From Patescibacteria group bacterium (GTDB taxonomy: Bacteria; Patescibacteriota; Microgenomatia; Levybacterales; UBA12049): 64,000 bases of DNA. Location of the stretch: NCBI GenBank assembly GCA_026004395.1, contig BPJB01000001.1, positions 161,370 through 225,369 on the forward strand, read 5' to 3'. The notes beneath the pieces are model-generated. The model did no database searches. It was given only the letters and a program-made list of their open reading frames with translations, and was not told the DNA's origin. This document shows, piece by piece, positions 1 through 64,000 of the stretch. A program made the translations under genes and the position numbers. Positions within the stretch are counted from its first letter, which is position 1. Every line of letters starts with the position of its first letter.

Positions 1-1218
1 AAGATGTCCTGGCCCTAAAAATTGAAAGGGTATATGCAATCTTTCCAGCGCACGTTGAAAAGGCAATGAATGATCATTTGCTCTAACTAAGATAGCAAAG
101 TCGCTATAGGGTCTGTTATTCTTTTTGACCTCTTCGCGAATTCTTTTGGCCACTTCCTCTGCCTCATCTTCAGCACGATGAGCAAGGATAAATTCAACTC
201 CTTCTCCCTGTACTCCTCTCATCGATATAAGTTTCTTATTTATCCCTTCTTTTACTTCAAGTCTATCAGGGTTATTAAATTGGATCAGTCGATATGCACT
301 ATCAAGAATCGCTTGTGTTGAGCGGTAATTTTTCGTGAGGGTGATAATAGTAGCTTTGGGAAAATGGGATCTAAACTGCATCATATTGGCTATTGCTGCT
401 CCCCGCCACCTATAAATACTTTGATCATCATCTCCGACGACAGTGATATTTTGGTCATCAGCAGCAAGTAAGATTGCCAGTTCATTTTGAGCGTAATTTG
501 TATCTTGGAATTCGTCAACTAGAATATACTTAAACTGTCGTTGATATTGATTGAGGATGTTTTTTCTTGTTCTGAAGAGTTTAAGAGTATTGCTAATTAG
601 GTCTGAGAAGTCCATCACACCATTTTTGGCTTTAAGTTCTTCATACTTTGCAAAAGCATGAGCCAGCTCATTTATTTTTTTTATTTCATCTTGCTCTACT
701 TTTTGTTCTGAGATTTTTTGGGCATAGAGCAAATATTGCTCAGGAGAGATATCATCGTCTTTTAGACGACTGAAGTGTTGTAGCATGCCTTGGAGAAATT
801 TAGTAGGGTTTCCCAAAGGTCTAAAATAATCAAGATCAAGCTCAAAAAGATGCTTGCGAAGAAAAAGAAGTGCTTCTGCTTCTGTCATTAACTCAAATGC
901 TGGAGAGAGTCCTATATGTATTGCTTCTTGACGTAAAACGCGATCACAAAATGCATGAAAAGTTTCAATCCACATAGTTGTGTATCCATAAGGAAGCACT
1001 TGATCTATACGTGTCTCCATTTCTTGTGCTGCTTTTTCTGTAAATGTGAGCGCTAGAATAGAAGAGGGAGGGATATTCCTTTCTAGAATTAAGTGTTCAA
1101 TGCGTTTTGTAATAACTGTTGTTTTACCTGTTCCAGCTCCTGCAATAATCAGTAGAGGTCCTTTGTTGTGAGTAATTGCAGCGATTTGTTCTTCGTTAAG
1201 ATTTGAAATATCAGGCAT
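1..1218 (-). CDS. UvrD/PcrA-family ATP-dependent DNA helicase, 5' end (N-terminus) of gene; continues beyond window start
   Basis: Reverse translation from ATG (rc of 1216-1218) gives MPDISNLNEEQIAAITHNKGPLLIIAGAGTGKTTVITKRIEHL... with Walker A GAGTGKT, later ...VDEFQDTN... and ...YRWRGA.... These are UvrD/Rep/PcrA motifs I/II/III. The ORF runs off the window edge, so it is missing from the ORF track. Confidence 0.85.
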   Translation of the reverse strand, partial: MPDISNLNEEQIAAITHNKGPLLIIAGAGTGKTTVITKRIEHLILERNIPPSSILALTFTEKAAQEMETRIDQVLPYGYTTMWIETFHAFCDRVLRQEAIHIGLSPAFELMTEAEALLFLRKHLFELDLDYFRPLGNPTKFLQGMLQHFSRLKDDDISPEQYLLYAQKISEQKVEQDEIKKINELAHAFAKYEELKAKNGVMDFSDLISNTLKLFRTRKNILNQYQRQFKYILVDEFQDTNYAQNELAILLAADDQNITVVGDDDQSIYRWRGAAIANMMQFRSHFPKATIITLTKNYRSTQAILDSAYRLIQFNNPDRLEVKEGINKKLISMRGVQGEGVEFILAHRAEDEAEEVAKRIREEVKKNNRPYSDFAILVRANDHSLPFQRALERLHIPFQFLGPGHL

Positions 1219-1314
1219 GCGAATTATTCTACCATATAGTGATCCTTGTAAAACAGGGGAAAAATAATTTCTATATATTTAAGATCATTAATATAATTTG
1301 CTAATATAGATTAT

Positions 1315-2055
1315 ATGGCATCGCTTCCACATGAATTTAGTCTGCCATTTTGGAAAAAAGAGCAGGTTGCTGATCAGACGTATTCATTTTATTTTCTCAG
1401 AACTGAAAAAATAGATTTTAAGCCGGGTCAATATATTAAAATGACTTTAGATCTTACAGAAGAAGATCCACGGGGAAACTCTCGTTTTTTCTCTCTTTGT
1501 TCTTCTCCACTTGAAGAAGAGTTGATTATGATCACAACCAAAATTGCAGATGTTCCAAGCCCATTTAAAAAAAAATTATTATCTCTTACTCCCAATGAAT
1601 CAGTAAAATTTTTTGGTCCTGCTGGTGTATTTGTGCTTCCTGAACAAAGTGCAAGACCTGTTATTCTTCTTGCTGGAGGGATTGGGATTACGCCATTTCA
1701 TAGCATGATACTTTATGCATCAGTCAAAAAGTGTAATTTCTTCATTACACTTATAGCATCATTTAGTACTGTTGAAGAAGCGGTTTTTTATCAGGAATTG
1801 CAAGATGCTGCCGCTTTACAAGATAATCTTAAAGTAATTTATACTATCTCTCATCCTGAGAGATCACAGCAGAAATGGGATGGTGCAAAAGGCAGAATAT
1901 CTGAGGAAATGATAAGAAAATATGTTGCCCATCCGAAAGAGGCTCTTTTTTATATTTGCGGTCCTATGAAGATGGTTGATTCAATGCTAGAGCTTATCAA
2001 AGGTATGGGAGTTCCTCAGGGACAGATCAAAAAAGAAAATTTTACAGGGTATTAA
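1315..2055 (+). CDS. FAD/NAD(P)-binding oxidoreductase (ferredoxin-NADP reductase-like electron-transfer subunit)
   Basis: RFFSLCSSP (RxYS-type FAD-binding motif) and LLAGGIGITPF (NAD(P)-binding glycine-rich motif). About 246 aa, typical of FNR-like modules. Confidence 0.6.
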   Translation: MASLPHEFSLPFWKKEQVADQTYSFYFLRTEKIDFKPGQYIKMTLDLTEEDPRGNSRFFSLCSSPLEEELIMITTKIADVPSPFKKKLLSLTPNESVKFFGPAGVFVLPEQSARPVILLAGGIGITPFHSMILYASVKKCNFFITLIASFSTVEEAVFYQELQDAAALQDNLKVIYTISHPERSQQKWDGAKGRISEEMIRKYVAHPKEALFYICGPMKMVDSMLELIKGMGVPQGQIKKENFTGY

Positions 2056-2083
2056 TTTCTTACAAATCTCTTTCTAAAAGAGA

Positions 2084-3067
2084 TTAGGAATTAGGATCAT
2101 CATAAAATGGGCGAAGCCCCTTTGCTCGGGAAGGATGACGCAATTTTCTAAGAGCGTGTGCTAAAGTGATTCTTACAACTTCTTGATTTAATCCTAATTC
2201 TTTGGCTATCTGTTTCTCATTCATTTCTTTCGTATATTCTCCTAATCCATATCTCATTTCTAATACTTTTTTTTCTCTTGGAGTAAGTGTATTAAGAGTA
2301 TCTTTGATTGTTGTATCCAATTCGACTTCATCATAAATTTGAGCTGGATCAGATTGCTTATCTGAAGTAATTTCATCTACATTTCTTTCTTTTGGAATTA
2401 AAGTATCCGTAAAGGATTGAGAAGATGTTATTCTACTACCTAGGGATAAATATTGTGTACCTTTGTAGCGTTTTATAATGGTTGCAAATGTATCGAAGTT
2501 TAGTAGTGGTGGATCAGAATAACTCTTTTTAAGATGCTCTGTAATTGCCTGATAAAGTTCTTCTACTGTTGGTTCTTTCTGTAATTTTTGTTTGAGAGTC
2601 TCTGAGAATCTATTAATTAAAGGTAAATAGAGTTTTACAGTGCTTTTACGATGAAAAGGCGTAGATAGATCTTCAGTCATTTTTGGGCTTTGCAATACCT
2701 CTGCTAAGCTATCTCCGACATAAGTAGAAAATTTAGCAGGTTCTCCTGTTTTTTCCGATATTTGATTGGGATCAAAATTGTCTATACAACTTCTTATTAT
2801 AATAAATGCCTCACTAATCAGATCTGAGGGTGGTATATTTTTAGGAGCATATTGTCCTATAAAATAGGGGATCATTCTCATTGTTGAAGCGTAAATTTCA
2901 GAATAAGCACGTGTTTTGTCATCAAAGGAAGAAGAAGGATTGCGAATTGTAGCAATTCTCTTACTTATTTCTTCATCAGATAAAATTGGCAGTTCAGTAT
3001 TTCTAAGATCCCTGATAAATAGTGTATAGTGATCCTCTTGTATGTTGTTATCCCTTTGTTCAGCCAT
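2084..3067 (-). CDS. rpoD: RNA polymerase sigma-70 family factor (group 1-like region 4.2, highly divergent region 2)
   Basis: C-terminus LTPREKKVLEMRYGLGEYTKEMNEKQIAKELGLNQEVVRITLAHALRKLRHPSRAKGLRPF matches RpoD/SigA region 4.2 almost residue-for-residue. Region 2 landmarks DLISE and KFSTY are present but diverged. The rpoD symbol is inferred. Confidence 0.7.
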   Translation of the reverse strand: MAEQRDNNIQEDHYTLFIRDLRNTELPILSDEEISKRIATIRNPSSSFDDKTRAYSEIYASTMRMIPYFIGQYAPKNIPPSDLISEAFIIIRSCIDNFDPNQISEKTGEPAKFSTYVGDSLAEVLQSPKMTEDLSTPFHRKSTVKLYLPLINRFSETLKQKLQKEPTVEELYQAITEHLKKSYSDPPLLNFDTFATIIKRYKGTQYLSLGSRITSSQSFTDTLIPKERNVDEITSDKQSDPAQIYDEVELDTTIKDTLNTLTPREKKVLEMRYGLGEYTKEMNEKQIAKELGLNQEVVRITLAHALRKLRHPSRAKGLRPFYDDPNS

Positions 3068-3141
3068 ATTAAAAATATTTTCTATTTTTTTGAAAGAATC
3101 AATCTTTTAGCACATTGTTTTACAATAGTAATCTTTAAATT

Positions 3142-4182
3142 CTAAGAGTCCTCGAGTACTTTTCCCTCTAAAATCTTAGTTGCTGTTAGTTTGTTCCCCA
3201 TTTGAGAGATACCCATTGATACATTAGTAAATTGTGCAGATGCATTGTTCAGATGTCTGCCAAGAATTGTCAGGTTTTCTTGAACTTTGCCATATTCGAT
3301 CTCAAGTGAACGGAGTAGCTTGAATACTTCTTTTGATCGAGATTCGATTTTTTTGCCCTCAAATGATAGAAGAATAGTCTGAAGATGAACATAAAGTGTG
3401 CTCGGTGATACAAGATATACTCTTGATCTTCTGGCATAATCTAAAATGTCATTCAGATTGCAGATCTCATAAAAAACTGCTTCACTGGGTATATACATCA
3501 GAGCAAAATCCATAGTTCCCTCATCTGGTAAAATATATTTTTTGGCAATATTGTCAATGTGTTTTTTGACATCACGTATAAATTCTTTTTTCAAAACCTC
3601 CTTTTGTGATTCCTCATTGTTTTTAACCATTCGCTGAAAACTTTCCATCGGGAATTTTGAGTCTATGGGGAGAATACCACCATCGGTTTTTATTGCGGCA
3701 TCAACTTTTTCTCCTGATTTAAATTGATACTGAAGATAAAAGCTATTTTGGGGAAATATTTGAGATAGAAGATCTTTAAGAATCTCTTCACCTATATTCC
3801 CTCTTAATTTGGGACTTTTCAAAAATTCTTGAAGCTCCTTCATGCTTCTGCCAATTTCACTCATTTGTCCTACTTCTATTCCAACTGTTTTTATTACTTG
3901 CGCAGCTTTATCTAATCTTTCATTGAGTTGTTTGGAATTTTCTTGAAGCGTTTGTACCATGAGATCCGTGTTTGATGAAAGCATTTGGTTAATCGTTTTA
4001 TTAGTCGTCTCCAGTGAAGTTTGCATTGTTTTTAGCCATTCTATAATAGCTCTCTCTGATGATTGATTTTTAAACTCTGCAATTTTTCGGTTGAGAAGAA
4101 AAATAATAATTCCAAATCCAATTACAAGAACAGAGAGCAATAGGATAAGATTTGCTTCCATAGCTTGGTGTAAGTATATCAC
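3142..4182 (-). CDS. rmuC: DNA recombination protein RmuC
   Basis: N-terminal TM helix, long coiled-coil, then a C-terminal RmuC-type domain (…DFALMYIPSEAVFYEI…YLVSPSTLYVHLQTI…). Confidence 0.7.
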   Translation of the reverse strand: MIYLHQAMEANLILLLSVLVIGFGIIIFLLNRKIAEFKNQSSERAIIEWLKTMQTSLETTNKTINQMLSSNTDLMVQTLQENSKQLNERLDKAAQVIKTVGIEVGQMSEIGRSMKELQEFLKSPKLRGNIGEEILKDLLSQIFPQNSFYLQYQFKSGEKVDAAIKTDGGILPIDSKFPMESFQRMVKNNEESQKEVLKKEFIRDVKKHIDNIAKKYILPDEGTMDFALMYIPSEAVFYEICNLNDILDYARRSRVYLVSPSTLYVHLQTILLSFEGKKIESRSKEVFKLLRSLEIEYGKVQENLTILGRHLNNASAQFTNVSMGISQMGNKLTATKILEGKVLEDS

Positions 4183-4209
4183 AGAAACGCAACAGTTTTG
4201 AGGATGAGA

Positions 4210-5262
4210 TTAGTAATATAATTCTGGGTCAACTGATAGACTTTTCCAAGAGGATCGAAAAGGTGTGAAAACAGCTGCTGCTGCAATCATCGCTCCATTA
4301 TCTGTGCAGAATTCCTTTGGTGGTATAAAAAGATCGGTCTTTTGTAGATTTTCTTTCACTGCCATTTGTAGATCTTCTTTAAGTTTTTTGTTGGCGGCAA
4401 CGCCTCCTCCAAGAAGAATGGATCTAACTCGATATTTTTTGGCTGCTTTAAGTGTTTTTATTACTACGACATCAATAATTGCTTGTTGAACAGAAGCGCA
4501 TAAATCATAAAGAATTTGTTTGTTGTTGGATACAAACTTGGGATCGTGAAATTCCCACTTGTTCTTTTTAACTAAATTGAGTACTGCAGTTTTAAGTCCA
4601 CTAAAACTAAAATCAAAATCATGAGATCTAATCATAGGACGAGGAAGATCAAATGCATGAGCGTTACCTTTTTCTGCAAGATGAGAAATTGCAGGTCCTG
4701 CAGGATACGGCAGATTAAGAAGTCTTCCAATCTTATCAAACGCTTCTCCTGCTGCATCATCCCTTGTTCCACCAATCACAGTGATATCATTGTGCTGTCT
4801 AAGATAGACTAAGTCAGTATGACCTCCTGATATTACCAGAGCAATGGCAGGTAGGTAGATATTAGAGTACTGTAACCAATTTGCATAAATATGTCCATAG
4901 AGATGGTTGATAGGAATTAATTCTTTATTCCAAACAAGAGAGAGTGTTTTAGCTGTTTCAACGCCAACTAGAAGCGATCCTATAAGTCCTGGACCATAGG
5001 TTACAGCGATAGCATCCAAAGGAGGTGGTTTAGGGCTACCAAGATCATAGGAAAGTCCTTTTTTTAAGGCTTCTTTAATAACGGGAATAATATAGCGTAA
5101 TTGTTCACGAGCTGCCACCTCTGGTATAATCCCTCCTGTTGTCGAGTGAAGCGCTATTGAAGAAGATAGACTATTTGCCAGTAGAGTGAGCCGATTATTG
5201 GAAGTGCTTAATACTGCTGCTCCTGTTTCATCGCATGATGTTTCAATCCCGAGAATAGTCAT
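4210..5262 (-). CDS. tsaD: tRNA N6-adenosine threonylcarbamoyltransferase TsaD (Kae1/YgjD family)
   Basis: MTILGIETSCDETGAAVL… N-terminus and …GGVAANKKL…CTDNGAMIA… are typical of TsaD. Confidence 0.9.
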   Translation of the reverse strand: MTILGIETSCDETGAAVLSTSNNRLTLLANSLSSSIALHSTTGGIIPEVAAREQLRYIIPVIKEALKKGLSYDLGSPKPPPLDAIAVTYGPGLIGSLLVGVETAKTLSLVWNKELIPINHLYGHIYANWLQYSNIYLPAIALVISGGHTDLVYLRQHNDITVIGGTRDDAAGEAFDKIGRLLNLPYPAGPAISHLAEKGNAHAFDLPRPMIRSHDFDFSFSGLKTAVLNLVKKNKWEFHDPKFVSNNKQILYDLCASVQQAIIDVVVIKTLKAAKKYRVRSILLGGGVAANKKLKEDLQMAVKENLQKTDLFIPPKEFCTDNGAMIAAAAVFTPFRSSWKSLSVDPELYY

Positions 5263-5756
5263 AGAGAGATTTTGATTGTTTCACCTTCAGAAAGTCCTAG
5301 TTTTTCTACAGTTCCCGCTTTGAGTTCAAGAACCCTGTTTGCAGGTTGAGTAGGTGAATAAGTAGCTAGCCGTTCATCTTTATTTTGAGGATAAGGTACA
5401 TTTTTATAGATTGTAACGATTGTTTCATTATTAAGGAAGATTATATCAATAGGAAATTTCATGTCCTTCATCCAAAATGCATAATATCCTGGTGTATCAA
5501 AAATAAAAATCATTCCCTCATTATCTTTGATAGATTTTCTTTTGGAGAGTCCTAATTGACGTTTTTGTTCAGAATCAGCAACTTCTAAAACAAATGTTGT
5601 GTCTCCAATTGTCGTTGTTATTTTTCTTGTAAATTGATTACTTTTTTGTGCAATGATAAAAACAATTATTGCTGCAACAGCTATTATAAAAATAATAAAT
5701 CCAACAAGATATTTATTCATATAATTTAATGCATCGCGTAGTTGAAAATTCCTCAA
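5259..5756 (-). CDS. DUF192 (COG1430) domain protein, N-terminal TM anchor
   Basis: …GLSKRKSIKDNEGMIFIFDTPGYYAFWMKDMKFPIDIIFL… matches the DUF192 core. The 4-nt ATGA overlap with tsaD suggests translational coupling. The true start may be an internal Met, since the ORF overlaps the upstream gene by 44 nt. Confidence 0.55.
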   Translation of the reverse strand: MRNFQLRDALNYMNKYLVGFIIFIIAVAAIIVFIIAQKSNQFTRKITTTIGDTTFVLEVADSEQKRQLGLSKRKSIKDNEGMIFIFDTPGYYAFWMKDMKFPIDIIFLNNETIVTIYKNVPYPQNKDERLATYSPTQPANRVLELKAGTVEKLGLSEGETIKISL

Positions 5757-6186
5757 TTCTATTGATTACTTCTTTTACTTTTGCTCCTATTTCTGCTGCT
5801 TGTCTATCTTTATGATAGCGATATGGATCACCTTTGGTAGTTGCGATTATAGCAGGTTTGAGAGATGTTACAAGGCTGTCATAATCTTCATCTGTGAGAA
5901 TTCCCTCAAGCAAAACGACAAAATCAACGTAGGGAAGTTTTGCAAGCTTTTGTGCACGTAGAGATTGTTGCTCCACTGGTCTATTCTTGCCTTTTTGGAT
6001 CTTGATGGCAATATCGCTTTCAAGCATGACGATGAGTATATCTCCTTCTTCCTTTGCTTTTTTCAGAAAAGATTTATGCCCTTCATGAAGCAGATCAAAA
6101 CAGCCCCCTGCCAAGACAAGAATTTTTCCTTCTTTAATTAGTTTTTGAGTTATAAATTTAGCCTTGTTTGCTGTTGTAATTTTCAT
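5713..6186 (-). CDS. Cytidylyltransferase-like nucleotidyltransferase (HxGH family; RfaE domain II / glycerol-3-phosphate cytidylyltransferase-like)
   Basis: LVLAGGCFDLLHEGHKSFL contains the (T/H)xGH nucleotidyltransferase signature. Size is about 157 aa. Confidence 0.6.
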   Translation of the reverse strand: MKITTANKAKFITQKLIKEGKILVLAGGCFDLLHEGHKSFLKKAKEEGDILIVMLESDIAIKIQKGKNRPVEQQSLRAQKLAKLPYVDFVVLLEGILTDEDYDSLVTSLKPAIIATTKGDPYRYHKDRQAAEIGAKVKEVINRIEEFSTTRCIKLYE

Positions 6187-6238
6187 ATCTAAGTTTTTAA
6201 AAATATTTTTTTTGATTAAATCAAGAATAAATTAAGAT

Positions 6239-7669
6239 TTAACCTTCTTTTGTGCCTCTAAGATATACAGCCTGCCAAGGACGGTAATGTGAGGTAAATT
6301 TTTCATCTATGATAATTTTCCCATTTCTTCTTACTTGTCTGGTAAAGTAGACCACAGCACCCGCTGCTGCCCAATCTATTTGTTTGATTACTCCTTTTGG
6401 CAAGGTGGGATCATCTTGATAAAGTGGTTCGGGGGCTGGAGATTGAGAAACAATTACAGGTTTTCCAATAAATACCTCTCTTCCGTCTTTTGTTCCATAA
6501 AGTTCAAAAGTAAGTTCATATTGATCAGGATTAACATGTGCTTGAAGGAGAATGTAGTTTTCTGTATCATTTTTGAATTTTAAATCAAGCGTTGGAGTGT
6601 AAATTGCTGCATCAATACCTGGTCCTGAATCTTGTTCATAATAACTGACTCTATAGGCGTGTTGATTTCTTTCAATAACAGGTAGTCCGGCATTAAGAAT
6701 TGCTCTAAAGAGTGTGGTTGAGACTTGACACACTCCACCACCGTCACCAAGAACAGTTCTACCATTTTGAATGACATATGCTTGTTTGTATCCTGTAAAG
6801 ACAGAGACATCACCGAGTGCTTTATTAAACGAAAAGACTTCTCCTGGTTTTATAAGTATGCCATTAAGGCGGGTTGCGGCAAGTGTTATATTGTAGATTC
6901 TATTGGCTATAGATCCCGCAAAATGAGATCTCCCTTCACCAATCTTTTCAACTATTCCTAAATTATTAGCTTCTTCGTTTGTCACTTCGGGTTTTATGGT
7001 AATAATAGGAACAGAAATTATTAACGTTTCCTTGGTGGATGATGTAACTTCTCGTACTAGTATTTCTTTTAGTTTGGCTACATCTACTTTTTTTCCATCT
7101 TTTGCCGTTTGGAATTCAGTTACACGGCCGTTTTCAAAGATAAATCGAGCATTAATTGGATCTGAGTCTATTATTTTTTGAAACTGATTGATAAAGGATG
7201 AAACTTCTTTTTCATTAAAATGGTATGCAGGTTCAAGATTGATGCCATTGATATATGACTGCAAGATAAGAGATAAGTTGGAAAGGAGGTTTTCAGACCG
7301 TCCTATTGCAAACGCCTGTTCCGCAAGCAGGTCTTCATCATAGCCAATATTCAGTCTTTGAGCAGATGAGGTTGCTATTTTTTCATCGCTTTTTAAAGTA
7401 ATTATCTTATGATAAAAAACATTGTTCTTTTTGCGAAAAAACTCTTTGACTTCGTCTTTTGTCCTTCCATCCAAGCGTATATGATCAATTGCAATACCCG
7501 GATAGACTTTATCTTTATAGTTATACTGGTAATATATATAGAAAAAACTTAGAGAGAAGAATAGTCCGAGTATTACCCCTAAAAAAAACCACATGCATGA
7601 TCGAAGTATTAATAAAAAGTCTTTTTGGGTTGGGATATTAATATTTATGTTGGGAAAGATTTTTTTCAT
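6239..7669 (-). CDS. VanW family protein (membrane-anchored, PG-associated)
   Basis: N-terminal TM. …RIYNITLAATRLNGILIKPGEVFSFNKALGDVS…QAYVIQNGRTVLGDGGGVCQVSTTLFRAILNAGLPVIERNQHAYRVSYY… is the VanW domain core. The true start may be the internal Met (about 7594), because the 5' end overlaps the divergent neighbour. Confidence 0.75.
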   Translation of the reverse strand: MKKIFPNININIPTQKDFLLILRSCMWFFLGVILGLFFSLSFFYIYYQYNYKDKVYPGIAIDHIRLDGRTKDEVKEFFRKKNNVFYHKIITLKSDEKIATSSAQRLNIGYDEDLLAEQAFAIGRSENLLSNLSLILQSYINGINLEPAYHFNEKEVSSFINQFQKIIDSDPINARFIFENGRVTEFQTAKDGKKVDVAKLKEILVREVTSSTKETLIISVPIITIKPEVTNEEANNLGIVEKIGEGRSHFAGSIANRIYNITLAATRLNGILIKPGEVFSFNKALGDVSVFTGYKQAYVIQNGRTVLGDGGGVCQVSTTLFRAILNAGLPVIERNQHAYRVSYYEQDSGPGIDAAIYTPTLDLKFKNDTENYILLQAHVNPDQYELTFELYGTKDGREVFIGKPVIVSQSPAPEPLYQDDPTLPKGVIKQIDWAAAGAVVYFTRQVRRNGKIIIDEKFTSHYRPWQAVYLRGTKEG

Positions 7670-7723
7670 TTTAAAGAATTGCTATGGCTTATTACAGGTA
7701 TTATACTATACATACTCCTTTAT

Positions 7724-9244
7724 ATGGATGAAAATGTCGTTTTCAAACCCACAAATACTCCTTCTTCCCAACCGTCATCATCGGATATTCCTCAAACATC
7801 GCCTTCTTCAAGCAATCTAAATTCTCCTTTACAATCTCCGCAGATAAATAAAGAATCTTCTTCTACTCCTCCTTCACCTCCATCTCCTCCTTCACAAGCT
7901 TCATCTTTATCTGAATCTCCTTTACCTAAACCACCTGTTTCATCTCAAAGGAATGTTTTGGGATTACTTTTGAAAATAGGTATTGCTATTTTGGCAATTG
8001 CAATTATTGTAATTTTCATTTTTAAATTCATCGTGCCGCTTTTTGGTACATCAAAAGCAAATAAAGTAAATCTAATCTATTGGGGATTGTGGGAAGACAA
8101 AAATACTATGCAGAAAATTATTGATGATTTTCAGAGAGAGTATCCAAATATTACAGTTACCTACATTAAAAAAGATATTAGACAATACAGACAGAGTCTT
8201 GTTACCCAAATCTCCAATGGTACAGGTCCTGATATCTATAGGTATCATAATTCCTGGGTAGGGATGATGAAGTCGTATCTTTCCCCACTTTCTGCTGATG
8301 TTATTACACCTGACGAGTTTAAAAATTTATACTTTCCTGTTATTCAGAGAGATTTAACCCGGAATGGAGCTCTTTACGGAATACCTTTGATGATAGATAC
8401 ATTGTCTTTGTTTATTAACGAAGAGCTTTTTGAAGCAGGTGGAAATACAGTTCCGAGAACATGGGATGAGTTTGTACGCGTTGCCAAAAATCTTGTTGTT
8501 AAAGATAGCGAGGGAAATATACTTACTGCTGGTGCTGCTATGGGAACGTATGATAATATCACCCATGCGCCTGATATTATCGCTCTTTTGTTTGCGCAGA
8601 ATGGAACCAATTTTGACAATTTCCAAGCGACAAAAGTTAATGCTAGTCAAGCCCTGCAGTTTTATACAGCATTCGCAAAAGGAGAAGGAAGTGTCTGGAA
8701 CGATAGGCTCGATCCATCTGTTGTTGCTTTTGCTAAAGGAAATCTTGCTATGTATTTTGGTTACTCCTGGGATATTTTTACAATTCAATCTCTGAATAAA
8801 GACCTTAGATTTTCTGTCCATCCAGTACCGAATCTTCCAGGAAGAAAAATAACAATAGCCAGTTACTGGGTTGAGGGTGTTTCAGCAAAATCGAAACATC
8901 AAAAAGAAGCAATGTTATTTATGAAACATTTAGCAAAAAAAGATACTCTACAGAAACTTTATACAGAAATTGCTAAAACACGCTCTTTCGGTGAGTTATA
9001 TCCTCGTAAAGATCTGGCTGCAACATTGAAAAATAATAGACTGGTTTATCCTTTTCTAGCACAAGCAGAGTTTGCTATTTCTTCCTATTTTGCAAGTGAC
9101 ACTTACGATGAAGGAATTAATATGCAGATGAATAAGTATCTGGGAGATGCCGTAAGGAGTATTCAAACAAATAGTTCTGCTGAGTCTGCAACAGAAACCC
9201 TTGCCCAGGGTGTACAACAAATTATTAGTAAATATGGGCAATAA
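7724..9244 (+). CDS. ABC transporter extracellular solute-binding protein (family 1, sugar-type). S/P-rich low-complexity N-region followed by a TM/signal-anchor.
   Basis: …KVNLIYWGLWEDKNTMQKIIDDFQREYPNITVTYIKKD…YGIPLMIDTLSLFINEELFE… looks like an SBP_bac_1-like fold. The ORF track starts at 7625 and would overlap the divergent VanW start, so I used the internal Met MDENVV (7724). Start is uncertain. Confidence 0.6.
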   Translation: MDENVVFKPTNTPSSQPSSSDIPQTSPSSSNLNSPLQSPQINKESSSTPPSPPSPPSQASSLSESPLPKPPVSSQRNVLGLLLKIGIAILAIAIIVIFIFKFIVPLFGTSKANKVNLIYWGLWEDKNTMQKIIDDFQREYPNITVTYIKKDIRQYRQSLVTQISNGTGPDIYRYHNSWVGMMKSYLSPLSADVITPDEFKNLYFPVIQRDLTRNGALYGIPLMIDTLSLFINEELFEAGGNTVPRTWDEFVRVAKNLVVKDSEGNILTAGAAMGTYDNITHAPDIIALLFAQNGTNFDNFQATKVNASQALQFYTAFAKGEGSVWNDRLDPSVVAFAKGNLAMYFGYSWDIFTIQSLNKDLRFSVHPVPNLPGRKITIASYWVEGVSAKSKHQKEAMLFMKHLAKKDTLQKLYTEIAKTRSFGELYPRKDLAATLKNNRLVYPFLAQAEFAISSYFASDTYDEGINMQMNKYLGDAVRSIQTNSSAESATETLAQGVQQIISKYGQ

Positions 9245-10118
9245 ATATAAAGCAATTGTTCGTACTCTTCTTTATAGTGATATATTCGATTTTCCGCTAA
9301 CAGAGGCTGAAATTTATTATTATTTATTGACAGATACTAGAATTTCCAAGTCAGAGTTTAGACAGGCTTTTACTGAATTGCTTCCTCATCTTATGTATCA
9401 AAAACCTTACATTGCTCTCCCTAATAGAGGAAATATTATTCAAAGAAGAAGAAATAATGAACGATGGCTTAATCTCAAAAGAAGAGAGGCTTCTCAGATT
9501 GCTCGAATATTATCCTATATTCCAACGATATATTTTATTGGATTAAGTGGTGGAGTTGGTGTGGGAAGTGCCAATAAAGATGATGATATTGATTTTTTTA
9601 TAATTACAAAGAAAAACTGTATATATATCACAAGACTCATCAGTCTGTTAGTTCTTGCTATACTTGGAAAACGTAGAAAACGAGGAGAGAAGAATGCAAG
9701 GGATAAAATTTGTTTGAATATGTTTCTTGATGAATCTTCTCTAGCATTACCTTTAGATCGTCATGATATATATACCGCACATGAGATTGCTCAGATTTAT
9801 CCTCTAGTTGATAGAAATAATACTTATCTGCGATTTTTATCTGCCAATAAATGGATTGCTACATTTCTTGCTCATGCAACATTAGGGAGAAAAGTGAAAT
9901 TTCAGAAGTTACAGCAAAGTTTAGGAGAGGGCTTATTGAGAATCTTTGAGCCTATAGCTCGTTATTTGCAACTGAAGTATATTAAAAGGCATAGAACAAA
10001 AGAAATAGTGACGAATAATTTTATCGCATTCCATCCAAAAGACTATAGGTCAATTATAGTTAAAACTTATCAGCAAAAAATTAGAAAAAATTTACTCAAT
10101 TTTAGCTCTCTATTTTAA
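9234..10118 (+). CDS. Nucleotidyltransferase-fold (Pol-beta superfamily) domain protein, function unknown
   Basis: …FIGLSGGVGVGSANKDDDIDFFIIT… has the G[SG]x9-13Dx[DE]-like signature of minimal nucleotidyltransferases. Start taken at MGNKYK (ATG 9234), which overlaps the upstream stop. The ORF-track start 9201 is also possible. Confidence 0.4.
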   Translation: MGNKYKAIVRTLLYSDIFDFPLTEAEIYYYLLTDTRISKSEFRQAFTELLPHLMYQKPYIALPNRGNIIQRRRNNERWLNLKRREASQIARILSYIPTIYFIGLSGGVGVGSANKDDDIDFFIITKKNCIYITRLISLLVLAILGKRRKRGEKNARDKICLNMFLDESSLALPLDRHDIYTAHEIAQIYPLVDRNNTYLRFLSANKWIATFLAHATLGRKVKFQKLQQSLGEGLLRIFEPIARYLQLKYIKRHRTKEIVTNNFIAFHPKDYRSIIVKTYQQKIRKNLLNFSSLF

Positions 10119-10143
10119 TACTCTAGGATATTATTATTTTTGC

Positions 10144-10172
10144 TTGACAAACGGGTGTGTATTCTTTATACT
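10144..10172 (+). promoter_or_regulatory. Sigma-70-type promoter upstream of greA: TTGACA, 17 nt, TATACT
   Basis: TTGACA at 10144-10149, a 17-nt spacer, TATACT at 10167-10172, lying about 70 nt upstream of the greA ATG. Confidence 0.45.
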
Positions 10173-10242
10173 TTCACTGATTTAGATAGAAAATATCATC
10201 TCTCCCAGCATGCATTTTGGAGGGATTTTCTTTTTAGTAGAT

Positions 10243-10710
10243 ATGGATTCCAAAAAAATATACCTTACAAAAGACGGGCTTGAAGAACTGAAAAAAGAGT
10301 ATAACGAGCTAGTTAATGTAAAGCGTCCAGCAGTAGTTGAACGAGTTACAGAGGCTAGAAATCAAGGTGATCTCTCAGAAAACGCTCAATATGTAGCTGC
10401 AAGAGAAGAACTAGCTTTTATTGATGGCAGGATAGATGAGTTGGAGGAAATGCTTAGACAAGTATATATTATTGAGGATGATCACCAAGGAGCAACTGCA
10501 GTGAATTTGGGATCTGAGGTGACTTTAAAGATCAATGGACAACATGAAGTATATCGGGTTGTAGGAGAATGGGAGGCAGATCCAGCAGAAAAAAAGATCT
10601 CACACGAATCTCCTCTGGGTAAAGCTTTGCTCGGAAAGAAGATTGGTGACAAAGTTGAGGTTGAGGCACCTGCTGGAAAAATTGTTTATACTATTGTCTC
10701 CATTAAATAA
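10243..10710 (+). CDS. greA: Transcription elongation factor GreA
   Basis: MDSKKIYLTKDGLEELKKEYNELVNVKRPAVVERVTEARNQGDLSENAQYVAAREELAFIDGRIDELEEML is a canonical GreA N-terminal coiled-coil with an FKBP-like C-domain. I prefer the MDSKK start over the upstream ATG at 10210. Confidence 0.88.
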   Translation: MDSKKIYLTKDGLEELKKEYNELVNVKRPAVVERVTEARNQGDLSENAQYVAAREELAFIDGRIDELEEMLRQVYIIEDDHQGATAVNLGSEVTLKINGQHEVYRVVGEWEADPAEKKISHESPLGKALLGKKIGDKVEVEAPAGKIVYTIVSIK

Positions 10711-10748
10711 GGTGTTGGATTGTAGAATCGGTTGGCAATAACTACTCC

Positions 10749-11729
10749 ATGAAGATTCATACCAATTTACCCCTCTCAAATATTACTCATTACCGTATCG
10801 GCGGAGTTGCTAAAAAAGTTCTTGAGATAACATCAAGAGAAGATCTTCTCGAGGCGGTGAAGCTTGTACAACGTCATAATCTCCAAAATGTATATATTCT
10901 TGGACTTGGATCCAATATCTTGTTACCAGATAAAAGTATTGATGGAGTAATACTTTGGATGAGAGGTAGATCAGAGTTTAGTATTCATCACTTTTCTGAG
11001 GTGGATGCTTTTGCAGGAGATTTATTAGATGATTTAATTAATTTTACATTTTCTCATCAGCTTGTTGGTCTTGAGTGGGCAGGAGGATTGCCAAGCACTA
11101 TTGGTGGTGCTATTCGCGGCAACGCGGGGGCATTTGGGTATGAGATAAAAGATATTATCAAAAGTGTTGAATATATTGATATCACAGATAAAGATCTTAA
11201 TATCAGAACTCTTTTGCAAAAAGAGTGCCAATTTGCATATAGGGATAGCATTTTTAAACATAATCCTTCGTGGGTTATCGTCAGTGGTACGTTTAAATTG
11301 AAATTGGCTTCTCAAGAAGAACTAAAAACAGCAAAAGAAATTTACGAAAAGAATATTCTTTATCGTAATACTCATCATCCCGTTGAGTACCCATCATGTG
11401 GATCTGTTTTTAAAAATATCACTCGTTTGGAGGAGGTTGAAAAAATTTTGAACGTTTGGCCTGATATTAAGGATCTTTCTCAAAAAAAATGGCATAACAA
11501 AATTGCAATGGGTTATGTGATTAATAGGCTTGGATTTTCTGGAAAACGTGTAGGAGGGGCAAAAGTATCTGAAAAACATGCAAATTATATTATTAATACT
11601 GGTAATGCAACATCTCAAGACGTACTCACCCTGATAAGAGGGATACAACAAAAATTTCAAAAAACTTTTGGATTTGTTCCTGATCCTGAAGTAATGATTG
11701 TCAATAGTAAAGTTATTGACAAAAAATAA
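10749..11729 (+). CDS. murB: UDP-N-acetylenolpyruvoylglucosamine reductase MurB
   Basis: …YRIGGVAKKVLEI…GLGSNILL… FAD-binding domain and …GGLPSTIGGAIRGNAGAFGYEIKD… MurB signature. Confidence 0.85.
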   Translation: MKIHTNLPLSNITHYRIGGVAKKVLEITSREDLLEAVKLVQRHNLQNVYILGLGSNILLPDKSIDGVILWMRGRSEFSIHHFSEVDAFAGDLLDDLINFTFSHQLVGLEWAGGLPSTIGGAIRGNAGAFGYEIKDIIKSVEYIDITDKDLNIRTLLQKECQFAYRDSIFKHNPSWVIVSGTFKLKLASQEELKTAKEIYEKNILYRNTHHPVEYPSCGSVFKNITRLEEVEKILNVWPDIKDLSQKKWHNKIAMGYVINRLGFSGKRVGGAKVSEKHANYIINTGNATSQDVLTLIRGIQQKFQKTFGFVPDPEVMIVNSKVIDKK

Positions 11730-11792
11730 TCCCTACATCATAATTATTGATGTCTATATGATTTGCCAAACAACATCTACCAACACAAAGAA

Positions 11793-11860
11793 GGACCCCC
11801 ACTAAGAGGGGTTCTATTGCGTTGTTTTTTTTTAGGACCCCTCAGCGAAGGGGTTTTTTA
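11793..11860 (+). terminator. Two tandem Rho-independent terminators after murB
   Basis: Hairpin 1: GGACCCCC-actaaga-GGGGTTC (11793-11815), with a T-run at 11824-11833. Hairpin 2: GGACCCCT-cagcga-AGGGGTTTTTT (11835-11860). Each has a GC stem followed by a U-tract. Confidence 0.6.
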
Positions 11861-11881
11861 GTGGTAAAAATATGAGCAATC

Positions 11882-12694
11882 TTGAAAGAATTAGCCAATT
11901 ACCTATTACTTTTTCTCAAACCTTCTCTTTACCAAAAGAGGATAAAAGTTTTTCTTGTAGATCAAAAGCAGAATAAAGAACACGATACTTGGCATCGTGC
12001 ACAAGAAATTATTCTTCATAGAGCGTCATTTAAAGATCGTGTGATTTTTGAGTTTTCTCCTTTTTACCTCTACCCAAGCGGTGAACTAGGTTATAGGACA
12101 CAATCATGGGATCATCCAGCGTTTAGAAACGGTATACGCTTTGTATCCGAGGTGAGTAGTCAAATCCCCCGGGAGAAGGTTATTCATTTTATTCTCGTGG
12201 ATGATTTTAATAACGTTCCTGAAGGTGTTACTAATTCAGATATTCTGCAACGACTAATGGAAGCCAAAAGGATTCCAGAGCTTGCTGAATCAGCATTGTT
12301 TTCACTTCATACAAATAGTCAGTCTGTTTTTTATTGGGAAAGTGATTTTGTTCAAGAAGGTGTTAAAAACTCTTGCAGTAATCTTGATGCAGCATTCCAA
12401 AAAGAAAAGATTCTTTTTGATAGAAAAGCTGATGAAGTGAACCTTCAAAATCTTAAATCAACGCTTCTTGTTGTCGCTCATCCAGTTGAATTCAGATCTC
12501 AGCAATCCCTTATGCTTTCTTCTCTTCTGAGAGAGATGAAACACCCTCCATTTCAAAGGATGAGTAAACTAGAACGTTTTACCACACTCAGTGAAATGTA
12601 TTGCCATGTTTGGTTTGATGATGAGGGAAATATAGATAATGTGACAAGACCATTTTGGGATGGAAATAAATTCGTACATGAGGAGCTGATGTAA
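11882..12694 (+). CDS. Hypothetical protein (no recognisable domain)
   Basis: A 270-aa ORF immediately upstream of the DapF-like gene, with a 1-nt gap between its stop and the next start. I recognised no motifs. Confidence 0.4.
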   Translation: MKELANYLLLFLKPSLYQKRIKVFLVDQKQNKEHDTWHRAQEIILHRASFKDRVIFEFSPFYLYPSGELGYRTQSWDHPAFRNGIRFVSEVSSQIPREKVIHFILVDDFNNVPEGVTNSDILQRLMEAKRIPELAESALFSLHTNSQSVFYWESDFVQEGVKNSCSNLDAAFQKEKILFDRKADEVNLQNLKSTLLVVAHPVEFRSQQSLMLSSLLREMKHPPFQRMSKLERFTTLSEMYCHVWFDDEGNIDNVTRPFWDGNKFVHEELM

Positions 12695-12695
12695 T

Positions 12696-13799
12696 ATGCA
12701 GCAGAAAGATCTTCAATTACTTCAACTTATTCATTATGAGGGTGCAGGAAATAAGACTCCAGTTCTTGCAATTGATGCAGTTATTAAAAATCTTGCTTCT
12801 TCCCCTGAGGAAGTGAGATGGCAACTTGAGAAAGACATGACTTTTCGTAAGTGGCTCAAGAAACAGGGACAAAAATACAATGCAGACTCTATTATGATTT
12901 GTTATAAATCACAGGATTTACAGTATGACTATGTTACTTTTGTTGGCGAACCACATAGTGATTTGTCTTCCAGTTTTTCCAATATGTGCGGTAATGGTAT
13001 ACGCTGTCTAGCACTGCATATTGTAGTTTCAGAAAATAATCTGCAGCAGCAAAAGAAATATCTTCAAAAAGGGATAAAAATCTGGGCAGGTGATATCAAA
13101 CATGTCAAAGTACTCAATCTTAATAGAGAATTAATTTCTGCTGACGTAGAAGTTAATTTAGGTAAATTTTATTCTGATAAAGATAGTTCTTTTCCTTTTC
13201 TTAATACCTCATACTTTAATCTCAAATCTTTCGATGCTTTTTTCCTTCCTTCGGAATTAAATGTACCTGATCCCTTTTATAAGCGGAAATTTGGATTTGG
13301 CTACAACGGCGATAAATTTAAAGGAGAACCGCATCTTGTGTTGTTAAATACTTTAAAAGAGTATGAAAAATTGATTACAGATTTGAATGTGGATCTTAAT
13401 CTATCTTCAAAAGAATCTATTTTGGATTCTCTCTCTCAGGTGGTTTGTATCTTAGGCAAAGAAATAACATTTGCCCGTAAATTTTTTCCAGTGGGAATAA
13501 ATGTCAATGTAGGAGTTTTTATTGACAATATTCTTTATATGGCTACTCATGAAAGGAATCTTTCTGAAAGTAGAGATATGTGTCAAGCTCAACAAGAAAA
13601 AAACAATAATATCTGTCGCTGTCAGACAAAAGCTTGTGGTACCGGAGGAGCTGTTGCTTGCAATATTGCAATCAGACAAGGATATATTGAATGTTCGAGT
13701 ATGACAACGATTCATCCTGGGGGAATATTACGTTTTAAAGTTGAAAATAAGCAGACTATAATGATTGGTCCTGCTAGAAAGGTGGAGTTTTATGATTGA
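12696..13799 (+). CDS. Diaminopimelate epimerase (DapF)-fold PLP-independent epimerase/racemase, with insertions (367 aa)
   Basis: HYEGAGNKTPVLAIDAV (compare DapF HGLGNDFMVVDAV), the catalytic Cys motif FSNMCGNGIRC (DapF …CGNGARC), a second Cys motif KACGTGGAVAC (DapF ACGSGACA), and …HPGGILRF…IGPARKV (DapF LPGGRL…TGPAVHV). Confidence 0.65.
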   Translation: MQQKDLQLLQLIHYEGAGNKTPVLAIDAVIKNLASSPEEVRWQLEKDMTFRKWLKKQGQKYNADSIMICYKSQDLQYDYVTFVGEPHSDLSSSFSNMCGNGIRCLALHIVVSENNLQQQKKYLQKGIKIWAGDIKHVKVLNLNRELISADVEVNLGKFYSDKDSSFPFLNTSYFNLKSFDAFFLPSELNVPDPFYKRKFGFGYNGDKFKGEPHLVLLNTLKEYEKLITDLNVDLNLSSKESILDSLSQVVCILGKEITFARKFFPVGINVNVGVFIDNILYMATHERNLSESRDMCQAQQEKNNNICRCQTKACGTGGAVACNIAIRQGYIECSSMTTIHPGGILRFKVENKQTIMIGPARKVEFYD

Positions 13800-14502
13800 G
13801 CAATATAAAAATCTTCTTTCTTATGAATCAGAGCAACAGTATCCAGTACGTAAAGAATGGTTTAAGGGTTTTCTCAGTGGAAACTTACTTTGGCCCCAAA
13901 ATAACATAGGTATACGTTTTTTAACTCTTGCTTCAGTACTGAGGGATCAGCCCAAAAACTGGCAGGAATTTGCACAAAGTAAGTTTACTTCTGAGCAAGA
14001 AATGCTACTTGGAAAAGTTATGTCAAGAGCTCATAGATTACGAGAGATCCCTATTGTGACTAATGAATTCCATAAGAATGGTGATTTAATTATCACAAAC
14101 TACAGACTTCAGGAACTTTGGAGTGCAACCAAAGCGTATGTATATGCGGATATACTAAACTATATAGATGAGGATTTCAAACTGGAATGGAATATGACCT
14201 TTAGCGCTCCAATAACTCTAACTGCACAGAATACAAAAAAAATACAGGATTTTTTTAATGCAGATGAGGAATTATCGAGAAGAACCACCTTAATAAAAAT
14301 TGTAGGAGGAGTTGCTGAGTGTTTGAGAACGAAAGAAGCATTAAATTGTGCATCTTCTTATAAAGAAGAACTCCTTAATAACAGAAACACTTTTTCTCCT
14401 CGAGCGATCGAAATACGTAAACAATTAAAGCTTATCCTAACAGAATTTCTCTCACAACAATATCCCAATGAAGCATTTGATAGGCTGTTTTGGGGAATGT
14501 GA
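13765..14502 (+). CDS. Hypothetical protein
   Basis: A 245-aa ORF overlapping the DapF-like stop by 35 nt. No recognisable motifs. Confidence 0.35.
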   Translation: MVLLERWSFMIEQYKNLLSYESEQQYPVRKEWFKGFLSGNLLWPQNNIGIRFLTLASVLRDQPKNWQEFAQSKFTSEQEMLLGKVMSRAHRLREIPIVTNEFHKNGDLIITNYRLQELWSATKAYVYADILNYIDEDFKLEWNMTFSAPITLTAQNTKKIQDFFNADEELSRRTTLIKIVGGVAECLRTKEALNCASSYKEELLNNRNTFSPRAIEIRKQLKLILTEFLSQQYPNEAFDRLFWGM

Positions 14503-14545
14503 TCTTCTTGTTTAGATTGTAAAATGAAGGTAAAATAGTATTACT

Positions 14546-16066
14546 ATGTTTTGGGCAGATCAAGTAGCAAAAGAAATTAAAAAAAGGAATTTACCTCTTG
14601 AGTGGGTAGATGATATGAAAACTCCATCCGGTAGAGTTCATGTTGGTTCCCTTTTAGGAGTTGTTTTCCATGATCTTGTATACAAAGCTTTAATTGATAT
14701 TGGAGTAAACGCAAAATTTACGTATGTTTTTGAAAATCATGACCCAATGGATGATATTCCAGTTTATCTTCCTCGTGAGAAATATGAAAAATATCTAGGC
14801 ATGCCCTTATTTAAAATACCGTCTCCAGTTGAAGGTTATAAAGATTTTGCTGAGTATTATGCACTTGAATTTAAAAATACGTTTAATGCTATTGGATGTT
14901 CTCCTGAGATTCTCTGGACAAAAGATCTCTATACTAGTGGAAAGATGAATAAAGGTGTAAAGCTGGTTTTAGACAATGCTGAGGAGATTAGAAATATCTA
15001 CAAAGAACTATATAAAAAAACAATGCCCAGTGACTGGTATCCTTTTCAGGTGTATTGTGAGTCGTGTGGTAAGGTATCCACAACACGTGTTTATAAATGG
15101 GATGGAGAATTAGTGCATTATCGTTGCCTAGTTAATGCTCTTGAATGGACGAAAGGTTGTGGTTATGAAGGTAAAACATCTCCCTTTAGTGATGCATCAG
15201 GGATTAAAGGAAAACTTCCCTGGAAAGTAGAGTGGCCAGTGAAGTGGCAGGCAATTGGGGTGACAGTTGAAGGAGCTGGAAAAGATCATATGAGTAAAGG
15301 AGGATCGCATGATTTTGCTATATTGGTGTGCGAGAGAGTTCTCCATTATCCTGTACCTTATCCTATAGCGTATGAATTTATGTTGATAGGAGGTAAAAAA
15401 ATGTCCTCTTCTAAAGGTCGCGGATTTGCTGCTGCTGATATGCTTAAGATTCTTCCTCCAGAATTACTAAGATTTCTCATAGTGAAAATGAATCCGCAGC
15501 AACAAACTAATTTTGATCCATCCCAACCTGATACAATTCCTAGACTTTTTGATGAGTATCAGGAATATGCCAAACATTTTTTAGAAAAAAGGAATGATGA
15601 TGAGTCAAGAATTTTTGAGTTTTCTCAGATTAATGGGATAAAAATGCCTCCTGAGATTCGTTTTTCTACTCTTGCACAGTGGGTACAGATGCCCAATATG
15701 AATCAGCGTATAAAAGAAGAAGGACTAGAAGAATGGGCTAAATATGCTCGAGTTTGGGTAGAACGTTTTGCACCAGAGTCCGAGAAATTCACTATACAAC
15801 AGCATGTCCCCAAGGAGGCGTATTCTCTCTCAGAAAAACAAAAAGAATTTCTTAAAGTTATTGCTGGGATAATTCGAGAAGGATTAAATCCAGATGATTT
15901 TCAAAAACTAATTTATGATAAGGCAAAAGAGATGGATCTTTCCTCAAAAGATGCTTTTGCAGCAATCTACACTGTTCTTTTGGGCAAGAACCATGGACCA
16001 CGAGCAGCTTGGTTAATTTTATCTTTAGATCCTTCATTTGTTAAGGAGAGATTTACATCTCTTTAA
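14546..16066 (+). CDS. lysK: Lysyl-tRNA synthetase, class I (archaeal-type LysK)
   Basis: …KTPSGRVHVGSLLGVV… is a HIGH-type motif (HVGS variant) and …KMSSSKG… is the KMSKS motif. Length is 506 aa, and the Zn/anticodon region CESCGK…YRC is typical of class I LysRS. Confidence 0.85.
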   Translation: MFWADQVAKEIKKRNLPLEWVDDMKTPSGRVHVGSLLGVVFHDLVYKALIDIGVNAKFTYVFENHDPMDDIPVYLPREKYEKYLGMPLFKIPSPVEGYKDFAEYYALEFKNTFNAIGCSPEILWTKDLYTSGKMNKGVKLVLDNAEEIRNIYKELYKKTMPSDWYPFQVYCESCGKVSTTRVYKWDGELVHYRCLVNALEWTKGCGYEGKTSPFSDASGIKGKLPWKVEWPVKWQAIGVTVEGAGKDHMSKGGSHDFAILVCERVLHYPVPYPIAYEFMLIGGKKMSSSKGRGFAAADMLKILPPELLRFLIVKMNPQQQTNFDPSQPDTIPRLFDEYQEYAKHFLEKRNDDESRIFEFSQINGIKMPPEIRFSTLAQWVQMPNMNQRIKEEGLEEWAKYARVWVERFAPESEKFTIQQHVPKEAYSLSEKQKEFLKVIAGIIREGLNPDDFQKLIYDKAKEMDLSSKDAFAAIYTVLLGKNHGPRAAWLILSLDPSFVKERFTSL

Positions 16067-16126
16067 AATCAATTTCACAAGTTTGTCACTGTCTAGTGTA
16101 TATGATATAGTAATTTCTCAAAGGTT

Positions 16127-16981
16127 ATGAGGAAGGCTCTATTTATTCTCATCCCATCCTTAATTCTCGCAACTTCTATTTTTTTTCTGATACAAATTTT
16201 TCTTATTCGTAGTAATGACAAAGGCGCACTTCAGGTAACAGCATCTCCCAAAAGCAAGGTATATCTCAATGGGGAGTTTATAGGGGAAACTCCTCTTTGC
16301 AGATGTGAACAGGATAATATGCTTAAAGTAGGCAAATATAATATCAAACTTGTTCCTACAACAAGTGGATTTTCTGAATTTCAAGAAAAGATTATTGTGT
16401 CAAAATCAGTATTGACAGTTGTTGATCATAAATTCGGTAAAGGAGCGACCTCTGAGGGAAGCATTATTACACTTCAGCCTCTAAAAGAGAGTAATACAAG
16501 ATCTCTTTTAGTACTTTCAATACCTGATAAATCTGAGGTACTTCTTGACAATACATCAGTAGGATTTACACCGGTACTTATTAAAGATATTACCGAGTCC
16601 GATCATGAGCTGATTATCAGAAAAAGCGGCTATGCAGAAAAAAAAGTGAAGATAAGAACACCCACAGGCTATCAATTATTAGCTAAGGTATATCTAGGTG
16701 TTGATGAGGAAGAGATTGTTTTATCTCCTACACCTTCTCCAACTTCAGCTTCTCCTTCTGCAACACCAACTCCTCCTATTCGGAAAGTAACTATTTTACA
16801 AACACCAGTAGGTTTTTTGCGAGTCAGAGCAGAAAGTAACATAGAATCTTCTGAAATCGGTAGAGTAACTCCCGGACAAGAGTTTGAGCTATTAGATGAG
16901 GTTAGAGGATGGTACAAGATTAAATTGTCTGATGGCAAAGAAGGTTGGATTAGTAATCAATATGCAAAGAAAATCGAATAA
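16127..16981 (+). CDS. Membrane-anchored PEGA-domain / SH3b-domain protein
   Basis: N-terminal TM, then two PEGA-like beta modules (…KVYLNGEFIGETPL…, …VLLDNTSVGFTPVLIK…ELIIRKSGY…), a P/T/S-rich linker (SPTPSPTSASPSATPTPP), and a C-terminal bacterial SH3-like domain (…VRAESNIESSEIGRVTPGQEFELLDEVRGWYKIKLSDGKEGWIS…). Confidence 0.6.
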   Translation: MRKALFILIPSLILATSIFFLIQIFLIRSNDKGALQVTASPKSKVYLNGEFIGETPLCRCEQDNMLKVGKYNIKLVPTTSGFSEFQEKIIVSKSVLTVVDHKFGKGATSEGSIITLQPLKESNTRSLLVLSIPDKSEVLLDNTSVGFTPVLIKDITESDHELIIRKSGYAEKKVKIRTPTGYQLLAKVYLGVDEEEIVLSPTPSPTSASPSATPTPPIRKVTILQTPVGFLRVRAESNIESSEIGRVTPGQEFELLDEVRGWYKIKLSDGKEGWISNQYAKKIE

Positions 16982-17926
16982 CTAAGACTGAATAACGTAA
17001 ATAATGACAATAACCATTAATGCCCATAATAATACGGTTGCAAGTAATGGTTTATCAGAAAACAATACCTTCTCAGGGCTTTCTCCTTCATGCTTTTCGT
17101 AAATGTCTTGCATATATCTCATTAATCCATAAACGACAGGAATGATAGTTAACATCAACCATTTTCGCTGAAGATACGTTGGAAGAAAATCAGGAAAGAG
17201 AAGTTCATTGGTAATAGTAAACCGACGCGAATTTTCAAGGAAGGTGAAGAGAGAATAAGAGATAAATGTTGATGTAGCAAAAATAGATGTATAGACGTCA
17301 AGCAATCTTTCTGAATAATGTGAAAGAGATTTGCGAACTTCAGCAATATTTTTAATATTTTCTTGCGATACTAAAGTAAGTTCTCGACGTCTTTTTCCAA
17401 TAGCTAAAAATAGCGATAAAGAAATCGTTGTTAAAAGTAGCCAAACAGATATATGATAGCCGCTAAGAAACTCCCCAGCATACACTCTGAGAATATAACC
17501 TCCAGCAAGCGCTAAGATGTCAATTACAGCGATATGTTTTAGAACAATTGAATATGAAAGTTGAAGGATGACATAAACCAAAGTAATCAAGAAAAAAGTA
17601 GGTGATATCAGAAAACTTGCGATAATTCCAGTTATGCCAAGTGCCAAAGCGATAACAATCGCTTCAAAAATAGAAACATCGTTATGGGCAAGTGGACGAA
17701 ATTGTTTAAAAGGATGTAGCCTATCTTTGTTGATATCAAAAATATCATTGATTACATAGATTGCTGAGGATGTGATACAAAAAACAATAAATCCTGCAAT
17801 TGTCTCTTCCAGAATTACCGGTGTAAATAATTCACCATTAAACGTGATAGCGGCAAAGATCGCTAGATTTTTGATCCACTGTCTAGGTCGTAGTAATCGT
17901 ATAATGTTTCTAATCTTCTTTCTCAT
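16982..17926 (-). CDS. UbiA-superfamily polyprenyl-phosphate (pentosyl/phosphoribosyl) transferase, DPPR-synthase-like
   Basis: …LRPRQWIKNLAIFAAITF…YVINDIFDINKDRLHP… contains the NDxxDxxxD Asp-rich motif, and there are 8-9 TM helices. I took the internal Met (MRKKIR) as start to reduce overlap with the upstream gene. Confidence 0.7.
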   Translation of the reverse strand: MRKKIRNIIRLLRPRQWIKNLAIFAAITFNGELFTPVILEETIAGFIVFCITSSAIYVINDIFDINKDRLHPFKQFRPLAHNDVSIFEAIVIALALGITGIIASFLISPTFFLITLVYVILQLSYSIVLKHIAVIDILALAGGYILRVYAGEFLSGYHISVWLLLTTISLSLFLAIGKRRRELTLVSQENIKNIAEVRKSLSHYSERLLDVYTSIFATSTFISYSLFTFLENSRRFTITNELLFPDFLPTYLQRKWLMLTIIPVVYGLMRYMQDIYEKHEGESPEKVLFSDKPLLATVLLWALMVIVIIYVIQS

Positions 17927-18983
17927 GGGGTAAGCGGAGTACGTAATGCAAAAAAAGTAAACCGCCTCCAACAATAACAATTAGCATAACAATAGCAAAA
18001 AGTTTGCTTTTGCTATGTAGTGTTAAAGCTATTGAGCCCAATATAGCAGAGATGCTCCAATAAAACAATGCGATTTGTCTTTGAGTATAACCAAGTCTTA
18101 GCAATAAGTGATGTAAGTGTTTATTGTCGTGCCAAAATGGTGATTTGCCGGAGAGAAGTCGTCGAGCAATTGTGAATAATGCATCTACTGTTGGTATTCC
18201 CATGACAAGAATTGCTGTTGCTAACTTCGCGCTTGAGAGAATTGAGACAACAGCAAGCAGCAGATACATACTGGTTGCTCCATATCCTGGAAAAATTTTT
18301 GCTGGATAAAAGTTATACATAAGAAATCCAAGCGATGCTCCTGCAATAATGAATGAGAGATTAGCATCAATAAGGTTTTTGGTATCAACGAAGGGGAAAC
18401 GCAGGCTTAATAAGCCAATAACAATTGCTGATATGGCAACAATACCAGGCATTTGGCCATCAACCCCTTTACTCCAATTCAGCATGTTCATTACCCAAAT
18501 AATCCAAATGCCAGCAATAATATCTCCAAGTGTTATTCCCAAGAAAGGAATAGAGTATGTATCAAGATAAAGAATCCCTCCAAAAGGGTGGGTGATAAAA
18601 GGTACGCTGACTCCGCTGCCCACCACAATTACTGCACAGAGAATATTAATTAGAAACCTCAGATAAGGTGAAACATCTTTTGCTTTTGCGTTGTATTGAT
18701 CATCAATAACTCCAACGACAAGTGCCAGGAATGCTGCAAAAAATATTGCAATTGTTATGGACGTTATAGGAATGAAGAAGATGCTAGTAAGGAAGATACC
18801 AAGAAAAAGTGGTATGCCTCCACCTCTGGGAATAGGTCTTGTGTGAATGATGCCGGGATGCTTATGGATTGAAGGATCATCTACCAAACCTCTTTTTTTA
18901 ATAAAAGGCAAGAGTATCCTCACCAAGATTGTAGTCAAGAAAAAGGCTAAAATAAAAGGAATAAGAAATGGTAGTAATTTCAT
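17910..18983 (-). CDS. Polyprenyl-phosphate HexNAc-1-phosphate transferase (WecA/TagO / MraY superfamily, GT4-PNPT)
   Basis: …GLVDDPSIHKHPGIIHTRPIPRGGGIPLF… and …FWHDNKHLHHLLLRLG… match WecA-type motifs. About 10 TM helices. Confidence 0.72.
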   Translation of the reverse strand: MKLLPFLIPFILAFFLTTILVRILLPFIKKRGLVDDPSIHKHPGIIHTRPIPRGGGIPLFLGIFLTSIFFIPITSITIAIFFAAFLALVVGVIDDQYNAKAKDVSPYLRFLINILCAVIVVGSGVSVPFITHPFGGILYLDTYSIPFLGITLGDIIAGIWIIWVMNMLNWSKGVDGQMPGIVAISAIVIGLLSLRFPFVDTKNLIDANLSFIIAGASLGFLMYNFYPAKIFPGYGATSMYLLLAVVSILSSAKLATAILVMGIPTVDALFTIARRLLSGKSPFWHDNKHLHHLLLRLGYTQRQIALFYWSISAILGSIALTLHSKSKLFAIVMLIVIVGGGLLFLHYVLRLPHEKED

Positions 18984-19349
18984 TTAGATAATAAGTTGTG
19001 TAATCCTAAAAATGAATATTATTGTAATAAGAGTCAAAAGCAAACTGGTAACGCCTAACATGCGTGCAAGAAGGGGAATTTTGTTGTAGAGGAAATTTAT
19101 TAATAACGCATTTAGAATTACAGCAAAAAATGCTACAATGGGGGCAATAAAGAGTTGCCATTTACCCCCTAAACGAGCAGCTCCCCAAGGCATTTGATTG
19201 TAAAGAGGTAAGAAATTAGGAAGATAGCGATATACAAAAATAATATAAAGTAATGATAAAAACAGGAGAAAACATGAGGCAAGTATTGAAAAACTAATAA
19301 TCTTGTCTTTTTTCAAATAATTAATTAATGCGTTCATAAAGATGTACAT
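18984..19349 (-). CDS. Small integral membrane protein (3-4 TM), unknown function
   Basis: A hydrophobic 121-aa ORF wedged between two glycosyltransferase genes. Its stop abuts the WecA-like start. Confidence 0.4.
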   Translation of the reverse strand: MYIFMNALINYLKKDKIISFSILASCFLLFLSLLYIIFVYRYLPNFLPLYNQMPWGAARLGGKWQLFIAPIVAFFAVILNALLINFLYNKIPLLARMLGVTSLLLTLITIIFIFRITQLII

Positions 19350-20817
19350 CTTGAATTACAATCTTTTCTCTATAATTATATAAAGAAAAAGGTAGAGGCT
19401 GTATTCCTGGAAATATTGCAACATATTTAGGTTTGGCTTTTAGAAAAGCTTGTTCTGTTTCTGCAAGCGTTTGCATATTGGTCAGCATATGATATGCAAC
19501 TGTAAATCTCCCTACAGGAAGTTTATTAGATAGCACATATATTTGAGCATTATTTCCCCAGAGGAAGATGGTATCGCTATTTCTGGTATGTCGTTGTAAG
19601 TACAATGCAATTTCTGCATCACGTGGCGCTCTACGATCAAAAAAAGATTGATAATCAGATACTGATTTCTTACCTATTAAAAAAGATATAAAATTGGGGT
19701 AGTAGAGTATCGTTTTAACGATACTCCAATGATTGAAGGATTGGCTCAAAATAACAATTAAAATAATAAATATTAAGGCAAGATATTTTTTGTATTTTGT
19801 ATGGATACTTAAAAGAAGTCCTGGGATAAGAGAGAGACTTGGCAATATGACAAGAAGATAGTGTGTATAAGGTCTTTGAGAGAAAAAACTATTAAAAAGT
19901 GAAAAAACAATCCAAAGAGCTATGAAAAGAGCAGAATAGGGTATCTTTTTTCTGAATAAAATGATTCCCCAAATAAATCCTATAAGAAGAGTAAATTTTA
20001 GTATAAGAAGTCCCTGAGGAATAATAAAGAGATTCTTATATCCCACATATCCTACATTGCTTAAGAATATGGCATGCAGATATGTATAGAGTGCTTTGTG
20101 TTTCAGAAAATAAAAAATCGTGATGCAAAAGGGAACAAGAAATCCAATCAATAATAGAGCAAAAACTTTCCCATATTCCAATAAATATTTTTTAAATGCG
20201 TTAATATTTAGTGTTGTCGGAAGACAAGCTATAAAAAGGAAAAGAAAAAAAGAAGCAAAATCAAAAACGGCTACTGTTTTATAAAGAAAAGACACTCCAA
20301 GCAATAATCCGGCAATAAAAATCCATTTTGCAGATTGTTTTAAATGAGAGTCATTTAAAAATTGTTGAACAATGATCAATCCTGAAGCAATGGTAGGTAA
20401 GAGCATAAAATTTTCAGCATTGGCTATATTACCTTCAATAATCGGCAGTCCAAAAAAAAGAGCAAAAATTAAAGTACTTATCAAAGACGATTTTTTATTT
20501 TGAAAGAGGTGGAGTGAGAGATGGTAAAAAAATAGAAGCGTTAGAATTCCAACAATAGCAGATGTGAATCTTACCCAGAACTGATCTGCTCCCAATAGAG
20601 AATATGTAATATAAAGAAGCGGAGGTTTATTATCCCATATTTGTGTGTAGAGTATTCTTCCTTGATTGAGAGCAGATCCGATCACTTCATATATACCTTC
20701 ATCTCCGTACCAGTAGGGTTCAAAAAATGAGGGAAAACGAAGAGTAAAAAATAAAACACCAATAAGAGATATCGTCCATAATTCCCGGTTTTTTTTTAGA
20801 TCTACTTTATTTTTCAT
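19321..20817 (-). CDS. GT-C fold glycosyltransferase (ArnT/PMT, GT39/GT83-like), polyprenyl-phosphate-sugar dependent
   Basis: …FTLRFPSFFEPYWYGDEGIYEVIGSALNQGRILYTQIWDNKPPLLYITYSL… is an ArnT/PMT-type N-terminal loop, including a DE-like acidic motif. At least 10 TM helices, then a C-terminal soluble domain. Confidence 0.65.
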   Translation of the reverse strand: MKNKVDLKKNRELWTISLIGVLFFTLRFPSFFEPYWYGDEGIYEVIGSALNQGRILYTQIWDNKPPLLYITYSLLGADQFWVRFTSAIVGILTLLFFYHLSLHLFQNKKSSLISTLIFALFFGLPIIEGNIANAENFMLLPTIASGLIIVQQFLNDSHLKQSAKWIFIAGLLLGVSFLYKTVAVFDFASFFLFLFIACLPTTLNINAFKKYLLEYGKVFALLLIGFLVPFCITIFYFLKHKALYTYLHAIFLSNVGYVGYKNLFIIPQGLLILKFTLLIGFIWGIILFRKKIPYSALFIALWIVFSLFNSFFSQRPYTHYLLVILPSLSLIPGLLLSIHTKYKKYLALIFIILIVILSQSFNHWSIVKTILYYPNFISFLIGKKSVSDYQSFFDRRAPRDAEIALYLQRHTRNSDTIFLWGNNAQIYVLSNKLPVGRFTVAYHMLTNMQTLAETEQAFLKAKPKYVAIFPGIQPLPFSLYNYREKIVIQDVHLYERIN

Positions 20818-22307
20818 GCTTTTTCTGTTACTTTATACTCCATTCGTTTTCCCAGCATAAGCTGTGTATGGGAAATGAGAGCAGGAAGTGCTGATAGGAA
20901 AAATCCAACAATTGGAAGCAGAATAAACTCGAAAGGGAAAAAGATTTTACGGCGTAGAGGAAGATTTACATTCTCTGGTCTATTTTTATAATCAATAAAC
21001 AGCATAATCAGCAGTGCTACAACACAGGACGTTAAGATAATTCCTGCCAAGTGAGGAAGACTATAACCCAGAGAGCTTCTGGAGAAAGCAGGGTTAACAA
21101 ACGGCATAATATTTGCCGCAATAGTGATGATAAACCAGTTTACTGGCCAAAGGAAATGATCCAGAAGCACATGATATAACATTACTGTCTTTCTTACAAA
21201 AGGTACATTGGGGACAGTCAGCCACCATTTTACAAAGAGTGGATCATCCGATACTCCCCATGACCAGCGCCTTTCTTGATTATATTTATTTTTTAAGCTT
21301 TTCCAATATCCTCCTGCATATGCAGCATCCATTGATGTTTTTAAGAAAATAGGTTCAACCCATACTTGTCCTTTAAGTTTGAAAAAGGCTTTGAAAAATA
21401 TTCTATAATCCTCAGGAATGACATCAGTGTCCCAAAATCCAATATCGCGAAGCATCTTGAAAGACAAAGAATATGTAGATTGTGTGATCAGTCTATCTCC
21501 TTGGACAAGAAGAGAAATTCTCCAAAGACTGCCAAAGAAGGAAAGAATTCTTATAGGAGCTGGTACTTTCCAGATATTATTGTAAAATACCGTAGCTGAT
21601 TGCCAGAATTTATAATAACGATTGGGATCAGAAAGGAATTTATAACTAAGATACGCGAAGAATTGTTTATCAAACATCGAATCTACATCAACTGATGAAA
21701 CAGTTGCATAATCTATGTCGAGATTGCCCTTTACAAATAATCTCTCGTATGCAATTTTCCCTCCATATGCTTGATTGGAGGATTTTCCTTTGATTTCACC
21801 TTCTTGATCAGGATGATAGGTCGCAAAAATACTGCCAAATTTACCTTTAAATTCTTTGATAAGCGTATTTGCTTTCTGTTTGGCATCTTTTTCTCTTTGT
21901 TCCATTGCTAGAACAATATGAATTTTTTTCAGAGGGAGCGTTTGTCGGGTTAGATTTTCAAGTGTCATGCGCATCTTTTCAATGTTCTCCCGATAATTAG
22001 GAATGACAAGAACGTGATTGATCTTATCGAAATGCTCTAATTTTTTAGCTTTTTCTAGCCAGTTTTCTTTTTCTGCTTTTTTAATTCTTTTTTGAGCTCG
22101 ATAGGCATTGATAACAAGAGAATAGGATTTGTAAAACCAGTAAATATCAAAAAAAAGAATAAAATAGGCAAGAAGCGTAGGTGCAAGAAGTGATCCCCAG
22201 ATGGGAGAGAGAATGGCAGTCCATGAAGCAAGACCTGGAAGAAGTTCAAGAAATCGTCTTGTTTTTATTGGATAACGATAAAAAAGTTTATTGAAAAAAC
22301 TTGTCAT
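20814..22307 (-). CDS. Processive family-2 glycosyltransferase (cellulose-synthase-like, QxxRW), membrane-embedded
   Basis: N-terminal TMs, a GT2 catalytic core (…HVLVIPNYRE…, D-rich …SVDVDSMF…), a QERRWSWG (QxxRW) motif, and C-terminal TM helices. Confidence 0.65.
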   Translation of the reverse strand: MTSFFNKLFYRYPIKTRRFLELLPGLASWTAILSPIWGSLLAPTLLAYFILFFDIYWFYKSYSLVINAYRAQKRIKKAEKENWLEKAKKLEHFDKINHVLVIPNYRENIEKMRMTLENLTRQTLPLKKIHIVLAMEQREKDAKQKANTLIKEFKGKFGSIFATYHPDQEGEIKGKSSNQAYGGKIAYERLFVKGNLDIDYATVSSVDVDSMFDKQFFAYLSYKFLSDPNRYYKFWQSATVFYNNIWKVPAPIRILSFFGSLWRISLLVQGDRLITQSTYSLSFKMLRDIGFWDTDVIPEDYRIFFKAFFKLKGQVWVEPIFLKTSMDAAYAGGYWKSLKNKYNQERRWSWGVSDDPLFVKWWLTVPNVPFVRKTVMLYHVLLDHFLWPVNWFIITIAANIMPFVNPAFSRSSLGYSLPHLAGIILTSCVVALLIMLFIDYKNRPENVNLPLRRKIFFPFEFILLPIVGFFLSALPALISHTQLMLGKRMEYKVTEKA

Positions 22308-22316
22308 ATTCTAGGA

Positions 22317-23150
22317 TCAACGTAGCTTTTTAAAAATAGTATAAACATTTTGAGTCGTCTGTTCTACAAGTATTTCAAGGTCGATATTCTTAAGACGCGC
22401 AATATATTCACCAACAATTAAAACATACTCTGGGAGATTTCGAGTTCCACGATAAGGATGTGGTGTAAGAAAAGGGCTATCTGTTTCCGTCACAATACGA
22501 TCAATAGGTGTAAGCTTTACTAATTCTTTTAACTCAACTGTTTCTCCTGGTGCAAGACCTTTATAAGTTATATTGCCGTCAAATCCTATAAAAAATCCTA
22601 GATCTAGTGCGTCTTTCAATACTTCTTCTGTTGCGGCAAAACAATGGAACATGCCGGGAACATCCATAAGTAAATGTCTTCTCTCTTTTAGCATTGTGAT
22701 AACATCTTTACCAGCAAGTCGGTTGTGGATCTGAAGTGGTAGTTTGTGCTTGTGAGCTAGATTGATTTGTAGATCGAAAATTTCTTTTTGGATATTGGGA
22801 TCAACAATTCCATTTGACTTGTATTGAAAATAGTCAAGACCAATCTCTCCTATTCCAATCACCTTGGGATGGTTTGCCATATCCTCTAAAGCCTTAATCC
22901 AGTCATCGGTTTGAGATACATACTGAGCTTCTCTTTTAAGTTCTACCTTGTCTGCATGATGGGGATGGATACCTACAATAGCAAACAGCTGATTATATTT
23001 TTCTGCAAGCTCTAGCGCACGTTTACTTGAGTCTATCTTCGTTCCCACATTGATAATACGCGTCACTCCTTTAGATAGAGCGCTTTTGATAACAGCATCA
23101 TAATCTTTCTCAAATGAATGAAAATTTAGGTGACAATGAACATCAATCAT
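22317..23150 (-). CDS. tatD: TatD-family metal-dependent hydrolase (DNase)
   Basis: MIDVHCHLNFHSF… and …GEIGLDYF… are TatD signatures. Confidence 0.8.
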   Translation of the reverse strand: MIDVHCHLNFHSFEKDYDAVIKSALSKGVTRIINVGTKIDSSKRALELAEKYNQLFAIVGIHPHHADKVELKREAQYVSQTDDWIKALEDMANHPKVIGIGEIGLDYFQYKSNGIVDPNIQKEIFDLQINLAHKHKLPLQIHNRLAGKDVITMLKERRHLLMDVPGMFHCFAATEEVLKDALDLGFFIGFDGNITYKGLAPGETVELKELVKLTPIDRIVTETDSPFLTPHPYRGTRNLPEYVLIVGEYIARLKNIDLEILVEQTTQNVYTIFKKLR

Positions 23151-23185
23151 ATTTGATAAAAATTTCTCACTAGATATGTACTTAC

Positions 23186-24604
23186 TTATATTCTTGGAAA
23201 AAGCGGTGTAGCACTTTTTATCTCACCCCAAAATTGAGAGAGAATTTTTTCAGAAGTTTCAGGGAGGAATGGTTGCAGGTTAAAAGCAATGTTGCGAATT
23301 TGTTGAATAATATCACTAAGAATTTCTCTTGCTTCGTTTTGCTTAAGAGTCCAAGGTTGAGTATAGTTTAGCTGCTTGTCAATTTTGGCAATTTTTTGCC
23401 AAATTAATTCTAAGGCGGTATTGAATTTAAACTCATTAATAAGATCTTTTATTCTCTTATCGAGGTTTTCCTGTTTATCTTCCCAAATAAGATTATTGTT
23501 TTCTGCAAGTTTAGCAATTCTGGCTACTAAATTACCAAGTCCGTTAGCAAGATCTGCATTGTATGCCTCTTTCAGCTTTTCCTCTGAGAAATCGCCGTCT
23601 TGAAAAGGTGATATTTTTGCTAAGCAATAATAACGCAGAGCGTCGGTTCCGTATTTTTCTACAATATCAACAGGATTGATAACATTCCCTAATGTTTTTG
23701 ACATTTTTTGTCCTTTTACAGTGAAATACTCGTGCACAAAGAGTTTTTTAGGAAGTTTTAGTCCTGCAGAGAGGAGAATAGCCGGCCAATATACGGCATG
23801 GAATCTAATAATTCCTTTACCTATGACGTGGAGGTCTGCTGGCCACCATTTATTATACATTTCTTCATCCCATCCGAATCCGATACCGCTTTGATAGATA
23901 TTCAGTGCATCAAACCAAACATATATTCGCTGTGATGGATCATTTGGTACAGGCACTCCCCAGTTTTTAGCGCGTTGATTACTGCGAGAAATACTAAAAT
24001 CCTGTAATCCTCCTTTTATAAATGAAATTATTTCATTTTTTCTGAATTCAGGGACAATTTCATATTCATTCGCTGTAATAATTTTTAAGAGCTGATCTTG
24101 ATAGCGTGTAAGGCGAAAAAAATAATTTTCCTCTTCTACTTCCTCTAAGGGATTGCCTGGATGTTCTGGACATTCGTTTTTCTCATTTAACTCATCTGCG
24201 GTTTTAAATTCTTCGCATCCGATACAATATAATCCTTTGTAAGATTTTTTATAAATATCTCCATTTTTATTGCAAAGTTCCCATAGTTTTTGACTTGCGA
24301 CGAAATGTCTCTTTTTATCACTTCCTTTTTGAAAGACATCGAAATGAACATTCAGTTTTTTAGCTGTTTCCTCAAAAAGACGCGCATTCTCATCCACGAA
24401 TTCCTGTATGGATTTTCCTGCTTTTTCTGCAGCTTGAACATTTTTTATGGCGTTTTCGTCAGATCCGCAAAGATAGAGGACATCATCTCCAATTATCCTA
24501 TGAAATCGAGCAATAGTATCAGCTTGGATAAACTCGAGAGCATGCCCAATATGAGGGGTTGCATTTACGTAGGGAATGGCACTAGTAATATAAAATTTAG
24601 ACAT
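23186..24604 (-). CDS. metG: Methionyl-tRNA synthetase (short form, no C-terminal tRNA-binding domain)
   Basis: …YITSAIPYVNATPHIGHALE… is the HIGH motif and …KMSKTLGNV… the KMSKS motif. The CxxC Zn knuckle CIGCEEF…CPEH is present. Confidence 0.9.
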   Translation of the reverse strand: MSKFYITSAIPYVNATPHIGHALEFIQADTIARFHRIIGDDVLYLCGSDENAIKNVQAAEKAGKSIQEFVDENARLFEETAKKLNVHFDVFQKGSDKKRHFVASQKLWELCNKNGDIYKKSYKGLYCIGCEEFKTADELNEKNECPEHPGNPLEEVEEENYFFRLTRYQDQLLKIITANEYEIVPEFRKNEIISFIKGGLQDFSISRSNQRAKNWGVPVPNDPSQRIYVWFDALNIYQSGIGFGWDEEMYNKWWPADLHVIGKGIIRFHAVYWPAILLSAGLKLPKKLFVHEYFTVKGQKMSKTLGNVINPVDIVEKYGTDALRYYCLAKISPFQDGDFSEEKLKEAYNADLANGLGNLVARIAKLAENNNLIWEDKQENLDKRIKDLINEFKFNTALELIWQKIAKIDKQLNYTQPWTLKQNEAREILSDIIQQIRNIAFNLQPFLPETSEKILSQFWGEIKSATPLFPRI

Positions 24605-24650
24605 AGCAATGTGGATTGTAGCAGTGTATTAGCTTTAGAGCAAGGGAAGA

Positions 24651-25070
24651 TTATTGTTCCCTCTTGCTTGTAAATAATAACTCAAGTGTTAAAAAAAGTG
24701 CCAGTAGTAACAAAAAGAAAAAGGGGTGGGTCAGATTATTAGCGCGAAAAACAAAATATATCACAGTAAATATACTGAGCAATATTCCATGTTTTCTGCT
24801 CTTTAATAAAAATGCAAAAAAAGAAAAAATAAAAAGCGCCAGTAACATATAAAAGATAATCACCACAGGAATAGATGCGAATTTAATCGAAAAATTCTGA
24901 TAAGGAGAAAGAGTTGTAATTATAATAAGAAGAGCAATAAAAGAAAGTATACTTAATATTAAGAATTTCCATGTGCGCCTCTTTCTTCGCATAGAATAAG
25001 TGTAGCAAATTTTTTTTATTTTAATTAAAAGGTTAATTTTCTTTTTTAAAATATTGACAAAAAATAGCAC
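24651..25070 (-). CDS. Small membrane protein (3 TM), unknown function
   Basis: A hydrophobic 139-aa ORF with no recognisable motif. Confidence 0.3.
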   Translation of the reverse strand: MLFFVNILKKKINLLIKIKKICYTYSMRRKRRTWKFLILSILSFIALLIIITTLSPYQNFSIKFASIPVVIIFYMLLALFIFSFFAFLLKSRKHGILLSIFTVIYFVFRANNLTHPFFFLLLLALFLTLELLFTSKREQ

Positions 25071-25090
25071 TCCTGTTATTATAGTGCTAA
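25054..25090 (+). promoter_or_regulatory. hrcA-grpE-dnaK promoter (TTGACA, 17 nt, TATTAT) overlapped by a CIRCE operator
   Basis: TTGACA at 25054-25059, TATTAT at 25077-25082. CIRCE: TAGCACTC-ctgttatta-TAGTGCTAA at 25065-25090 (consensus TTAGCACTC-N9-GAGTGCTAA), sitting directly upstream of hrcA. Confidence 0.8.
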
Positions 25091-25099
25091 TTTACAACT

Positions 25100-25840
25100 A
25101 TGCATAACCTTACTCAACGCCAAATAGAGATTCTGAAGGCTGTTATTGAAGAATACATAAAAACCGCTGATCCAGTCGGATCAGAAACAATAGAGAAAAA
25201 ATACAATCTTAGTGCATCTCCGGCTACAATCAGAAATGAAATGGTCAAATTATCAGAATTTGGTTATCTGGAAAAACCCCATTCTTCCTCAGGCCGTGTT
25301 CCTACAGCATCAGGAATGAGATTTTATGTTCGTCATCTCATGCGGCCAAAAGAGTTGACAACAGCTGAGGAAGTTACACTTCAGGAGAGAGTGTGGGATT
25401 ATAGAGAGAAAATGCAAAAGTTTTTAAAAGAAGTAACCCGATCTTTAGCCGATAAAACAGGTGCTTTAGCAATTGCGGCAACAAATGAGGGAGATATATA
25501 TGTCTCAGGATATGCAAATATTTTGGAAATGCCTGAGTTTTTTGATATAGATATCACCAAAACATTGCTTTCCGCTCTTGATGAATATGAATATCTTCAT
25601 CAATTATGTCACCGGATGGCTCAATCTGAAGTAGGAGAGGAAATTTATATTCTTATGGGTGATGAATTAGGACAGAGACTGCAAGGACCATACAGTCTAG
25701 TATATACGACATATGAGACAACAATGCATGGATCAGGCGAGATCGGCGTTTTAGGACCTTTACGACTTAATTATACTCTGGTTGTGCCTACCGTGAAATA
25801 CTTTGGTAATCTTATTGAACAAGTAGCAAAAGGATGGTAA
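25100..25840 (+). CDS. hrcA: Heat-inducible transcription repressor HrcA (short form)
   Basis: MHNLTQRQIEILKAVIEEYIKTADPVGSETIEKKYNLSASPATIRNEM… is an HrcA winged-helix N-terminus. The gene lies downstream of CIRCE and upstream of grpE-dnaK. Confidence 0.85.
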   Translation: MHNLTQRQIEILKAVIEEYIKTADPVGSETIEKKYNLSASPATIRNEMVKLSEFGYLEKPHSSSGRVPTASGMRFYVRHLMRPKELTTAEEVTLQERVWDYREKMQKFLKEVTRSLADKTGALAIAATNEGDIYVSGYANILEMPEFFDIDITKTLLSALDEYEYLHQLCHRMAQSEVGEEIYILMGDELGQRLQGPYSLVYTTYETTMHGSGEIGVLGPLRLNYTLVVPTVKYFGNLIEQVAKGW

Positions 25841-26352
25841 TTATGAGTGATATAAAAAATAAACAAGATGAATCACAGCAACAAACATCTAATAATCAGC
25901 AACTTGCATCTTTTGATGAACTAAAAAAACAGATTGAGGAAATCGAAGGCAAGTATAAAAGGGCGTTGGCTGATTATCAAAATCTTGAAAAAAGGGTTAA
26001 AGAGGAACGTGGTGATCTCATCAAAGCAGCCAATCGAGATCTACTCTTGCGTTTTCTGCCAGTTTTAGATACATTACTTATGGCTCAGAAGCATGCAAGT
26101 AGTGAGACGATAGATGTTTGTACACGTCTTTTTCTTGATATTCTAAAACAAGAAGGCGTAACACAAATTAAGACAGTAGGTGAGAAATTTGATCCACATT
26201 TAATGGAAGTTGTAACAACTACTGATGGAAAGGAAGGAATTGTTGTCGAGGAAGCACGCGCAGGTTTTTTATTACATGATAAACTGCTACGTCCTGCGCA
26301 GGTTGTAGTAGGAAGTGGCGATAAAACTCAAAAGAAAGGAGAAGAAAAATAA
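25834..26352 (+). CDS. grpE: Nucleotide exchange factor GrpE
   Basis: …YKRALADYQNLEKRVKEERGD…LLPVLDTL… are GrpE coiled-coil and beta-domain signatures. Position between hrcA and dnaK fits. Confidence 0.85.
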   Translation: MVIMSDIKNKQDESQQQTSNNQQLASFDELKKQIEEIEGKYKRALADYQNLEKRVKEERGDLIKAANRDLLLRFLPVLDTLLMAQKHASSETIDVCTRLFLDILKQEGVTQIKTVGEKFDPHLMEVVTTTDGKEGIVVEEARAGFLLHDKLLRPAQVVVGSGDKTQKKGEEK

Positions 26353-26355
26353 AAA

Positions 26356-28239
26356 ATGGGAAAGATTATCGGTATTGATTTAGGAACAACCAATTCTTGT
26401 GTTGCAGTAATGGAAGGTGGACAACCTAAGGTAATTCACTCTGCTGAAGGACGCAATGTCATTCCTTCAGTGGTTGATCCCATCGCTCGTATTGTTGGAG
26501 ATGTCGCGAAACGACAAATGGTTCTTAAGCCAAAGAGAACGATTTTCTCCGTTAAGCGATTGATGGGACGAAAGTTTGATGATCCATCAGTCCAGGAAGA
26601 CATTAAATGGCTGCCCTATACAGTAAAAGCAGGACGTGATGGAATGGCAGTTGTTGAAGTTGAGGGTAAAACATTTACTCCACAGGAAATTTCAGCCATG
26701 ATTTTGCAAAAAATTAAAGCAGATGCAGAAGCTTATCTAGGTGAAAAAGTAACGGAAGCTGTTATTACTGTACCTGCATATTTTGACGACAGTCAACGAC
26801 AAGCAACTAAACAAGCTGGTGAGATTGCTGGTCTAACTGTAAAACGCATCATTAATGAGCCTACTGCAGCAGCTTTGGCATATGGTTTAGACAAGAAAAA
26901 TGCTCATACAATTGCAGTTTATGATTTGGGAGGAGGTACCTTTGATATCTCAATCCTTGAGCTTGGAGATGGGGTTTATGAAGTAAAATCTACCAATGGT
27001 GACACTCATTTAGGTGGAGATAATTTCGATCAGGTCATTATTGACTATATTGCTGATGAATTTAAGAAAGAACATAACATTGATCTTCGAAAAGACCCTC
27101 AGGCATTGCAACGTTTGAAAGAAGCTGCTGAGAAAGCGAAGATTGAACTCTCCAGCACACAAGAGGCACAGATTAATTTGCCTTTTATTACTCAAGGGCC
27201 AGAGGGACCTCTCCATCTTGTTATGTCTTTGAGTAGAGCCAAACTTGAGCAGCTTGTGGATCATCTTATCCAAAAAACCTTAAAACCAGTAGAGCTTGCT
27301 CTTAAAGATGCAGGAATAACAGCCAAAAATATAGATGAGGTTGTGTTAGTCGGCGGTATGACACGTATGCCCAAGATAGTTGAAACTGTGACGAAATTTT
27401 TTGGAAAAGAACCTAACAAATCCGTTAATCCTGATGAAGTTGTTGCAGTCGGTGCGGCAATTCAAGGTGGTGTCCTTGCAGGAGAGGTAAAAGATGTACT
27501 GCTTCTGGATGTGACACCTCTGACTTTAGGAATAGAGACTTTGGGTGGTGTGTCAACACCTCTTATTCCACGCAATACAACTATTCCTACATCCAAATCA
27601 CAGATATTTTCAACAGCTGCTGACAATCAGACACAAGTTGAGATAAATGTTCTGCAAGGAGAGCGCCCAATGGCAGCTGATAATAAATCTTTAGGCAGAT
27701 TTATTCTAGATGGTATTCCTCCTGCTCCTCGTGGAGTGCCGCAGATTGAGGTAACATTTGACATTGATGCCAATGGTATCTTACACGTAACAGCCAAGGA
27801 TAAAGCAACCGGAAAAGAGCAAAGTATCAAAATTACAGGATCAACTGGTCTTTCCAAAGAAGAAGTTGAGCGAATGACGAAAGAAGCAGAGCTTCATGCT
27901 AAAGAAGATGAAGAAAAGAGAGCAAGGATTGAGGCTCGAAATCAAGCTGACTCTCTAATCTTCACCGCAGAAAAATCGTTGAAAGATGCAGGTGATAAAG
28001 TAAGTGAGAGTCTTAGGAAAGAGGTTGAGGAGAAGATAACATCACTTCGCAATATTCTCGATACTGGATCGAAAGAAGAATTAGAGGCAAAGACCAAAGA
28101 ACTCTCAGAGAGCCTGCAGCAGCTAGGTCAGCAGATGTATGCTCAATCTGGATCAGCAAATGGTGAGCAGAAAGCAGAAGAAAATGAGCAGAAAAAAGAA
28201 GATAAAGACGAACCAGTAGAAGGGGAAGTCGTCAATTAA
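26356..28239 (+). CDS. dnaK: Molecular chaperone DnaK (Hsp70)
   Basis: [13 protein letters not shown]…, [10 protein letters not shown]…, [10 protein letters not shown]… and an acidic C-terminal tail. Confidence 0.95.
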
Positions 28240-28534
28240 ATCTCGTATTTAATAGATCAGAAAATTCTTCCCTTTTATTTCTGAAGTAACTGCTAAAAAA
28301 AATAGAAGAGATAATTTTTAGACTCATTAGTTCATCTAAACCTAAAATATAAAAACCTCATGATCTATTTAAATTTTATTCCACTAAATTAATCTCTAAA
28401 TGATGTTTGAAGCTTCTTCGTTACAACGATAGACGTAATTTTCAAATTAAGTTGTGCTCCTAAAAAGTGTAGAATGTATTTAAAGTGTTCGCTACTAGCA
28501 GACTAACTTTTTAATTGCTATAATTACTTTACCT

Positions 28535-29422
28535 ATGGCTAATTTAGATTATTATCAAATTTTAGGTGTTCCAAAAACAGCAACGCAGGATGAAATAAAA
28601 AAGGCTTATAGAAAATTAGCTTTGGAGTATCATCCTGATCGTAACAAAAGTAAAGAAGCAGAAGAAAAATTTAAAGAGATCAACAAAGCATATGAAGTGT
28701 TGTCTGATCCTCAGAAAAGACAAATGTACGATCAATACGGATCAGCTGCCTTTGAGCAGGGTGCAGCAGGTGGACCATTTGGAGGTTTTGGAGGATTTAG
28801 ACAACACACAGGTCGTTACGGACCTTTTACCTATACATACTCAACTAATGGTGCAGATTTTGATTTTGGTGGTTTCTCAGATCCTTTTGAGATTTTTGAA
28901 CAGTTTTTTGGAGGAGCATCGCCATTTGGCAGACGCGAGAGAAGACCAGTCTATTCCTTGACTCTTTCTTTCATGGAGGCTGTGAAAGGAGCTCAAAAGG
29001 AAGTAACTATAAACGGAAAGAGGCAAAAGATTAAGATTCCCCCTGGTGTTGATGATGGTACAAGAATTCGTTTTGGAGATTTTGATATTGTCTTTGATGT
29101 TGTTCCCGATCCTCGATTTGAAAGACAGGGCTCTGATGTGATTTCGGAAAAAGAAATCACGTTTCCTCAAGCAGTTCTTGGAGATCAGGTAGATGTTGAG
29201 ACAGTGGATGGAGTAGTAAAAATTCGTATTCCTCCAGGAACACAACCTAATACTTTGATAAGACTCAGAGGAAAAGGAATACCGCACTTAAGAGGTACGG
29301 GAAAAGGCGATCATTATGTTAGAATCAAAGTGGCTATTCCCAGAACAATAACAAGAAGACAAAAAGAACTTCTAGAAGAATTTCAGAAAGAAAGTTCGGG
29401 TAAAAATACTTCTTGGTTCTAA
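28535..29422 (+). CDS. dnaJ: J-domain co-chaperone (DnaJ/CbpA-like, G/F-rich region, no Cys-rich zinc-finger domain)
   Basis: [34 protein letters not shown] carries the HPD motif, followed by a G/F-rich linker ([10 protein letters not shown]). No CxxCxGxG repeats are present, so it is a type-II-like J protein. Confidence 0.75.
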
Positions 29423-29508
29423 ACTCCTAATTTGTTGTTTTTTATTTTTTTTCCTTTTATACTTAAATTAATAAATGTACTAAATACAGAATTTTTCTAT
29501 GGAATGAT

Positions 29509-29802
29509 ATGTGTCCTCCAAATGAAACACTGACTGAGATTGGGTGCTTGCCAACCGATCCTATCCAATTTATAGGAAGATTTTATGGTATTGGTTTAAG
29601 TCTTATTGGAGGAGTATCTCTCATTTTTATAATCATCGGAGGTTATATTATCCTTACATCGCAAGGTAATCCAGACCAAATTAATGTAGGTAAAAGTTAT
29701 ATATTTTATGCTATCCTAGGGCTACTTCTTGCTATTTTTGGTTTTGTCTTTATTGAGGTGGTTATGGTTGATATTTTACAAATTCCAGGATTTAGTACTT
29801 AG
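29509..29802 (+). CDS. Small two-helix membrane protein, TrbC/VirB2-pilin-like topology (tentative)
   Basis: A 97-aa protein with two hydrophobic helices separated by a short polar loop (…LTSQGNPDQ…). Its stop lies 7 nt upstream of the giant polytopic membrane protein gene. Confidence 0.45.
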   Translation: MCPPNETLTEIGCLPTDPIQFIGRFYGIGLSLIGGVSLIFIIIGGYIILTSQGNPDQINVGKSYIFYAILGLLLAIFGFVFIEVVMVDILQIPGFST

Positions 29803-29809
29803 ATAAAAT

Positions 29810-32800
29810 ATGAAAAAGCTTCTGCCCAGTGTATTGATAATTGGTCTTCTGTATCTATTCTTCTTTTTTCCTTTTCATGTGTTTGCTCAGGACGCAGGAT
29901 TACAATCTCCTATGACTATTACTACTACGACAGATCTGCCGCAAGAGGGAGCATGGATTAAAGATCCTGAGGTTACAAAGGTAGGGAAAAATGCTGCAAG
30001 ATCGGGAATGCTTCTTGATTGGACTCTTCAGGAATATCATTGGGCATCAACGAGCGCTGAGTCAGTGAGACCGCTGGCTGAATTCTGGACTGTTATTCAA
30101 AGAATAGTTTATTCACTCTTTCTTTTTGTGATTATTGTAACGGCTTTAATATTAATTATTACACGAGGCAAAAGCATTTCCGCTCGTCGTTTTTTGCCTA
30201 GATTCTTTTTCGTAATTTTATTGGTTACTTTCTCGTTTTCATTGGTTAAATTTGTCTACCAAATTACAGATATTTTTCAAGGTTTTTTTCTTAAAAATCC
30301 ACAAGGTCAGATTATTTCCTCAAGAGATCTTCTTTATGTTGGTTTTGATTATAAAGACTTCGTAGGATTGAGAGTTTTTGGTCAACAATATGATGAGTCA
30401 GCGATGATAGCGCTTCTTTTAGTTAAACTTACAGCTTTTACTTATTATGTAATGTCTATATTGCTTATTGTACGCAAAATTATATTATGGTTTTTTATTG
30501 TTGTATCTCCAATTTTTCCTCTCCTTCTTCTTTTCTATCCATTGCGTAATACTGCCAAAATCTGGTTAGGAGAATTTTTTCGTTGGGTATTATATGCTCC
30601 TTTATTTGCTATTTTCCTTTCAGGTCTTGTTAAGATGTGGCAAAGTTCTCTGCCTCTACCTTTTAATTTTATAGGGGAGAATGTCCGTGATAATGTAATC
30701 TATCCAACTGCAATCAATATTCTTCTTGGAGGTCCTCAACGATTGGTTACTATTGATAATAGTGTTAATCTGCCTAACACTTTTGCACTCTATTTGGTTG
30801 CTCTTTTAATGTTGTGGGTGGTTATTATTCTACCTTTTATCTTGCTTCAGATATTTCTTGATTATATGTACACATTCACTTTTAAGGATTCACCAATTTT
30901 CAAACAAATGATGGGTTTTATTAATAATCGTTTTATTCCTCCATCACCTCCGCCTTTGTCTCCTACTGCTCCTGGACAGCCTTCGGGTCTTGCTCGCAAT
31001 CTCCCATTTGGAAAGCGTATCTCTCTACCTCAAGGAGCTGGTATTGCACGTTCAATTCCTACTGATGTAGCTACTTCACAAAAAGCAAATATTGCTAGAC
31101 CATTTGTTGCATCAAAAGTGGATCAGTCTAAAGTTCTGCGTATGGTCAATCTTTCAATCCCAACAATGCAAGATATCGCACGTTTTGAACGAGCTAGATT
31201 AGAGAAGGATACACTCCAGAAAAAAGAAATTGAAAGAACGCGACAGATTCTTAGAAATATTGCAAACCCAATGAGTATCACAACTGCGTCTGAGAGAGAA
31301 CGCTTCATGCATATCCGTGAGATGCTGCTTAAAGAAAGTCAAAGTGGAAATCCTGTTGCGCTAACAGTTCTTCAAGCAGCCACAAACTATTATATGTCAA
31401 ATGTCTCACAACAATTTTTATCTCAATCACAGGCAACAGAAGAGATTATTCAAAATATTGCGCATCCTGAGAAGATCACCAATACTCTGGAGAGAGAAAG
31501 AATTCTTCAGCTTAAAGAGCAGATTATCAAATCAAGTAAAGAAAATAATCCTCTAGCAACTACTCTTTTAAAAGTTATTTCCCAAATTGAAAATTCTACC
31601 AAACAGCAACTGCAGAAAACATTAGAGAAAATTTCGCAACCTCAATTGATACAATCAACAGATGAAAAAGAAAAATATCAAGAACTTCGTGAGCGTATTG
31701 TTGCAGCCAGTAGATCAGGAAATCAACTGGCAGTACTTCTTCTTAAGTCATTGGAGTCTAAGACTTCTCTTGATCAAGTACAAGCTCTGAAGGAACAGCT
31801 TATTAAAGCTCGCGATGCAGGTAATCCTTTAGCTTCAGAAATACTGAATATTGCATCATCCACAACAAAAGAGTTGTCCAATGAACAGATCACAACGATT
31901 GAATCTGAAATTAGAGAAGCACAAAAAAGAGGAGATCCACTTGCATATCTACTGATGATGATGCTCTCTCAAAAAACAAAGTCGAAGACCGAGTCTCCAA
32001 CCCCGGCTACTTTGAAACTTAAAAAAGGCACATTCCCGGTTGTCAATAGAATTCAACAAGTTAGTCTTGATGATTATGAAGCAGTAAAGAAACTCTGGAA
32101 AGACAATTATCAAAATCTGGATATTCCTCAAGAAGTTGAAGGATTCAGATCACGAAGAGAATGGATCTTAAATGATATTGATTCAATACAAAAAACAATC
32201 AATTTGCTTACTTCACAAAATCCTCAAGATATAGAAGAGGGAATGAAGAATGTTTCCGATATTTTACCATTCCTTCTAATAGGAGGATTTTCACAGACTG
32301 AAATCATAGCTTATCTTAAAGCAAAAATGGAGGCTGCAAAATCTGTACTTGAAGAGTTGGATAAAGAGACAACAGAAGATCTTGTTGAGTCCAGACCTTC
32401 TAAAACTTCTTCTCAACATCAACTGCATATGAGTGTTCAGGAGAGTATAGATAATACGTCTAATCAATATGAAAATGAGATTAACAATTCTATTACAAAT
32501 TTTTACAGTATCAATGCTTCGATTGCACAACAGAGCGATCTGTCAACAAAATCAGTTAATTTTCAATCTGCACAAAATGCAAATTCCTTATTAACGTTAG
32601 TCAATCTTCCTCTGCCTACCATGCAAGATATTGTTAAGTATGAGAAGGCACTTTCTTCTAAGGATACAACTTCTAAAAAAGAGGTAGAAAAGTTTCTTCA
32701 GACGTTAAAGAAACTTGCAGATCCAGAACATCTTACACAAGAAGAAAAAGAAAAGATACAAGCAGTAAAAGATACTCTAGAGAAGGAGAGTAAACAAGGC

Positions 32801-35236
32801 AATATACTTGCAGAGTCTATTCTTACGGCTACAAAACTGAGCCAAGAGCAATTTACAGAAAAAGATATTCCAATTCTTTTACAGCTGTTGCGAACGATCA
32901 CCGATCCATCAATGGCAGAAGATCCTTCAGAACAAGAAACCTACAGAAGGTTATATTCTCAGCTAAGTAATGCCAAACAACAGGCACAGCCTCTAGCTTT
33001 GGAAATCTTTCGTCTAATTGATACATTAGCTCAAAAAGAGTCAGAGTTGACAGCCGTGTTTCTCCAAAAACTCAGCGACCCTGATTCTCTAACAGATGCT
33101 AACGGAAGATTGACATTTCTCAAACTGAAGGAAAGATTACAAGAAGAAAGCAGTAAAGGTAATCAACTCGCATCATTTATCCTTCAGGAAGCTAAAAGAG
33201 ATACTAATCTGATTAACGCTAATAAAGTTAGACTTAAGATTATTGAATCAGCTTTAGATGGTGATCAGTTGGCAAATTTTATTCTCTCAACTCATATACA
33301 GCAGATACCTACTGCTCTTCAAAATCAGGCTCTAACCGTATATAAAATCCTTAGAGATGAAAAACAAAAAGGAAATACTCTAGCACAATCACTATTGAGA
33401 TTATTAGAGTCGAAAAAGCAAACCACCTCAACTAAGATTCATCCTTTATTACCTAAACAGAATCGTATTCAACAAGTAAGCCTTGAAGATTATGAAGCTG
33501 TGAAGAAACTCTGGAAAGAAAATTTCCTTTCAGATGAGATAACAGGTTATTCGGATAAAGAAAGAGCAGAATGGATAAAAAAAGAGATTGCCAATGTTTC
33601 AGAGACAATTAACCTTCTTTCATCTTCAAATCCAGAAGATATTGAGCAGGGAATGAGTCGAGTTGGAGAAATTCTTCCCTTCCTTCTTATTGGAGGATTT
33701 TCACAAGGTGAGATATTAGGATATTTGAAAGCAAAATTGGAAGCTGGTAAATCAGCACTGGAAGAAATTGAAAATAATCAAGATGAGGTAGTTAGAGTAG
33801 AGAGTAATCTTAAGAGCAAAAAAAACGAAAAGACGTTATCTTTTAGTAAAGACTTTGTCGGAGAAATGCAGCAGACTGCTGCTAAAAAAACTGATGACAA
33901 AAAATATAGAGATAAAGAGGAACTAGTTTCATCTCTAAATCTACAAGCTAATCTTCCTCAAACTGAGACTCTTCTTAAGACGCTCTCTCTTCCTTTTTAT
34001 AATCTGAAGGACATTCCCTCTCTTGATATACAGCAGAAAATCACTCCTTCAGCAGCATTTTTAGAACTTGGTGCTCTTTTAAAACTTGCTCATCCGGATA
34101 AGATTAAAGATGCAAAAGAGAAAGAAAAGTTTGCACAAATACGTTCTGCTTTGGTTTCGCAAGCTCGTGATGGAGATGAGTATGCATCATCTATTCTTGC
34201 TGTAGCAGATATCATTTCAGAAAAGGCAGATTCTGAAGATATAGCTCTTCTTACACTTAAAACATTGCAAAAAATTGTATTTCCCGATCTTTGTAAGATA
34301 GATGAACAACAAGAGATGCATTCTCTTAATCAGCAATTACAACAGGAGATACAAAAAGGAAATCTTCTTGCGAGTGAAGGAGAGAAGCTAGCAATAGCAT
34401 ATAAACAAGCACAGCTAGATCAACTTGCTAACTTGATAAGTGAGCTTTATAGTGCGCAAGCAGGATCAGAAGATTCCGAAGAAACACTTCGCGTGTTGAG
34501 AAAACAATTAGAGAATGCTCGTGCAATTGGAAATAACATTGCAGAAAAAATTATTGCATTTGGCGAGAAACAACCCAGTAAATATGAAATTGAAAAACTT
34601 CTAATTTCTTTGTATGAAATCAAAGAAACAGATCGTCTTATATCAACTCTATTCACTTCCTATCTTGCACCTTCGTCTGAATTGTTGTCGCTTGCTAGAG
34701 CTTACTATGAAAAACTGCAAAAACAGAAAAATAATCCATTTGCAGCTTTGTTGATTAGACTAATCAGAAAACAATTACAACAAAGAAAAAGAACGGTCGC
34801 TTCTCTTAGTTTGCCACAACAAAATAGATTGCAACAAGTAAGTCTTGAAGATTATGAGGCAGTAAAGAGGCTCTGGTATGAAATTTATCTTCGTGGAGAT
34901 ATTCCGCTTGATGATGAGGGAGAAACACAATCTCGCGAACAATGGATTGCATCGGATAAAGAAAAACTAATTAACACAGTAAATCTTCTCACATCTGATG
35001 ATCCAGTGAATAATAGAAGAGCTATGGAACAGATTATAGATATTTTGCCATTCCTTCTTATTGGGGGATTCTCCAAAGATGAAATGGTGGGTTATTTAAA
35101 AGCAAAGAGAGAAGCAGCTGAGATGGCTTTGTCGGTACTTAGTGATCAAAAAGAATCTATTTTTTTAAATTCACAAAAAGAAGCTAATTCTCAATCAATA
35201 GCAAAAAACCAAAACTTAAAGAAAGATACTTTCTGA
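29810..35236 (+). CDS. Giant (1808 aa) polytopic membrane protein: signal peptide, a 5-6 TM N-terminal domain (VirB6/TrbL-like topology, tentative), a P-rich linker, and about 1400 aa of alpha-helical repeats in three super-modules
   Basis: One uninterrupted 5.4 kb frame. N-terminal cleavable-type signal (MKKLLPSVLIIGLLYLFFFFPFHVFAQDAG), TM helices between aa 95-370, then a PPSPPPLSPTAPGQPSG linker. After that come repeated ~40-aa units (…ERERF.xIRExLLKESQSGNPVALTVL…) and three copies of a ~115-aa module (…QQVSLEDYEAVKKLWKEN……ILPFLLIGGFSQ.EI.GYLKAK.EA…). Confidence 0.7.
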   Translation: MKKLLPSVLIIGLLYLFFFFPFHVFAQDAGLQSPMTITTTTDLPQEGAWIKDPEVTKVGKNAARSGMLLDWTLQEYHWASTSAESVRPLAEFWTVIQRIVYSLFLFVIIVTALILIITRGKSISARRFLPRFFFVILLVTFSFSLVKFVYQITDIFQGFFLKNPQGQIISSRDLLYVGFDYKDFVGLRVFGQQYDESAMIALLLVKLTAFTYYVMSILLIVRKIILWFFIVVSPIFPLLLLFYPLRNTAKIWLGEFFRWVLYAPLFAIFLSGLVKMWQSSLPLPFNFIGENVRDNVIYPTAINILLGGPQRLVTIDNSVNLPNTFALYLVALLMLWVVIILPFILLQIFLDYMYTFTFKDSPIFKQMMGFINNRFIPPSPPPLSPTAPGQPSGLARNLPFGKRISLPQGAGIARSIPTDVATSQKANIARPFVASKVDQSKVLRMVNLSIPTMQDIARFERARLEKDTLQKKEIERTRQILRNIANPMSITTASERERFMHIREMLLKESQSGNPVALTVLQAATNYYMSNVSQQFLSQSQATEEIIQNIAHPEKITNTLERERILQLKEQIIKSSKENNPLATTLLKVISQIENSTKQQLQKTLEKISQPQLIQSTDEKEKYQELRERIVAASRSGNQLAVLLLKSLESKTSLDQVQALKEQLIKARDAGNPLASEILNIASSTTKELSNEQITTIESEIREAQKRGDPLAYLLMMMLSQKTKSKTESPTPATLKLKKGTFPVVNRIQQVSLDDYEAVKKLWKDNYQNLDIPQEVEGFRSRREWILNDIDSIQKTINLLTSQNPQDIEEGMKNVSDILPFLLIGGFSQTEIIAYLKAKMEAAKSVLEELDKETTEDLVESRPSKTSSQHQLHMSVQESIDNTSNQYENEINNSITNFYSINASIAQQSDLSTKSVNFQSAQNANSLLTLVNLPLPTMQDIVKYEKALSSKDTTSKKEVEKFLQTLKKLADPEHLTQEEKEKIQAVKDTLEKESKQGNILAESILTATKLSQEQFTEKDIPILLQLLRTITDPSMAEDPSEQETYRRLYSQLSNAKQQAQPLALEIFRLIDTLAQKESELTAVFLQKLSDPDSLTDANGRLTFLKLKERLQEESSKGNQLASFILQEAKRDTNLINANKVRLKIIESALDGDQLANFILSTHIQQIPTALQNQALTVYKILRDEKQKGNTLAQSLLRLLESKKQTTSTKIHPLLPKQNRIQQVSLEDYEAVKKLWKENFLSDEITGYSDKERAEWIKKEIANVSETINLLSSSNPEDIEQGMSRVGEILPFLLIGGFSQGEILGYLKAKLEAGKSALEEIENNQDEVVRVESNLKSKKNEKTLSFSKDFVGEMQQTAAKKTDDKKYRDKEELVSSLNLQANLPQTETLLKTLSLPFYNLKDIPSLDIQQKITPSAAFLELGALLKLAHPDKIKDAKEKEKFAQIRSALVSQARDGDEYASSILAVADIISEKADSEDIALLTLKTLQKIVFPDLCKIDEQQEMHSLNQQLQQEIQKGNLLASEGEKLAIAYKQAQLDQLANLISELYSAQAGSEDSEETLRVLRKQLENARAIGNNIAEKIIAFGEKQPSKYEIEKLLISLYEIKETDRLISTLFTSYLAPSSELLSLARAYYEKLQKQKNNPFAALLIRLIRKQLQQRKRTVASLSLPQQNRLQQVSLEDYEAVKRLWYEIYLRGDIPLDDEGETQSREQWIASDKEKLINTVNLLTSDDPVNNRRAMEQIIDILPFLLIGGFSKDEMVGYLKAKREAAEMALSVLSDQKESIFLNSQKEANSQSIAKNQNLKKDTF
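32054..32360 (+). repeat. Intragenic repeat copy 1 (conserved ~300 bp core of a ~1.4 kb super-repeat)
   Basis: caacaagttagtcttgatgattatgaagcagtaaagaaactctggaaagac… through …attttaccattccttctaataggaggattttcacag… This recurs at 33470 and 34832 with about 80% identity. Confidence 0.7.
33470..33770 (+). repeat. Intragenic repeat copy 2
   Basis: caacaagtaagccttgaagattatgaagctgtgaagaaactctggaaagaaaat… through …attcttcccttccttcttattggaggattttcacaagg…. Confidence 0.7.
34832..35140 (+). repeat. Intragenic repeat copy 3
   Basis: caacaagtaagtcttgaagattatgaggcagtaaagaggctctggtatgaaatt… through …attttgccattccttcttattgggggattctccaaag…. Confidence 0.7.
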
Positions 35237-35290
35237 TTATACTACAGAAAGTATCTTGCTATTGCTAAATTTTTAGTATTTAATAAGTAT

Positions 35291-37966
35291 ATGCTAGGTA
35301 ATTTATTCACCCAACGAAAACCAGTGAAACCTTCCATCGCAAGTGATGAGCAAGCAGGAATTGCTCAGTCAAGCGTCTCCGAACAGCAAATATCTTCTTC
35401 AGGCACTACAGCTGCAGTTGGTTCGCGTATGGATCCTCTCATGCGCCAAAATCTTTCTGCTTTATCTCATCTTGATGCTCGAACAACACAGGTGCTTCAT
35501 CATGCACAGGATGAAACCAAACGAATTCGTCAGGCACAAATACGACCGGAACAACTTCTTCTTGGACTCCTCTATGATGAAGAAATATTTAAACTTCTTG
35601 AACAGTTTGAAGTGGATGTTGCCAAGCTTTCGCAAGAAATTCAATCAAAAGAACAGATTGGTACTTATCTAGGTCAACCCACACTCAGTAATGAGAGTAT
35701 TCAAATTTTTGAGCAAGCGTATCGTGAAACAAAGAAAAGAGGAGAAAGTTTCGTTTCTCCTGAGGATCTACTTATGGTTATCTGCGATAGTAACTATGAG
35801 GCTAGCCTTGTTCTTAAAGAAAAAGGTATCAAAAGAGAACAGATAGAAGAAAGGGTGGCAAAATCTTCAATATTTATTAAAGGCAGGAAATCGATTCTGC
35901 AGCAGTACGGAATTGATCTAACAGAGGAAGCACGGGAAGGGAAATTGGATCCTATTGCAGGCAGAGATAAAGAAATAGATAGACTTATACATATTTTACT
36001 TAGACGAACGAAAAATAATCCCATTATTATTGGCGAAGCAGGCGTGGGTAAGACAGCTTTGGTTGAAGGATTGGCTCAGAAGATAGTCTCTGGAAACGCT
36101 CCGAAAGAACTTCAAAATAAACGTATATTTCAGTTAGATCTTGCATCGCTTATTGCGGGAGCAAGTCATCGGGGAGAGTTTGAAGAGAGATTGAAGGGAG
36201 TTATTAATGAGACAATTGCTGCAGAAGGACAGATAATTCTTTTTATTGATGAAATTCATACCCTCATTGGTACTGGAGATACTGAAGGTGCACTTGATGC
36301 ATCCAATATAATTAAGCCACATTTGGCTAGAGGTCACATACAAGTTATTGGTACTACTACTACCTCTGAATACCGTAAACACTTTGAGAAGGATAAAGCA
36401 TTTGAAAGAAGATTCCAACCTGTTCTTTGCGAGGAACCAGATGAGTCTACAGCAGTTCAGATGTTGAAAGTGCTGCAACCAAAATATGAGAAATTTCACA
36501 CAGTTGTCTTCCCAGAAGATACACTCATTGCAGCAGTTAAGCTTTCTAAAAAATATATAGGTGATCGCTACTTGCCGGACAAAGCAGTTGATCTTCTTGA
36601 TGAAGCAGCAGCTCATGTCAAGCTTGAAATTGAGGGTGGCAAAAGATCAGGAAATACAGTTGAGAAAAAAGATATAGAACAAGTTGTGAGTAACTGGACA
36701 GGGATTCCTGTTACTCGATTGACTGAAGATGAAAGTCAAAAACTTCTCAATCTTGAGAAAAAGATTCATGAGCGACTTATAGATCAAGAAGAAGCAGTAA
36801 TTGCTGTGGCTGAGGCTGTTCGTCGAGGGAGGATAGGTCTTTCTGCGGCAAATCGTCCTATTGCTTCATTTATTTTTCTTGGTCCAACAGGAGTTGGCAA
36901 GACGGAATTGGCAAAGACATTAGCTGAGATTCTTTTTGGTCGAGACGATGCAATGGTCAGGCTAGACATGAGTGAATATATGGAAAAACATGAGGTAGCA
37001 AAACTTATCGGTGCTCCGCCTGGTTATGTGGGTTATGAAGAAGGAGGGCAGCTCACAGAGGCTGTACGGCAAAAGCCTTACTCAATTGTTCTCTTAGATG
37101 AGGTAGAGAAAGCCCATCCAGATGTTTTTAATATTCTTCTTCAGCTTTTGGAAGATGGAAGACTTACAGATAATAAAGGCAATACAATTTCATTTAAAAA
37201 TACTATTGTCATTTGCACTTCCAATATTGGCAGTAGTCTCATTCAACAGCAACTAAGTGAGAAAGAAGATTCAATGCAACAATCTCAAGAGGAGTTTAAT
37301 AAACAGTTTGAAGAATTAGCAAGTATGGTAAGTAATGAACTTCATAAATTCTTCCGTCCTGAACTTTTGAATAGATTTGATGATATCGTTATATTTAAAC
37401 CATTGCGTAAATCAGATATGAACGCAATTGCCAAGCTTGGAATAGCAAAAACAGCTAAGCTCCTTGAAGATCAAGGATATCACTTACAAACCACAGAGAA
37501 AGCTATTGCCGAGCTTGCTAAGGAAGGTTATGACCCAGTTTATGGGGCTCGTCCATTGAGACGTCTAATCCAAACAGCCATAGAGAACCAAATAGCACTT
37601 CTTATCATTGGCAGAACGTTTGTCCCAGGCGATACGATCATTGTTGATTTTGATGAGACACAGGGAGTATTTAGATTTAGTAAAGGGAGCGGTGAGAGAT
37701 TAGAGAACAGAGATAATCTGTCAGAGTCTTCTGAAAGTCTAAAGGAAAATGCTCAAGTTGAAGATACTTTTTCTGCCGAAACTTCAATCAATCAACCGGA
37801 TGCAGTGAGTCTTAATAATCAATCGGAAGACTCATCATCATCAATCTTAGCACACGATCCCCTCTCTGATATTAATGGATCATTATTAAGAAATAATCAG
37901 ACAGATATTCAGGGGCAGCCTCCATTATCTCAAGGAAGTGGAGATAATCTTACCACTACAAATTAG
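35291..37966 (+). CDS. Hsp100/Clp-family AAA+ ATPase with two intact nucleotide-binding domains and two Clp_N repeats, ClpA/ClpC-like, no long M-domain, no recognisable ClpP-binding (I/L)G(F/L) loop, S/Q-rich N- and C-terminal tails
   Basis: D1 has …IIIGEAGVGKTALVEGLA… (Walker A) and …ILFIDEIHTL… (Walker B). D2 has …FIFLGPTGVGKTELAK… and …SIVLLDEVEKAH…. Only about 35 aa lie between D1 and D2. The IG[FL]-loop position reads …NIGSSLIQQQ…. The C-terminal 120 aa are low complexity. Confidence 0.8.
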   Translation: MLGNLFTQRKPVKPSIASDEQAGIAQSSVSEQQISSSGTTAAVGSRMDPLMRQNLSALSHLDARTTQVLHHAQDETKRIRQAQIRPEQLLLGLLYDEEIFKLLEQFEVDVAKLSQEIQSKEQIGTYLGQPTLSNESIQIFEQAYRETKKRGESFVSPEDLLMVICDSNYEASLVLKEKGIKREQIEERVAKSSIFIKGRKSILQQYGIDLTEEAREGKLDPIAGRDKEIDRLIHILLRRTKNNPIIIGEAGVGKTALVEGLAQKIVSGNAPKELQNKRIFQLDLASLIAGASHRGEFEERLKGVINETIAAEGQIILFIDEIHTLIGTGDTEGALDASNIIKPHLARGHIQVIGTTTTSEYRKHFEKDKAFERRFQPVLCEEPDESTAVQMLKVLQPKYEKFHTVVFPEDTLIAAVKLSKKYIGDRYLPDKAVDLLDEAAAHVKLEIEGGKRSGNTVEKKDIEQVVSNWTGIPVTRLTEDESQKLLNLEKKIHERLIDQEEAVIAVAEAVRRGRIGLSAANRPIASFIFLGPTGVGKTELAKTLAEILFGRDDAMVRLDMSEYMEKHEVAKLIGAPPGYVGYEEGGQLTEAVRQKPYSIVLLDEVEKAHPDVFNILLQLLEDGRLTDNKGNTISFKNTIVICTSNIGSSLIQQQLSEKEDSMQQSQEEFNKQFEELASMVSNELHKFFRPELLNRFDDIVIFKPLRKSDMNAIAKLGIAKTAKLLEDQGYHLQTTEKAIAELAKEGYDPVYGARPLRRLIQTAIENQIALLIIGRTFVPGDTIIVDFDETQGVFRFSKGSGERLENRDNLSESSESLKENAQVEDTFSAETSINQPDAVSLNNQSEDSSSSILAHDPLSDINGSLLRNNQTDIQGQPPLSQGSGDNLTTTN

Positions 37967-38137
37967 CTTCAAAAAATTTAGACTGAGATTATTTGAGTTT
38001 TCTATTTAGAGTTTCTATACTTAAGATAGGTAATAAATGACAAAAATCTATAGTTTTCAATTTCGTTTTCAATTTTTACCAATGAAGTAAAAATTGTAAC
38101 GACAGAATAATATATAAGTTTATTTTTAATTTTTACT

Positions 38138-38467
38138 ATGTTTTCGTACCTCAGATTTCCATATTATTTTGTTCGATTTTGGTTCATTGAAGCTCCATCC
38201 GGTATTTTGGATTTTTTTCTTTCTCTCAATCATGCATTTTTTCATTTTTTCTCTCTTCCATTATTTTTGCGTACATTTTTTCAACCTTTGAAAAATGAAT
38301 ACCGCACGGGTTTAGTAGGATTTTCTATAGGAATGGGTATTGCGGTTAAAACGGTGTTAATTTTGGTTGATATTTTACTTTTTATTATTCTTCTTGTTTT
38401 TGAAGCCGCAGTTTTAGTTGCATTTGTTATATTTCCTTTTTTAACAATAGCATTACTTTTATGGTAG
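38138..38467 (+). CDS. Small multi-pass membrane protein (3-4 TM)
   Basis: A strongly hydrophobic 109-aa ORF whose stop overlaps the start of the downstream Hsp100 paralog by 7 nt (ATGGTAG). Confidence 0.4.
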   Translation: MFSYLRFPYYFVRFWFIEAPSGILDFFLSLNHAFFHFFSLPLFLRTFFQPLKNEYRTGLVGFSIGMGIAVKTVLILVDILLFIILLVFEAAVLVAFVIFPFLTIALLLW

Positions 38468-40878
38468 CAGCGCAGGACGATTTTATAAAACTCTATGCAT
38501 TTTATAGATCTGCATTTATGCGTGCAGTTCGTCTCTTGATTTTTTTCATTCTTGGCACATATATTCTTTCTGCTTTTTCTACTAATACTTCTCCCAAATT
38601 TGCACTCTTTTTAATGAACATTTTTATCATGTTAGAGGTTTTTTATCATTTTAAGATATCCCGTTTACGACCATCTATGACAGTTCAACAAGCGGATGAT
38701 GATCATGCTCTTAAGGCATGTACTCTTGCTGTTCTCTATGCACTTTATACTGCACAATCTGCGGAGGAGTTAATCAGGCGACTTTTACGCTCAAAACAAG
38801 CAATCTTTTTACTAGAACGTATTCCTGTTAGTCCTGAAGAACTTCCTCATACTACAATTGAAGCTATTACACTCCTTAGATCTACTTTAAAGATTGCCAA
38901 GCTAGCAGGAGGAATCTATATTACTCCTGCTGATGTGATAGCAACATATCTTTTGTTGACTGAGGATCAATCAAAACTGCTCTTTTCCAAAAAAATCAAA
39001 CAAACTGAGCTGATAGAAATTTTGAGATGGGCAAGGTGGAGCTACCCCGAGGAGGAAAAGCACCATCCGCTGGAAATTCAAATTAGTGGTTCAGGAATTG
39101 GTGAAGGGCTTGTAGCAGGATGGACAATCGAGACAAAGAAGTACACTCGTGATTTTGGTATGAACGCAGTTAATGAAAATAACTCCATTATTGGAAGAGA
39201 GGAAGAGTTTCGTGCATTACAGGAAGCTCTCGTAAAAAATCAAAATAACAATGTTCTTCTTATAGGCGAGCAAGGTGCTGGAAAAGAAGGATTGGTACAG
39301 AAACTAGCTATTGATAGTTTTAATGGAAGAACAATTGCAGGTTTGAGGAATAAACGTATTCTTGAACTTCTTATTGGTCCATTAATTGCTGGTGTCTCAT
39401 CTTTAGGAGATCTAGAAGCGCGTCTTCAGGCAATTATTGAAGAAGTATCTCATGCTGGGAATATCATTCTTTATATACCTGAAGTGCAGGATATTCTCGG
39501 ATCGACATCTTTCTCTATGGATCTTTCTGGAGCTCTTTATCCTTATCTTAAAACTGGCAAACTTCCTGTCATTGCGTCTATCACTCCAGGTAATTTTAAG
39601 ACCTATCTTGAGGAAAAACCTCTTGCACGGCTTTTTACACCTATTTATCTTAATGAACCAAAAGAGGAACAAGCAAAACGTATATTGATGGAAAGATCAT
39701 TAGCAATTGAGCGAAAAACCAAAGTCATCATTACTTATTCAGCAATTATTGCTGCTGTAAAATTTGGTGATCGTTATGTACAGGAGATTAGACTGCCGGG
39801 TAGCGCAATTCGACTTCTTGAAGATGTTGTGCAAAGTGCAATGCAGCAGACAATGCCTGTATATTCTCTTACGCACCAAAAAATTCTTACAGAAGATTTC
39901 ATTGTTCAGAAGATTGAAGAGAGGATTGGTGTGTCTCTTTCTGAACCCACATCAGATGAAAGAAATCTTTTATTAAACTTAGAGAATAAACTTCATGAGC
40001 GGGTCATAGGTCAAGACGAGGCAATAAGAGTCATTGCGCAAGCTATTCGTAGACTTCGTTCTGGGATGATATCACGACCAAGACCCATATCATTTCTTTT
40101 CTTAGGACCAACTGGAGTGGGAAAAACAGAGACAGCAAAAGCGCTTGCCAGTATTTATTTTGGTGGTGAAAATTCTATGATTAGACTGGATATGAGTGAG
40201 TATTCCGATGAGATAGGAGAACGCAGGCTGCTTGGAGCTCCTCCAGGACAAGGAACAGAGCGTGGTGAGTTAACAGAACAAGTTCGAGATCATCCTTATT
40301 CTTTGATATTGTTGGATGAGTTTGAAAAAGCTCATCCTCGAATTTTGGATCTTTTTCTTCAAGTTTTGGATGATGGTCGTCTCACAGATAACAAAGGTAG
40401 AACAGTATCTTTTATAAATTCGCTGATTATTGCAACATCTAACGCAGGTTCTGAGTTTATTCGCGAAGAGGTCTTGAAAGGAACTCCATTAGATCAACAG
40501 TTTGAAGCAAAGCTTATTGAGTATTTACAAAATCATCATATTTTCAAACCTGAACTTCTCAATAGATTTGACGATATCATCACTTTTAGACCGCTTACCA
40601 AAGAGCAGATCAAAAAAATTTGTGCACTTATGCTTCAGCAGGTAGTGTCTGATTTGTTAGAAAAAGATATAGCTATAGTATGGGAAGATAAAGTTTTAGA
40701 TAAAATATCTTCAGAAGCATTTGATCCTCAGTTTGGAGCTCGTCCTATAAGAAGATATATTCAAAACAATATAGAAGATCTTCTTGCTCAAAAAATACTT
40801 GCAGGAGATGTGCAACGAGGGAATACTGTGCATATCACACTCAGAGACGATGATTCATTTGCAGTAACTGTTACCTAG
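38461..40878 (+). CDS. Membrane-anchored Hsp100/Clp-like AAA+ protein with degenerate D1 (pseudo-ATPase) and intact D2
   Basis: Two N-terminal TM helices (…LLIFFILGTYILSAF…, …FALFLMNIFIMLEVFY…). The D1 Walker A reads GEQGAGKEG (GKE instead of GKT/S) and the D1 Walker B reads ILYIPE (Pro in place of Asp). D2 is canonical: …LFLGPTGVGKTETAK…, …SLILLDEFEKAH…, a sensor-2 GAR in …GARPIRR…. No IGF loop. Confidence 0.65.
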   Translation: MVAAQDDFIKLYAFYRSAFMRAVRLLIFFILGTYILSAFSTNTSPKFALFLMNIFIMLEVFYHFKISRLRPSMTVQQADDDHALKACTLAVLYALYTAQSAEELIRRLLRSKQAIFLLERIPVSPEELPHTTIEAITLLRSTLKIAKLAGGIYITPADVIATYLLLTEDQSKLLFSKKIKQTELIEILRWARWSYPEEEKHHPLEIQISGSGIGEGLVAGWTIETKKYTRDFGMNAVNENNSIIGREEEFRALQEALVKNQNNNVLLIGEQGAGKEGLVQKLAIDSFNGRTIAGLRNKRILELLIGPLIAGVSSLGDLEARLQAIIEEVSHAGNIILYIPEVQDILGSTSFSMDLSGALYPYLKTGKLPVIASITPGNFKTYLEEKPLARLFTPIYLNEPKEEQAKRILMERSLAIERKTKVIITYSAIIAAVKFGDRYVQEIRLPGSAIRLLEDVVQSAMQQTMPVYSLTHQKILTEDFIVQKIEERIGVSLSEPTSDERNLLLNLENKLHERVIGQDEAIRVIAQAIRRLRSGMISRPRPISFLFLGPTGVGKTETAKALASIYFGGENSMIRLDMSEYSDEIGERRLLGAPPGQGTERGELTEQVRDHPYSLILLDEFEKAHPRILDLFLQVLDDGRLTDNKGRTVSFINSLIIATSNAGSEFIREEVLKGTPLDQQFEAKLIEYLQNHHIFKPELLNRFDDIITFRPLTKEQIKKICALMLQQVVSDLLEKDIAIVWEDKVLDKISSEAFDPQFGARPIRRYIQNNIEDLLAQKILAGDVQRGNTVHITLRDDDSFAVTVT

Positions 40879-40926
40879 TACCCATTTTTTAAAAAAAGAT
40901 TTAGAATGTAGTAAAGATACAATAAG

Positions 40927-41949
40927 ATGACTCAAAGACGCACGATCACAAAAAGGAAAAAATTAATAAGAAGGAGGAAACATCCATGGATGAAAATCCT
41001 ATCCTTTTTTCAAGGAGAGGGAGGAATCTTTGTCATTTTCATATTAGCATCTATAATGGCCGGAGCATTTGCGCTCACAGGTGGACTTACTCCAGTGCTT
41101 AATCCAGCTCCATCGTCTCAGGATCAAGTTATTATTGATGAGGACTCAGCAAAACGCAGTAATGAGAAATCTCTTCAACTAGTTGATATTAAGATTAAAC
41201 CAACAGATACTCCAACACCAACACCCTCGAGTACACCGACCCTAACACCCACACCGCAACAAGCGTGTTTGAATAAGACAGTTTTGACACTCATACTTGA
41301 TGTATCTACTTCAATGAATGCGAATAACAAGATGGGGCAGCTTAATGATGCCTTAAAAAATCTTATAAGTCAGTTAAACGATGAGACGGTGATAGGTGCT
41401 ATAGAATTTGCAGGCCTTGCTTCTTTTCCTAATACTAATGGTGCAAATACACTTCTTCCCTATACTCGGTATAAAGATAATAAATCTCTTATTCAGTCTC
41501 GATTAAGTAACTTACAAGTACATACAACTTCGCTCAACGATGGAACTTATTTTCGATCTGCCTTTACTAGAGCTATTAATAACATCAATGCTGTCAAGGG
41601 TATGTATGCAAGTCAAGGATATAATTTTGTAACAATTGTTTTTACTGATGGAGTACCAGAGACACAGTACACAGATCATGATTGTTTAGTTGAGATTAAC
41701 AATCCCTATATTTGTTTTTCCAATAAGCAAGATCCGCGTTATGATTTAACAGATAGACTCAAAAGTATATCTAATCGAGTGTATTCAATAGGTATTTATT
41801 CAGGACAAAGAGAAAGAGCTGTTTTAACACAAGCCAAACAATTACTTGCAGATATTGCATCAAAACCTTCGTACACAAAAAGTAGCGATAACCCTGCTGC
41901 AATAACTTCTCTTTTCCAAGATACTCTTTCTACTGTTTGTAATCAATAG
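40927..41949 (+). CDS. TM-anchored von Willebrand factor type A (vWA) domain protein with a T/P-rich linker
   Basis: N-terminal TM (…IFVIFILASIMAGAFALTGGL…), a linker TDTPTPTPSSTPTLTPTP, and a vWA core with the MIDAS motif …LILDVSTSMNAN… (DxSxS) plus …VTIVFTDGVPE… (the T…DG metal-site residues). Confidence 0.7.
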   Translation: MTQRRTITKRKKLIRRRKHPWMKILSFFQGEGGIFVIFILASIMAGAFALTGGLTPVLNPAPSSQDQVIIDEDSAKRSNEKSLQLVDIKIKPTDTPTPTPSSTPTLTPTPQQACLNKTVLTLILDVSTSMNANNKMGQLNDALKNLISQLNDETVIGAIEFAGLASFPNTNGANTLLPYTRYKDNKSLIQSRLSNLQVHTTSLNDGTYFRSAFTRAINNINAVKGMYASQGYNFVTIVFTDGVPETQYTDHDCLVEINNPYICFSNKQDPRYDLTDRLKSISNRVYSIGIYSGQRERAVLTQAKQLLADIASKPSYTKSSDNPAAITSLFQDTLSTVCNQ

Positions 41950-42154
41950 GTTTTGGTACTTTGGCCATTGCTTAAAAAAAATATAAGTAATCAAAAGAAA
42001 AATAGTTATCTTAAAAGTAAAAACCAGTACAGATTCTCGATTATGTATAATAAGTTAGTATATGATACATTGATCCCTCATGTTTTGAGCAACCAATTGA
42101 CTAAAACAGTAGGAAATTAGCTCACAACAAAACTTGAGATAGTTTTAGCAAGAA

Positions 42155-42475
42155 TTGCCAAATAGGAAGATGAAAGATTTTCTTCTCTCTTTACTGACCC
42201 CAATCGAAAGGATTATGCTAGCCAAAAGACTCGCAATTATTATTCTTTTAAAAGAAGGGCTTCCAGAGTGGCGTATTGCTGATGCTTTACACATGACGCG
42301 AATCACAGTATCCAGGATGCAACTTTTCCTGGAAGCAAGAGGCAAGGGTTATGAAATTGCTTTGCAAGTCCTGCAAAACGAAAAAGTTATGCAAGATATA
42401 AAAAATTTACTTCTGAAACTCGCAGGTTACGCTGTAAGAGCAGCTGGCGGACGAGTTAAGCCCTCTATTATCTGA
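42155..42475 (+). CDS. TrpR/YerC-YecD-like helix-turn-helix DNA-binding protein
   Basis: …LTPIERIMLAKRLAIIILLKEGLPEWRIADALHMTRITVSR… resembles the TrpR-family HTH. Length is 106 aa. Confidence 0.5.
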   Translation: MPNRKMKDFLLSLLTPIERIMLAKRLAIIILLKEGLPEWRIADALHMTRITVSRMQLFLEARGKGYEIALQVLQNEKVMQDIKNLLLKLAGYAVRAAGGRVKPSII

Positions 42476-42722
42476 CAATCTATGTTCTACTTTCTGTAGT
42501 ATAGGTTAATATATGATACAGAAGATTTGGACTAATAACTGCATAGGAGAGATTAGTCTTAGTGTAGAGAAAAGACAGCTGTAATAGAGTTTGATATTTG
42601 AAAAAATATTTCTCTAAATTATAAATTATTTAAGGATTGAAAAAAAACTTGTTGCCTCCCCCTCTGAATAACAATCCATTATCAGGTTGCTGAAGATTTC
42701 TTGATCTGATATACTTACATAT

Positions 42723-43853
42723 ATGCCAGCAATACAAAGAAGTGAATTCGCTCTTGCTCTTAATCAAGTCGCAGCTGAACGCGGCGTAGAGGTATCTGTT
42801 GTTCTTGAAACAGTACAAAACGCTATTCTTGCTGCATATCGTAAAGATCATCCTGGAATTGATATTACAGAATATAAAGCAGAGCTTAATCCTAATACTG
42901 GAGAAGCAAAAATTTTCCACAACGGAGAAGATGTAACACCTCCTGGATTTGGTAGAATTGCTGCGCAGACCGCAAAGCAAGTTATTCTTCAGAAAATTCG
43001 TGAGAAAGAAAAAGAAGCAATAATTGCAGACTATAAAGTAAAAATTGGCCAAGTTGTCAACGGTACTGTTCTGCGTTTTGCAGGTCCTAATATCATTATG
43101 GATATTGGCAAAGCAGAAGCTATAATGCCACCTCAAGAACAAATCCCCAATGAAAGGTATTATCAAAACCAGAGACTTGTTGTCTATTTAAAAGAGATCA
43201 GAGAGGGAACAAAAGGAGAAGAGATCATTGTTTCAAGAGCAGATAATGGACTTTTAGAAGGATTGCTTAGAAGAGAGGTCCCAGAAGTAGCACAAGGTAG
43301 TGTAGTGATTAAAGCAATAGTGCGCGAACCGGGTAATAGATCAAAAGTTGCTGTGTATTCAAGTCAAGCAGGTATTGATCCAGTGGGAAGTTGTGTTGGC
43401 CAAAAAGGAGTTAGGATTCAATCTATTATTCAAGAGCTGGGTGGTCTGGAGAAGATAGATATTATTCAGTGGCAGGAAGATGCTGCAGCATATATTGCAG
43501 CGGCTTTATCTCCAGCAAAAAATGTAAGAGTAGAGTTGAACAAAGAGGAGAAATTAGCACGTGTTTTTGTCCCTCAAGATGAGTTATCTCTTGCGATTGG
43601 TAAAGATGGTCAGAATGTGAGACTTGCTTCAAAACTGACTGATTATAGAATTGAGATTGTCGAGAATCAACATTCTATCAAGCAGGAAGAGATGGAAGAA
43701 GTTGATCAAGAGTTAAAAAAAGAAGAGACATCATCAGAAATAACTTCAGAATCTGCGACTGAGAGTGTATCGGAAAATCCAACATCTCCTGCAGCGGATA
43801 AGCAAGCAGGAGATTTGTCTATGGCAGGAGAGAACAATGAACAGACTGCTTAA
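42723..43853 (+). CDS. nusA: Transcription termination/antitermination factor NusA
   Basis: MPAIQRSEFALALNQVAAERGVEVSVVLETVQNAILAAYRK… is the NusA N-domain. S1 and KH domains follow (…GKDGQNVRLASKLT…), then an acidic tail. Confidence 0.9.
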   Translation: MPAIQRSEFALALNQVAAERGVEVSVVLETVQNAILAAYRKDHPGIDITEYKAELNPNTGEAKIFHNGEDVTPPGFGRIAAQTAKQVILQKIREKEKEAIIADYKVKIGQVVNGTVLRFAGPNIIMDIGKAEAIMPPQEQIPNERYYQNQRLVVYLKEIREGTKGEEIIVSRADNGLLEGLLRREVPEVAQGSVVIKAIVREPGNRSKVAVYSSQAGIDPVGSCVGQKGVRIQSIIQELGGLEKIDIIQWQEDAAAYIAAALSPAKNVRVELNKEEKLARVFVPQDELSLAIGKDGQNVRLASKLTDYRIEIVENQHSIKQEEMEEVDQELKKEETSSEITSESATESVSENPTSPAADKQAGDLSMAGENNEQTA

Positions 43854-43891
43854 CCTTGCATTGTTGAGATACAAAAGGAGTTTATACTTTT

Positions 43892-45343
43892 ATGACACAG
43901 AAAAGCATAAACACACCATATTTTCCTCCAGTTGTTGCCGTTTTAGGTCATGTTGATCACGGGAAAACTACTCTTCTTGATGCTATAAGAAAAACATCTA
44001 TTGCAGAGCGTGAATTAGGTGGAATTACTCAGAGAATTGGAGCCTCATCAGTTGAAATTATAAGTGATGGTACAAAAAGGAAAATAACATTTATAGATAC
44101 TCCTGGTCATGAGGCTTTTGCAAAAATGAGAAGCCGTGGTGCACAAGTTGCGGATATTGGTCTTCTTGTTGTATCAGCGGCCGATGGGGTTATGCCACAA
44201 ACTCGAGAGAGTATCGCTGTTCTTAAAGATGCAGGAATACCCTATATTGTAGTCCTCACAAAATCTGATCTTCCCACAGCAAATCCTCAGAAAGTAAAAC
44301 AACAACTTCTAGGAGAAAATGTTCTTCTTGAAGAGTTTGGTGGTGATATTCCTGCAATCAGTGTATCAGCAAAGACCAATTATAATATTAAAGAACTGCT
44401 TGATCTTGTTCTTTTGGTTTATGAGCTTCACTATCCAAATTTGCAAGATGCCGCATCAGCGCCCCTTACTGCAGTGGTTATTGAGTCTCGCCTTGATACA
44501 AAAGCAGGACCAAAAGCAACAGTGGTTATAAAGAAGGGAACAATAAAACTTCGAGATGAGCTTTATACAGAACATGGACTATTTCGAGTAAGAAGTATCC
44601 TCACAGATAGAGGAGAATTACTTCAGGAAGCGTCTGTTGGAGATGCGGTCGAGATACTTGGATTTACGAGTGTTCCCAGCGTGGGAAGTCTTATCACCAA
44701 AACTCCTCAGTCTCTTGTTGAGGTATCTCCCAAAGTTCCTCTTAAAAAAGAAGCTACCCTACCAATGCAAAAGAGAGAAGGAGAACTCCAGATTATTCTG
44801 GTTGCTGATACTCAGGGATCACTCGAAGCAATTACAAATGCATTACCAGAAAAAGTCAGATTAGTTTACCAAAAAACAGGTGAAATTACAGAAGCAGATG
44901 TCCTTATGGCAAAATCAACAGGAGCGTTAATTATCGGTTTTAATACCCGCATTCGTCATGATGTTGCGAAACTAGCACGTACAGAAAAGGTTCTCATGAA
45001 AAATTATTCAATTATTTATGAGTTGCTGGATGAGATTTCAGAAGTACTCGCTGGTAAAGAACTTGAGATGATGGAACAGATTTTTGGGACCGCACAAATA
45101 CTTGCCAAGTTTCCCTATGAAAAGACATATGCTTTAGGAATTCGTGTATTAGACGGTAGGGTAGCCAAAGGTGATAAGGCAAGGTTGGTAAGAGGAGAAG
45201 AAATTATTGGAGAAACTCAAATCACTTCTTTAAGGGTAGGAAAGAATCCAGTATCTAAAGTAGAGAAGGGTCATGAAGCAGGGATCCTTATCTCACCATT
45301 ACTTGACTTCCAGGTTGGTGATGTGGTAATATGCCATGAATAA
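43892..45343 (+). CDS. infB: Translation initiation factor IF-2 (short form: G-domain through C-terminus)
   Basis: …VVAVLGHVDHGKTTLLDAIRKT… is G1, …FIDTPGHEAF… is G3, and …LTKSD… is the NKxD-like motif. The gene follows nusA. Confidence 0.88.
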   Translation: MTQKSINTPYFPPVVAVLGHVDHGKTTLLDAIRKTSIAERELGGITQRIGASSVEIISDGTKRKITFIDTPGHEAFAKMRSRGAQVADIGLLVVSAADGVMPQTRESIAVLKDAGIPYIVVLTKSDLPTANPQKVKQQLLGENVLLEEFGGDIPAISVSAKTNYNIKELLDLVLLVYELHYPNLQDAASAPLTAVVIESRLDTKAGPKATVVIKKGTIKLRDELYTEHGLFRVRSILTDRGELLQEASVGDAVEILGFTSVPSVGSLITKTPQSLVEVSPKVPLKKEATLPMQKREGELQIILVADTQGSLEAITNALPEKVRLVYQKTGEITEADVLMAKSTGALIIGFNTRIRHDVAKLARTEKVLMKNYSIIYELLDEISEVLAGKELEMMEQIFGTAQILAKFPYEKTYALGIRVLDGRVAKGDKARLVRGEEIIGETQITSLRVGKNPVSKVEKGHEAGILISPLLDFQVGDVVICHE

Positions 45344-45355
45344 TATAGGATACTT

Positions 45356-46309
45356 ATGGATGCTCAATCAATTCAACGAATCAGAGATATTATTTCTCGC
45401 AGCCAATCGATATCAATTATGGTAGGAGAAAATCCGACTGTAGATCAGATGGCTGCAGCCTTATCTTTATATCTCACTCTTTCTACAGGTAAAAAAGTCT
45501 CCGTTTTTTCTCTCTCAACTCCACTGGTTGAACACTCATCACTAGTTGGTATTGATAAAGTAGGGACATCTCCTGAAGGAACAGGAGGAGATTTGGTTGT
45601 TTCTTTTCCCTACAAAGAGGGAGAGATTGAAAAGGTATCCTACACTATCGAGAATGGTTATCTTAATATTATTGTGAAAGGTGGAGAAGGGGGATTAACG
45701 TTTGATGAGCACGATGTACTTTTCAAAAGGGGAACAGGCAAAGTTGATCTTTTAATTACTGTTGGAGTAGAGAGTATGCGATTGGTGAAGAATCTATTCA
45801 GTGAGGATGCTCTTAAAGAAGCAACTGTGATTAATATTGATAACACAAATGAAAATTCAGGATATGGAGATGTTGTTTTGGTTTCCAATAAATTTTCATC
45901 GCTTTCTGAACAGGTAGCAGATCTTCTTTTGAATCTTGGATTAGATATAGATATTGATACTGCGCAAAATCTTTTATTAGGTATTACAGAGGCTACAAAT
46001 AATTTCCAGTCGCCTCAAACGAGTTATCTTGCCTTTGAAATTGCTGCCATTCTTCTTAAAAGAGGAGCTGTACGGCCTCAAATAGAGATGACAAAAAGAC
46101 AAGACCTAAAAAAAGAAGAAAGATTAGATATCGTGCGACAAAGTATAGGCAAGGTTCAAGAATCGGCACAAAAGCAGTCTCCATTGCCGCGCAGTGAACA
46201 ACAGACTAGACAAGATCAGAAAATGCGATCAGATAGACAATCATCTGAGCAAAAGCCACCTTCTGATTGGCTGACTCCTAAAGTTTACAAAGGTTCAACG
46301 AATATTTAA
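45356..46309 (+). CDS. DHH-family (NrnA-like) phosphoesterase homolog with degenerate catalytic motifs and no DHHA1 domain
   Basis: Architecture parallels NrnA/YtqI: …SISIMVGENPTVDQMAAALSLYLTL… (the DxD motif is lost), …KVDLLITVGVES… (motif II Asp lost), …VINIDNTNEN… (DHH replaced by DNT), …LLLGITEATNNF… (motif IV region). The C-terminus is a Q/R/S-rich low-complexity tail rather than a GGGH-containing DHHA1. Confidence 0.5.
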   Translation: MDAQSIQRIRDIISRSQSISIMVGENPTVDQMAAALSLYLTLSTGKKVSVFSLSTPLVEHSSLVGIDKVGTSPEGTGGDLVVSFPYKEGEIEKVSYTIENGYLNIIVKGGEGGLTFDEHDVLFKRGTGKVDLLITVGVESMRLVKNLFSEDALKEATVINIDNTNENSGYGDVVLVSNKFSSLSEQVADLLLNLGLDIDIDTAQNLLLGITEATNNFQSPQTSYLAFEIAAILLKRGAVRPQIEMTKRQDLKKEERLDIVRQSIGKVQESAQKQSPLPRSEQQTRQDQKMRSDRQSSEQKPPSDWLTPKVYKGSTNI

Positions 46310-46355
46310 GTTATTTTCTTGCGGTAAGTAAGAAAAATTGGTATAATGTTTTTCT

Positions 46356-46625
46356 ATGCCACTTTCATCTACACAAAAACAAGATATTATCAAACAGTAT
46401 CAAACAGCTGAGGGAGATACAGGAAGTCCTGAGGTGCAGATAGCATTGCTTACGAAGAGAATAGAGAGACTTGCAGAACACCTCAAAGATCACGTTCATG
46501 ATGTTCACAGCCGTCGTGGTCTTCTCTCTATGATTGCTAAACGAAGACGACTTATTAACTTTCTTGCAAAGGTTGATAAGAATCGTGCATCAGCTATTTT
46601 AAAAAAGATTGGATTAGAAAAATAA
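46356..46625 (+). CDS. rpsO: 30S ribosomal protein S15
   Basis: …GDTGSPEVQIALLTKRIERLAEHLKDHVHDVHSRRGLLSMIAKRRRLINFL… is canonical S15. Confidence 0.92.
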   Translation: MPLSSTQKQDIIKQYQTAEGDTGSPEVQIALLTKRIERLAEHLKDHVHDVHSRRGLLSMIAKRRRLINFLAKVDKNRASAILKKIGLEK

Positions 46626-48911
46626 ATGGAAAAAACCTCTGTTTCTTTAGATTTTGCAGGAAAAACACTCACATTAGAGACTGGTCATCTAGCCCCGCAA
46701 GCAACCACATCAATACTAGCTCGTCTCGGTGATACAATGGTGCTTGTGACTGTGGTCTTGGGAGCAGAACGTGAGGATCTTGGATATTTTCCGCTCTCTG
46801 TTGAGTATGTAGAGAGACTTTATGCTGGAGGTAGAATTAAAGGTAGCCGTTGGGTTAAACGGGAAGGACGACCTTCAGATGAGTCTATATTAATTGGTAG
46901 ACTTATTGATCGTTCAATTAGACCCTTATTTCCCAAAGATCTAAAGCGCGAAATTCAAGTAGTTGTAACTGTACTTTCAGTTGATGGAGAAAACGAGCCA
47001 GATATTCTCGCAATTAATGCTGTATCTGCAGCTTTGGCTATCTCTAATATTCCATGGAACGGCCCCATAGGAGCGATTCGTATGGGCTACATCCAAGATC
47101 CAGAGAACGGAAAGAAAGAATTTCTCCTCAATCCGACAACAACAGAAGCAGAGTTCTCAGATTTAGATCTCGTGGTGTCTCAATCAAATGATCTTACTGT
47201 AATGATTGAGGCAGGCGCAAATCAAGTTCGGGAAGATGTTTTGCTAGAAGCTATCGAACGTGCACAGAATGAGACTCGAAAAGTAATTGCTTTTATCAAT
47301 GATTTGGCAAAAAAGGTAGGAAAACCAAAACTTGAAGTCCCAGTTGATAAAGAGCTCAAAGAACTTTCAGCTATTATCGAAAAATCGTATAAGGAAGAAA
47401 TTAAAAATTTGGTAACGAAACTTGCAAACAAAGAAACTGGAGGAACAGAAACAGAAGATTTAGTTGCAAAAATTTATGAACACGAAAGAATGGTAGATCC
47501 TAATCGTGAACTTGATACTACTCTTATTGCTAAGGCTTTGGAAGCGGTTTTATTTAAACAAATTAGACACGATGTTGTTTCCCAGCAAAAACGTCCTGAT
47601 GGAAGAAAAATTGATGAAATTCGACCCATCAACATAGCTGTTGGTATTCTACCTCGAACACATGGATCAGCACTTTTTCAAAGAGGGCTTACACAAGTTT
47701 TGACTGTCGTGACTCTTGGTTCTCCTCGTTTGGAACAATTTATTGAATCTGCAGAAGGAGAAGAGACTAAACGTTATATTCATCATTATTCCATGCCACC
47801 CTATTCAGTTGGAGAAGTGGGTAGAATGGGTACTCCCTCCAGACGAGAAATTGGACACGGTGCATTAGCAGAGCGTGCTTTGGAGGCTGTAATTCCTTCT
47901 CAAGATAAGTTTCCCTATACAATCCGTGTTGTATCTGAAGTTCTTTCATCTAATGGTTCGACTTCTATGGCGGCAACTTGTGGATCGACCCTTGCTTTAA
48001 TGGATGCGGGAGTGCCTATTGTAAAACCTGTTGCAGGTATCTCAATTGGTCGTATGTCTGAGGAGGATAAATCTGTTCTTTTGACGGATATTATTGGCCT
48101 TGAGGATTTTTCTGGAGATATGGATTTTAAAGTAGCAGGAACAGATGAGGGAATAACTGCAATTCAGCTCGATGTAAAGATACCGGGGTTAATTTTATCC
48201 GAGATCAAAGAGATCTTGGAGAGAGCGCGGATAGCACGACTGGCAATACTAGAGAAAATGCTTGCTACTATTCCCACCTCTCGTGCTGAGGTGTCAGTAT
48301 ACGCACCAAAGATTGAACAACTGCAGATTCCTATAGATAAGATTGGCGAACTTATCGGTCCGGGAGGACGAGTAATCAGAAATATTATTGCTCAAACAGG
48401 AACTACAGTTGATGTTGAAGATGATGGAACAGTCACTATCTCCGGTACAGAAGAAGAAGCAGTAAAAAGAGCTGTAGAGTGGATAAGAGGGTTGACACGA
48501 GAAGTTGTTCCAGGTGAGATTTTTGAAGGACCGGTTAAAAGAATTCTGCCTTTTGGAGCATTTGTTGAAATTTTGCCGGGAAAAGAAGGAATGGTTCATG
48601 TTTCAAAGATGGGTAAAGGGTATATCCAAAGTCCGGAAGAGGTACTTTCAGTTGGTCAAATTGTCAAAGTAAAGGTTAGCGAAATTGACGAGCAAGGGAG
48701 GATTAATCTTACCATGCAACTTGAAGAGCGACCTCGTGATTTTGAAGTAGGAAAAGCGGAAACTCGTGGACAAAAAAGTGAAAGAGGTGGATTTTCTCCT
48801 CGTTCTGAAAGACAGCGAAGTAAGCATCCACTTGCACAACAGTTTGAGCGGGAAAGGATGCTGCACGAGCTCTCTGGAAGACAAAAAACTCGCCGCAAAA
48901 CGCATTATTAA
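46626..48911 (+). CDS. pnp: Polyribonucleotide nucleotidyltransferase (PNPase)
   Basis: Two RNase PH domains, a KH domain (…IGELIGPGGRVIRNI…) and an S1 domain (…GEIFEGPVKRILPFGAFVEILPGKEGMVHVS…), plus a basic C-terminal tail. The start is adjacent to the rpsO stop. Confidence 0.92.
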   Translation: MEKTSVSLDFAGKTLTLETGHLAPQATTSILARLGDTMVLVTVVLGAEREDLGYFPLSVEYVERLYAGGRIKGSRWVKREGRPSDESILIGRLIDRSIRPLFPKDLKREIQVVVTVLSVDGENEPDILAINAVSAALAISNIPWNGPIGAIRMGYIQDPENGKKEFLLNPTTTEAEFSDLDLVVSQSNDLTVMIEAGANQVREDVLLEAIERAQNETRKVIAFINDLAKKVGKPKLEVPVDKELKELSAIIEKSYKEEIKNLVTKLANKETGGTETEDLVAKIYEHERMVDPNRELDTTLIAKALEAVLFKQIRHDVVSQQKRPDGRKIDEIRPINIAVGILPRTHGSALFQRGLTQVLTVVTLGSPRLEQFIESAEGEETKRYIHHYSMPPYSVGEVGRMGTPSRREIGHGALAERALEAVIPSQDKFPYTIRVVSEVLSSNGSTSMAATCGSTLALMDAGVPIVKPVAGISIGRMSEEDKSVLLTDIIGLEDFSGDMDFKVAGTDEGITAIQLDVKIPGLILSEIKEILERARIARLAILEKMLATIPTSRAEVSVYAPKIEQLQIPIDKIGELIGPGGRVIRNIIAQTGTTVDVEDDGTVTISGTEEEAVKRAVEWIRGLTREVVPGEIFEGPVKRILPFGAFVEILPGKEGMVHVSKMGKGYIQSPEEVLSVGQIVKVKVSEIDEQGRINLTMQLEERPRDFEVGKAETRGQKSERGGFSPRSERQRSKHPLAQQFERERMLHELSGRQKTRRKTHY

Positions 48912-48923
48912 ATTAATTTTATG

Positions 48924-48975
48924 CATACGATCTCTTTTGCTTTTGTGATATTTTTAGTATTATAAAGATCGTATG
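48924..48975 (+). promoter_or_regulatory. 10-bp perfect inverted repeat (CATACGATCT … AGATCGTATG, 32-nt loop) whose 3' arm contains the start codon of the Lon-like gene
   Basis: Left arm 48924-48933, right arm 48966-48975. The ATG of the downstream ORF is at 48973-48975, and the repeat sits in the pnp to Lon-like intergenic region. Confidence 0.4.
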
Positions 48976-50088
48976 GATCCTGCCTCTTTATCAACAGCAT
49001 CTTCACAGAAACCTATTCAAGAAAAAGCAGAGTCAATGGATCAGATTCGCAGATTAGGTGAGCGTGTTGAAAAGGCTAATCTCCCTGCTTTACTTAAAGA
49101 AAATCTTCTAGAACGTGTCTCACGTTTGGCTCTGATACGAGCAAGTTCGGGATTTATGAGTGCAAATTATATTCTCGAATATGAAAATACAGCTAACTAC
49201 ATTAATTGGGTGGTTGGATTGCCGTGGAATAATCAAAGTGAAGATATCCTAGATATGATAAAAGCAAAGCAGATTATGGATAAACATCATTATGGACTTG
49301 AAGAAATAAAAAATAGAATTTTGGATTATCTTGCTACTATAATTCTTAACTTAAAGCAAGGAAGAAAAGATATTATCCAGCGTGCGCCTATTCTTTGTCT
49401 CGTAGGCTTAGCAGGCACCGGTAAGACGACTCTCGCAGCATCAATAGCAGAGGCATTAAATAAAAAATTTGAACGTATTCCTTTTGGGGGGATGGCAGAC
49501 GCACGAGCTCTTCGTGGTCAATCCAAAGCTTTTCCAGATGCAGAGCCGGGGTATATTATCAAAAAACTTTTTCATGCACAAACAAAGAATCCAGTAATAC
49601 TTCTTGATGAGCTTGATAGAGTTACAGAATCGGCTCGAGCAGATATTATGGGAGTACTTGTAGAACTTCTTGATCCTGAGCAAAATTTCTCTTTTGTTGA
49701 TCACTATATTGACTATCCTTTTGATCTCTCGAATGTTTTTTTTATTGCAACCGCAAACAATACCAGTACTATTTCTACTGCTGTTCTTGATCGTTTGGAG
49801 ATTATTCAAATGCCTTCATATACAGATGAGGAAAAATTAATCATTGCTAAAAATTACCTTTTTGACAAAATAAGAACAACAGCAGGATTAACAGATCAAC
49901 AACTCAGCATTGATGAATCTGTTTGGCCTCAGGTGATAAGACCTTTGGGATTTGATTCTGGGATTCGTTCTCTTGAGAGAACAATTGAAAGTATATGCAG
50001 AAAAGTAGCGCGTCAAATTGTTGAAGGTAGAGTACAGAATGTTCGAATTACACAAGATAATCTCAAAGAGTATCTTGTTACGTGGTAG
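48973..50088 (+). CDS. Lon-derived AAA+ ATPase module without the N-terminal (LAN) domain and without the S16 protease domain
   Basis: …YINWVVGLPWNNQSED…KQIMDKHHYGLEEIKNRILDYLAT…ILCLVGLAGTGKTTLAASIAEALNKKFERIPFGGMADARALRGQSKAFPDAEPGYIIKKL…NPVILLDELDRV… is collinear with Lon residues about 300-580 (Walker A, Walker B, sensor/arginine finger). The ORF ends at …LKEYLVTW*, right where the Lon protease domain would begin, and the next gene (rnj) starts 86 nt later. Confidence 0.7.
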   Translation: MDPASLSTASSQKPIQEKAESMDQIRRLGERVEKANLPALLKENLLERVSRLALIRASSGFMSANYILEYENTANYINWVVGLPWNNQSEDILDMIKAKQIMDKHHYGLEEIKNRILDYLATIILNLKQGRKDIIQRAPILCLVGLAGTGKTTLAASIAEALNKKFERIPFGGMADARALRGQSKAFPDAEPGYIIKKLFHAQTKNPVILLDELDRVTESARADIMGVLVELLDPEQNFSFVDHYIDYPFDLSNVFFIATANNTSTISTAVLDRLEIIQMPSYTDEEKLIIAKNYLFDKIRTTAGLTDQQLSIDESVWPQVIRPLGFDSGIRSLERTIESICRKVARQIVEGRVQNVRITQDNLKEYLVTW

Positions 50089-50174
50089 TCTAATCTATGA
50101 TGCAAAGAAATAGGTTTTCTAAAATACAGTTCTATCCAATGATTTCGCTTATATTATCTACACTTTAAGCATTT

Positions 50175-51863
50175 ATGGACCAGCAAGAAAGATCACAGCC
50201 TCAAATGAAAAAGCCCTCTTTATCTCTTATTCCTCTTGGAGGAATGGAAGATATTACTAAGAATATGTATCTTTACGAATATCAAAATGAAATTCTCATA
50301 GTTGATTGCGGGATTGGTTTTGCTGATGCCTCAATGTTGGGTATAGATCTTCTTCTTCCGGATATCACCTACCTTTTACAGACAAAAAAGAAAATTGTCG
50401 GTCTTCTTTTAACTCACGGCCATGAAGATCACATTGGAGCTCTTCCTTTTATTCTACCTCAGCTTCCGAAAATTCCTGTTTTTGGAACGCCGTTTACAGC
50501 AGCTTTGGCAAACGAAAAGTTAAAAGAATTTAAACTCCCCGCCAATGTCAATACAGTCACATTTAATAGTCCTCCTCTGATACTAGGTAACTTCAAATGT
50601 TCTTTTCTTCGTGTAACGCATTCGGTTCCGGATACAGCGCATATCTTTATTCAAACACCTGCTGGAAACATGTACCACGGTAGTGATTACAAAATTGATT
50701 TAACGCCTCAGGATAGGCAATATATGGATTTTCAAAGTATAGTTGCTGTAGGTAATACAAAAATTCTTGGTCATCTTATTGATGCTTTAGGATCGGATCG
50801 TGCTGGGCATACCCCCTCAGATGAAAATTTAGGAAAAACGATTGAGGATATCCTGCTTGAATGCAAAGGCAAGGCAATTATTACAACCTATTCCTCTAAT
50901 GTTGCACGAATAAATCAGATAATACAGGCTGCCGAAAAACTCAAAAAAAAAGTATGTTTTATTGGTAGATCGATCATAAAAGTAGTTGAGGTAGCAACCC
51001 GGCTTGGTTATCTGAAATTTCATGAAGGTACAATTATTGAGTTTGAGAATCTTAAGAATTATCCAGTTAATCAAGTAGTTCTTGTAGTTGCGGGAAGTCA
51101 AGGACAGGAAAACTCAGCAATGACTAGAATTGCAGAAGGTGAGCATAAGGAGATTAAAATTTCATCAGGAGATGTTGTTATAATTTCAGCTGATCCTATA
51201 CCAGGAAATGAAGAATCAGTTAACAGTCTCGTTGATAGTATTTCTAAAACAGGCGCTCAAGTTATCACATCAGGGAATGGAAGGGTTCTGCACGTTTCAG
51301 GGCATGGATCTCAACAAGATCATCTTTTAATGATGTCTCTATTAAGAGCTAGATATATTATCCCCATTAGTGGTAACTATCGTCATTTGATTCTATTTAA
51401 AGATCTAGCACAAAAGTTGGGATATCGTGATAGAGATGTTATTATTCTTGAAAATGGTCAGGAGGTAATTTTTTCAGATGGAGGATATTCTTTTGGACGT
51501 CGAATTCCGACAAAAAATGTTTATGTAGATCAGATTTCAGGAGAAGAAGTAGAAGGCTTTGTTTTGCGGGATCGTGAGAAGTTAGCTAAGGATGGAATTA
51601 TTATCTTAATGGTTGAGATAAATGCTGCTGATGGACAGTTGGCAGAGACTCCAGATCTTATCATTCGCGGTATTTCACCTAAAGAGACACAAGTTATTAC
51701 ATCCGGTCTTGTGAAAGAGATAAGTAATCTTCTCGGCAGTCGAAAAGGGAGGGTCAAAAACTGGATACAACTTCGAAAAGATATAGAAGAAGTCACAAAT
51801 AAATTTATTTACAAAAAATTTAGACGTCGTCCTCTCGTGATACCCGTGATAATTGAAGTTTAG
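50175..51863 (+). CDS. rnj: Ribonuclease J (metallo-beta-lactamase / beta-CASP RNase)
   Basis: …LLTHGHEDHIGALPF… (HxHxDH), a beta-CASP region, and a C-terminal domain. Length 562 aa. Confidence 0.85.
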   Translation: MDQQERSQPQMKKPSLSLIPLGGMEDITKNMYLYEYQNEILIVDCGIGFADASMLGIDLLLPDITYLLQTKKKIVGLLLTHGHEDHIGALPFILPQLPKIPVFGTPFTAALANEKLKEFKLPANVNTVTFNSPPLILGNFKCSFLRVTHSVPDTAHIFIQTPAGNMYHGSDYKIDLTPQDRQYMDFQSIVAVGNTKILGHLIDALGSDRAGHTPSDENLGKTIEDILLECKGKAIITTYSSNVARINQIIQAAEKLKKKVCFIGRSIIKVVEVATRLGYLKFHEGTIIEFENLKNYPVNQVVLVVAGSQGQENSAMTRIAEGEHKEIKISSGDVVIISADPIPGNEESVNSLVDSISKTGAQVITSGNGRVLHVSGHGSQQDHLLMMSLLRARYIIPISGNYRHLILFKDLAQKLGYRDRDVIILENGQEVIFSDGGYSFGRRIPTKNVYVDQISGEEVEGFVLRDREKLAKDGIIILMVEINAADGQLAETPDLIIRGISPKETQVITSGLVKEISNLLGSRKGRVKNWIQLRKDIEEVTNKFIYKKFRRRPLVIPVIIEV

Positions 51864-52029
51864 TACTTATTTCTAAATAAAATTTTGCTAACAGTCTTAG
51901 AAGATGTTCGATCTTCTGTCAAAATCGGAATTTAAAAAAAATATACTTTTTATTTAATTAAAAAAATTTAATAATTGCCTAAAACAAAAAACTTTTGTAT
52001 TTTTGCAACAGAAAGGTATAATAGATCGT

Positions 52030-54168
52030 ATGAGGATTCGCAGGCGTAGCTCTTATCGAAGGAAAAGCTTCAAGTTAAAACTCAAAAAAAATACTGTTTA
52101 TAATCTTTTTGCTGTAGGTTTATTTTTAGCATCAGGTCTTCTATTCCTTTCATTTACTCGTAACGGGACATCGGCAATTCTAATTAACAATATTTTGCAA
52201 GAAAAATTCGGCCGAATAGCAATTTTTGTTCCTTTTGTTCCTTTCTTTTTTGCATTTTTCCTTTTACATCTGAAAATCTTTTTATCTAGAGCTCATGTAG
52301 CCTTTGGTTATTTGGTATTCTTTGTGTCTCTTTTAGGATTGACTAAGAGTGGAACTATTGGTAATGAAATGTTCGATATTCTTGAGGAGATCTTAACTAC
52401 TATTGGTGCGGACTTGGTACTCCTTTCCGGTATTATTGTAGGAAATATAGTGTTTTTCGATACATCGGTTGATGAAGTTTTCGAGTTTCTGGGAAAAATA
52501 AAAAATAATCTTCACAGACTTGTTCCTTTGAGTCTTTTTAATAAAACAAGAGTCAACACAAAGTTTCAAATTGACCGTAACAAACCGCTAATAATTAATG
52601 GAGGACAAAAAGATGAAATAATACAAATATCCCATAATACAGGACCTGCCGTGATAAATACAAGAGAGAAAGAAACAACAGATGATATTTTTTCAACCAA
52701 TATGGTAACTAATATACCCTCAGGCACTGGAAATGGAATTTGGGAATATCCTCCTATATCTCTGCTTGAGGATAGTTCCAATACGACTGCTGATCGCGGG
52801 GATGTAAAGAAAATAGCAGGAAAGATTGAAGATACATTACAAAACTTTGGTGTTAAAGCACGCGTTGTAGAAGTAAATCCAGGACCAGCAGTTACTCAAT
52901 ACGCTTTGGAACTTGCTTCTGGTACCAAGATATCAAAGATTACTTCTTTAGCTAATGATTTAGCTCTTGCAACTGAAGCACCAACAGGGCAAATTCGTAT
53001 TGAAGCTCCAATTCCGGGAAGAAATCTCGTAGGTATAGAGATTCCTAATAGATCATTGGAGGTAGTAACTCTGCGGACAATGCTTGCCTCTCCTATTATG
53101 CAGAAGAGTAAATCAAAACTTGCTGTTTCATTGGGTCTTGATGTATCTGGTAAACCTGTTATTGCTGATATTGGAAAAATGCCACATGTTCTTGTTGCAG
53201 GAACAACGGGTTCAGGTAAATCTGTTCTAGTTAATTCTTTTATTTGTTCACTTCTTTTTAGGGCATCTCCACAAGAAGTTAAGCTTATTCTAATAGATCC
53301 TAAGCGAGTGGAATTCACCGCCTACAATGGTATCCCGCATCTTCTAGTTCCGGTTATTGTTGATGTTGATAAGATTCTATCAGCGCTTAAATGGGCAGTA
53401 GAAGAAATGAAGAGAAGATACAAGCTTTTTGAGGAAAGAGGAGTGCGTAATCTTGAAGGTTATAATGAGCTTTCTGGTTTTCAGGCTCTTCCATATATAG
53501 TTATCATTATTGACGAGCTTGCAGACCTTATGATGTATGCTCCTGTTGAGGTCGAAGATAATATTGCACGACTTGCTCAAATGGCACGAGCTACAGGAAT
53601 ACATCTTGTGATTGCAACTCAACGTCCCTCTGTGAATGTCATTACGGGTTTGATTAAGGCTAATATTCCTTGTCGTATCGCGTTTAACGTATCATCCATG
53701 ATTGATTCGCGTGTCATAATTGATGCTCCGGGTGCTGAAAAACTTTTGGGGAGGGGAGATATGCTTTATGTACCACCAGATCAGGCAAAACCAACTCGTA
53801 TTCAAGGTGCCTTTGTATCAGAAAAAGAAGTAAAAAGACTAGTGGATTTCCTCAAATCCAATAATTATCCTGTAGAATACACAGAAGAAATTATTAACCA
53901 ACCTCTTAGGATAAAAGGTAAACCCGGATTAGGAAGCGAAGATGGTCGGGATCCATTATTTGAGGAAGCAGTACGTCTAATATGTCAATTCAATACAGCC
54001 TCTGCTTCCTTTTTGCAAAGAAAATTGCAGATTGGTTTCGCTCGTGCAGCTCGTCTTACAGATCAACTTGAGGAAGCTGGTATTATAGGTCCTAGTACGG
54101 GTTCAAAAGCAAGAGAGATTTTTATTGGAAAAGCACAGGAGTATCTCGCAAATCTTCAGCAACAATGA
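52030..54168 (+). CDS. ftsK: DNA translocase FtsK/SpoIIIE
   Basis: N-terminal TMs, a motor domain with …VLVAGTTGSGKSVLVNS… (Walker A) and …IVIIIDELADLMM… (Walker B), and a C-terminal winged-helix gamma domain (…ASASFLQRKLQIGFARAARLTDQLEEAGIIGP…). The ORF track starts at a TTG at 52003; I prefer the ATG at 52030 (MRIRRR…). Confidence 0.85.
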   Translation: MRIRRRSSYRRKSFKLKLKKNTVYNLFAVGLFLASGLLFLSFTRNGTSAILINNILQEKFGRIAIFVPFVPFFFAFFLLHLKIFLSRAHVAFGYLVFFVSLLGLTKSGTIGNEMFDILEEILTTIGADLVLLSGIIVGNIVFFDTSVDEVFEFLGKIKNNLHRLVPLSLFNKTRVNTKFQIDRNKPLIINGGQKDEIIQISHNTGPAVINTREKETTDDIFSTNMVTNIPSGTGNGIWEYPPISLLEDSSNTTADRGDVKKIAGKIEDTLQNFGVKARVVEVNPGPAVTQYALELASGTKISKITSLANDLALATEAPTGQIRIEAPIPGRNLVGIEIPNRSLEVVTLRTMLASPIMQKSKSKLAVSLGLDVSGKPVIADIGKMPHVLVAGTTGSGKSVLVNSFICSLLFRASPQEVKLILIDPKRVEFTAYNGIPHLLVPVIVDVDKILSALKWAVEEMKRRYKLFEERGVRNLEGYNELSGFQALPYIVIIIDELADLMMYAPVEVEDNIARLAQMARATGIHLVIATQRPSVNVITGLIKANIPCRIAFNVSSMIDSRVIIDAPGAEKLLGRGDMLYVPPDQAKPTRIQGAFVSEKEVKRLVDFLKSNNYPVEYTEEIINQPLRIKGKPGLGSEDGRDPLFEEAVRLICQFNTASASFLQRKLQIGFARAARLTDQLEEAGIIGPSTGSKAREIFIGKAQEYLANLQQQ

Positions 54169-54306
54169 GAACTCACAGTAGATAAATATTGAATATTAAT
54201 CAGTGCATTTTATTTTAGGTATTTGTTAATAAACGCAGATTGTACCTAGTGTAAGTTCAAAAATTTTAAAAACACTTGAGATTTGTTGATTTTTTATAAT
54301 TAATTT

Positions 54307-54945
54307 ATGATACGAGTTGGACAGAGATTAAAAGAAGCTCGTTTAGCAAAAGGATTAACACTTGAGGAAGTCTCTCAAGCAACAAAAATTCGTTCTTCAT
54401 TTTTAGCATCTATTGAGAAAGGAGAATATCATTCGTTACCATCAAGCTCATATGCTCAGGGATTTGTTAGAAATTATGCGGAGTTTTTGGGATTGCCGCA
54501 GCGTGAGATACTGGCGCTTTTCAAGCGAGAATATGATGAAGAAAAGTACTATAGTATTCTTCCTGAAGGATTTGTTGAGCAGGAAAAATTACCTCTTAAG
54601 AGGATAAAAATTCGTCAGGCTGCACTATTGATTCTTGGTATTTTGTTGTTGCTGGGCGGATTTCTCTTTTATCAATACCGTTCAGCTTTTTTTGACCCTC
54701 AACTTGTTGTGACTGAACCGAAAGAGCAATCACAAACACAGCAGGAGATTGTGGTCATCGGTCGGACCGACTCAAACGCAACAGTCTTCGTTAATAATCT
54801 GCCGGTAACAGTTAATCAAGATGGTTCTTTTATGAAAAAAATTACTGCATTTCCCGGAAGAAATACGATAACTATCAAATCTATAAACCGTTTTGGTCGA
54901 GAGACTACTGTTCAACGTACAGTTCATGTTAAGTCTAGTCCTTGA
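54307..54945 (+). CDS. rodZ: RodZ-like cytoskeleton protein (XRE-type HTH, single TM, C-terminal domain)
   Basis: MIRVGQRLKEARLAKGLTLEEVSQATKIRSSFLASIEKGEYHSLPSSSYAQGFVRNYAEFLGL is a RodZ-type HTH. It is followed by a TM (…LLILGILLLLGGFLFY…) and a periplasmic beta-rich tail. Confidence 0.55.
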   Translation: MIRVGQRLKEARLAKGLTLEEVSQATKIRSSFLASIEKGEYHSLPSSSYAQGFVRNYAEFLGLPQREILALFKREYDEEKYYSILPEGFVEQEKLPLKRIKIRQAALLILGILLLLGGFLFYQYRSAFFDPQLVVTEPKEQSQTQQEIVVIGRTDSNATVFVNNLPVTVNQDGSFMKKITAFPGRNTITIKSINRFGRETTVQRTVHVKSSP

Positions 54946-54978
54946 CCTTTCTTATAAAGTAGAGTAAGCTAGAAGAAA

Positions 54979-55281
54979 ATGATAGATACTGTCCAATTAG
55001 TTTTGTTTTTAGTTATCCTAATTCTGACTATTTTGCTTGTGATATTGGGTATCCAAGTTTATTTTATCCTCAAGGAGGTTAGACGCACGATTGAAAAAAC
55101 TAATAAAGTTCTTGATGATACAGGTATTATAACGGAAAGTATCTCAAAGCCCGTGTCTTCTTTATCATCTGTTGCCATGAGTCTTAAGGCAGGATCAATT
55201 CTTGCGCTGGCAAAACTAATCAAAAATCTTCTTAGCAAAGATAATAATGATGATAAAAAGAAAAATTCTCCTAAGGAGTAA
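54979..55281 (+). CDS. Small N-terminally anchored membrane protein (DUF948/YtxH-like, tentative)
   Basis: One N-terminal TM followed by a charged coiled-coil-like segment. Length 100 aa. Confidence 0.3.
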   Translation: MIDTVQLVLFLVILILTILLVILGIQVYFILKEVRRTIEKTNKVLDDTGIITESISKPVSSLSSVAMSLKAGSILALAKLIKNLLSKDNNDDKKKNSPKE

Positions 55282-55284
55282 GAA

Positions 55285-55641
55285 ATGGATAATAGACGCT
55301 CTGCAAACAATACTTTCAATATTTTTTTATTGGGGATTGTTATTGGAGTAGCCTTGACTTTACTTTTGACTACCAAAAATGGTAGAAAGCTTTTAAGACT
55401 TATTACGGAAGAGAGTCTTCAGCGCCTTTCAAAATGGGAAGACAGGCTTCTGTCAGTTGAAGATGAGAAGATAGATGATGAAGATGATTTTGCTCTGGGT
55501 GAAGATTATCAGTATGAAGGAAGAGATATTGATAGCAAGAAAGACGTGGAGGAGAAAAAACAAGAATCAAGCAATTCTACTATTAATGATCAAGTAAAAA
55601 CCCGTCGGTTTTTTAAAGGAATAAAAAAGAAAACATCCTAA
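55285..55641 (+). CDS. Small N-terminally anchored membrane protein with an acidic coiled-coil tail (YtxH-like, tentative)
   Basis: One TM (…IFLLGIVIGVALTLLL…) followed by an acidic/charged region. Its start is 4 nt after the previous stop. Confidence 0.3.
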   Translation: MDNRRSANNTFNIFLLGIVIGVALTLLLTTKNGRKLLRLITEESLQRLSKWEDRLLSVEDEKIDDEDDFALGEDYQYEGRDIDSKKDVEEKKQESSNSTINDQVKTRRFFKGIKKKTS

Positions 55642-55662
55642 CTGCAAGGAATTCCAAGGAAA

Positions 55663-56613
55663 TCAAAGCCCATATTTCTTAATATTTTCATTGTGTTCAG
55701 CATTGGTCCTAGCATAGCGATTAATACCATTTTTATCGGTAATATAGTACAAATAATCTGTGTCGGCTGGATTAGCAGCAGCTTGCAGAGCAGCAAGTCC
55801 TGGATTGGAAATAGGACCAGGAGGAAGTCCAGGATGTAAATAAGTATTATAAGGAGAGATAACTGCAGTATAATCTGCAACAGTTATAGGCGACCACCAT
55901 TTTCCATTTTGCTTGCCTTTAGCGTATTGAATTGTGGCATCAACTTGCAGTGCCATTCCAATAGCCAATCTATTATGTATTACAGATGATACTAGTGGTA
56001 GGTCTTGAGGATGTCTTGCTTCACGTTCAATTAATGAGGCAATAATGACTATTTTCTCCCGTGGAAGATCAGTATTTATGATATTAATAGATGCATATTT
56101 CTTGTCAAAGTTTTTTTCCATAATTGCGACAATATCCTCAACAGTTGCTTCTTTTGGTATAAGGTAAGTATCGGGGAAAAGATATCCTTCATGTTTAATC
56201 AGAACTTCTCTCCATGAGGGATTATATTTGGGTAGATGTTGTTCAAGAATCTCTGCGATTTCTTCAGCACGTTTTCCCTCAGGAATTGTTATCCAAATAT
56301 CAAGTGGATTTTGTGTCAAAGTTTTTGCAATTTGAAGAGGCGTCATTGATTGGGATAATTTGAAGTCACCTGATTGTATTTTTCTATCAAGATTTTCTTT
56401 TTTAACTAGAAGTAGGAAAATCAATTCACTTCTGAGAAGATTTTGATCTTTTAGTTTTCTTGCAATTGTTTTTACGCTACTTCCCGGTTGAACTACAAAA
56501 ATAATCTCTTTCTTATTATTAGGGTTTATGGCTTTTGTTCCATTTGTCCACCAAAGAAGTCCCACAATAATTAAAATAAAAGCAATAATTGCTACAAAAC
56601 GTACAAATTTCAT
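55663..56613 (-). CDS. mltG: Endolytic murein transglycosylase MltG (YceG family)
   Basis: N-terminal TM, then …IIFVVQPGSSVKTIARKLKDQNLL…, …GYLFPDTYLIPKEATVEDIV… and …TIASLIEREARHPQD… are YceG signatures. Confidence 0.8.
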   Translation of the reverse strand: MKFVRFVAIIAFILIIVGLLWWTNGTKAINPNNKKEIIFVVQPGSSVKTIARKLKDQNLLRSELIFLLLVKKENLDRKIQSGDFKLSQSMTPLQIAKTLTQNPLDIWITIPEGKRAEEIAEILEQHLPKYNPSWREVLIKHEGYLFPDTYLIPKEATVEDIVAIMEKNFDKKYASINIINTDLPREKIVIIASLIEREARHPQDLPLVSSVIHNRLAIGMALQVDATIQYAKGKQNGKWWSPITVADYTAVISPYNTYLHPGLPPGPISNPGLAALQAAANPADTDYLYYITDKNGINRYARTNAEHNENIKKYGL

Positions 56614-56616
56614 AAA

Positions 56617-57897
56617 TTATTTATAAAACATCAGAGGGAAATGAACGAGCGAATCTTTTGCTTCTTTAAGATTATACGCGGATTGCGCATATAATGTATA
56701 GAGAACATCACCCTTTCTCACTTTCTCTCCAATTTTTTTATCTAAGTAAATACCTGCTTTTTTGGCATCTGGAGCGCCTAAGATTTTGGCTATAATAGTT
56801 GCATTCTTGCTATGAATTTTTCTGATAGTTCCTTCTGCTTTTGCAAGTACTTTATAGGAATATTTTCCTGGCTTCAAGCTAAGAGATGTGACATTGGGGT
56901 TTCCTCCTTGAGCTTCAATAATTTCTCGCATTTTGGCAAGTGCTTTTCCTGATGATAGGATCTGACGAGCCCACTCGTGTCCACTACCATACTCTTTTTT
57001 TATTTTTTCTTTGAGTTCTTTTGATGAATCTTCAAGACAAAGTTCAAGAAGCGCGCCTGCAAGGTTAAGTGCACGCTCTTCAAGGTCAAAAGGGCGATTT
57101 TCTCTTTGTTCAAGAACCATCAGAGATTCACGGCATTCAAGTAGAGGTCCAATACCACGTCCAGCTGGTTCATCAGTTTTATGTATCAGGACACGGATCT
57201 TGATCCCAAAACGTTTTGCTAATTTTTCAAACTTATGTTGAAGAAGCTCTGCGTCTTTGAGTTTATGTACCTTGACCATTTCTCCATAAGGAAGGTCAAT
57301 AACTACATGAGTTGATCCAAAGGCAATTTTTTTAGCCATTATAGAAACAAGAATCTTATCATAACTTTCAAACAAAAGAGGTTCTTCCACTTTGATAATT
57401 ACATCATCAGCAGGTGCAATGTTGAAACTTCCTCCCCAGACAATACACCCATTTGTTTTTTTGACAATGTCATAAATTTGCTGTTTAGTAAACTCAACAT
57501 TTGCTAATATTTCCATGTCATCTGCTGTTCCACTAGGAGTTGTAATAGCTCTACTGGAACTTTTGGGAATCTTAAATCCAGCGGCAGCGACTATGGGGAC
57601 GACAATAAGTGTTGTTCTTGTGCCTGGAACACCACCAATTGAGTGTTTATCTGCAACAATGCCAGAAAAATGTAGTTTTTCACCTGTTTCGACCATTGCC
57701 TTAGTAAGATAATAAATCTCCTGATCAGTAAATCCTTTAGAATATCCTGATGCAGCAAAGTAGGTAGTGAGCACATCTCCAAGTCTTTCATTAGCAATTT
57801 CATCCATAATTGCATAAATTTCAGTGTAGGAAAGTTTTTTACCAATAAGTTTTTTTTGTATTGCCTTCAATGCAAGATTTGTGCGATTTTTGTCCAT
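56617..57897 (-). CDS. Thymidine/pyrimidine-nucleoside phosphorylase family protein (possibly AMP phosphorylase)
   Basis: …HSIGGVPGTRTTLIVVPIVAAAGFKIPKSSSRAITTPSGTADDMEIL… is the glycosyl-transferase family 3 core, with a C-terminal PYNP domain. I took the start at MDKNRTNL; the ORF track extends 35 aa further to 58002. Confidence 0.75.
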   Translation of the reverse strand: MDKNRTNLALKAIQKKLIGKKLSYTEIYAIMDEIANERLGDVLTTYFAASGYSKGFTDQEIYYLTKAMVETGEKLHFSGIVADKHSIGGVPGTRTTLIVVPIVAAAGFKIPKSSSRAITTPSGTADDMEILANVEFTKQQIYDIVKKTNGCIVWGGSFNIAPADDVIIKVEEPLLFESYDKILVSIMAKKIAFGSTHVVIDLPYGEMVKVHKLKDAELLQHKFEKLAKRFGIKIRVLIHKTDEPAGRGIGPLLECRESLMVLEQRENRPFDLEERALNLAGALLELCLEDSSKELKEKIKKEYGSGHEWARQILSSGKALAKMREIIEAQGGNPNVTSLSLKPGKYSYKVLAKAEGTIRKIHSKNATIIAKILGAPDAKKAGIYLDKKIGEKVRKGDVLYTLYAQSAYNLKEAKDSLVHFPLMFYK

Positions 57898-58036
57898 CAC
57901 ATTTCTCCTCGTATTTGCTTGTACGCAAAAATAATTATTGAGCGAATTAGATTGAGTACAAAATATAAGGCACCATTTATAAGACGATAAACTCTTGGCC
58001 AAATAGCTTTAAGATAAGCTAGTAATTTTTCTTTAT

Positions 58037-58756
58037 TCATATGATACGTGCTTGAACTATCAGCCTCATCCACGTTGTTCCCGGAGGAGTACAGGTGACA
58101 AGAGTAAGATAATTATCATCATAATTTTGAGAAAAGAAAGATGTATCGTTAGGATCTGTGATTGTGATTTTATAAATTCGATATGTATAGTTTACCCCAT
58201 CTATTGTCAATTCGACAAGATCCCCAACTGTTAAGGTATGAAGGTTAGCGAAAATGGTTTTATAATCCTTGGGATTGTATAGCTGTGGAAGTGTTGAGTG
58301 TCCGAAAATAACTGCATTGCCTTTATTGGGTGGTACTGATGTACCTCCGTAATGAACAAGGTGCTGAGAAAGATCATTATCAACAACAGAAACAATTGCT
58401 TTCTGAATAGAGAGTTTGGGGATACTTAAGTAATATTGCGTAACAGATGAGCTAGTTTTTCCTGCATTAAAACTAGGGTACCAATTTCTCGCATTGGTGT
58501 AATCTACTCCAGTTACAGCATCTGTTGTAGATCTGATAAAATTTTTGATTGATGACTCACTAATTACTGTTGTTTTGGGTATAGGTGTTACCACTCCTTG
58601 TTGTGCAAAAACAGGGTGAAGATAGAGCTGAAAAGAGATAAACGGAAATGAAACATAAGCAACTATAACCACCCCTAGACAACATACTAGAAGACTAAGG
58701 ATGCGGATAAATTTTCTGATATTATGTCGTTTTTCTTTTTTATAGAATCTAATCAT
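58037..58756 (-). CDS. Sortase-family transpeptidase (membrane-anchored)
   Basis: N-terminal TM. …NAVIFGHSTLP… carries the catalytic His, …LTLVTCTPPG… the TLxTC Cys motif, and a downstream Arg (…WMRLIV…). Confidence 0.75.
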   Translation of the reverse strand: MIRFYKKEKRHNIRKFIRILSLLVCCLGVVIVAYVSFPFISFQLYLHPVFAQQGVVTPIPKTTVISESSIKNFIRSTTDAVTGVDYTNARNWYPSFNAGKTSSSVTQYYLSIPKLSIQKAIVSVVDNDLSQHLVHYGGTSVPPNKGNAVIFGHSTLPQLYNPKDYKTIFANLHTLTVGDLVELTIDGVNYTYRIYKITITDPNDTSFFSQNYDDNYLTLVTCTPPGTTWMRLIVQARII

Positions 58757-61070
58757 TAGTCTTTACAATAATAGTGATATTTTCTTTGGAACGAGGAAGA
58801 ATTTTGGATATCAATGGAATATTGGGTGACAATGTGATTTGTATATTCTTGATTTGAGGAATTGTCGTCTTAAGATATGCTTGTGCGTCATCAACAGATT
58901 TTCCTGTAAGGTTTTGAGTTATGAGTGAAGTATTCATTTTGGGTAAAAGATTGGCATGCATAATGAGAGTTGCCTGAACAGCGTCTTTTTCTTTTTTAAT
59001 ATCTTCAAGTTTTGCCTCAACTCCTTTGGAAGAGAGTGCAAGATCTTCGGAATATTTTCCCTTCAGAGCAACTTCTGCTAACTGTTGTATATCAGAGGTG
59101 TTATAAACAAGAGTTGTAAAGACAACTGTTCCTTTTAATGTCACTTTTTTAGTTTCTTCTCCAACATCTTTATCAAAAGATTTTTTAGTTAAGGTGATTG
59201 AGGTAAAGGCTGGAATGGCCTCTTGTCCACTGCGCAATTTAGCAGTAACTGCATTTTTTGCTTTCTCTTCAAGCGTTTGAGGAAGATTGGTAACTAAAAA
59301 ATTAATATCTTTTTGGGAGACTACGGTTATCTCTTTTTTTGATCCTCCTTGAAAAGCAGAATCATTTTTAGCAATAACCATTGTTTGAGGCTCGTTAGCG
59401 ACCTGAAACTTAGTTCCTGAAGGGAGATTATATTCTTTACCAATATCTTTTGCAGTGACTCCTACTTTGGCAGTACTTGATTTTATTTGACTTGCATCTC
59501 CTGAAGCAGAAGCAACAGTCACAGCTTCATCTAAAAGAAAAATTAAGTCATTTGAGGAGGTCAGAGTTGTGCCTTTAGGAAGAGAAATGCTTTTACTTAT
59601 ATTACTATTGTAGATTGTTACAGTACCTTTTGCTTTTTCTCCCACCTCTTTTTTGCCGGTTGCATCTGTTGTTAATGATCCTTCTAAAGATACCTCAATT
59701 TCTTTTGCAGAGAGAATTAATTGGGAAAAATCATTGGGAGAGCCGCTGCGTATGGTAATCTCTGCTTTCTCTTCAATTTCTTTCGGCTCTATCTCAAGTA
59801 ATACTTGCGCTTTTAATGAGGAGATATAAACAACCACACCACTAATCAAGAGAAGGAGAATTATTGTTAAGATAATGATCCCTTTGCTTCTTTTAAAGAT
59901 TATCAAAGTGTTTATACTCCATTGCCATAATGATGAAAAGTTAATCCTAGAGAAAATACTTAAAGATAGTAAAGAAAAAAATGATCGCTTTTTCTCTGTT
60001 TTGCTTTTTGTTTCCCACGCCGTTTGAGAAGATAGAGCAGTATTTTGTTGAGAATTATTGATAGTAAATTTGGGAGAATTTCTTTCTTGCATAGATAATT
60101 TTTCATGAGGAGAAGATATCTTGGAAATATCATCATCTATAACAAATCCGAAGTTATCTGCTGTGTAGAGGTTTTTATCTGAAGTATGCTTTTGTTTTGT
60201 AGAAAATGTGGATTCATCTGTTGATTCAATGGACTCTGTTTCATCTTCTCTCTCGTTTTCCAATGTATTATCAGTTGCTCTAGTTTCTTTTGAAAACTCA
60301 GTTTTAGTATCTTCGATTAGTGCCATTCCCATTTGTTCAGCAGCACCAACAACAATTGATTCTTGGTCAAATCCTTTTGGCAGAGTAGAAATTTGTGGAA
60401 CGTGTAAAAATGGGATACTTTTACTCCACTGAAAACTCATGAATTCCTGAAGCAAAGAGTCATTGTCCTCTACACCAAGAAGAATTATCCGTGAAGGGAG
60501 AACATCAACTGTAAAATGATGTAAAAGTATATCTACTGTTTTGGTAATTTCATCTTTGATTTCACTAGTATGCTGTTCAAGTATTCTTCCTGCTCTAAAC
60601 AGTGTGAGTGTGACCTGTTTTTTACCAATTTCTGCAAGAATTCCTGAGAGAGGAGCACCTTCTTCTTTTTGAAGAAGATTGGCAATTGCTTCGCTTATGA
60701 CGATAAAACCGATCGGGGATAGTGATAATGACTCACAAATTTTTTTAAGTTTGGTTAAATACTCTTTTTTTATTTTTTTTCCCTCTACCCAGCTATTTTT
60801 CACGCCAAAGATTGTTTTTTCAGTTTCGATATCCGCTGCTATAGTTTCTTCAGCAGTGCTTATTGCTTTATCAAGTGTTTCTAATAATTCTTCTTCCGAT
60901 AGATCTTCAAGAGTAGTAGATAGAACTTCTTCACCTTTTCCTACTATAGAGATTTTACCTTCTTTGGCTTGAAGGATCACAGCCACAATTTTCTCATCCT
61001 TTAACAGTAAGGTTAAATAATAATCTGAGTTATCTTTTTTTTTGAATAGACTAGGCAAGGGCAGTTTCAT
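58749..61070 (-). CDS. Large bitopic membrane protein: cytoplasmic N-domain (FtsA/PilM-like actin-fold, very tentative), acidic S-rich linker, single TM, ~370-aa extracytoplasmic beta-rich domain
   Basis: A 773-aa protein with a TM at …IILTIILLLLISGVVVYISSL…. The N-terminus …YYLTLLLKDEKIVAVILQAKEGKISIVGKGEEV… resembles the first strand-hairpin of actin-like ATPases. There is no LPXTG at the C-terminus. Confidence 0.35.
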   Translation of the reverse strand: MKLPLPSLFKKKDNSDYYLTLLLKDEKIVAVILQAKEGKISIVGKGEEVLSTTLEDLSEEELLETLDKAISTAEETIAADIETEKTIFGVKNSWVEGKKIKKEYLTKLKKICESLSLSPIGFIVISEAIANLLQKEEGAPLSGILAEIGKKQVTLTLFRAGRILEQHTSEIKDEITKTVDILLHHFTVDVLPSRIILLGVEDNDSLLQEFMSFQWSKSIPFLHVPQISTLPKGFDQESIVVGAAEQMGMALIEDTKTEFSKETRATDNTLENEREDETESIESTDESTFSTKQKHTSDKNLYTADNFGFVIDDDISKISSPHEKLSMQERNSPKFTINNSQQNTALSSQTAWETKSKTEKKRSFFSLLSLSIFSRINFSSLWQWSINTLIIFKRSKGIIILTIILLLLISGVVVYISSLKAQVLLEIEPKEIEEKAEITIRSGSPNDFSQLILSAKEIEVSLEGSLTTDATGKKEVGEKAKGTVTIYNSNISKSISLPKGTTLTSSNDLIFLLDEAVTVASASGDASQIKSSTAKVGVTAKDIGKEYNLPSGTKFQVANEPQTMVIAKNDSAFQGGSKKEITVVSQKDINFLVTNLPQTLEEKAKNAVTAKLRSGQEAIPAFTSITLTKKSFDKDVGEETKKVTLKGTVVFTTLVYNTSDIQQLAEVALKGKYSEDLALSSKGVEAKLEDIKKEKDAVQATLIMHANLLPKMNTSLITQNLTGKSVDDAQAYLKTTIPQIKNIQITLSPNIPLISKILPRSKENITIIVKTND

Positions 61071-61079
61071 ATAGACTTT

Positions 61080-62987
61080 TTATGAGTTGTTATTACGTTG
61101 ATCGTTGTTGACAATCGCATAAATACGCTTCTGATTTTTTCCTAAATTCTCTTGTTTAATTATCTTAAATGATTTTAGCACGCCTGTAAATTCTACATGA
61201 GGTCCACCGCAAAACTCTATGGAATAAGCATTTTTATAGGATTTTGATGTATCTCCAATAAAGTAGATTTTCGATTTTTCTCCATAGGTGTCCATAAAAA
61301 GCCCTATAGCACCCATTTTATATGCTTCTTCTGTCGGAATAAGCTCATAATGTACTGGTAGATTCTCTTTTATCTTTTGATTAACTATATTTTCCACTTG
61401 TCGTAATTCTTCATCTGTGAGTTTTCTGTCAAAATTAAAATCAAAGCGAATTCTTTCACTTGTTATATTGGAACCTGTTTGGTGAACATGCTTGCCAAGT
61501 ACATCCCGAAGAGCTTGATGGAGAAGATGAGTTGCGGTATGTCCCATGATGGTTTTTTCTGAGTGATCAGCTAGACCTCCTCTAAACATTCCAGCAGATG
61601 CTGTTCGAGAAAGTTCACGATGTTTTTGCAGAGCTTCATCAAATTTCTTTCTGTCTATTGTTTTATGATGTTCTTTTGCAAGTTCCTCAATAAGTTCGAT
61701 AGGGAATCCGTGTGTTTGGTAGAGGTCAAAAGCGACTTCATCTAAGCGATGAATATTTTTTTCAAATTCTTGAAGACCTTTTTTTAGCGTTTTACTAAAT
61801 TTCTCTATTTCTTCTTTTATAACTGTTGAAATTAGTTCGTGATGTTTCTTGATACTTAATTTTTCATCGAGGGTTTCTTCTAGTCGTAGGACTACAGAGG
61901 CAACTTCTGTAAGCTTTGTGATTTGTTCTTCGCCTGCGATTTGATACATCTTTACAGCAGCACGTCGCAAAAGACGACGCAAGACGTATCCTTGTGCTTT
62001 GTTTGAAGGTATTACGCCGTCAACAATCAGAAATGTTGCAGCTTTTATATGATCAGCAATAATGCGCATTGGAGGTTGATATTTTTTATCCTCATAAGAT
62101 TTATAAGAGATGTCCGCAATTTTTGTAATAATTTCTTTATATAGGTCTGTTAGGAAAATATCCGGATTATCATTGAGAGCCGCTGCTAATCTTTCTAATC
62201 CACCTCCAAAATCCACGTTTTTTTGAGGTAACTCTTTAAATGAACCGTCAGCTTGTTTTTGATATTGCATAAAGACTGAATTACCAATCTCCAAAAATCT
62301 TCCACAATCACAATTAGGATGACATTCTTTGCCAAATGATACATCATGAGGTGTCCCAAAATCATAGAAAACTTCTGAGTCAGGTCCTCCTGGCTCTCCC
62401 ACTGGCATTTTATCAGGAGTACCAGCTCTACTCCACCAGTTTTTTGTTTCATCATAAGCAAAAATTCTCCCTCCACGCATTCCTATCTGATATGCATTTT
62501 CTTGACTACCCAGTTCTACAAATTTGGCAGAGATACCTTTTTCTTGAAAAAGTTGCGTCCATATGGCAATACTTTCAGTATCCTTGGGGATATATTCATT
62601 GCCTGAAAAAACTGTCACATAGAGTTTCCGTGGGTCAAGACCAAGACCAACATCTTTGTCTGTTAAAAAAGTGAAAAACCAGTTGAGTTGTTCACTTTTA
62701 AAGTAATCACCAAGACTCCAATTACCTAGCATTCTAAAAAAAGTTGTATGTCTATTGTCTCCAACTTCATCAATATCTTGAGATCTTAGGCAGTTTTGCA
62801 CATTGACTAGACGTTTTCCTGATGGATGTTCTTCTCCCAACAAATAAGGAAGTAGTGCCTGCATTCCTGAGCTTGTAAATAGCGTTGTTGGATCATTAAT
62901 TAGAACAAGTGGCGCATTAGCAATTCTTTTATGATCTCGTTTTTCAAAAAAAGTAATATAACGATTAAGTATTTCGCGTGCTTTCAT
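61080..62987 (-). CDS. alaS: Alanyl-tRNA synthetase, short form (catalytic, tRNA-recognition and editing domains; no C-Ala domain)
   Basis: …DPTTLFTSSGMQ… (class II motif region), …FLEIGNSVFMQY…, and the editing-domain …GHTATHLLHQALRDVLGKHVHQTGS… (HxxxH) plus …CGGPHV…. Length 635 aa. Confidence 0.85.
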   Translation of the reverse strand: MKAREILNRYITFFEKRDHKRIANAPLVLINDPTTLFTSSGMQALLPYLLGEEHPSGKRLVNVQNCLRSQDIDEVGDNRHTTFFRMLGNWSLGDYFKSEQLNWFFTFLTDKDVGLGLDPRKLYVTVFSGNEYIPKDTESIAIWTQLFQEKGISAKFVELGSQENAYQIGMRGGRIFAYDETKNWWSRAGTPDKMPVGEPGGPDSEVFYDFGTPHDVSFGKECHPNCDCGRFLEIGNSVFMQYQKQADGSFKELPQKNVDFGGGLERLAAALNDNPDIFLTDLYKEIITKIADISYKSYEDKKYQPPMRIIADHIKAATFLIVDGVIPSNKAQGYVLRRLLRRAAVKMYQIAGEEQITKLTEVASVVLRLEETLDEKLSIKKHHELISTVIKEEIEKFSKTLKKGLQEFEKNIHRLDEVAFDLYQTHGFPIELIEELAKEHHKTIDRKKFDEALQKHRELSRTASAGMFRGGLADHSEKTIMGHTATHLLHQALRDVLGKHVHQTGSNITSERIRFDFNFDRKLTDEELRQVENIVNQKIKENLPVHYELIPTEEAYKMGAIGLFMDTYGEKSKIYFIGDTSKSYKNAYSIEFCGGPHVEFTGVLKSFKIIKQENLGKNQKRIYAIVNNDQRNNNS

Positions 62988-63214
62988 GCTCTTATTATAT
63001 CATGAGCTTAGATATTGCCATTTTTTATGTTTTCAAGATTGAAAAGATCTGACGTTTTTTTACATAATTGGATTGGTTGCAAGAGGAAGATTATTACTCT
63101 GGTTAATTTTTTCTATAATGATTATTATAATAAAAAATAAGACAAATAAGACGTGTAGCTCGTAATCAAAATAAGTCTCAAGATATCGGATAACAGATGA
63201 ATTTAAAAAAGGTA

Positions 63215-63244
63215 TTGACATACTCAATGAGTATATGCTATACA
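63215..63244 (+). promoter_or_regulatory. Putative rpoB promoter (TTGACA, 18 nt, TATACA) overlapping a 7-bp inverted repeat (ATACTCA a TGAGTAT)
   Basis: TTGACA at 63215-63220, an inverted repeat at 63220-63234, and a -10-like TATACA at 63239-63244, about 95 nt upstream of the rpoB ATG. Confidence 0.3.
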
Positions 63245-63336
63245 TAGTGGCATAGATATCCCTAAGATGCAAGGGTTAGATCCCTTTGCGTCTTTTGTCG
63301 TTTATTTAAATATCTGCCCTAGATTTAATAAAACCG

Positions 63337-64000
63337 ATGCCAAAGTCAAAATCAGACAACAATTCAATTATTCGTCATAACTGGGGTAAACATTACTCAT
63401 CTTTACCAAAATTAGATTTGCTCGCTCTTCAAAAGACTTCCTATAAAAATTTTCTTGATAATCAAATTGGACAAATTCTTCAAGAGGTCTCTCCTATAGA
63501 TGATTTCACGGGGAAGAATTGGAGTCTAACCTTTGGTGAATATAGAATTGGAGAACCATCTAATACCCCTGAGAACGCCTTCTTAAAAGGACTTACTTAT
63601 GATGCTCCTCTTTATGTGAAGGTTAGATTGACAAATTTGAGAACTAACACAACTCACGATGCTGAAGTGTTTTTAGGGGATATTCCTCAAATGACTCAGC
63701 AAGGCACGTTTATTATCAACGGTATTGAACGAGCAGTTGTGAGTCAAATAGTTCGTTCTCCGGGTGTTTTCTTTACTGCATCCCAAGATCCTGCAACAGG
63801 AAAGACATTGTACTCTGCTGAGATTAGACCATCACATGGATCTTGGCTTGAGTTTTCAACAACACGTTATGGAACAATCACGGTTAAGATTGATAGGCGT
63901 CGAAAATTCTTAGCAACGACCTTCCTTCGAGCTATTGGTATCTCCTCCAATGACTCAATAAAAGAAAGGTTTGCAGATCTGGAAGAAACAGAGAATGGAT
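63337..64000 (+). CDS. rpoB: DNA-directed RNA polymerase subunit beta, N-terminal part (continues past window end)
   Basis: MPKSKSDNNSIIRHNWGKHYSSLPKLDLLALQKTSYKNFLD……GTFIINGIERAVVSQIVRSPGVFF… is the canonical RpoB N-terminus. The frame stays open to the window edge. Confidence 0.9.
   Translation, partial: MPKSKSDNNSIIRHNWGKHYSSLPKLDLLALQKTSYKNFLDNQIGQILQEVSPIDDFTGKNWSLTFGEYRIGEPSNTPENAFLKGLTYDAPLYVKVRLTNLRTNTTHDAEVFLGDIPQMTQQGTFIINGIERAVVSQIVRSPGVFFTASQDPATGKTLYSAEIRPSHGSWLEFSTTRYGTITVKIDRRRKFLATTFLRAIGISSNDSIKERFADLEETENG

Follow-up and report, generated by a model that had tools for sequence, protein, structure and literature searches.

What does a compact run of membrane-enzyme genes in a Levybacteria genome produce, and do its members serve a single pathway? 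The window analysed here, a stretch of 64,000 nucleotides from a Patescibacteria group bacterium (contig BPJB01000001.1), carries five co-directional, partly overlapping minus-strand genes at 16982 to 22307, which an earlier note on this DNA had described as a membrane glycan-assembly cluster; these outer coordinates match the open reading frame list exactly. As a CPR bacterium, the host probably has a single membrane. We favour, with somewhat better than even confidence, the view that the block is the core envelope-glycan operon of Levybacteria, comprising a glycan synthase and an extracytoplasmic pentofuranose-addition module. The genes and their immediate neighbours are as follows.

16127 to 16981, plus strand: PEGA and SH3_3 protein gene, convergent neighbour of the UbiA gene
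16982 to 17926 (from ATG) or 16982 to 17980 (from TTG), minus strand: UbiA (PPPRS) gene, 314 aa from the ATG
17910 to 18983, minus strand: PNPT-fold (GT4) gene, 357 aa
18984 to 19337 (or to 19349), minus strand: small membrane protein gene, 117 aa (or 121)
19321 to 20817, minus strand: GT-C gene, 498 aa
20814 to 22307, minus strand: GT2 gene, 497 aa
22317 to 23150, minus strand: TatD-family hydrolase gene, 277 aa (PF01026, TIGR00010)

The reading frames in the window overlap by 4 nt between GT2 and GT-C, by 17–29 nt between GT-C and the small membrane protein, and by 17 nt between PNPT and UbiA (17–20 nt across the window and the relatives examined), and the small membrane protein and PNPT genes abut with a gap of 0 nt; these overlapping frames suggest that the block genes are co-translated. 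The small membrane protein probably starts at 19337, which gives 117 aa as in most orthologues, and the UbiA protein read from its ATG has the same length, 314 aa, as all its relatives and the public record GIW61338.1.

The earlier note had named lack of conservation in relatives as grounds for rejecting its reading, and the five genes are in fact kept as a unit across about 160 Levybacteria loci. The complete block, in the same order, occurs in 100 of 104 non-redundant loci when counted from GT2 and in 107 of 108 when counted from UbiA, and orthologues are present in 169 species-level genomes, with a median identity of 64–68% for GT2, UbiA and PNPT compared with 62% for the neighbouring MetRS. 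The flanks vary while the five genes stay together, LysRS adjoining the block in just 19 of 84 loci and MetRS lying directly upstream of TatD in just 27 of 89. TatD itself, 9 nt upstream of GT2 in the window, is directly upstream of it in 124 of 128 loci and is thus a tightly linked sixth gene. From this conserved linkage, functional coupling of the block genes is inferred. It is also conceivable, if unlikely, that the block is a syntenic mosaic and not one pathway, its genes staying beside MetRS and TatD through the operon packing of a streamlined genome, with the GT-C taking a donor made elsewhere (e.g., a polyprenyl-P-hexose) and perhaps modifying the GT2 polymer or proteins, and with the PPPRS product passing to another, unlinked transferase or to some other fate. 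Housekeeping TatD and MetRS genes do lie within the same co-directional run, and the block can be incomplete, GT-C being missing from the cluster in three loci (L033, L162, L163) and UbiA in one (L145). In addition, distant GT2 relatives are paired with a GT-C gene, including one of the PMT_2 type, or with MetRS, no UbiA being visible on these short contigs, and a GT2 gene found alone on a GC-rich non-CPR contig indicates that the synthase can do without the other block genes. A mosaic is nevertheless at odds with the persistence of the five genes as their flanks change, with the overlapping frames, and with the finding that, across about 100 loci, no lipid-sugar synthase other than PPPRS is encoded close to the GT-C; moreover, the pairing of PPPRS with a GT-C is functionally documented (PMC11127046).

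The pentofuranose module that we propose begins with the UbiA protein, which the earlier note had likened to the DPPR synthases, an assignment that was borne out. The protein matches Pfam UbiA (PF01040) above the cut-off and passes the NCBIfam equivalog NF008978 (223.2 bits, cut-off 207), scores only 33 bits for heme O synthase and 25 bits for the UbiA model, and is 33% identical to M. tuberculosis Rv3806c, aligning full-length to the Rv3806c structure (PDB 8j8j, E=1.1e-42); GIW61338.1 carries the name polyprenyl-phosphate 5-phosphoribosyltransferase in public annotation. The predicted NDxxDxxxD motif is present as N60-D61-x2-D64-x3-D68. The residues contacting PRPP, ribose and the 5'-phosphate in Rv3806c (PMC10994848), namely R22, K28, Y70, N73, D77, K87, R90, Q135, Y138, K143 and Y157, correspond to R13, K19, Y57, N60, D64, K74, R77, Q122, Y125, K130 and Y144, and none of the 11 varies among the window protein and 15 orthologues; ordinary UbiA prenyltransferases do not conserve the phosphoribose-binding sites (PMC10994848). 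On the basis of family and active site, we infer polyprenyl-phosphate 5-phosphoribosyltransferase activity, by which 5-phosphoribose from PRPP would be transferred to polyprenyl phosphate at the cytoplasmic face, giving polyprenyl-P-beta-D-ribofuranose-5-phosphate.

The part of the earlier note's mycobacterial analogy that concerns arabinose gained no support. Across the 64-kb window and the annotated flanking regions of two relatives, no DprE1/E2-type epimerase turned up, and neither an Rv3807c-like PAP2 phosphatase nor a HAD-type PRP-domain phosphatase was found in the cluster, the window or those same flanks. Since no such epimerase is linked to the cluster, the predicted donor would remain polyprenyl-P-ribofuranose and not become arabinose. 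Removal of the 5-phosphate would fall to a hydrolase outside the known types, either an unlinked phosphatase or, as one possibility, the TatD-family hydrolase (PF01026, 259 bits; TIGR00010, 257 bits, cut-off 206), which may be the missing enzyme.

The donor would then be flipped to the outer face, a step for which the 117-aa membrane protein is the sole positional candidate, no MATE gene lying within the block; judged by where its gene lies, it could be a flippase or an accessory subunit. Prediction gives it about three TM helices; one loop, LPPxxPxFNQLPWGxxRL, is conserved, and its orthologues, in 120 loci, are 29–53% identical, with P40, P44, Q48, W51, G52, R55, N76 and R92 invariant. A Pfam search gave nothing significant, and the protein belongs to no known family. 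A GtrA- or ArnE/F-like identity was considered and rejected, hhalign probabilities against E. coli YfdG (GtrA family), ArnE and ArnF being 8% or lower.

At the outer face, the GT-C would move the pentofuranose onto its acceptor. The description of this protein as ArnT/PMT-like proved sound, with PMT and PMT_2 both above their Pfam cut-offs, relatives annotated as GT39 by NCBI, and an AlphaFold2 model (pLDDT 88.7) whose top Foldseek match is ArnT (5f15, E=1.6e-7, TM 0.56). The fold matches enzymes that use polyprenyl-monophosphate sugars, including ArnT with bound undecaprenyl phosphate, ALG3, GPI-MT-I, Pmt4 and PimE, and the protein has an invariant acidic loop directly following TM1 (E33-P-Y-W-Y-G-D39-E40-G) as well as a C-terminal extramembrane domain rich in aromatics. 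The GT-C is thus predicted to be of GT39/GT83 type, and would use a polyprenyl-phosphate sugar at the outer face of the membrane; that this sugar is the UbiA product is suggested by gene linkage. Particular similarity to known pentofuranosyltransferases, the mycobacterial arabinosyltransferases among them, was not seen, the fold being no nearer AftA, AftB, AftD or Emb than ArnT, PMT or ALG enzymes, and its closeness to users of Dol-P-Man, Dol-P-Glc and Und-P-Ara4N is a further point for a mosaic in which the GT-C draws on another donor.

In the operon reading that we prefer, the most likely acceptor would be the polymer made by the adjacent GT2. The window GT2 protein is itself below the Pfam GT2 thresholds (PF13632 is matched by 37 of 58 family members) and is 100% identical to GIW61342.1, annotated as "hypothetical protein", in a family that is small (1,859 among 1.84 billion representatives). 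The expected QxxRW motif is present as Q344-E-R-R347-W348, and the D, DxD, ED and QxxRW motifs, shared with BcsA, class I hyaluronan synthase, chitin synthase and PcManGT, are all invariant, with D207, D209, D300, Q344 and R347 retained in 58 family members that are 26–80% identical. As in processive GT2 synthases, a GT-A domain lies between N- and C-terminal TM helices, and these synthases are its best fold matches, the AlphaFold2 model (pLDDT 93.9) leading Foldseek to BcsA (4p00, E=3e-9), the Chlorella virus and Xenopus hyaluronan synthases, and PcManGT. The Levybacteria protein differs from them in its marginal sequence kinship (profile E=0.008–0.3), in having no PilZ or other regulatory domain, and in an invariant C-terminal tail, LMLGKRxEYKVTEK. 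It is therefore predicted, from motifs and modelled fold, to be a distant cellulose/hyaluronan-synthase-like membrane enzyme that makes, and possibly exports, a glycan backbone.

The label of initiating HexNAc-1-P transferase (WecA) given to the PNPT-fold protein is unsafe. Its Glycos_transf_4 domain (PF00953, 76 bits) is above the Pfam cut-off, as in the PNPT enzymes WecA/TagO/WbpL and MraY, with which it also shares about 10 TM helices, and a profile of its family matches MraY structures alone (E=7e-14); its scores fall far below the cut-offs of the WecA model (96 bits against 326) and the MraY model (42 against 192). Aligned with E. coli WecA and MraY, it keeps the DD pair (D94/D95), the second Asp of NxxNxxDGxDG (D175) and a HIHH-like H289-L-H-H292. 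By contrast, WecA D156, a documented active-site residue, and D217 (of VFMGD), both conserved in E. coli WecA and MraY, the two references compared, are replaced by K172 and Y234, and among 117 distinct orthologues the former position is K, S or T and the latter Y or F, with D in none. The Levybacteria protein further differs in an additional invariant cytoplasmic motif, DDPxxHKHPxxIH. It may help to handle the carrier lipid or to synthesise a primer, or it may be a partner with no catalytic role. One reading, which we hold to be very improbable, is that PPPRS and this protein together build a new lipid-linked primer in which the 5-phosphate is retained as the attachment point; GT2 would extend this primer, and the GT-C would then pass the completed glycan, by transfer or ligation, to the acceptor on which it ends up. 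Such a scheme would fit the PNPT/UbiA overlap, the failure to find a phosphatase of known type in the regions searched, and an active site systematically remodelled in a protein that is still 51–76% identical across loci with many polar residues invariant, as well as the nearness of the GT-C fold to the oligosaccharyltransferases AglB and STT3, which transfer glycans en bloc. The chemistry is, however, without precedent, such primers are not normally required by synthase-type GT2 enzymes, and L145 has kept the PNPT-like protein, with one more Asp lost, despite having no UbiA, which argues against an obligatory PPPRS–PNPT reaction pair.

The convergent neighbour of UbiA raises the question of a protein acceptor. 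The PEGA and SH3_3 protein is secreted or membrane-anchored and has a Pro/Ser/Thr-rich linker (residues 198–217); its stop codon directly abuts that of UbiA, and its gene adjoins UbiA in 83 of 84 genome loci. A PMT-like GT-C might place pentofuranose on the Ser/Thr residues of proteins that are secreted, this linker being one possible site, in the manner of the TfpW-dependent arabinofuranosylation of Pseudomonas pilin. This seems improbable to us, even though the PMT/PMT_2 matches, the GT39 annotation, the presence of Pmt4 among the top fold matches and the steady company of the PEGA/SH3 gene all point that way, and pilin arabinosylation through a PPPRS orthologue is cited in PMC11127046. The linker is weakly conserved, with P/S/T making up 16 of 20 residues in the window and from 6 to 16 among orthologues; the GT-C has no PMT MIR domain, its aromatic-rich C-terminal domain seems closer to an acceptor domain of the carbohydrate or OST type, and the fact that the block also encodes a polymer synthase speaks for a glycan as acceptor. 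The PEGA/SH3 protein might, speculatively, be an acceptor or a wall-binding partner.

The closest known systems are the three-component pentofuranose system (Kelly et al. 2024, PMC11127046) and the mycobacterial DPR/DPA pathway. In the former, PPPRS, a flippase and a GT-C have been experimentally established as adding alpha-ribofuranose, or an epimer of it, on the outer side of the membrane (PMC11127046), and in Citrobacter youngae O1/O2 these are ORF15 (PPPRS-PRP), the MATE flippase ORF14 and the GT136 GT-C ORF12 (Kelly et al. 2024, PMC11127046). Both loci encode a PRPP-dependent UbiA-type polyprenyl-phosphoribose synthase beside an ArnT-like GT-C, with ribofuranose as the predicted sugar, no epimerase, and a predicted post-polymerisation modification at the outer face of the membrane. 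Unlike its C. youngae counterpart, the Levybacteria synthase has no fused HAD-type PRP phosphatase domain, and an unclassified 117-aa membrane protein replaces the MATE/GtrA-type flippase; the GT-C is PMT_2/GT39-like by its Pfam matches and the annotation of its relatives. The Levybacteria module also sits with a synthase-type GT2, an atypical PNPT-fold protein and a TatD hydrolase, in a CPR bacterium, whereas the C. youngae genes lie in an O-antigen ABC-transporter locus. With the mycobacterial pathway (Rv3806c, Rv3807c, DprE1/DprE2, Rv3789, Aft/Emb), the block shares the orthologue-level Rv3806c match and the predicted use of a PRPP-derived lipid-linked pentose by GT-C enzymes, and its PNPT-family and GT2 genes echo the WecA and GlfT2 of arabinogalactan synthesis. 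It departs from that pathway in the epimerase and PAP2 phosphatase not found in the window or the two relatives' flanks, in a small membrane protein that, unlike Rv3789, is not GtrA-like, in a GT-C whose fold lies nearer ArnT, PMT and ALG enzymes than AftA, AftB, AftD or Emb, in a GT2 of the membrane-channel synthase type, unlike GlfT2, and in a PNPT-fold protein without key aspartates. Because it encodes a PRPP-using lipid-ribose synthase, an outward-facing GT-C and a cellulose-synthase-like polymerase, the Levybacteria block appears to be the CPR counterpart of a pathway already described for mycobacteria and for some Gram-negative O antigens.

The membrane glycan-assembly cluster proposed in the earlier note has the layout described there, in that five co-directional minus-strand open reading frames, partly overlapping, tile positions 16982-22307. 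Two further minus-strand genes adjoin them on the upstream side, and the whole arrangement is as follows:

16982-17980 from a TTG start, or 16982-17926 from an ATG start, minus strand: UbiA-family protein
17910-18983, minus strand: Glycos_transf_4 protein of the PNPT fold (PNPT)
18984-19349, minus strand: small hydrophobic protein of 121 aa, or 117 aa if the start is at 19337
19321-20817, minus strand: GT-C glycosyltransferase, 498 aa
20814-22307, minus strand: GT2 glycosyltransferase, 497 aa
22317-23150, minus strand: TatD-family hydrolase, 9 nt from the GT2 gene on its upstream side
23186-24604, minus strand: MetRS, upstream of TatD

The relatives of the UbiA-family protein are all about 314 aa long, as is the identical public record GIW61338.1, and therefore the ATG at 17926 is taken as its true start. 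Orthologues of the small protein mostly begin at a methionine matching 19337, which gives 117 aa. With these starts, the GT2/GT-C, GT-C/small protein, small protein/PNPT and PNPT/UbiA junctions measure -4, -17, 0 and -17 nt, respectively, and on the downstream side of the block the stop codons of UbiA and of a convergent PEGA/SH3 gene directly abut. Promoter and terminator consensus scans returned counts equal to the shuffled expectation, so that the operon structure is read from gene packing. The GC content of the window is about 35%, and the nearest named relatives of its proteins belong to Candidatus Levybacteria. The window also encodes, at 14546-16066 on the plus strand, a lysyl-tRNA synthetase of class I (archaeal-type, PF01921), the usual bacterial enzyme being of class II.

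The UbiA-family protein matches PF01040 (70 bits, Pfam), and the NDxxDxxxD motif reported for it is present, with N60, D61, D64 and D68 invariant in an alignment with 15 orthologues and with Rv3806c, the Mycobacterium tuberculosis enzyme. Thus, both the UbiA superfamily fold and the first Asp-rich motif of a polyprenyl-phosphate 5-phosphoribosyltransferase (PPPRS) are found. Its top NCBIfam matches are three decaprenyl-phosphate phosphoribosyltransferase (DPPR synthase) equivalogs, of which NF008978 is passed (223.2 bits against a cut-off of 207), and NF008977 (218 against 234) and NF008976 (175 against 474) stay under their own cut-offs. Models of other UbiA clades reach 16-61 bits, including heme O synthase (33) and UbiA, the 4-hydroxybenzoate prenyltransferase (25), and the same scan gave no match to MenA. 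Alignment with the Rv3806c structure 8j8j runs from end to end (E=1.1e-42). In the PRPP site of Rv3806c, Mg2+ is bound by N73 and D77, the ribose is contacted by N73 and Q135, the 5'-phosphate by K28, Y70 and Y157, and the pyrophosphate by R22, K87, R90, K143 and Y138, and the phosphoribose-binding residues are absent from the conserved set of ordinary UbiA prenyltransferases (PMC10994848). The Rv3806c sequence was rebuilt from the alignment printed in that paper and aligned with the window protein and the 15 orthologues; all of these contacts (11/11) are shared by the window protein and do not vary among the orthologues, and the K208 position varies between K, R and S. The NF008978 match, the full-length 8j8j alignment and the intact PRPP contacts place the protein in the DPPR-synthase (Rv3806c) clade, which was the test set by the earlier note, and therefore refute a menaquinone or heme O prenyltransferase as the alternative. 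Judged by its sequence, the protein is a PPPRS with an intact active site, and a PRPP-dependent transfer of phosphoribose to a polyprenyl phosphate is predicted for it.

The second enzyme on which the interpretation turns is the GT-C protein, in which PMT and PMT_2 exceed their Pfam cut-offs, and whose relatives are named 'glycosyltransferase family 39' by NCBI. Its AlphaFold2 model, built from 45 homologues (pLDDT 88.7), finds as its best Foldseek match an undecaprenyl-phosphate-bound ArnT (5f15, E=1.6e-7, TM 0.56), followed by AglB/OST and PMT; the family sequence profile matched no PDB sequence, and hence the protein is placed by fold comparison only. It is PMT_2/GT39-like by Pfam and ArnT-like by fold. 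Directly after TM1, the motif EPYWYGDEG is invariant in the family, with D39 and E40 inside it, which gives the multi-TM fold its acidic motif in the first extracytoplasmic loop. The C-terminal extramembrane domain is rich in aromatic residues. Because the Pfam matches, the modelled ArnT fold and the invariant loop agree, the GT-C assignment holds, and the protein is a genuine member of the ArnT/PMT type, with its donor use predicted. GT-Cs of this type use polyprenyl-phosphate-linked sugars on the outer side of the membrane.

The arabinose (DPA) part of the mycobacterial parallel could not be sustained. No DprE1/DprE2-like or other epimerase occurs in the 64-kb window or in the annotated flanks of two relatives (L001-L004 among the related loci retrieved for comparison), the window has neither an FAD-oxidase/ALO pair nor an SDR pair (its only FAD_binding_4 protein is MurB), and the GT-C did not qualify as an Aft/Emb-type enzyme, showing no special likeness to mycobacterial arabinofuranosyltransferases. 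The suggested search for accessory genes also came back empty over this range, since PRPP synthase, a PAP2 or HAD-type phosphoribose phosphatase and a MATE flippase were all absent from the 64-kb window and from the annotated flanks of the same two relatives. The UbiA-family protein has no fused phosphatase domain, all 314 aa aligning to Rv3806c, and the only hydrolase linked to the block is of the TatD family. The Pfam and NCBIfam scans took in the window's large ORFs, about 47 of those with at least 100 aa, and eight of them were without a family match. At 56617-58002 on the minus strand, they found a thymidine/AMP-phosphorylase-family protein with Glycos_trans_3N, Glycos_transf_3 and PYNP_C domains. 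This type is linked to the CPR/archaeal AMP-to-ribose-1,5-bisphosphate salvage route, and the protein may be relevant to the supply of pentose phosphate for PRPP.

The best-fitting experimentally defined framework is the three-component system of Kelly et al. 2024, in which a PPPRS and a phosphatase convert PRPP to undecaprenyl-P-ribofuranose, this product leaves through a flippase and a GT-C adds alpha-ribofuranose to the finished glycan, while auxiliary epimerases, if present, turn the ribose into xylose or arabinose (PMC11127046). As in that system, the PPPRS and the GT-C lie here in one co-directional block. Since the two are tightly linked and no epimerase was found in the window or the flanks examined, we propose, with slightly better than even confidence, that the operon serves to attach ribofuranose to a glycan of the envelope, on the outward side of the membrane, and we infer its substrates, products and acceptor as follows. 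The PPPRS product would be dephosphorylated, by TatD or by an unlinked enzyme, to polyprenyl-P-ribofuranose; the small protein would flip this donor to the outer face; and the GT-C would there transfer ribofuranose from it to the envelope glycan, the most plausible acceptor being the polymer of the adjacent synthase-type GT2.

In the small protein, roughly three segments are hydrophobic, and P40, P44, Q48, W51, G52 and R55 form an invariant loop motif. A lenient scan of 27 orthologues gave no significant Pfam match (DUF1648, at E=0.36 in three members, is at noise level), and its membership of the GtrA/SMR flippase family was rejected, with hhalign against E. coli YfdG (GtrA), ArnE and ArnF giving a probability of 8% or less. 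No dedicated MATE or GtrA/SMR-type lipid-sugar flippase was found in the block, and gene position makes the small protein a candidate for this role. Another multi-TM protein, of about 113 aa, conserved, unannotated and with no family match, is encoded on the minus strand at 24651-25070, immediately upstream of MetRS. It was considered as a flippase and rejected, as it is conserved but travels with MetRS and not with the glycan genes. Of 128 loci, 124 have TatD directly upstream of GT2, but only 27 of 89 have MetRS directly upstream of TatD, and TatD is therefore part of the conserved block more than MetRS is. TatD may have a function within the glycan block, where it could be the missing phosphatase, or it may be only a passenger of the operon.

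The PNPT protein contains PF00953 (Glycos_transf_4) and falls under the equivalog cut-offs of both TIGR02380 (WecA; 96 against 326 bits) and TIGR00445 (MraY; 42 against 192). In an alignment with E. coli WecA and MraY, it keeps D94/D95 (WecA D90/D91), the second Asp of NxxNxxDGxDG (D175, WecA D159) and H289-L-H291-H292 (the WecA HIHH), so that the Glycos_transf_4 domain is accompanied by both the DD Mg-cofactor motif and a HIHH-like motif. Two aspartates are changed, namely WecA D156, which becomes K172, and the Asp of VFMGD (WecA D217, which we take to be MraY D265 in Aquifex numbering), which becomes Y234. The same aspartate loss is seen in a profile of 27 orthologues compared with MraY structures. 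Among 117 distinct orthologues, the D156 position is occupied by K (109), S (5) or T (3), and the D217 position by Y in 103 and F in one; neither is ever Asp. Both D156 and D159 belong to the WecA active site, and the Coxiella enzyme is inactivated by D156C (PMC5843353). At L145, the one related locus of the block without UbiA, the D159 equivalent is also gone, the motif reading GVNGQ. The PNPT protein is 51-76% identical across loci, with many invariant polar residues; an extra invariant cytoplasmic motif, DDPxxHKHPxxIH, was also observed. With scores below the cut-offs and the D156 and D217 equivalents replaced, the reading of this gene as an initiating HexNAc-1-P transferase (WecA) is unjustified; the protein keeps the PNPT fold and is conserved, but its active site is remodelled. 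In its details, the WecA name assigned automatically to GIW61339.1 is probably incorrect, and caution is due with this name there and on its relatives.

The remodelled site also bears on another reading, in which the PPPRS and the PNPT protein carry out a novel primer chemistry. The PNPT protein would act on polyprenyl-P-ribose-5-phosphate, for example with the 5-phosphate as a sugar-phosphate acceptor, and would give a new lipid-linked primer or anchor on which GT2 builds a core envelope polymer, to be attached or decorated outside the cell by the GT-C. The replacement of the Mg-binding/catalytic aspartates by Lys and Tyr, the 17-nt overlap of the PNPT and PPPRS genes and the failure to find a phosphatase speak for it; we consider this reading very improbable.

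The GT2 protein of the window has no Pfam GT2 match and no PDB sequence match, and its family is small, comprising 1,859 of 1.84 billion representatives in an exhaustive search, mostly full-length at about 500 aa. The sole invariant residues in 58 members (26-80% identity) are D207, D209, D300, Q344, R347 and K496, the first five of which make up the DxD, ED and QxxRW signature seen in processive GT2 synthases. PF13632 is reached by 37 of the 58 members. The model (pLDDT 93.9) combines a GT-A domain with a TM-helix bundle as in BcsA/hyaluronan synthase, and its D/DxD/(T)ED/QxxRW motifs are in place. Its top Foldseek matches are BcsA, Chlorella virus HAS, Xenopus HAS and PcManGT (E 3e-9 to 1e-7, TM 0.45-0.57), and the profile comparison with known synthases is marginal (PcManGT E=0.008, chitin synthase 0.014, BcsA 0.2). 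The invariant motifs and the fold bear out the earlier description of a cellulose-synthase-like GT2 with QxxRW; processivity and coupled export are predictions only, and PcManGT, among the fold matches, is a non-polymerising enzyme. The C-terminal tail, LMLGKRxEYKVTEK, is nearly invariant down to 26% identity, with K496 fully invariant; in nine closer members, K487, E490, Y491 and V493 do not vary either. A C-terminal tail is seldom this conserved, which suggests that it serves in gating or in binding a partner. Outside the CPR, a GT2 60% identical to the Levybacteria enzyme was found at locus L156 (Ga0209062_1000238, 10001-11491) on a contig of about 60% GC, which suggests that the synthase has moved laterally between CPR and non-CPR bacteria. 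It stands alone there among housekeeping genes (HisRS, SurA-like, MazG, pantothenate kinase), a neighbourhood that gives no functional clue. Two distant relatives adjoin MetRS or a PMT_2 GT-C, on short contigs of 3-4.5 kb.

A genome scan with Levybacteria-specific peptide patterns detected UbiA orthologues in at least 169 species-level genomes, and the 80 loci retrieved were without exception Levybacteria-like; a metagenome scan with GT2 added 80 loci, mostly close relatives, for a total of 160 non-redundant loci. Where enough sequence is available, GT2 is followed by GT-C, the small protein, PNPT and UbiA, in this order, in 100 of 104 loci, and UbiA is preceded by GT2, GT-C, the small protein and PNPT in 107 of 108. 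Across Levybacteria loci the neighbourhood is thus conserved as a unit, on which the earlier note had made its proposal depend. Three loci (L033, L162 and L163) have the cluster without GT-C; the extra genes of L033, considered as a possible relocated GT-C, encode a PsbP-like protein and an ABC-type ATPase instead. That the block is a mosaic of separate pathways is in our view unlikely, though less so than the other alternatives to the ribofuranose proposal. Median identities to the window are 68% for GT2, 67% for UbiA, 64% for PNPT, 62% for MetRS, 59% for TatD, 48% for PEGA/SH3, 46% for GT-C and 38% for the small protein. GT2, UbiA and PNPT, which face the cytoplasm, are therefore under tighter constraint than a tRNA synthetase, and the outward-facing proteins evolve faster. 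The title 'uncultured Gammaproteobacteria bacterium' stands on many MAG records of Levybacteria, and a 5.4-kb contig labelled 'Nitrososphaeria archaeon' (MEM4736945.1, MEM4736946.1) carries a GT-C more than 90% identical, and a GT2 identical, to those of the window; these records are probably mislabelled or mis-binned.

The acceptor might also be a protein, with the operon serving protein O-glycosylation, for example of the product of the abutting PEGA/SH3 gene. The Pro/Ser/Thr linker of this neighbour is poorly conserved, varying so much that it is no evidence for a conserved glycosylation target, and we judge the idea improbable. Elsewhere in the window, at 58037-61070 on the minus strand, a sortase gene overlaps that of a 773-aa protein with Baseplate_J-like and GlxA beta-barrel-like segments, and the two may be a sortase and its substrate, serving a surface structure. 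On the plus strand, a giant ORF of 1,808 aa (29810-35236) shows no family signal beyond a weak TrbL/VirB6-like region at its N-terminus. Two tandem ClpB/ClpC-like AAA+ genes (35291-37966 and 38461-40878) come after this ORF, which may be part of a Patescibacteria type IV secretion-like machinery.

The genes of the block already carry automated public names (decaprenyl-phosphate phosphoribosyltransferase, WecA-type, GT39 and GT2), and the logic of the pathway has precedents in mycobacteria and in the three-component systems of 2024. In the searchable literature, we found no paper linking CPR/Patescibacteria with polyprenyl-phosphoribose chemistry. Unlike the known systems, the block has no recognisable phosphatase or flippase family, has an atypical PNPT partner and a linked TatD hydrolase, and is associated with a synthase-type GT2. 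In the O-antigen systems of Gram-negative bacteria, from which the pathway was first worked out, it is an optional serotype decoration encoded by a variable module, whereas here the locus is core and highly conserved. Because the block is more conserved than MetRS and its orthologues are so widespread among species-level genomes, it probably makes a core component of the Levybacteria envelope. To our knowledge, very little is known about the envelopes of CPR/Patescibacteria, most lineages of which have no cultured representatives. The unclassified small protein in the flippase position, TatD in the phosphatase position and the PNPT protein without its canonical aspartates are targets for biochemistry. 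Reduced-genome CPR organisms depend on nucleotide and ribose salvage, and the predicted ribofuranose-containing surface glycan, built from PRPP, would tie their envelope synthesis to it.

Follow-up and report, generated by a model that had tools for sequence, protein, structure and literature searches.

The three repeats in the giant gene studied here are ancient paralogous copies of one all-alpha protein module, and together they make up the hydrophilic C-terminal extension of a polytopic membrane protein, VirB6/TrbL-like, that is encoded in a Patescibacteria genome of the Levybacteria type. The gene lies within a 64-kb stretch of DNA, which we call the window, and its 1808-aa product is identical to the NCBI entry 'hypothetical protein KatS3mg089_0203 [Patescibacteria group bacterium]'. 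Taken as a whole, the data are probably best explained by ancient, stable modules that serve as a docking scaffold on a VirB6-like platform. The features of the gene and its surroundings are as follows.

25054..25090, + strand: sigma-70-like promoter (25054-25082, the region's best) close upstream of hrcA, with an overlapping CIRCE-like inverted repeat (25064-25090).
29509..29802, + strand: 97-aa two-helix membrane ORF, a VirB2-like 'T4SS_pilin' candidate, 7 nt upstream of the giant gene.
29810..35236, + strand: whole gene, 1808 aa, an intact ORF with signal peptide, TrbL/VirB6-like polytopic domain and three helical modules.
29810..30919, + strand: TrbL/VirB6-like membrane domain, aa 1-370 (from Pfam TrbL, AF2, Foldseek, hydropathy and dN/dS).
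30920..31147, + strand: linker, aa 371-446, proline-rich, basic and of low confidence (dN/dS 0.44).
31148..32371, + strand: module 1, aa 447-854, with the start motif NLSIPTMQDI, five helical sub-repeats with IANP…GNPLA motifs, and C-domain 1.
32030..32371, + strand: C-domain copy 1, aa 741-854, which holds the DNA-level core 32045-32355.
32372..32602, + strand: inter-module linker 1, aa 855-931, low-complexity and faster evolving (dN/dS 0.25).
32603..33784, + strand: module 2, aa 932-1325, with NLPLPTMQDI, five sub-repeats and C-domain 2.
33446..33784, + strand: C-domain copy 2, aa 1213-1325, which holds the DNA-level core 33461-33765.
33785..33982, + strand: inter-module linker 2, aa 1326-1391, with just 50% identity to its counterpart in an ortholog that is 84% identical overall.
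33983..35155, + strand: module 3, aa 1392-1782, with the degenerate start LSLPFYNLKDI, four or five sub-repeats, and C-domain 3.
34808..35155, + strand: C-domain copy 3, aa 1667-1782, which holds the DNA-level core 34823-35106.

The initial annotation described three ~1.4-kb tandem super-repeats. As protein, this intragenic tandem triplication is clear. In a BLASTP self-comparison with the protein cut into pieces, the tail was seen to hold three homologous and collinear modules of ~400-480 aa each: modules 1 and 2 are 36% identical over 419 aa (E = 2e-78), and module 3 is 32% identical to module 1 (E = 5e-42) and 31% identical to module 2 (E = 7e-45). The unit of duplication is the whole module, which opens with a short conserved motif, continues with about five helix-turn-helix sub-repeats and closes with a strongly conserved helical cap domain of ~110 aa, the C-domain, whose mean column identity across modules and species is ~65%. 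In the start motif, NL.IPTM.DI, the Pro and Asp are invariant. A related segment had been proposed to open every module, which is so for modules 1 (aa 447, nt 31148) and 2 (aa 932, nt 32603), but in module 3 (aa 1392) it has degenerated. The sub-repeat motif (IANP…ERE…GNPLA) and the cap-domain motif (N..QQVS.EDYEAVK..W…ILPFLLIGGFS…YLKAK) appear to be specific to this family. An AF2 model of the module is all-alpha with a pLDDT of 85.8; the inter-module linkers are disordered and under weaker constraint. We found no relatives of the module in Pfam, NCBIfam or PDB: NCBIfam searches with the protein and with the module gave nothing meaningful, and the family profile matched only designed helical bundles among PDB sequences, at E = 0.03 or worse. 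We also considered membership of the TPR, Sel1, HEAT, ARM and ankyrin families and rejected it on profile and fold, there being no Pfam match.

The family to which this protein belongs comprises 340 representatives at 50% identity among 1.84 billion proteins, and appears to be confined to Levybacteria and their relatives. Every one of the 190 complete proteins has the TrbL-like N-terminus. The number of C-domains per protein among these 190 is one in 57, two in 95, three in 33, four in 3 and five in 2, and the last C-domain stops ~30 aa before the C-terminus (module 3 here ends ~26 aa upstream of the stop codon). The period of the modules varies from 225 to 1070 aa across the family. This range of one to five copies arises by lineage-specific duplications, so the copy-number variation foreseen in the initial annotation does exist among relatives, but it is old and lies between lineages rather than reflecting instability at the level of strains.

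The age of the copies is apparent from their phylogeny. By BLAST, C1 of our protein is nearer to the C1 domains of more than 50 other proteins than to the protein's own C2, which ranks 56th, or C3, which ranks 197th. In neighbor-joining trees each copy groups with the same-position copy of other species; the trees are built on ~115 columns, and the C1, C2 and C3 clades received bootstrap support of 100, 84 and 78 of 100, so that the last two are only 84% and 78% supported, while monophyly of the protein's own copies was recovered in 0 of 100. Modules 1 and 3 are the counterparts of the pair found in the common two-module relatives, and module 2 was gained in an ancestor common to species that are now only ~45% identical. 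The nearest available relative, and hence our closest comparison (the protein's 90% cluster has a single member), is an ortholog from a different sample with 84% amino acid identity, which has the same three modules, indels of only 1-9 aa and no module indels. Relative to this ortholog, dN/dS is 0.07 in aa 1-370, the best-conserved part of the protein, 0.04-0.20 in the C-domains, 0.16-0.24 in the helical arrays and 0.25-0.44 in the linkers. All copies have been under purifying selection since duplication.

As to function, the membrane domain and the adjacent VirB2-like pilin may form a membrane platform derived from a type IV secretion system (T4SS), and the repeated modules would be a multivalent scaffold to which conserved partner proteins dock; the number of modules, one to five in the family, would then set the reach or valency of the scaffold. 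To judge from the protein sequence, the modules are somewhat more likely to be on the cytoplasmic face than extracellular. If the membrane domain is read as having five spans, every K/R-rich loop falls on one side together with the basic post-membrane linker (13 K/R vs 6 D/E), and this positive-inside pattern therefore favors a cytoplasmic tail. Cytoplasmic placement is also favored because the high conservation of the modules suits a conserved internal partner over a host-facing surface.

With a six-span reading the tail is outside the cell, and it is possible, though less likely, that the array is a helical fibre or adhesin, exposed on the surface or spanning the wall and borne on a T4SS-like stalk in the way suggested for other extended VirB6 proteins, with module number setting its length. 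Six helices after a signal peptide would indeed bring the C-terminus outside, and the module is elongated, all-helical and variable in length. There are also precedents: in the R388 machine, whose structure has been solved, VirB6 lies mostly outside the membrane, its bulk being periplasmic with only two membrane helices (review PMC12857230), and for some Rickettsiales exposure at the surface has been reported (PMC3556328). Patescibacteria are thought to be host-attached, and their T4SS and pilin arrays have proved essential in the sole system tested (PMC12102498, PMC12857230). However, the distribution of charge fits a cytoplasmic tail better than an external one, and the modules are strongly conserved (dN/dS 0.04-0.24 throughout), whereas T4SS parts that face the host are highly variable–for example, the Patescibacteria pilin arrays (PMC12102498) and the Anaplasma VirB6-4 repeats (PMC3556328). 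In addition, the tail has a single Cys in 1360 aa, and reading the protein sequence by eye revealed no wall-anchor motif.

The assignment of the N-terminal domain to VirB6 is borderline. Residues 1-370 contain an N-terminal signal-like helix followed by five or six hydrophobic helices (segments at ~93-117, 128-150, 198-220, 224-245, 254-276 and 325-349), that is, at least the five helices expected of a polytopic VirB6 domain. About 1440 hydrophilic residues follow the last of them, in keeping with the published definition of an extended VirB6 as having a large hydrophilic domain that either follows the hydrophobic VirB6 domain on its C-terminal side or lies inside it (PMC12857230). The Pfam TrbL model (PF04610, cut-off 25.9 bits) gives the isolated N-terminal 440 aa 26.1 bits and the full-length protein 22.3 bits, which is below the cut-off. 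The protein's homologs P0012 (27.8 bits), P0019 (27.1) and P0061 (24.6) likewise straddle the threshold. The AF2 model of the domain has a pLDDT of 77.5, and its long helices match the hydrophobic segments. When we compared this model to PDB using Foldseek, ranks 1-4 were all R388 TrwI/VirB6 chains (8rt9_F, 7o3v_F, 8rtd_L and 7o3v_J), with probabilities of 0.99-0.60, weak E-values of 0.04-0.7 and TM-scores of 0.25-0.49; a sequence search of PDB with the family profile found no VirB6 chain.

The gene upstream gives a third indication. The candidate pilin in the window scores 18.6 bits (E = 0.002) on Pfam PF18895, below its cut-off of 26.6, and has E = 3.8e-6 on an NCBIfam pilin-like model, also below that model's cut-off. 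Its ortholog at locus L001, 59% identical to the window ORF, scores 30.5 bits on PF18895 and so exceeds the cut-off. A VirB2-like pilin gene, either called as such or matched by Pfam, is directly upstream of the giant gene in the window and at six of seven related loci (L001, L003, L004, L005, L007 and L008).

It could be argued that the N-terminal domain is not truly homologous to VirB6, the protein being a lineage-specific polytopic protein with a helical-repeat tail that has nothing to do with type IV secretion, and the TrbL and pilin matches being due to hydrophobic composition. Every sequence and fold match is marginal, the pilin-like ORF in the window lacks a signal peptide, the gene sits in a chaperone cluster rather than a T4SS locus, and scanning ORFs throughout the 64-kb window revealed no virB4, VirB3, VirB8 or other T4SS gene. 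Against this, three independent weak signals–TrbL, the fold and the neighboring gene–agree: the isolated domain and two homologs are at or above the Pfam cut-off, the four best PDB fold matches are without exception VirB6 chains, and the neighboring gene is conserved with orthologs above the T4SS_pilin cut-off. In addition, a recent survey reports that T4SS components are often scattered in Microgenomatia, that VirB3 homologs are mostly not beside virB4, and that VirB6 homologs are 'scarce', presumably through divergence (PMC12102498). We therefore consider it improbable that the domain is unrelated to VirB6.

At all family loci compared, the giant gene is within an hrcA-grpE-dnaK-dnaJ…clpB cluster, and its position between dnaJ and clpB is kept down to 36-38% identity. 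The overlapping promoter and CIRCE-like site upstream of hrcA may be the control point of the gene string that contains it. More speculatively, and with little confidence, we suggest that the family is the 'missing' VirB6 of Levybacteria and Microgenomatia and that its place between dnaJ and clpB is functional: the modules would serve in the cytoplasm as docking sites through which the Hsp70/Hsp100 unfolding machinery is coupled to the VirB2/VirB6 platform, for example to feed it unfolded proteins or pilin subunits, and HrcA/CIRCE would keep the whole unit under heat-shock control. If so, chaperones and a T4SS-derived machine would be connected in a way not described before, by means of a new domain family.

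It is very improbable that the modules are processed, with their N-terminal motifs and fast-evolving linkers acting as cleavage sites and the freed modules working as separate, possibly exported proteins. The invariant Pro and Asp at each module start and the disordered, less constrained linkers would be compatible with this, and proteolytic release and translocation have been proposed for the C-terminal domains of extended VirB6 proteins (PMC3556328), but we identified neither a protease motif nor a dedicated protease gene, and the degeneracy of the motif in module 3 also speaks against cleavage.

At the DNA level, three related segments are present as the initial annotation reported, at 32045-32355, 33461-33765 and 34823-35106 (BLASTN E-values of 5e-30, 1e-18 and 4e-12), spaced by exactly 1416 and 1362 nt from start to start, and all inside the intact ORF. 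Their identity had been overestimated at about 80%. Over cores of ~300 nt it is 70%, 67% and 65% (68-69% by BLASTN and 62-69% when codon-aligned), and only two 69-nt sub-cores reach 78-80% in BLASTN. A control using shuffled sequences in global alignment with permissive gaps was uninformative (shuffled mean 57%), and we relied on the BLASTN E-values instead. DNA likeness is confined to the ~310 nt of the C-domain; the remainder of the 1.4-kb units has no detectable DNA similarity, and whole modules are 48-50% identical in codon-aligned nucleotide comparison. Tandem Repeats Finder, run on the whole window, reported nothing within the gene, because the period exceeds the tool's range and the copies are too diverged; an Rfam scan of the window gave zero matches. 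The longest exact runs between copies are 17, 14 and 11 nt. At sites where the amino acid is identical, the numbers of identical codons (35, 29 and 27) barely exceed those expected from codon usage (28.7, 24.0 and 21.0), so synonymous sites have almost reached saturation, and the similarity in DNA is therefore a residue of protein conservation: only the most constrained ~310 nt per copy are still alike as DNA, because purifying selection has held the copies.

The tandem layout and regular spacing, the differing module numbers of family members, and the case of the five-module protein P0003, whose own modules cluster and are 80-82% identical as DNA over ~180-220 nt (a sign of recurrent duplication in the family), might suggest a recent, unstable DNA duplication, and strain-variable repeats in Anaplasma virB6-3 and virB6-4 did cause mis-assembly (PMC3556328). 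With synonymous sites near saturation, exact runs this short, positional orthology to the copies of other species, low identity even in the best 310 nt, an empty Tandem Repeats Finder result, and three modules in an independently assembled ortholog, the view that the copies recombine, vary between strains, or reflect assembly collapse or expansion is already largely refuted. The repeats are inactive as recombination substrates, contrary to the initial annotation, and are too diverged to confuse an assembler, so recombination-driven changes in copy number and assembly collapse are unsupported here. Assembly artefact and gene conversion between copies were both considered and rejected.

The triplication itself is thus ordinary, an old domain triplication that poses no assembly risk and is no recombination hot spot. 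The interest lies in a compact, clade-restricted, VirB6-like family whose undescribed module is well folded, strongly conserved and present in one to five copies. VirB6 is seemingly near-absent from Microgenomatia in the recent survey (PMC12102498), and the family is a concrete candidate to fill this gap, as well as a defined target for studies of topology, interactions and structure of an essential T4SS-like machinery in ultra-small bacteria. A literature search on Levybacteria and type IV secretion found no paper.

The closest known kind of protein is the extended VirB6, which includes Rickettsiales paralogs such as Anaplasma VirB6-3 and VirB6-4 and the 700-900-aa VirB6 homologs of Gram-positive MPF-FA systems. 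As in these, at least five N-terminal hydrophobic helices with a TrbL/VirB6 match, a borderline one here, are followed by a large hydrophilic extension (PMC12857230, PMC3556328), the extension can be internally repetitive with a lineage-dependent number of repeats, and VirB2-like pilin genes are paired with the gene. The differences are that the extension here consists of a well-folded, strongly conserved all-helical module with no detectable relation in sequence or fold to Pfam, NCBIfam or PDB entries, that its copies are ancient and stable whereas the Anaplasma repeats are near-identical and strain-variable, and that the gene is located in a dnaK-clpB cluster and not in a vir locus. Structurally, the predicted N-terminal domain is matched best by the R388 TrwI/VirB6 protein (PDB 8rt9, 7o3v, 8rtd), whose top chain has a probability of 0.99 with 338 aligned columns, but the match is a weak one (E = 0.04, TM-scores 0.33/0.49, 13% identity), and TrwI is a ~270-aa protein without the extension. 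With the MPF-FATA-like T4SS of Patescibacteria, which is essential in Ca. Southlakia epibionticum, our system shares the phylum, a monoderm cell, and the combination of a VirB6-like protein and VirB2-like pilins; unlike it, the family is at the edge of the TrbL model, has no virB4 in the window, and carries a modular tail, of which a text search of the Patescibacteria survey (PMC12102498) found no mention. In architecture the tail resembles alpha-solenoids such as TPR, Sel1, HEAT and ARM proteins–tandem helix-turn-helix sub-repeats of ~35-65 aa in an elongated all-alpha array, with a plausible role as a scaffold–although its motifs appear to be its own and Pfam matches it to none of these families.

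The giant gene (29810-35236, + strand) is a single intact ORF of 1808 aa that contains all three of the repeats seen in the initial annotation. Their reported spacing was borne out exactly: a repeat finder located three copies of one family, starting at 32045, 33461 and 34823 (start-to-start distances of 1416 and 1362 nt), with a further family ~210 nt 3' of it in each copy. BLASTN searches of the gene against itself matched copy 1 to copy 2 (32045-32355 / 33461-33765, 69.3% identity, E = 5e-30) and to copy 3 (32045-32325 / 34823-35106, 67.9% identity, E = 1e-18), and copies 2 and 3 matched in two 69-nt blocks with 78-80% identity. The repeat segments and their spacing are real and far above chance. 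The identity of about 80% first attributed to them holds for these short cores but not for the ~300-nt cores originally delimited, whose pairwise nucleotide identities are 70%, 67% and 65%. Codon-aligned identity of the whole repeat units is 48-50%, no DNA similarity between units is detectable beyond the ~310-nt segment, and Tandem Repeats Finder reported no tandem repeat in the giant gene. The sole repeat it found in the window (16733-16777, 2.1 copies of a 21-nt unit) lies in a Pro/Ser/Thr-rich linker of a PEGA/SH3-domain ORF (16127-16981).

The repeat is a protein module. When the protein was cut into pieces and these were aligned to each other, module 1 (M1, aa 442-851) matched module 2 (M2, aa 927-1321) with 36% identity (E = 2e-78), and module 3 (M3) matched M1 (32%, E = 5e-42) and M2 (31%, E = 7e-45). 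Every pair aligns collinearly in one piece, so the duplicated unit is the whole module. A shared NL(S/P)IPTMQDI start had been proposed for all three modules; it is present in M1 (NLSIPTMQDI, aa 447) and M2 (NLPLPTMQDI, aa 932) but degenerate in M3 (LSLPFYNLKDI, aa 1392). The middle of each module consists of about five helix-turn-helix sub-repeats with IANP…ERE…GNPLA-like motifs, three long (~58-66 aa) followed by two short (~35 aa), and its end is a ~110-aa C-domain (N..QQVSLEDYEAVKKLW…ILPFLLIGGFS…YLKAK.EAA), which is the portion whose similarity shows as DNA. Between the modules lie low-complexity linkers. AlphaFold2, given 72 homologs, models M1 as all-alpha with a mean pLDDT of 85.8, and searches of Pfam, NCBIfam, PDB sequences and PDB folds found no relative of the module.

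The triplication is old. Where aligned residues are identical and synonymous codons exist, codon matches barely exceed the codon-usage expectation in all three module pairs (35 observed vs 28.7 expected, 29 vs 24.0, and 27 vs 21.0), and third codon positions are 45-52% identical between copies. By BLAST ranking, the first C-domains of more than 50 other proteins are nearer to the first C-domain of the giant gene, C1 (65-75% identity), than its own paralogs are, with C2 at rank 56 and C3 at rank 197; C3 groups with the last C-domain of other proteins. A neighbor-joining tree of C-domains has three clades by position. In 100, 84 and 78 of 100 bootstrap replicates, respectively, copies 1, 2 and 3 fall closer to their positional counterpart in P0004, a homolog 45% identical overall to the giant-gene protein, than to the other copies of the giant gene, whose three copies are monophyletic in none of 100. 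Purifying selection acts on all three copies: comparison with the nearest relative, P0002 (84% amino acid identity), gives dN/dS values of 0.07 for the membrane domain and 0.04-0.20 for the C-domains, with 0.16-0.24 for the helical arrays and 0.25-0.44 for the linkers. The DNA similarity that remains is a consequence of this selection on a conserved domain, the genome being AT-rich (36% GC).

The proposal that the repeats are substrates for homologous recombination is not supported for the giant gene. The copies differ by 30-50% and their longest common exact runs are 17, 14 and 11 nt, so they are probably too diverged to recombine or to collapse in assembly. The suggested assembly collapse or expansion likewise finds no support in P0002, which comes from another sample and an independent assembly: all three modules are present there too, a further sign of their age, and its only indels are of 1-9 aa.

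Variation in module number, also anticipated from the repeats, does occur, but it is variation among family members and not instability of the giant gene. A full-length protein search found 184 homologs of 1089 to 2790 aa, and those that are named are all from Patescibacteria or Levybacteria. Among 1.84 billion representatives, a C-domain profile matched just 340, of which 311 had E ≤ 1e-10, and the informatively named species-representative genomes with a C-domain are Levybacteria/Levyibacteriota, Gottesmanbacteria or "Patescibacteria group"; the family is restricted to one clade. Many species-representative MAG records with the gene (L011-L088; TPA assemblies) are titled 'uncultured Gammaproteobacteria bacterium', which looks like placeholder or wrong taxonomy. 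Among 190 proteins with a complete N-terminal domain, 57 have one C-domain copy, 95 have two, 33 have three, 3 have four and 2 have five. Module periods run from 225 to 1070 aa (median 413), and the final C-domain stops ~30 aa before the C-terminus across the family. In the neighbor-joining tree the copies cluster within the protein in P0003 (five modules), P0061 and P0075, so modules have been gained repeatedly and independently. P0003 (2790 aa; locus L001, 10001-18373) has an internal period of ~1100 nt with 80-82% nucleotide identity over ~180-220 nt; its duplications are lineage-specific and much younger than those in the window. DNA similarity between the P0003 modules reaches into the helical sub-repeat part.

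The giant gene lies within a chaperone gene cluster.

Genes around the giant gene
25064-25090: CIRCE-like inverted repeat
25100: hrcA, then grpE and dnaK
end 29422: dnaJ
29509-29802: pilin-like ORF, 97 aa, two helices, 7 nt upstream of the giant gene
29810-35236 (+): giant gene
35291-37966: clpB, next after the giant gene
38461-40878: second ClpB-like gene, 805 aa
40927-41949: VWA-domain protein, directly after the second ClpB-like gene

The string hrcA-grpE-dnaK-…-dnaJ-giant gene is present in all seven related loci examined (36-84% identity), two of which have genes inserted between dnaK and dnaJ. clpB directly follows the giant gene in four of the seven, and one gene intervenes in a fifth. 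In L003 (14090-16867), L006 (10061-12652) and L008 (12732-16415), an extra large gene (863-1227 aa) without a Pfam match comes immediately after the giant gene, the position that clpB has in the window. The CIRCE-like repeat (ATAGCACTC-N9-TAGTGCTAA) has two mismatches to the consensus and a chance expectation of 0.02; it overlaps the region's strongest sigma-70-like promoter (TTGACA-17-TATTAT with upstream TG, within 25054-25090), 10 nt ahead of hrcA. We found no second such site in the 64 kb, none of clpB's own, and no convincing terminator between cluster genes, terminator-like sites occurring at chance count. Co-transcription of the giant gene with the chaperone genes is plausible. In a family restricted to a single clade, however, conservation of gene order says little about a functional link. 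As a repeat the gene is of modest interest, and of somewhat more for its constant placement in the dnaK-clpB cluster and as a candidate divergent VirB6.

In addition to the standard ClpB domains, the adjacent ClpB has an N-terminal extension of ~70 aa and, at the C-terminus, a ~100-aa low-complexity tail rich in Ser, Gln, Asn and Asp. In the second ClpB-like protein the second AAA+ domain and D2-small match well, the first nucleotide-binding domain only faintly; the pairing of its gene with the VWA gene recurs in L003 and L005 and resembles an AAA+/VWA partnership. Farther along, a sortase gene (58037-58756, - strand) shares 8 nt with the end of a 773-aa ORF (58749-61070, - strand) that has only weak Pfam matches (Baseplate_J-like and GlxA beta-barrel); the two may be a sortase with its substrate or a surface protein.

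The N-terminal ~370 aa of the giant-gene protein comprise a signal-like helix plus five or six hydrophobic ones. Against the Pfam TrbL/VirB6 profile the whole protein reaches 22.3 bits, under the 25.9 cut-off, the isolated domain 26.1, and two homologs 27.8 and 27.1. In a PDB fold search, ranks 1-4 for the AlphaFold2 model of this domain (pLDDT 77.5) were R388 TrwI/VirB6 chains, the best match being weak (probability 0.99, E = 0.04, TM 0.33/0.49). The pilin-like gene, called in six of the seven related loci, scores 18.6 bits with Pfam T4SS_pilin, below the cut-off, and its L001 ortholog, 59% identical, scores 30.5, above it. Three signals for a VirB2/VirB6 pair are thus weak but concordant. 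The ORFs scanned in the rest of the window have housekeeping functions and include neither VirB4 nor any other T4SS gene.

The pilin-like ORF begins right at a conserved Cys-Pro motif, without a signal peptide, in the window, L005 (9669-9962) and L004 (9690-9992), whereas in the L001 ortholog (9582-9998) a signal peptide of ~40 aa is clear; the cause may be the choice of start codon or the annotation, or else the pilins truly differ in how they are inserted. Extra, much longer T4SS_pilin-domain genes lie divergently just upstream of hrcA in L004 (4122-5285, - strand, 387 aa) and L008 (2655-3320, - strand, 221 aa), so the chaperone cluster can have more than one flanking pilin-like gene.

We lean towards a cytoplasmic location for the modules. 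If 224-245 is a re-entrant, proline-rich segment, leaving five spans, all K/R-rich loops fall on the cytoplasmic side, as does the basic post-helix linker (13 K/R vs 6 D/E), and the high conservation argues for an internal conserved partner over a host-facing surface. With six spans the tail would be outside the cell, a less probable but credible arrangement; surface exposure has been reported in some Rickettsiales (PMC3556328), and the solved R388 VirB6 mostly lies outside the membrane (PMC12857230). The membrane domain and pilin would build a T4SS-derived platform, and we read the repeated, rigid, conserved helical modules as a scaffold for multivalent docking, with module number setting its valency or reach.

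The giant gene encodes an extended VirB6-like protein whose module is undescribed and was triplicated long ago. A recent survey calls VirB6 homologs "scarce" in Microgenomatia and ascribes the scarcity to divergence (PMC12102498). The present family, with its borderline scores, plausibly explains that scarcity, and the giant gene may be the divergent VirB6 that Levybacteria have. The "extended VirB6" class is described as having five or more hydrophobic helices and large hydrophilic domains, with the function of the extension unknown (PMC12857230), and the giant-gene protein, with its hydrophilic tail of ~1440 residues, fits this descriptive class.

Follow-up and report, generated by a model that had tools for sequence, protein, structure and literature searches.

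In ClpB/Hsp104 chaperones, the M-domain is required for Hsp70-coupled disaggregation. Other AAA+ machines, among them FtsH, Msp1/ATAD1 and Bcs1, are anchored in the membrane, and the Torsins are cofactor-dependent and poor in pore-loop residues. An Hsp100 can also serve a secretion machine, as is known for Francisella ClpB and the T6SS (PMC7182274). Here, we describe two separately conserved, uncharacterised Hsp100 variants that lie in one gene string, one apparently tied to a giant VirB6-like protein and the other membrane-anchored with a mini-protein partner. The host is an ultra-small CPR/Patescibacteria bacterium with a 1.08-Mb genome; “the window” refers to the whole 64,000-nt stretch of its DNA that was analysed.

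The interval contains four ORFs, all on the + strand (35291-37966, 38138-38467, 38461-40878 and 40927-41949), encoding proteins of 891, 109, 805 and 340 aa: Clp1, a mini-protein (“small”), Clp2 and a vWA protein. Counted from the giant gene through clp1, small, clp2 and the vWA gene, the gaps are 54, 171, −7 and 48 nt. Re-reading confirmed these ORFs and gaps as given in the original prediction. Conserved homologues exist for all four, which excludes chance ORFs. A heat-shock operon, which the original prediction had left out, lies directly upstream of the block: hrcA-grpE-dnaK-dnaJ (25100-29422, + strand; Pfam matches to HrcA, GrpE, HSP70 and DnaJ). A CIRCE-like HrcA operator is located just 5′ of hrcA (25064..25090, + strand), the pattern TTAGCACTC-N9-GAGTGCTAA having a single match in the window, with 2 mismatches, against a chance expectation of 0.02. 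The best sigma-70-like promoter (25054-25082; score 11/12, with a TG extension) overlaps it. Operon and operator are context, outside the finding itself. No convincing + strand terminator was found before nusA within the window, and orientation and short gaps suggest that the block may be co-transcribed with the dnaK operon.

In related CPR lineages, this region forms a conserved string: hrcA-grpE-dnaK-dnaJ, pilin-giant-clp1, small-clp2, a variable slot, and nusA-infB. The interval comprises three separable evolutionary units rather than a single AAA+/vWA system. Because the compared loci come from related lineages (DnaK 66–84% identical over matched segments), part of this synteny may be inherited rather than selected. 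The reading that we favor, with somewhat better than even confidence, is that Clp1 would be tied to the giant protein, that the mini-protein and Clp2 would form a membrane complex, and that the vWA protein would be independent of both.

The vWA protein (40927..41949, + strand; 340 aa; Pfam VWA_2, E 5.8e-8) has a Lys/Arg-rich cytoplasmic N-terminus (aa 1-26), a single predicted TM segment (~aa 32-53) preceded by 11 Lys/Arg residues, and a Pro/Thr linker (aa 92-110). Its MIDAS is complete (D125-x-S-x-S129 with S127, T207 and D241) and is bracketed by Cys114 and Cys338; the homologues in L002 and L004 have identical MIDAS residues and the same Cys pair. A membrane-anchored vWA protein with a complete MIDAS had been predicted, and these features bear that out. 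The original prediction went further, allowing that the two Hsp100s, the vWA protein and the mini-protein could make up one membrane AAA+/vWA system, MoxR-vWA-like or else a defence or secretion module. All four genes are indeed co-directional with short gaps in the window, and clp2 is followed by a vWA gene in L087, L111, L113/114, L135, L002 and L004, the nearest relatives. However, a vWA homologue follows clp2 in just 5 of 32 informative metagenome loci, being missing in 27, with nusA directly next in 14; an exact-protein look-up gave eight loci, of which just two, L002 and L004, carry one. The vWA domain, with its flanking Cys pair, is predicted to be extracytoplasmic, whereas the ATPase rings are cytoplasmic. 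Moreover, the ATPases are Hsp100s, not MoxR, and PADLOC returned only generic D2-domain matches, with none for the vWA protein or the mini-protein. Since co-occurrence of the vWA gene with the Hsp100 pair is not conserved, we rejected the integrated system, which we consider highly improbable. The vWA protein is a lineage-specific, predicted surface protein outside both Hsp100 modules. It may be a surface-exposed, metal-dependent binding protein that occupies a variable slot and is functionally independent of the ATPases.

Clp1 (35291..37966, + strand; 891 aa) is a soluble class-I Hsp100 with Pfam Clp_N, AAA, AAA_lid_9, AAA_2 and ClpB_D2-small domains. By motif reading, both rings retain intact Walker A/B motifs, sensors and Arg fingers; D1 has Walker A at aa 248-255, Walker B at 316-323 and RR at 373-374, and D2 has Walker A at aa 531-538, a GYVGY pore loop at 574-586 and Walker B at 600-608. 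The D1 pore loop (AGASHRGEFEERLK, aa 289-302) reads AGAS-H-RGEFEER and has His291 at the Tyr position, a substitution that had gone unmentioned in the original prediction. The D1-D2 junction is only 45 aa, compared with 160–165 aa for the ClpB and 100 aa for the ClpC references, meaning that Clp1 lacks an M-domain. A search against Clp references found no [ILVM]G[FL] ClpP-docking loop after sensor-1 in Clp1; ClpC references have IGF or LGF at this position. These features are those of a family: among 120 homologues, 115 have the pore-position His, 92 have a junction of 45–47 aa, and none has a ClpP loop. Motifs and reference comparison therefore agree with the earlier description of Clp1 as having two intact ATPase domains but no M-domain and no ClpP loop. 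Clp1 is the CPR-wide soluble Hsp100 of the lineage. Without a docking loop it would be unable to dock ClpP, and without an M-domain it would lie beyond DnaK control by that route. It would be able to hydrolyze ATP in both rings, has a canonical D2 threading loop, and is probably a protease-independent unfoldase or remodeller.

The genes between dnaJ and clp1 suggest a substrate or partner. The first (29509..29802, + strand) encodes a small, 97-aa membrane protein that is VirB2-like (T4SS_pilin-like), and ends 7 nt 5′ of the giant gene. Its match to Pfam PF18895 (E 0.002) is below the curated cutoff. The L002 and L005 orthologues also match PF18895 (precomputed, flagged weak), as does the pilin-like C-terminus of a 273-aa L122 protein (E 4e-5; 24.0 bits versus a cutoff of 26.6). 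The giant gene (29810..35236, + strand) encodes an 1808-aa membrane protein with a signal/TM segment, a polytopic TrbL/VirB6-like N-terminal region (aa ~100-345), and ~1460 aa of helical repeats in which the motif ‘...GN.LA..L’ recurs; the topology of its C-terminal region is ambiguous, with 5 or 6 TM segments predicted. Its match to Pfam TrbL (E 1.2e-4) is 22.3 bits versus a cutoff of 25.9, and the orthologues in L004 and L005 give the same weak match. Both Pfam matches fall under curated thresholds, so the names VirB2 and VirB6 are putative, and no VirB4 was found within the window.

Two kinds of evidence connect Clp1 to the giant protein. First, pilin, giant and Clp1 genes are contiguous in the window and in L002, L004, L005, L006, L167 and L168, with the pilin orthologue at the same position in all six. 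In L001, the giant gene is directly upstream of clp1. Among metagenome loci that include sequence upstream, 13 have giant-like matches ending no more than a few hundred nt from clp1 (L087, L092, L099, L111, L113, L114, L119, L125, L129, L130, L135, L138 and L166); L162 has only a giant-like fragment, 1.4 kb upstream. Second, C-terminal extensions of Clp1 match the giant repeats in 36 of 45 long relatives, with no matches for reversed (0/45) or shuffled (0/45) controls. Giant residues ~475-716 match these extensions, and matches within a single genome reach E 3.6e-28 in L006 and 2.5e-12 in L167. The window's own Clp1 has no giant-type repeats, and its low-complexity tail (from aa ~799) shows no similarity. 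Clp1 may act on, or be recruited to, the presumably cytoplasmic repeats of its VirB6-like neighbor. The idea of a dedicated apparatus for the giant protein survives for Clp1, given the contiguity and the common repeats, but not for Clp2 and the mini-protein, which form a separate module.

The same region can be read as housekeeping: Clp1 would serve as the general disaggregase in place of ClpB, Clp2 would be a paralogue for quality control at the membrane, and both would belong to the HrcA heat-shock regulon, with adjacency to the giant gene reflecting inherited order that has no functional meaning. The block is directly 3′ of the CIRCE-controlled operon, co-directional and with short gaps. 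The conservation of Clp1, 62–100% across its 120 homologues in CPR, is what one expects of a core gene, and NCBI has a 100% identical MAG protein under the name ‘chaperone protein ClpB [Patescibacteria group bacterium]’. At least 12 loci have a short layout, dnaJ-small-clp2-nusA, and the flanking nusA-infB-rpsO-pnp genes are universally conserved strings in relatives' loci. However, Clp1 lacks the M-domain, the pilin-like and VirB6-like genes stay between dnaJ and clp1 while other insertions vary on either side, and the sharing of a repeat domain between the giant and the Clp1 extensions stands up statistically. Neither ring of Clp2 has pore-loop aromatics. We consider the housekeeping reading unlikely, though a serious contender. 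Under the three-unit reading, the position of small-clp2 directly after dnaJ in many relatives still hints at a role in heat shock or membrane proteostasis, without demonstrating one.

The second module begins with the hydrophobic mini-protein (38138..38467, + strand; 109 aa), directly 5′ of clp2. The two reading frames share 7 nt, ATGGTAG, at the mini-protein stop and the clp2 start. The mini-protein has no match in Pfam, NCBIfam or PADLOC, and a structure search found no structural neighbor of its model. In the AF2 model (pLDDT 94.4), two very long helices (3-37 and 60-108) form a hairpin around a conserved polar loop (TFFxPxKNEYRxGL, aa 46-59). The mini-protein is strongly hydrophobic; with two helices drawn by AF2, the 3-4 TM segments of the original prediction are plausible rather than established. 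The family comprises 43 representative clusters, all of 67–152 aa and never fused. A mini-protein gene is directly upstream of clp2 in 6/6 loci and in 65/65 metagenome loci, with codons mostly overlapping or abutting. The pair is kept together in L169 after relocation beside type IV pilus genes, and in L170 a remote small homologue precedes a more distant TM-anchored, pore-loop-less Hsp100 clade. Neither giant nor Clp1 is nearby in L003, L090, L102, L107, L144, L146 and L169. We conclude that mini-protein and Clp2 are a predicted translationally coupled pair, and a module separate from the Clp1 unit. They would be made together through the overlapping stop/start and may form one membrane complex.

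Clp2 (38461..40878, + strand; 805 aa) was characterized by Pfam, NCBIfam, motifs and AF2, and has an Hsp100 fold over its full length (pLDDT 84.9; Foldseek ClpC, E 2e-52). It begins with a predicted N-in TM hairpin (aa 22-40 and 48-66; AF2 helices 18-40 and 46-64), followed by a helical Clp_N-like domain (aa ~80-194) and a conserved linker motif, GxGIGExLVxGWTxETKKYTxDF (aa 210-232). The hairpin would set the Clp_N-like domain and ring entrance against the inner membrane face. D1 has GAGKE (269-276) for Walker A and IPEV (339-342) for Walker B, and has lost the RR Arg fingers and the pore-loop Tyr; the earlier call of a membrane-anchored Hsp100 with a degenerate D1 was sound. D2 is intact (Walker A aa 549-556, Walker B 616-624, sensor-1 N661, R702, GAR 759-761), and in its pore loop (aa 592-604) GQGTER replaces GYVGY, which the original prediction had not reported. 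Clp2 has no M-domain, and no ClpP loop is present in it or in the family alignment and consensus. All 90 family members keep both D2 Walker motifs intact, 54 have GKE in D1, and D1 Walker B is IPxx in all listed variants (66/90 counted), none of them canonical IDE; pore-loop aromatics occur in 0/90 in D1 and 3/90 in D2 (87/90 without). D1 would be a fixed pseudo-ATPase, probably a structural ring, leaving D2 as the sole motor. Because both rings lack an aromatic pore-loop residue, a D2-driven, membrane-proximal remodelling or regulatory ATPase is likelier than a processive threading unfoldase. A canonical threading role is unlikely, although aromatic loss does not prove translocation impossible.

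Threading loops could instead be supplied by Clp1 in mixed, membrane-tethered hexamers, with Clp2 as anchor and regulatory pseudo-D1, as in Pex1/Pex6 or FtsH/FtsHi. Both proteins lack an M-domain and a ClpP loop, their genes run in the same direction within one string, Clp2 by itself has no threading loops, and clp1 and clp2 share a contig in most long-layout loci. However, small-clp2 occurs without clp1 within 10 kb in L003, L090, L102, L144, L169 and others. The clp1-small spacer is highly variable, from 0.16 to 4.4 kb in metagenome loci and about 5–9 kb in L167 and L005, and in relatives holds S8, M4 or M64-like peptidases or UvrD. Clp2 is also not a recent duplicate of Clp1, forming a separate long branch with ~38% identity. 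Mixed hexamers are thus improbable, and the three-unit reading keeps the two ATPases apart.

Compared with known systems, Clp1 and Clp2 resemble ClpB/Hsp104 in having a Clp_N domain and two AAA+ rings, in their best NCBIfam and PDB sequence matches, in lacking a ClpP-docking loop, and in gene position beside dnaK-dnaJ-grpE. They differ in lacking the ~120-aa coiled-coil M-domain and, at 917 and 496 bits, respectively, fall far short of the 1232 bits set as the ClpB equivalog cutoff; in Clp1, His replaces Tyr in the pore loop of D1, and Clp2 is TM-anchored, with a dead D1 and without pore-loop aromatics. The D1-D2 junction without an M-domain is like that of ClpA, whose model aligns as a single stretch, and ClpC is the top PDB match of the Clp2 model by structure search. 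Unlike ClpA and ClpC, no IG(F/L)-type ClpP loop is found in the Clp1 homologues (0/120) or in the Clp2 alignment and consensus; neither protein has the UVR or short M-domain of ClpC, and both score under the ClpA cutoff (722 and 426 bits versus 993). Like ClpV/TssH and the Francisella ClpB-T6SS pair, Clp1 would be an Hsp100 that works without ClpP and is linked genetically to an envelope machine. However, it scores 696 bits against the TssH cutoff of 885, the window has no T6SS genes, the partner is the VirB2-like/VirB6-like pair, and the putative link is a common repeat domain rather than an N-domain-sheath contact. As in MoxR-vWA systems, an AAA+ gene adjoins a complete-MIDAS vWA gene in the window, but the ATPase family is another, adjacency is kept in 5/32 loci, and the predicted compartments are opposite. 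For Clp2, no homology to FtsH, Msp1/ATAD1, Bcs1 or Torsins was found beyond the AAA+ core; it is a double-ring Hsp100 without a protease domain, not a single-ring classical AAA protein like FtsH, Msp1 or Bcs1, and it lacks the aromatic pore loop of FtsH and Msp1. By analogy, Clp2 would share with these four systems an N-terminal TM anchor that points the ring entrance at the membrane, the mini-protein taking the part of a small membrane partner.

Four + strand ORFs occupy the flagged interval, at 35291–37966 (Clp1), 38138–38467 (small, encoding the 109-aa mini-protein), 38461–40878 (Clp2), and 40927–41949 (the vWA protein). On re-reading, their positions and the gaps of 54, 171, −7, and 48 nt, counted from the end of the giant gene, agree with the original prediction, as do the products recognized by Pfam and NCBIfam: two Hsp100-type proteins, a vWA protein, and a mini-protein without a family. 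The −7 nt overlap between small and clp2 (...TTA TGG TAG over ATG GTA G) reads as a typical coupling junction. The GC content of ~35–39% and the gene content indicate an ordinary stretch of chromosome from a bacterium with a small genome.

Immediately upstream of the flagged block lie hrcA, grpE, dnaK, and dnaJ (25100–29422), a context that the original prediction did not use. The only CIRCE operator in the 64-kb window (25064–25090, + strand; two mismatches, 0.02 expected by chance) precedes hrcA and overlaps the best promoter-like site in the window, which has a near-consensus extended −10 element (25054–25090 together). The window scan found no CIRCE directly upstream of clp1 or small-clp2. 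Since no convincing + strand terminator was found between hrcA and nusA, read-through from the dnaK operon into the clp block is plausible from the sequence, and the whole gene string may be transcribed in this way from the CIRCE promoter. Downstream of the block are a TrpR-like gene, nusA, infB, and pnp. The first of these encodes a small HTH protein (42155–42475, +) between the vWA gene and nusA, and no counterpart was seen at that position among the genes called in the exact-protein look-up loci. Further along is a 371-aa orphan Lon-like AAA+ protein (48973–50088, +), which has AAA and Lon_lid regions and lacks the protease domain; its place between pnp and RNase J is conserved in two look-up loci (L002, 20176–21303; L003, 20504–21568). 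The gene for a 773-aa protein whose Baseplate_J-like match is weak (E = 6.6e-7; 58037–61070, −) adjoins a sortase gene.

Gene order was compared by tblastn mapping of eight loci from the exact-protein look-up (L001–L006, L167, and L168) and 80 metagenome loci, the latter found through a motif of the small protein. Groundwater samples, for example Hainich ERZ1292617, contain close relatives. Two layouts recur. In the “long” layout, the order is dnaJ-pilin-giant-Clp1-[variable slot]-small-Clp2, with a slot between clp1 and small of 0.16–4.4 kb in the metagenome loci and about 5–9 kb in L167 and L005; in the “short” layout, dnaJ-small-Clp2, there is no Clp1 within 10 kb. Of the 32 loci that could be classified, 18 have the long layout and 12 the short one. 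Pilin-giant-Clp1 is unbroken in every locus with upstream sequence, despite insertions between dnaJ and the pilin gene (L168) or between Clp1 and small (S8, M4, or M64-like peptidases, UvrD). Clp2 follows small in all 65 loci with at least 400 nt of downstream sequence, with an estimated spacing mostly between −19 and +15 nt. A vWA homologue follows Clp2 in only 5/32 metagenome loci, as well as in L002 and L004, and nusA comes directly after Clp2 in 14/32. The flagged interval therefore splits into three units: Clp1 with pilin and giant, small with Clp2, and the vWA gene. The original description of ORFs, gaps, and motifs stands, while its interpretation of the interval is only partly supported.

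The slot between clp1 and small-clp2 is itself a hotspot of variable insertions (L001, 5411–8530; L168, 13118–15199; L005, 12810–15518; L167, 13593–17223). The inserts often encode peptidases that are secreted (S8, M4, M64-like), or else a cupredoxin together with a UvrD/PD-(D/E)XK helicase. Two short-layout loci (L090, 4921–5193, −; L122, 4631–5452, −) have a divergent pilin-like gene upstream of hrcA, and that of L122 precedes a UvrD/PD-(D/E)XK helicase instead of a giant protein.

The vWA protein begins with eleven Lys/Arg residues among its first 26, followed by one TM segment, a Pro/Thr linker, and the vWA domain. The single TM segment and the full set of MIDAS residues bear out its description as membrane-anchored with a complete MIDAS. 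A Cys pair brackets the domain and is conserved in both homologues read (L002 and L004). By hydropathy and positive-inside analysis, the vWA domain is predicted to be exported and to serve as a binding domain tethered to the membrane, with the ATPase rings on the other side. The proposal of an AAA+/vWA partnership of the MoxR-vWA type does not survive: adjacency is not conserved (5/32), the compartments are predicted to be opposite, and the ATPases are of another kind. Such a partnership would call for a MoxR-type single-ring AAA+ ATPase in one compartment with the vWA domain, whereas the ATPases here are double-ring Hsp100s. A reading as a defence system was also dropped, since among PADLOC defence-system models only the generic AAA region of D2 (the second AAA+ ring) was matched (DolB, PDC-M37B), and the mini-protein, vWA protein, and pilin matched nothing. 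An AAA+/vWA “system” does not exist here, and a false lead is thereby removed.

Hsp100 unfoldases are defined by pore-loop tyrosines, an Hsp70-coupling M-domain, or a ClpP-coupling loop. Clp1, which is 100% identical to a protein on a 1.08-Mb Patescibacteria contig of an NCBI MAG, was compared with references and with 120 homologues, 62–100% identical and all from CPR bacteria. Its Walker A and B motifs, Arg fingers, sensors, and D2 pore loop (GYVGY) are canonical in the alignment with references; its PDB sequence matches are to ClpB and ClpC (E ~1e-206), and in a neighbor-joining (NJ) tree it clusters with canonical ClpB/ClpC. The junction between D1 (the first AAA+ ring) and D2 is 45 aa, versus 160–165 aa in the ClpB references and 100 aa in those of ClpC, meaning that Clp1 has no M-domain; the junction is 45–47 aa in 92 of the 120 homologues. 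At the ClpP-loop position after D2 sensor-1, where the ClpC references in the same alignment carry IGF or LGF, [ILVM]G[FL] is absent from Clp1 and from all 120 homologues (0/120). The alignment and the family thus sustain the earlier view of Clp1 as having two intact ATPase domains, no M-domain, and no recognizable ClpP-docking loop. In addition, where (K/R)-Y-RG would be expected, the D1 pore loop has AS-H-RGEFEER, with His at the pore position (SHRG) in 115/120 homologues. CPR bacteria are not generally without ClpP, given that the TM7x annotation includes clpP as well as clpB (bioRxiv 10.1101/2022.03.25.485537).

Between dnaJ and the giant gene lies a 97-aa ORF that the original prediction did not list (29509–29802, +). 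Its product resembles VirB2/T4SS pilins (PF18895, E = 0.002), and orthologues occupy the same position in the long-layout look-up loci L002, L004, L005, L006, L167, and L168. In the giant protein, the polytopic N-terminal part matches TrbL/VirB6 weakly. These matches recur in several orthologues, all below the cutoffs: TrbL at 22.3 versus 25.9 bits, and T4SS_pilin at 18.6–24 versus 26.6 bits. No VirB4-like protein is encoded in the window. A recent survey of Patescibacteria T4SS genes reported that many CPR VirB6 and VirB2 homologues are located away from virB4 and that VirB6 is poorly detected in Microgenomatia; it makes no mention of Clp, DnaK, or AAA+ neighbors (PMC12102498).

Clp1 is also linked to the giant protein at the domain level. 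Many Clp1 homologues are 1000–1500 aa long, and in 36 of 45 long homologues the C-terminal extension matches the repeat region of the giant protein, either that of the window (aa ~475–716, E down to 4e-17) or those of orthologous giants in fetched loci; reversed and shuffled controls each gave 0/45. Within a single genome, the extension matches its own adjoining giant with E = 3.6e-28 (L006) and 2.5e-12 (L167). The Clp1 of the window has only a ~90-aa low-complexity tail, without similarity to the giant repeats. The helical repeats of the giant (“...NP...GN.LA..L”) can be seen in the extensions of, for example, the homologues P0183 and P0218, and at L006 10001–14137. A separate module of ~150 aa (QQVSLEDYEAVKKLW...ILPFLLIGGFS) is present three times in the giant (29810–35236, +). 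Gene order and shared repeats suggest that Clp1 works on, or together with, the giant VirB6-like protein and is an unfoldase that would be independent of ClpP and DnaK. The main rival explanation is that both Hsp100s are plain housekeeping chaperones whose neighbors are historical accidents. The compared genomes are kin, which favors this rival, and we consider it rather improbable, though still credible, beside a pilin-giant-Clp1 order that persists through insertions on either side and repeats shared between Clp1 extensions and giants.

Pfam, NCBIfam, and PADLOC contain no match to the mini-protein. When 1.84 billion representatives were searched exhaustively with phmmer, just 43 clusters were recovered, all of 67–152 aa, with no fused form among the 43 representatives. 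The two very long hydrophobic helices are joined by the invariant core of the family, a polar loop reading TFFxPxKNEYRxGL. An AF2 model (pLDDT 94.4) returned nothing at E<4 in Foldseek. We rejected the possibility that small and Clp2 are one frameshifted gene, because the layout of two overlapping or abutting ORFs recurs in 65 loci and no fusion is known among the 43 clusters. The pair can move together: in L169, a relocated small-Clp2 pair adjoins type IV pilus genes. In L170, where the context is unrelated, the Hsp100 of a distant TM-anchored clade (9546–12472) is immediately preceded by a remote homologue of small, a membrane protein in which the KNEYR loop takes the remote form KYFFQPLYKDF.

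Clp2 has hydrophobic helices at aa 22–40 and 48–66 with positive charges flanking both sides, from which an N-in hairpin is predicted, with the remainder of the protein cytoplasmic. The AF2 model (pLDDT 84.9) comprises the hairpin, an eight-helix N-domain, D1, and D2, and aligns end to end with ClpC in Foldseek (~800 columns, E = 2e-52); in the NJ tree, Clp2 sits on a separate long branch. In D1, the Walker B Asp is replaced by Pro (IPxx) in every tabulated variant (66 of 90 members), with no canonical IDE among them; Walker A ends in GKE in 54/90, the Arg fingers are lost, and a pore-loop aromatic is found in 0/90. By virtue of the hairpin helices and these changes across 90 family members, a membrane-anchored Clp2 with a degenerate D1 is upheld. 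D2 has intact Walker A and B motifs in 90/90, together with conserved sensor-1, NRFD arginine, and GAR, and its shortened pore loop reads G(E/Q)G-x-ERGE, with an aromatic in only 3/90. The D1-D2 junction is short like that of Clp1, without an M-domain, and no ClpP-docking loop appears in the Clp2 alignment or family consensus. Clp2 is not a decaying pseudogene, as the 90 members keep invariant D2 catalytic motifs and identical D1 substitutions.

A near-invariant, Clp2-family-specific motif, GxGIGExLVxGWTxETKKYTxDF (aa 210–232; window 39088–39156), lies within the N-domain-D1 linker, where AF2 confidence is low. It is a candidate contact for the conserved loop of the mini-protein or for the membrane. 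A further clade of TM-anchored Hsp100s (P0093–P0106 and P0119) has its own long NJ branch. The GYVG/KYRG pore motifs are missing from this clade, and in most sampled members Walker A is GKE or GRE and there is no Walker B in D1. Scanning contigs with Clp2-alignment peptides common to Hsp100s in general (LLDEFEKA and SFLFLGPTG) gave mostly ordinary ClpB/ClpC from unrelated phyla and a few distant CPR loci, none with a small gene.

We propose that small and Clp2 form one membrane complex, with D2 as the sole motor and with substrates that would not be threaded in the canonical way. A more far-reaching reading would place two unrecognized machines side by side: an Hsp100-powered envelope conduit (Clp1) and a membrane-embedded, non-threading Hsp100 class (Clp2 with the mini-protein). 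We regard this far-reaching reading as unlikely. If the conduit exists, Clp1 would bind an orphan VirB2/VirB6-like channel by means of shared helical repeats and unfold or pull proteins through it, replacing the usual VirB4/VirD4-type motors in these episymbiotic bacteria. Such docking presupposes that the C-terminal region of the giant faces the cytoplasm. If the membrane class exists, D2 ATP hydrolysis alone would remodel or gate a membrane complex in which the mini-protein is obligate. One Hsp100 with neither coupling device, tied genetically and by its domains to a giant VirB6-like protein, is kept across a bacterial radiation, as is a second, membrane-anchored one whose first ring is dead, whose two rings both lack gripping loops, and whose 109-aa partner is obligate. 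Should the inferred roles of Clp1 and Clp2 hold, the range of the Hsp100 scaffold would extend to a secretion-linked motor and a non-threading membrane remodeler, providing testable candidates for envelope-protein handling and proteostasis in genome-reduced episymbionts.

Neither ATPase fits the named Hsp100 families compared here. Against the ClpB equivalog (TIGR03346, cutoff 1232 bits), Clp1 scores 916.7 in two stretches and Clp2 495.7; against ClpA (TIGR02639, cutoff 993 bits), 722.5 and 426; and against ClpV/TssH (TIGR03345, cutoff 885 bits), 696 and 387, all below cutoff. No T6SS genes were found among the window ORFs scanned. ClpB has a coiled-coil M-domain between the D1 small subdomain and D2, which Clp1 and Clp2 lack, and an aromatic pore residue in both rings (KYRG in D1, GYVG in D2), of which Clp1 keeps only that of D2 and Clp2 essentially none. 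ClpA and ClpC carry an [ILV]G[FL] ClpP-docking loop after D2 sensor-1, and ClpC a UVR-type M-domain; no such loop, and no UVR or M insertion, was found in Clp1 or Clp2. Literature on CPR Hsp100/Clp proteins, membrane-anchored Hsp100s, and CPR heat shock yielded no description of either family. Both have the N-domain, D1, D2, and D2-small fold of class I (Pfam, PDB matches, and the Clp2 AF2 model), and they belong to the broad class-I Hsp100 superfamily, outside the definitions of ClpB, ClpA, ClpC, and ClpV. By analogy rather than membership, Clp1 can be likened to secretion-dedicated Hsp100s such as ClpV and Francisella ClpB (the latter in PMC7182274), and Clp2 to membrane-anchored or cofactor-dependent AAA+ machines.
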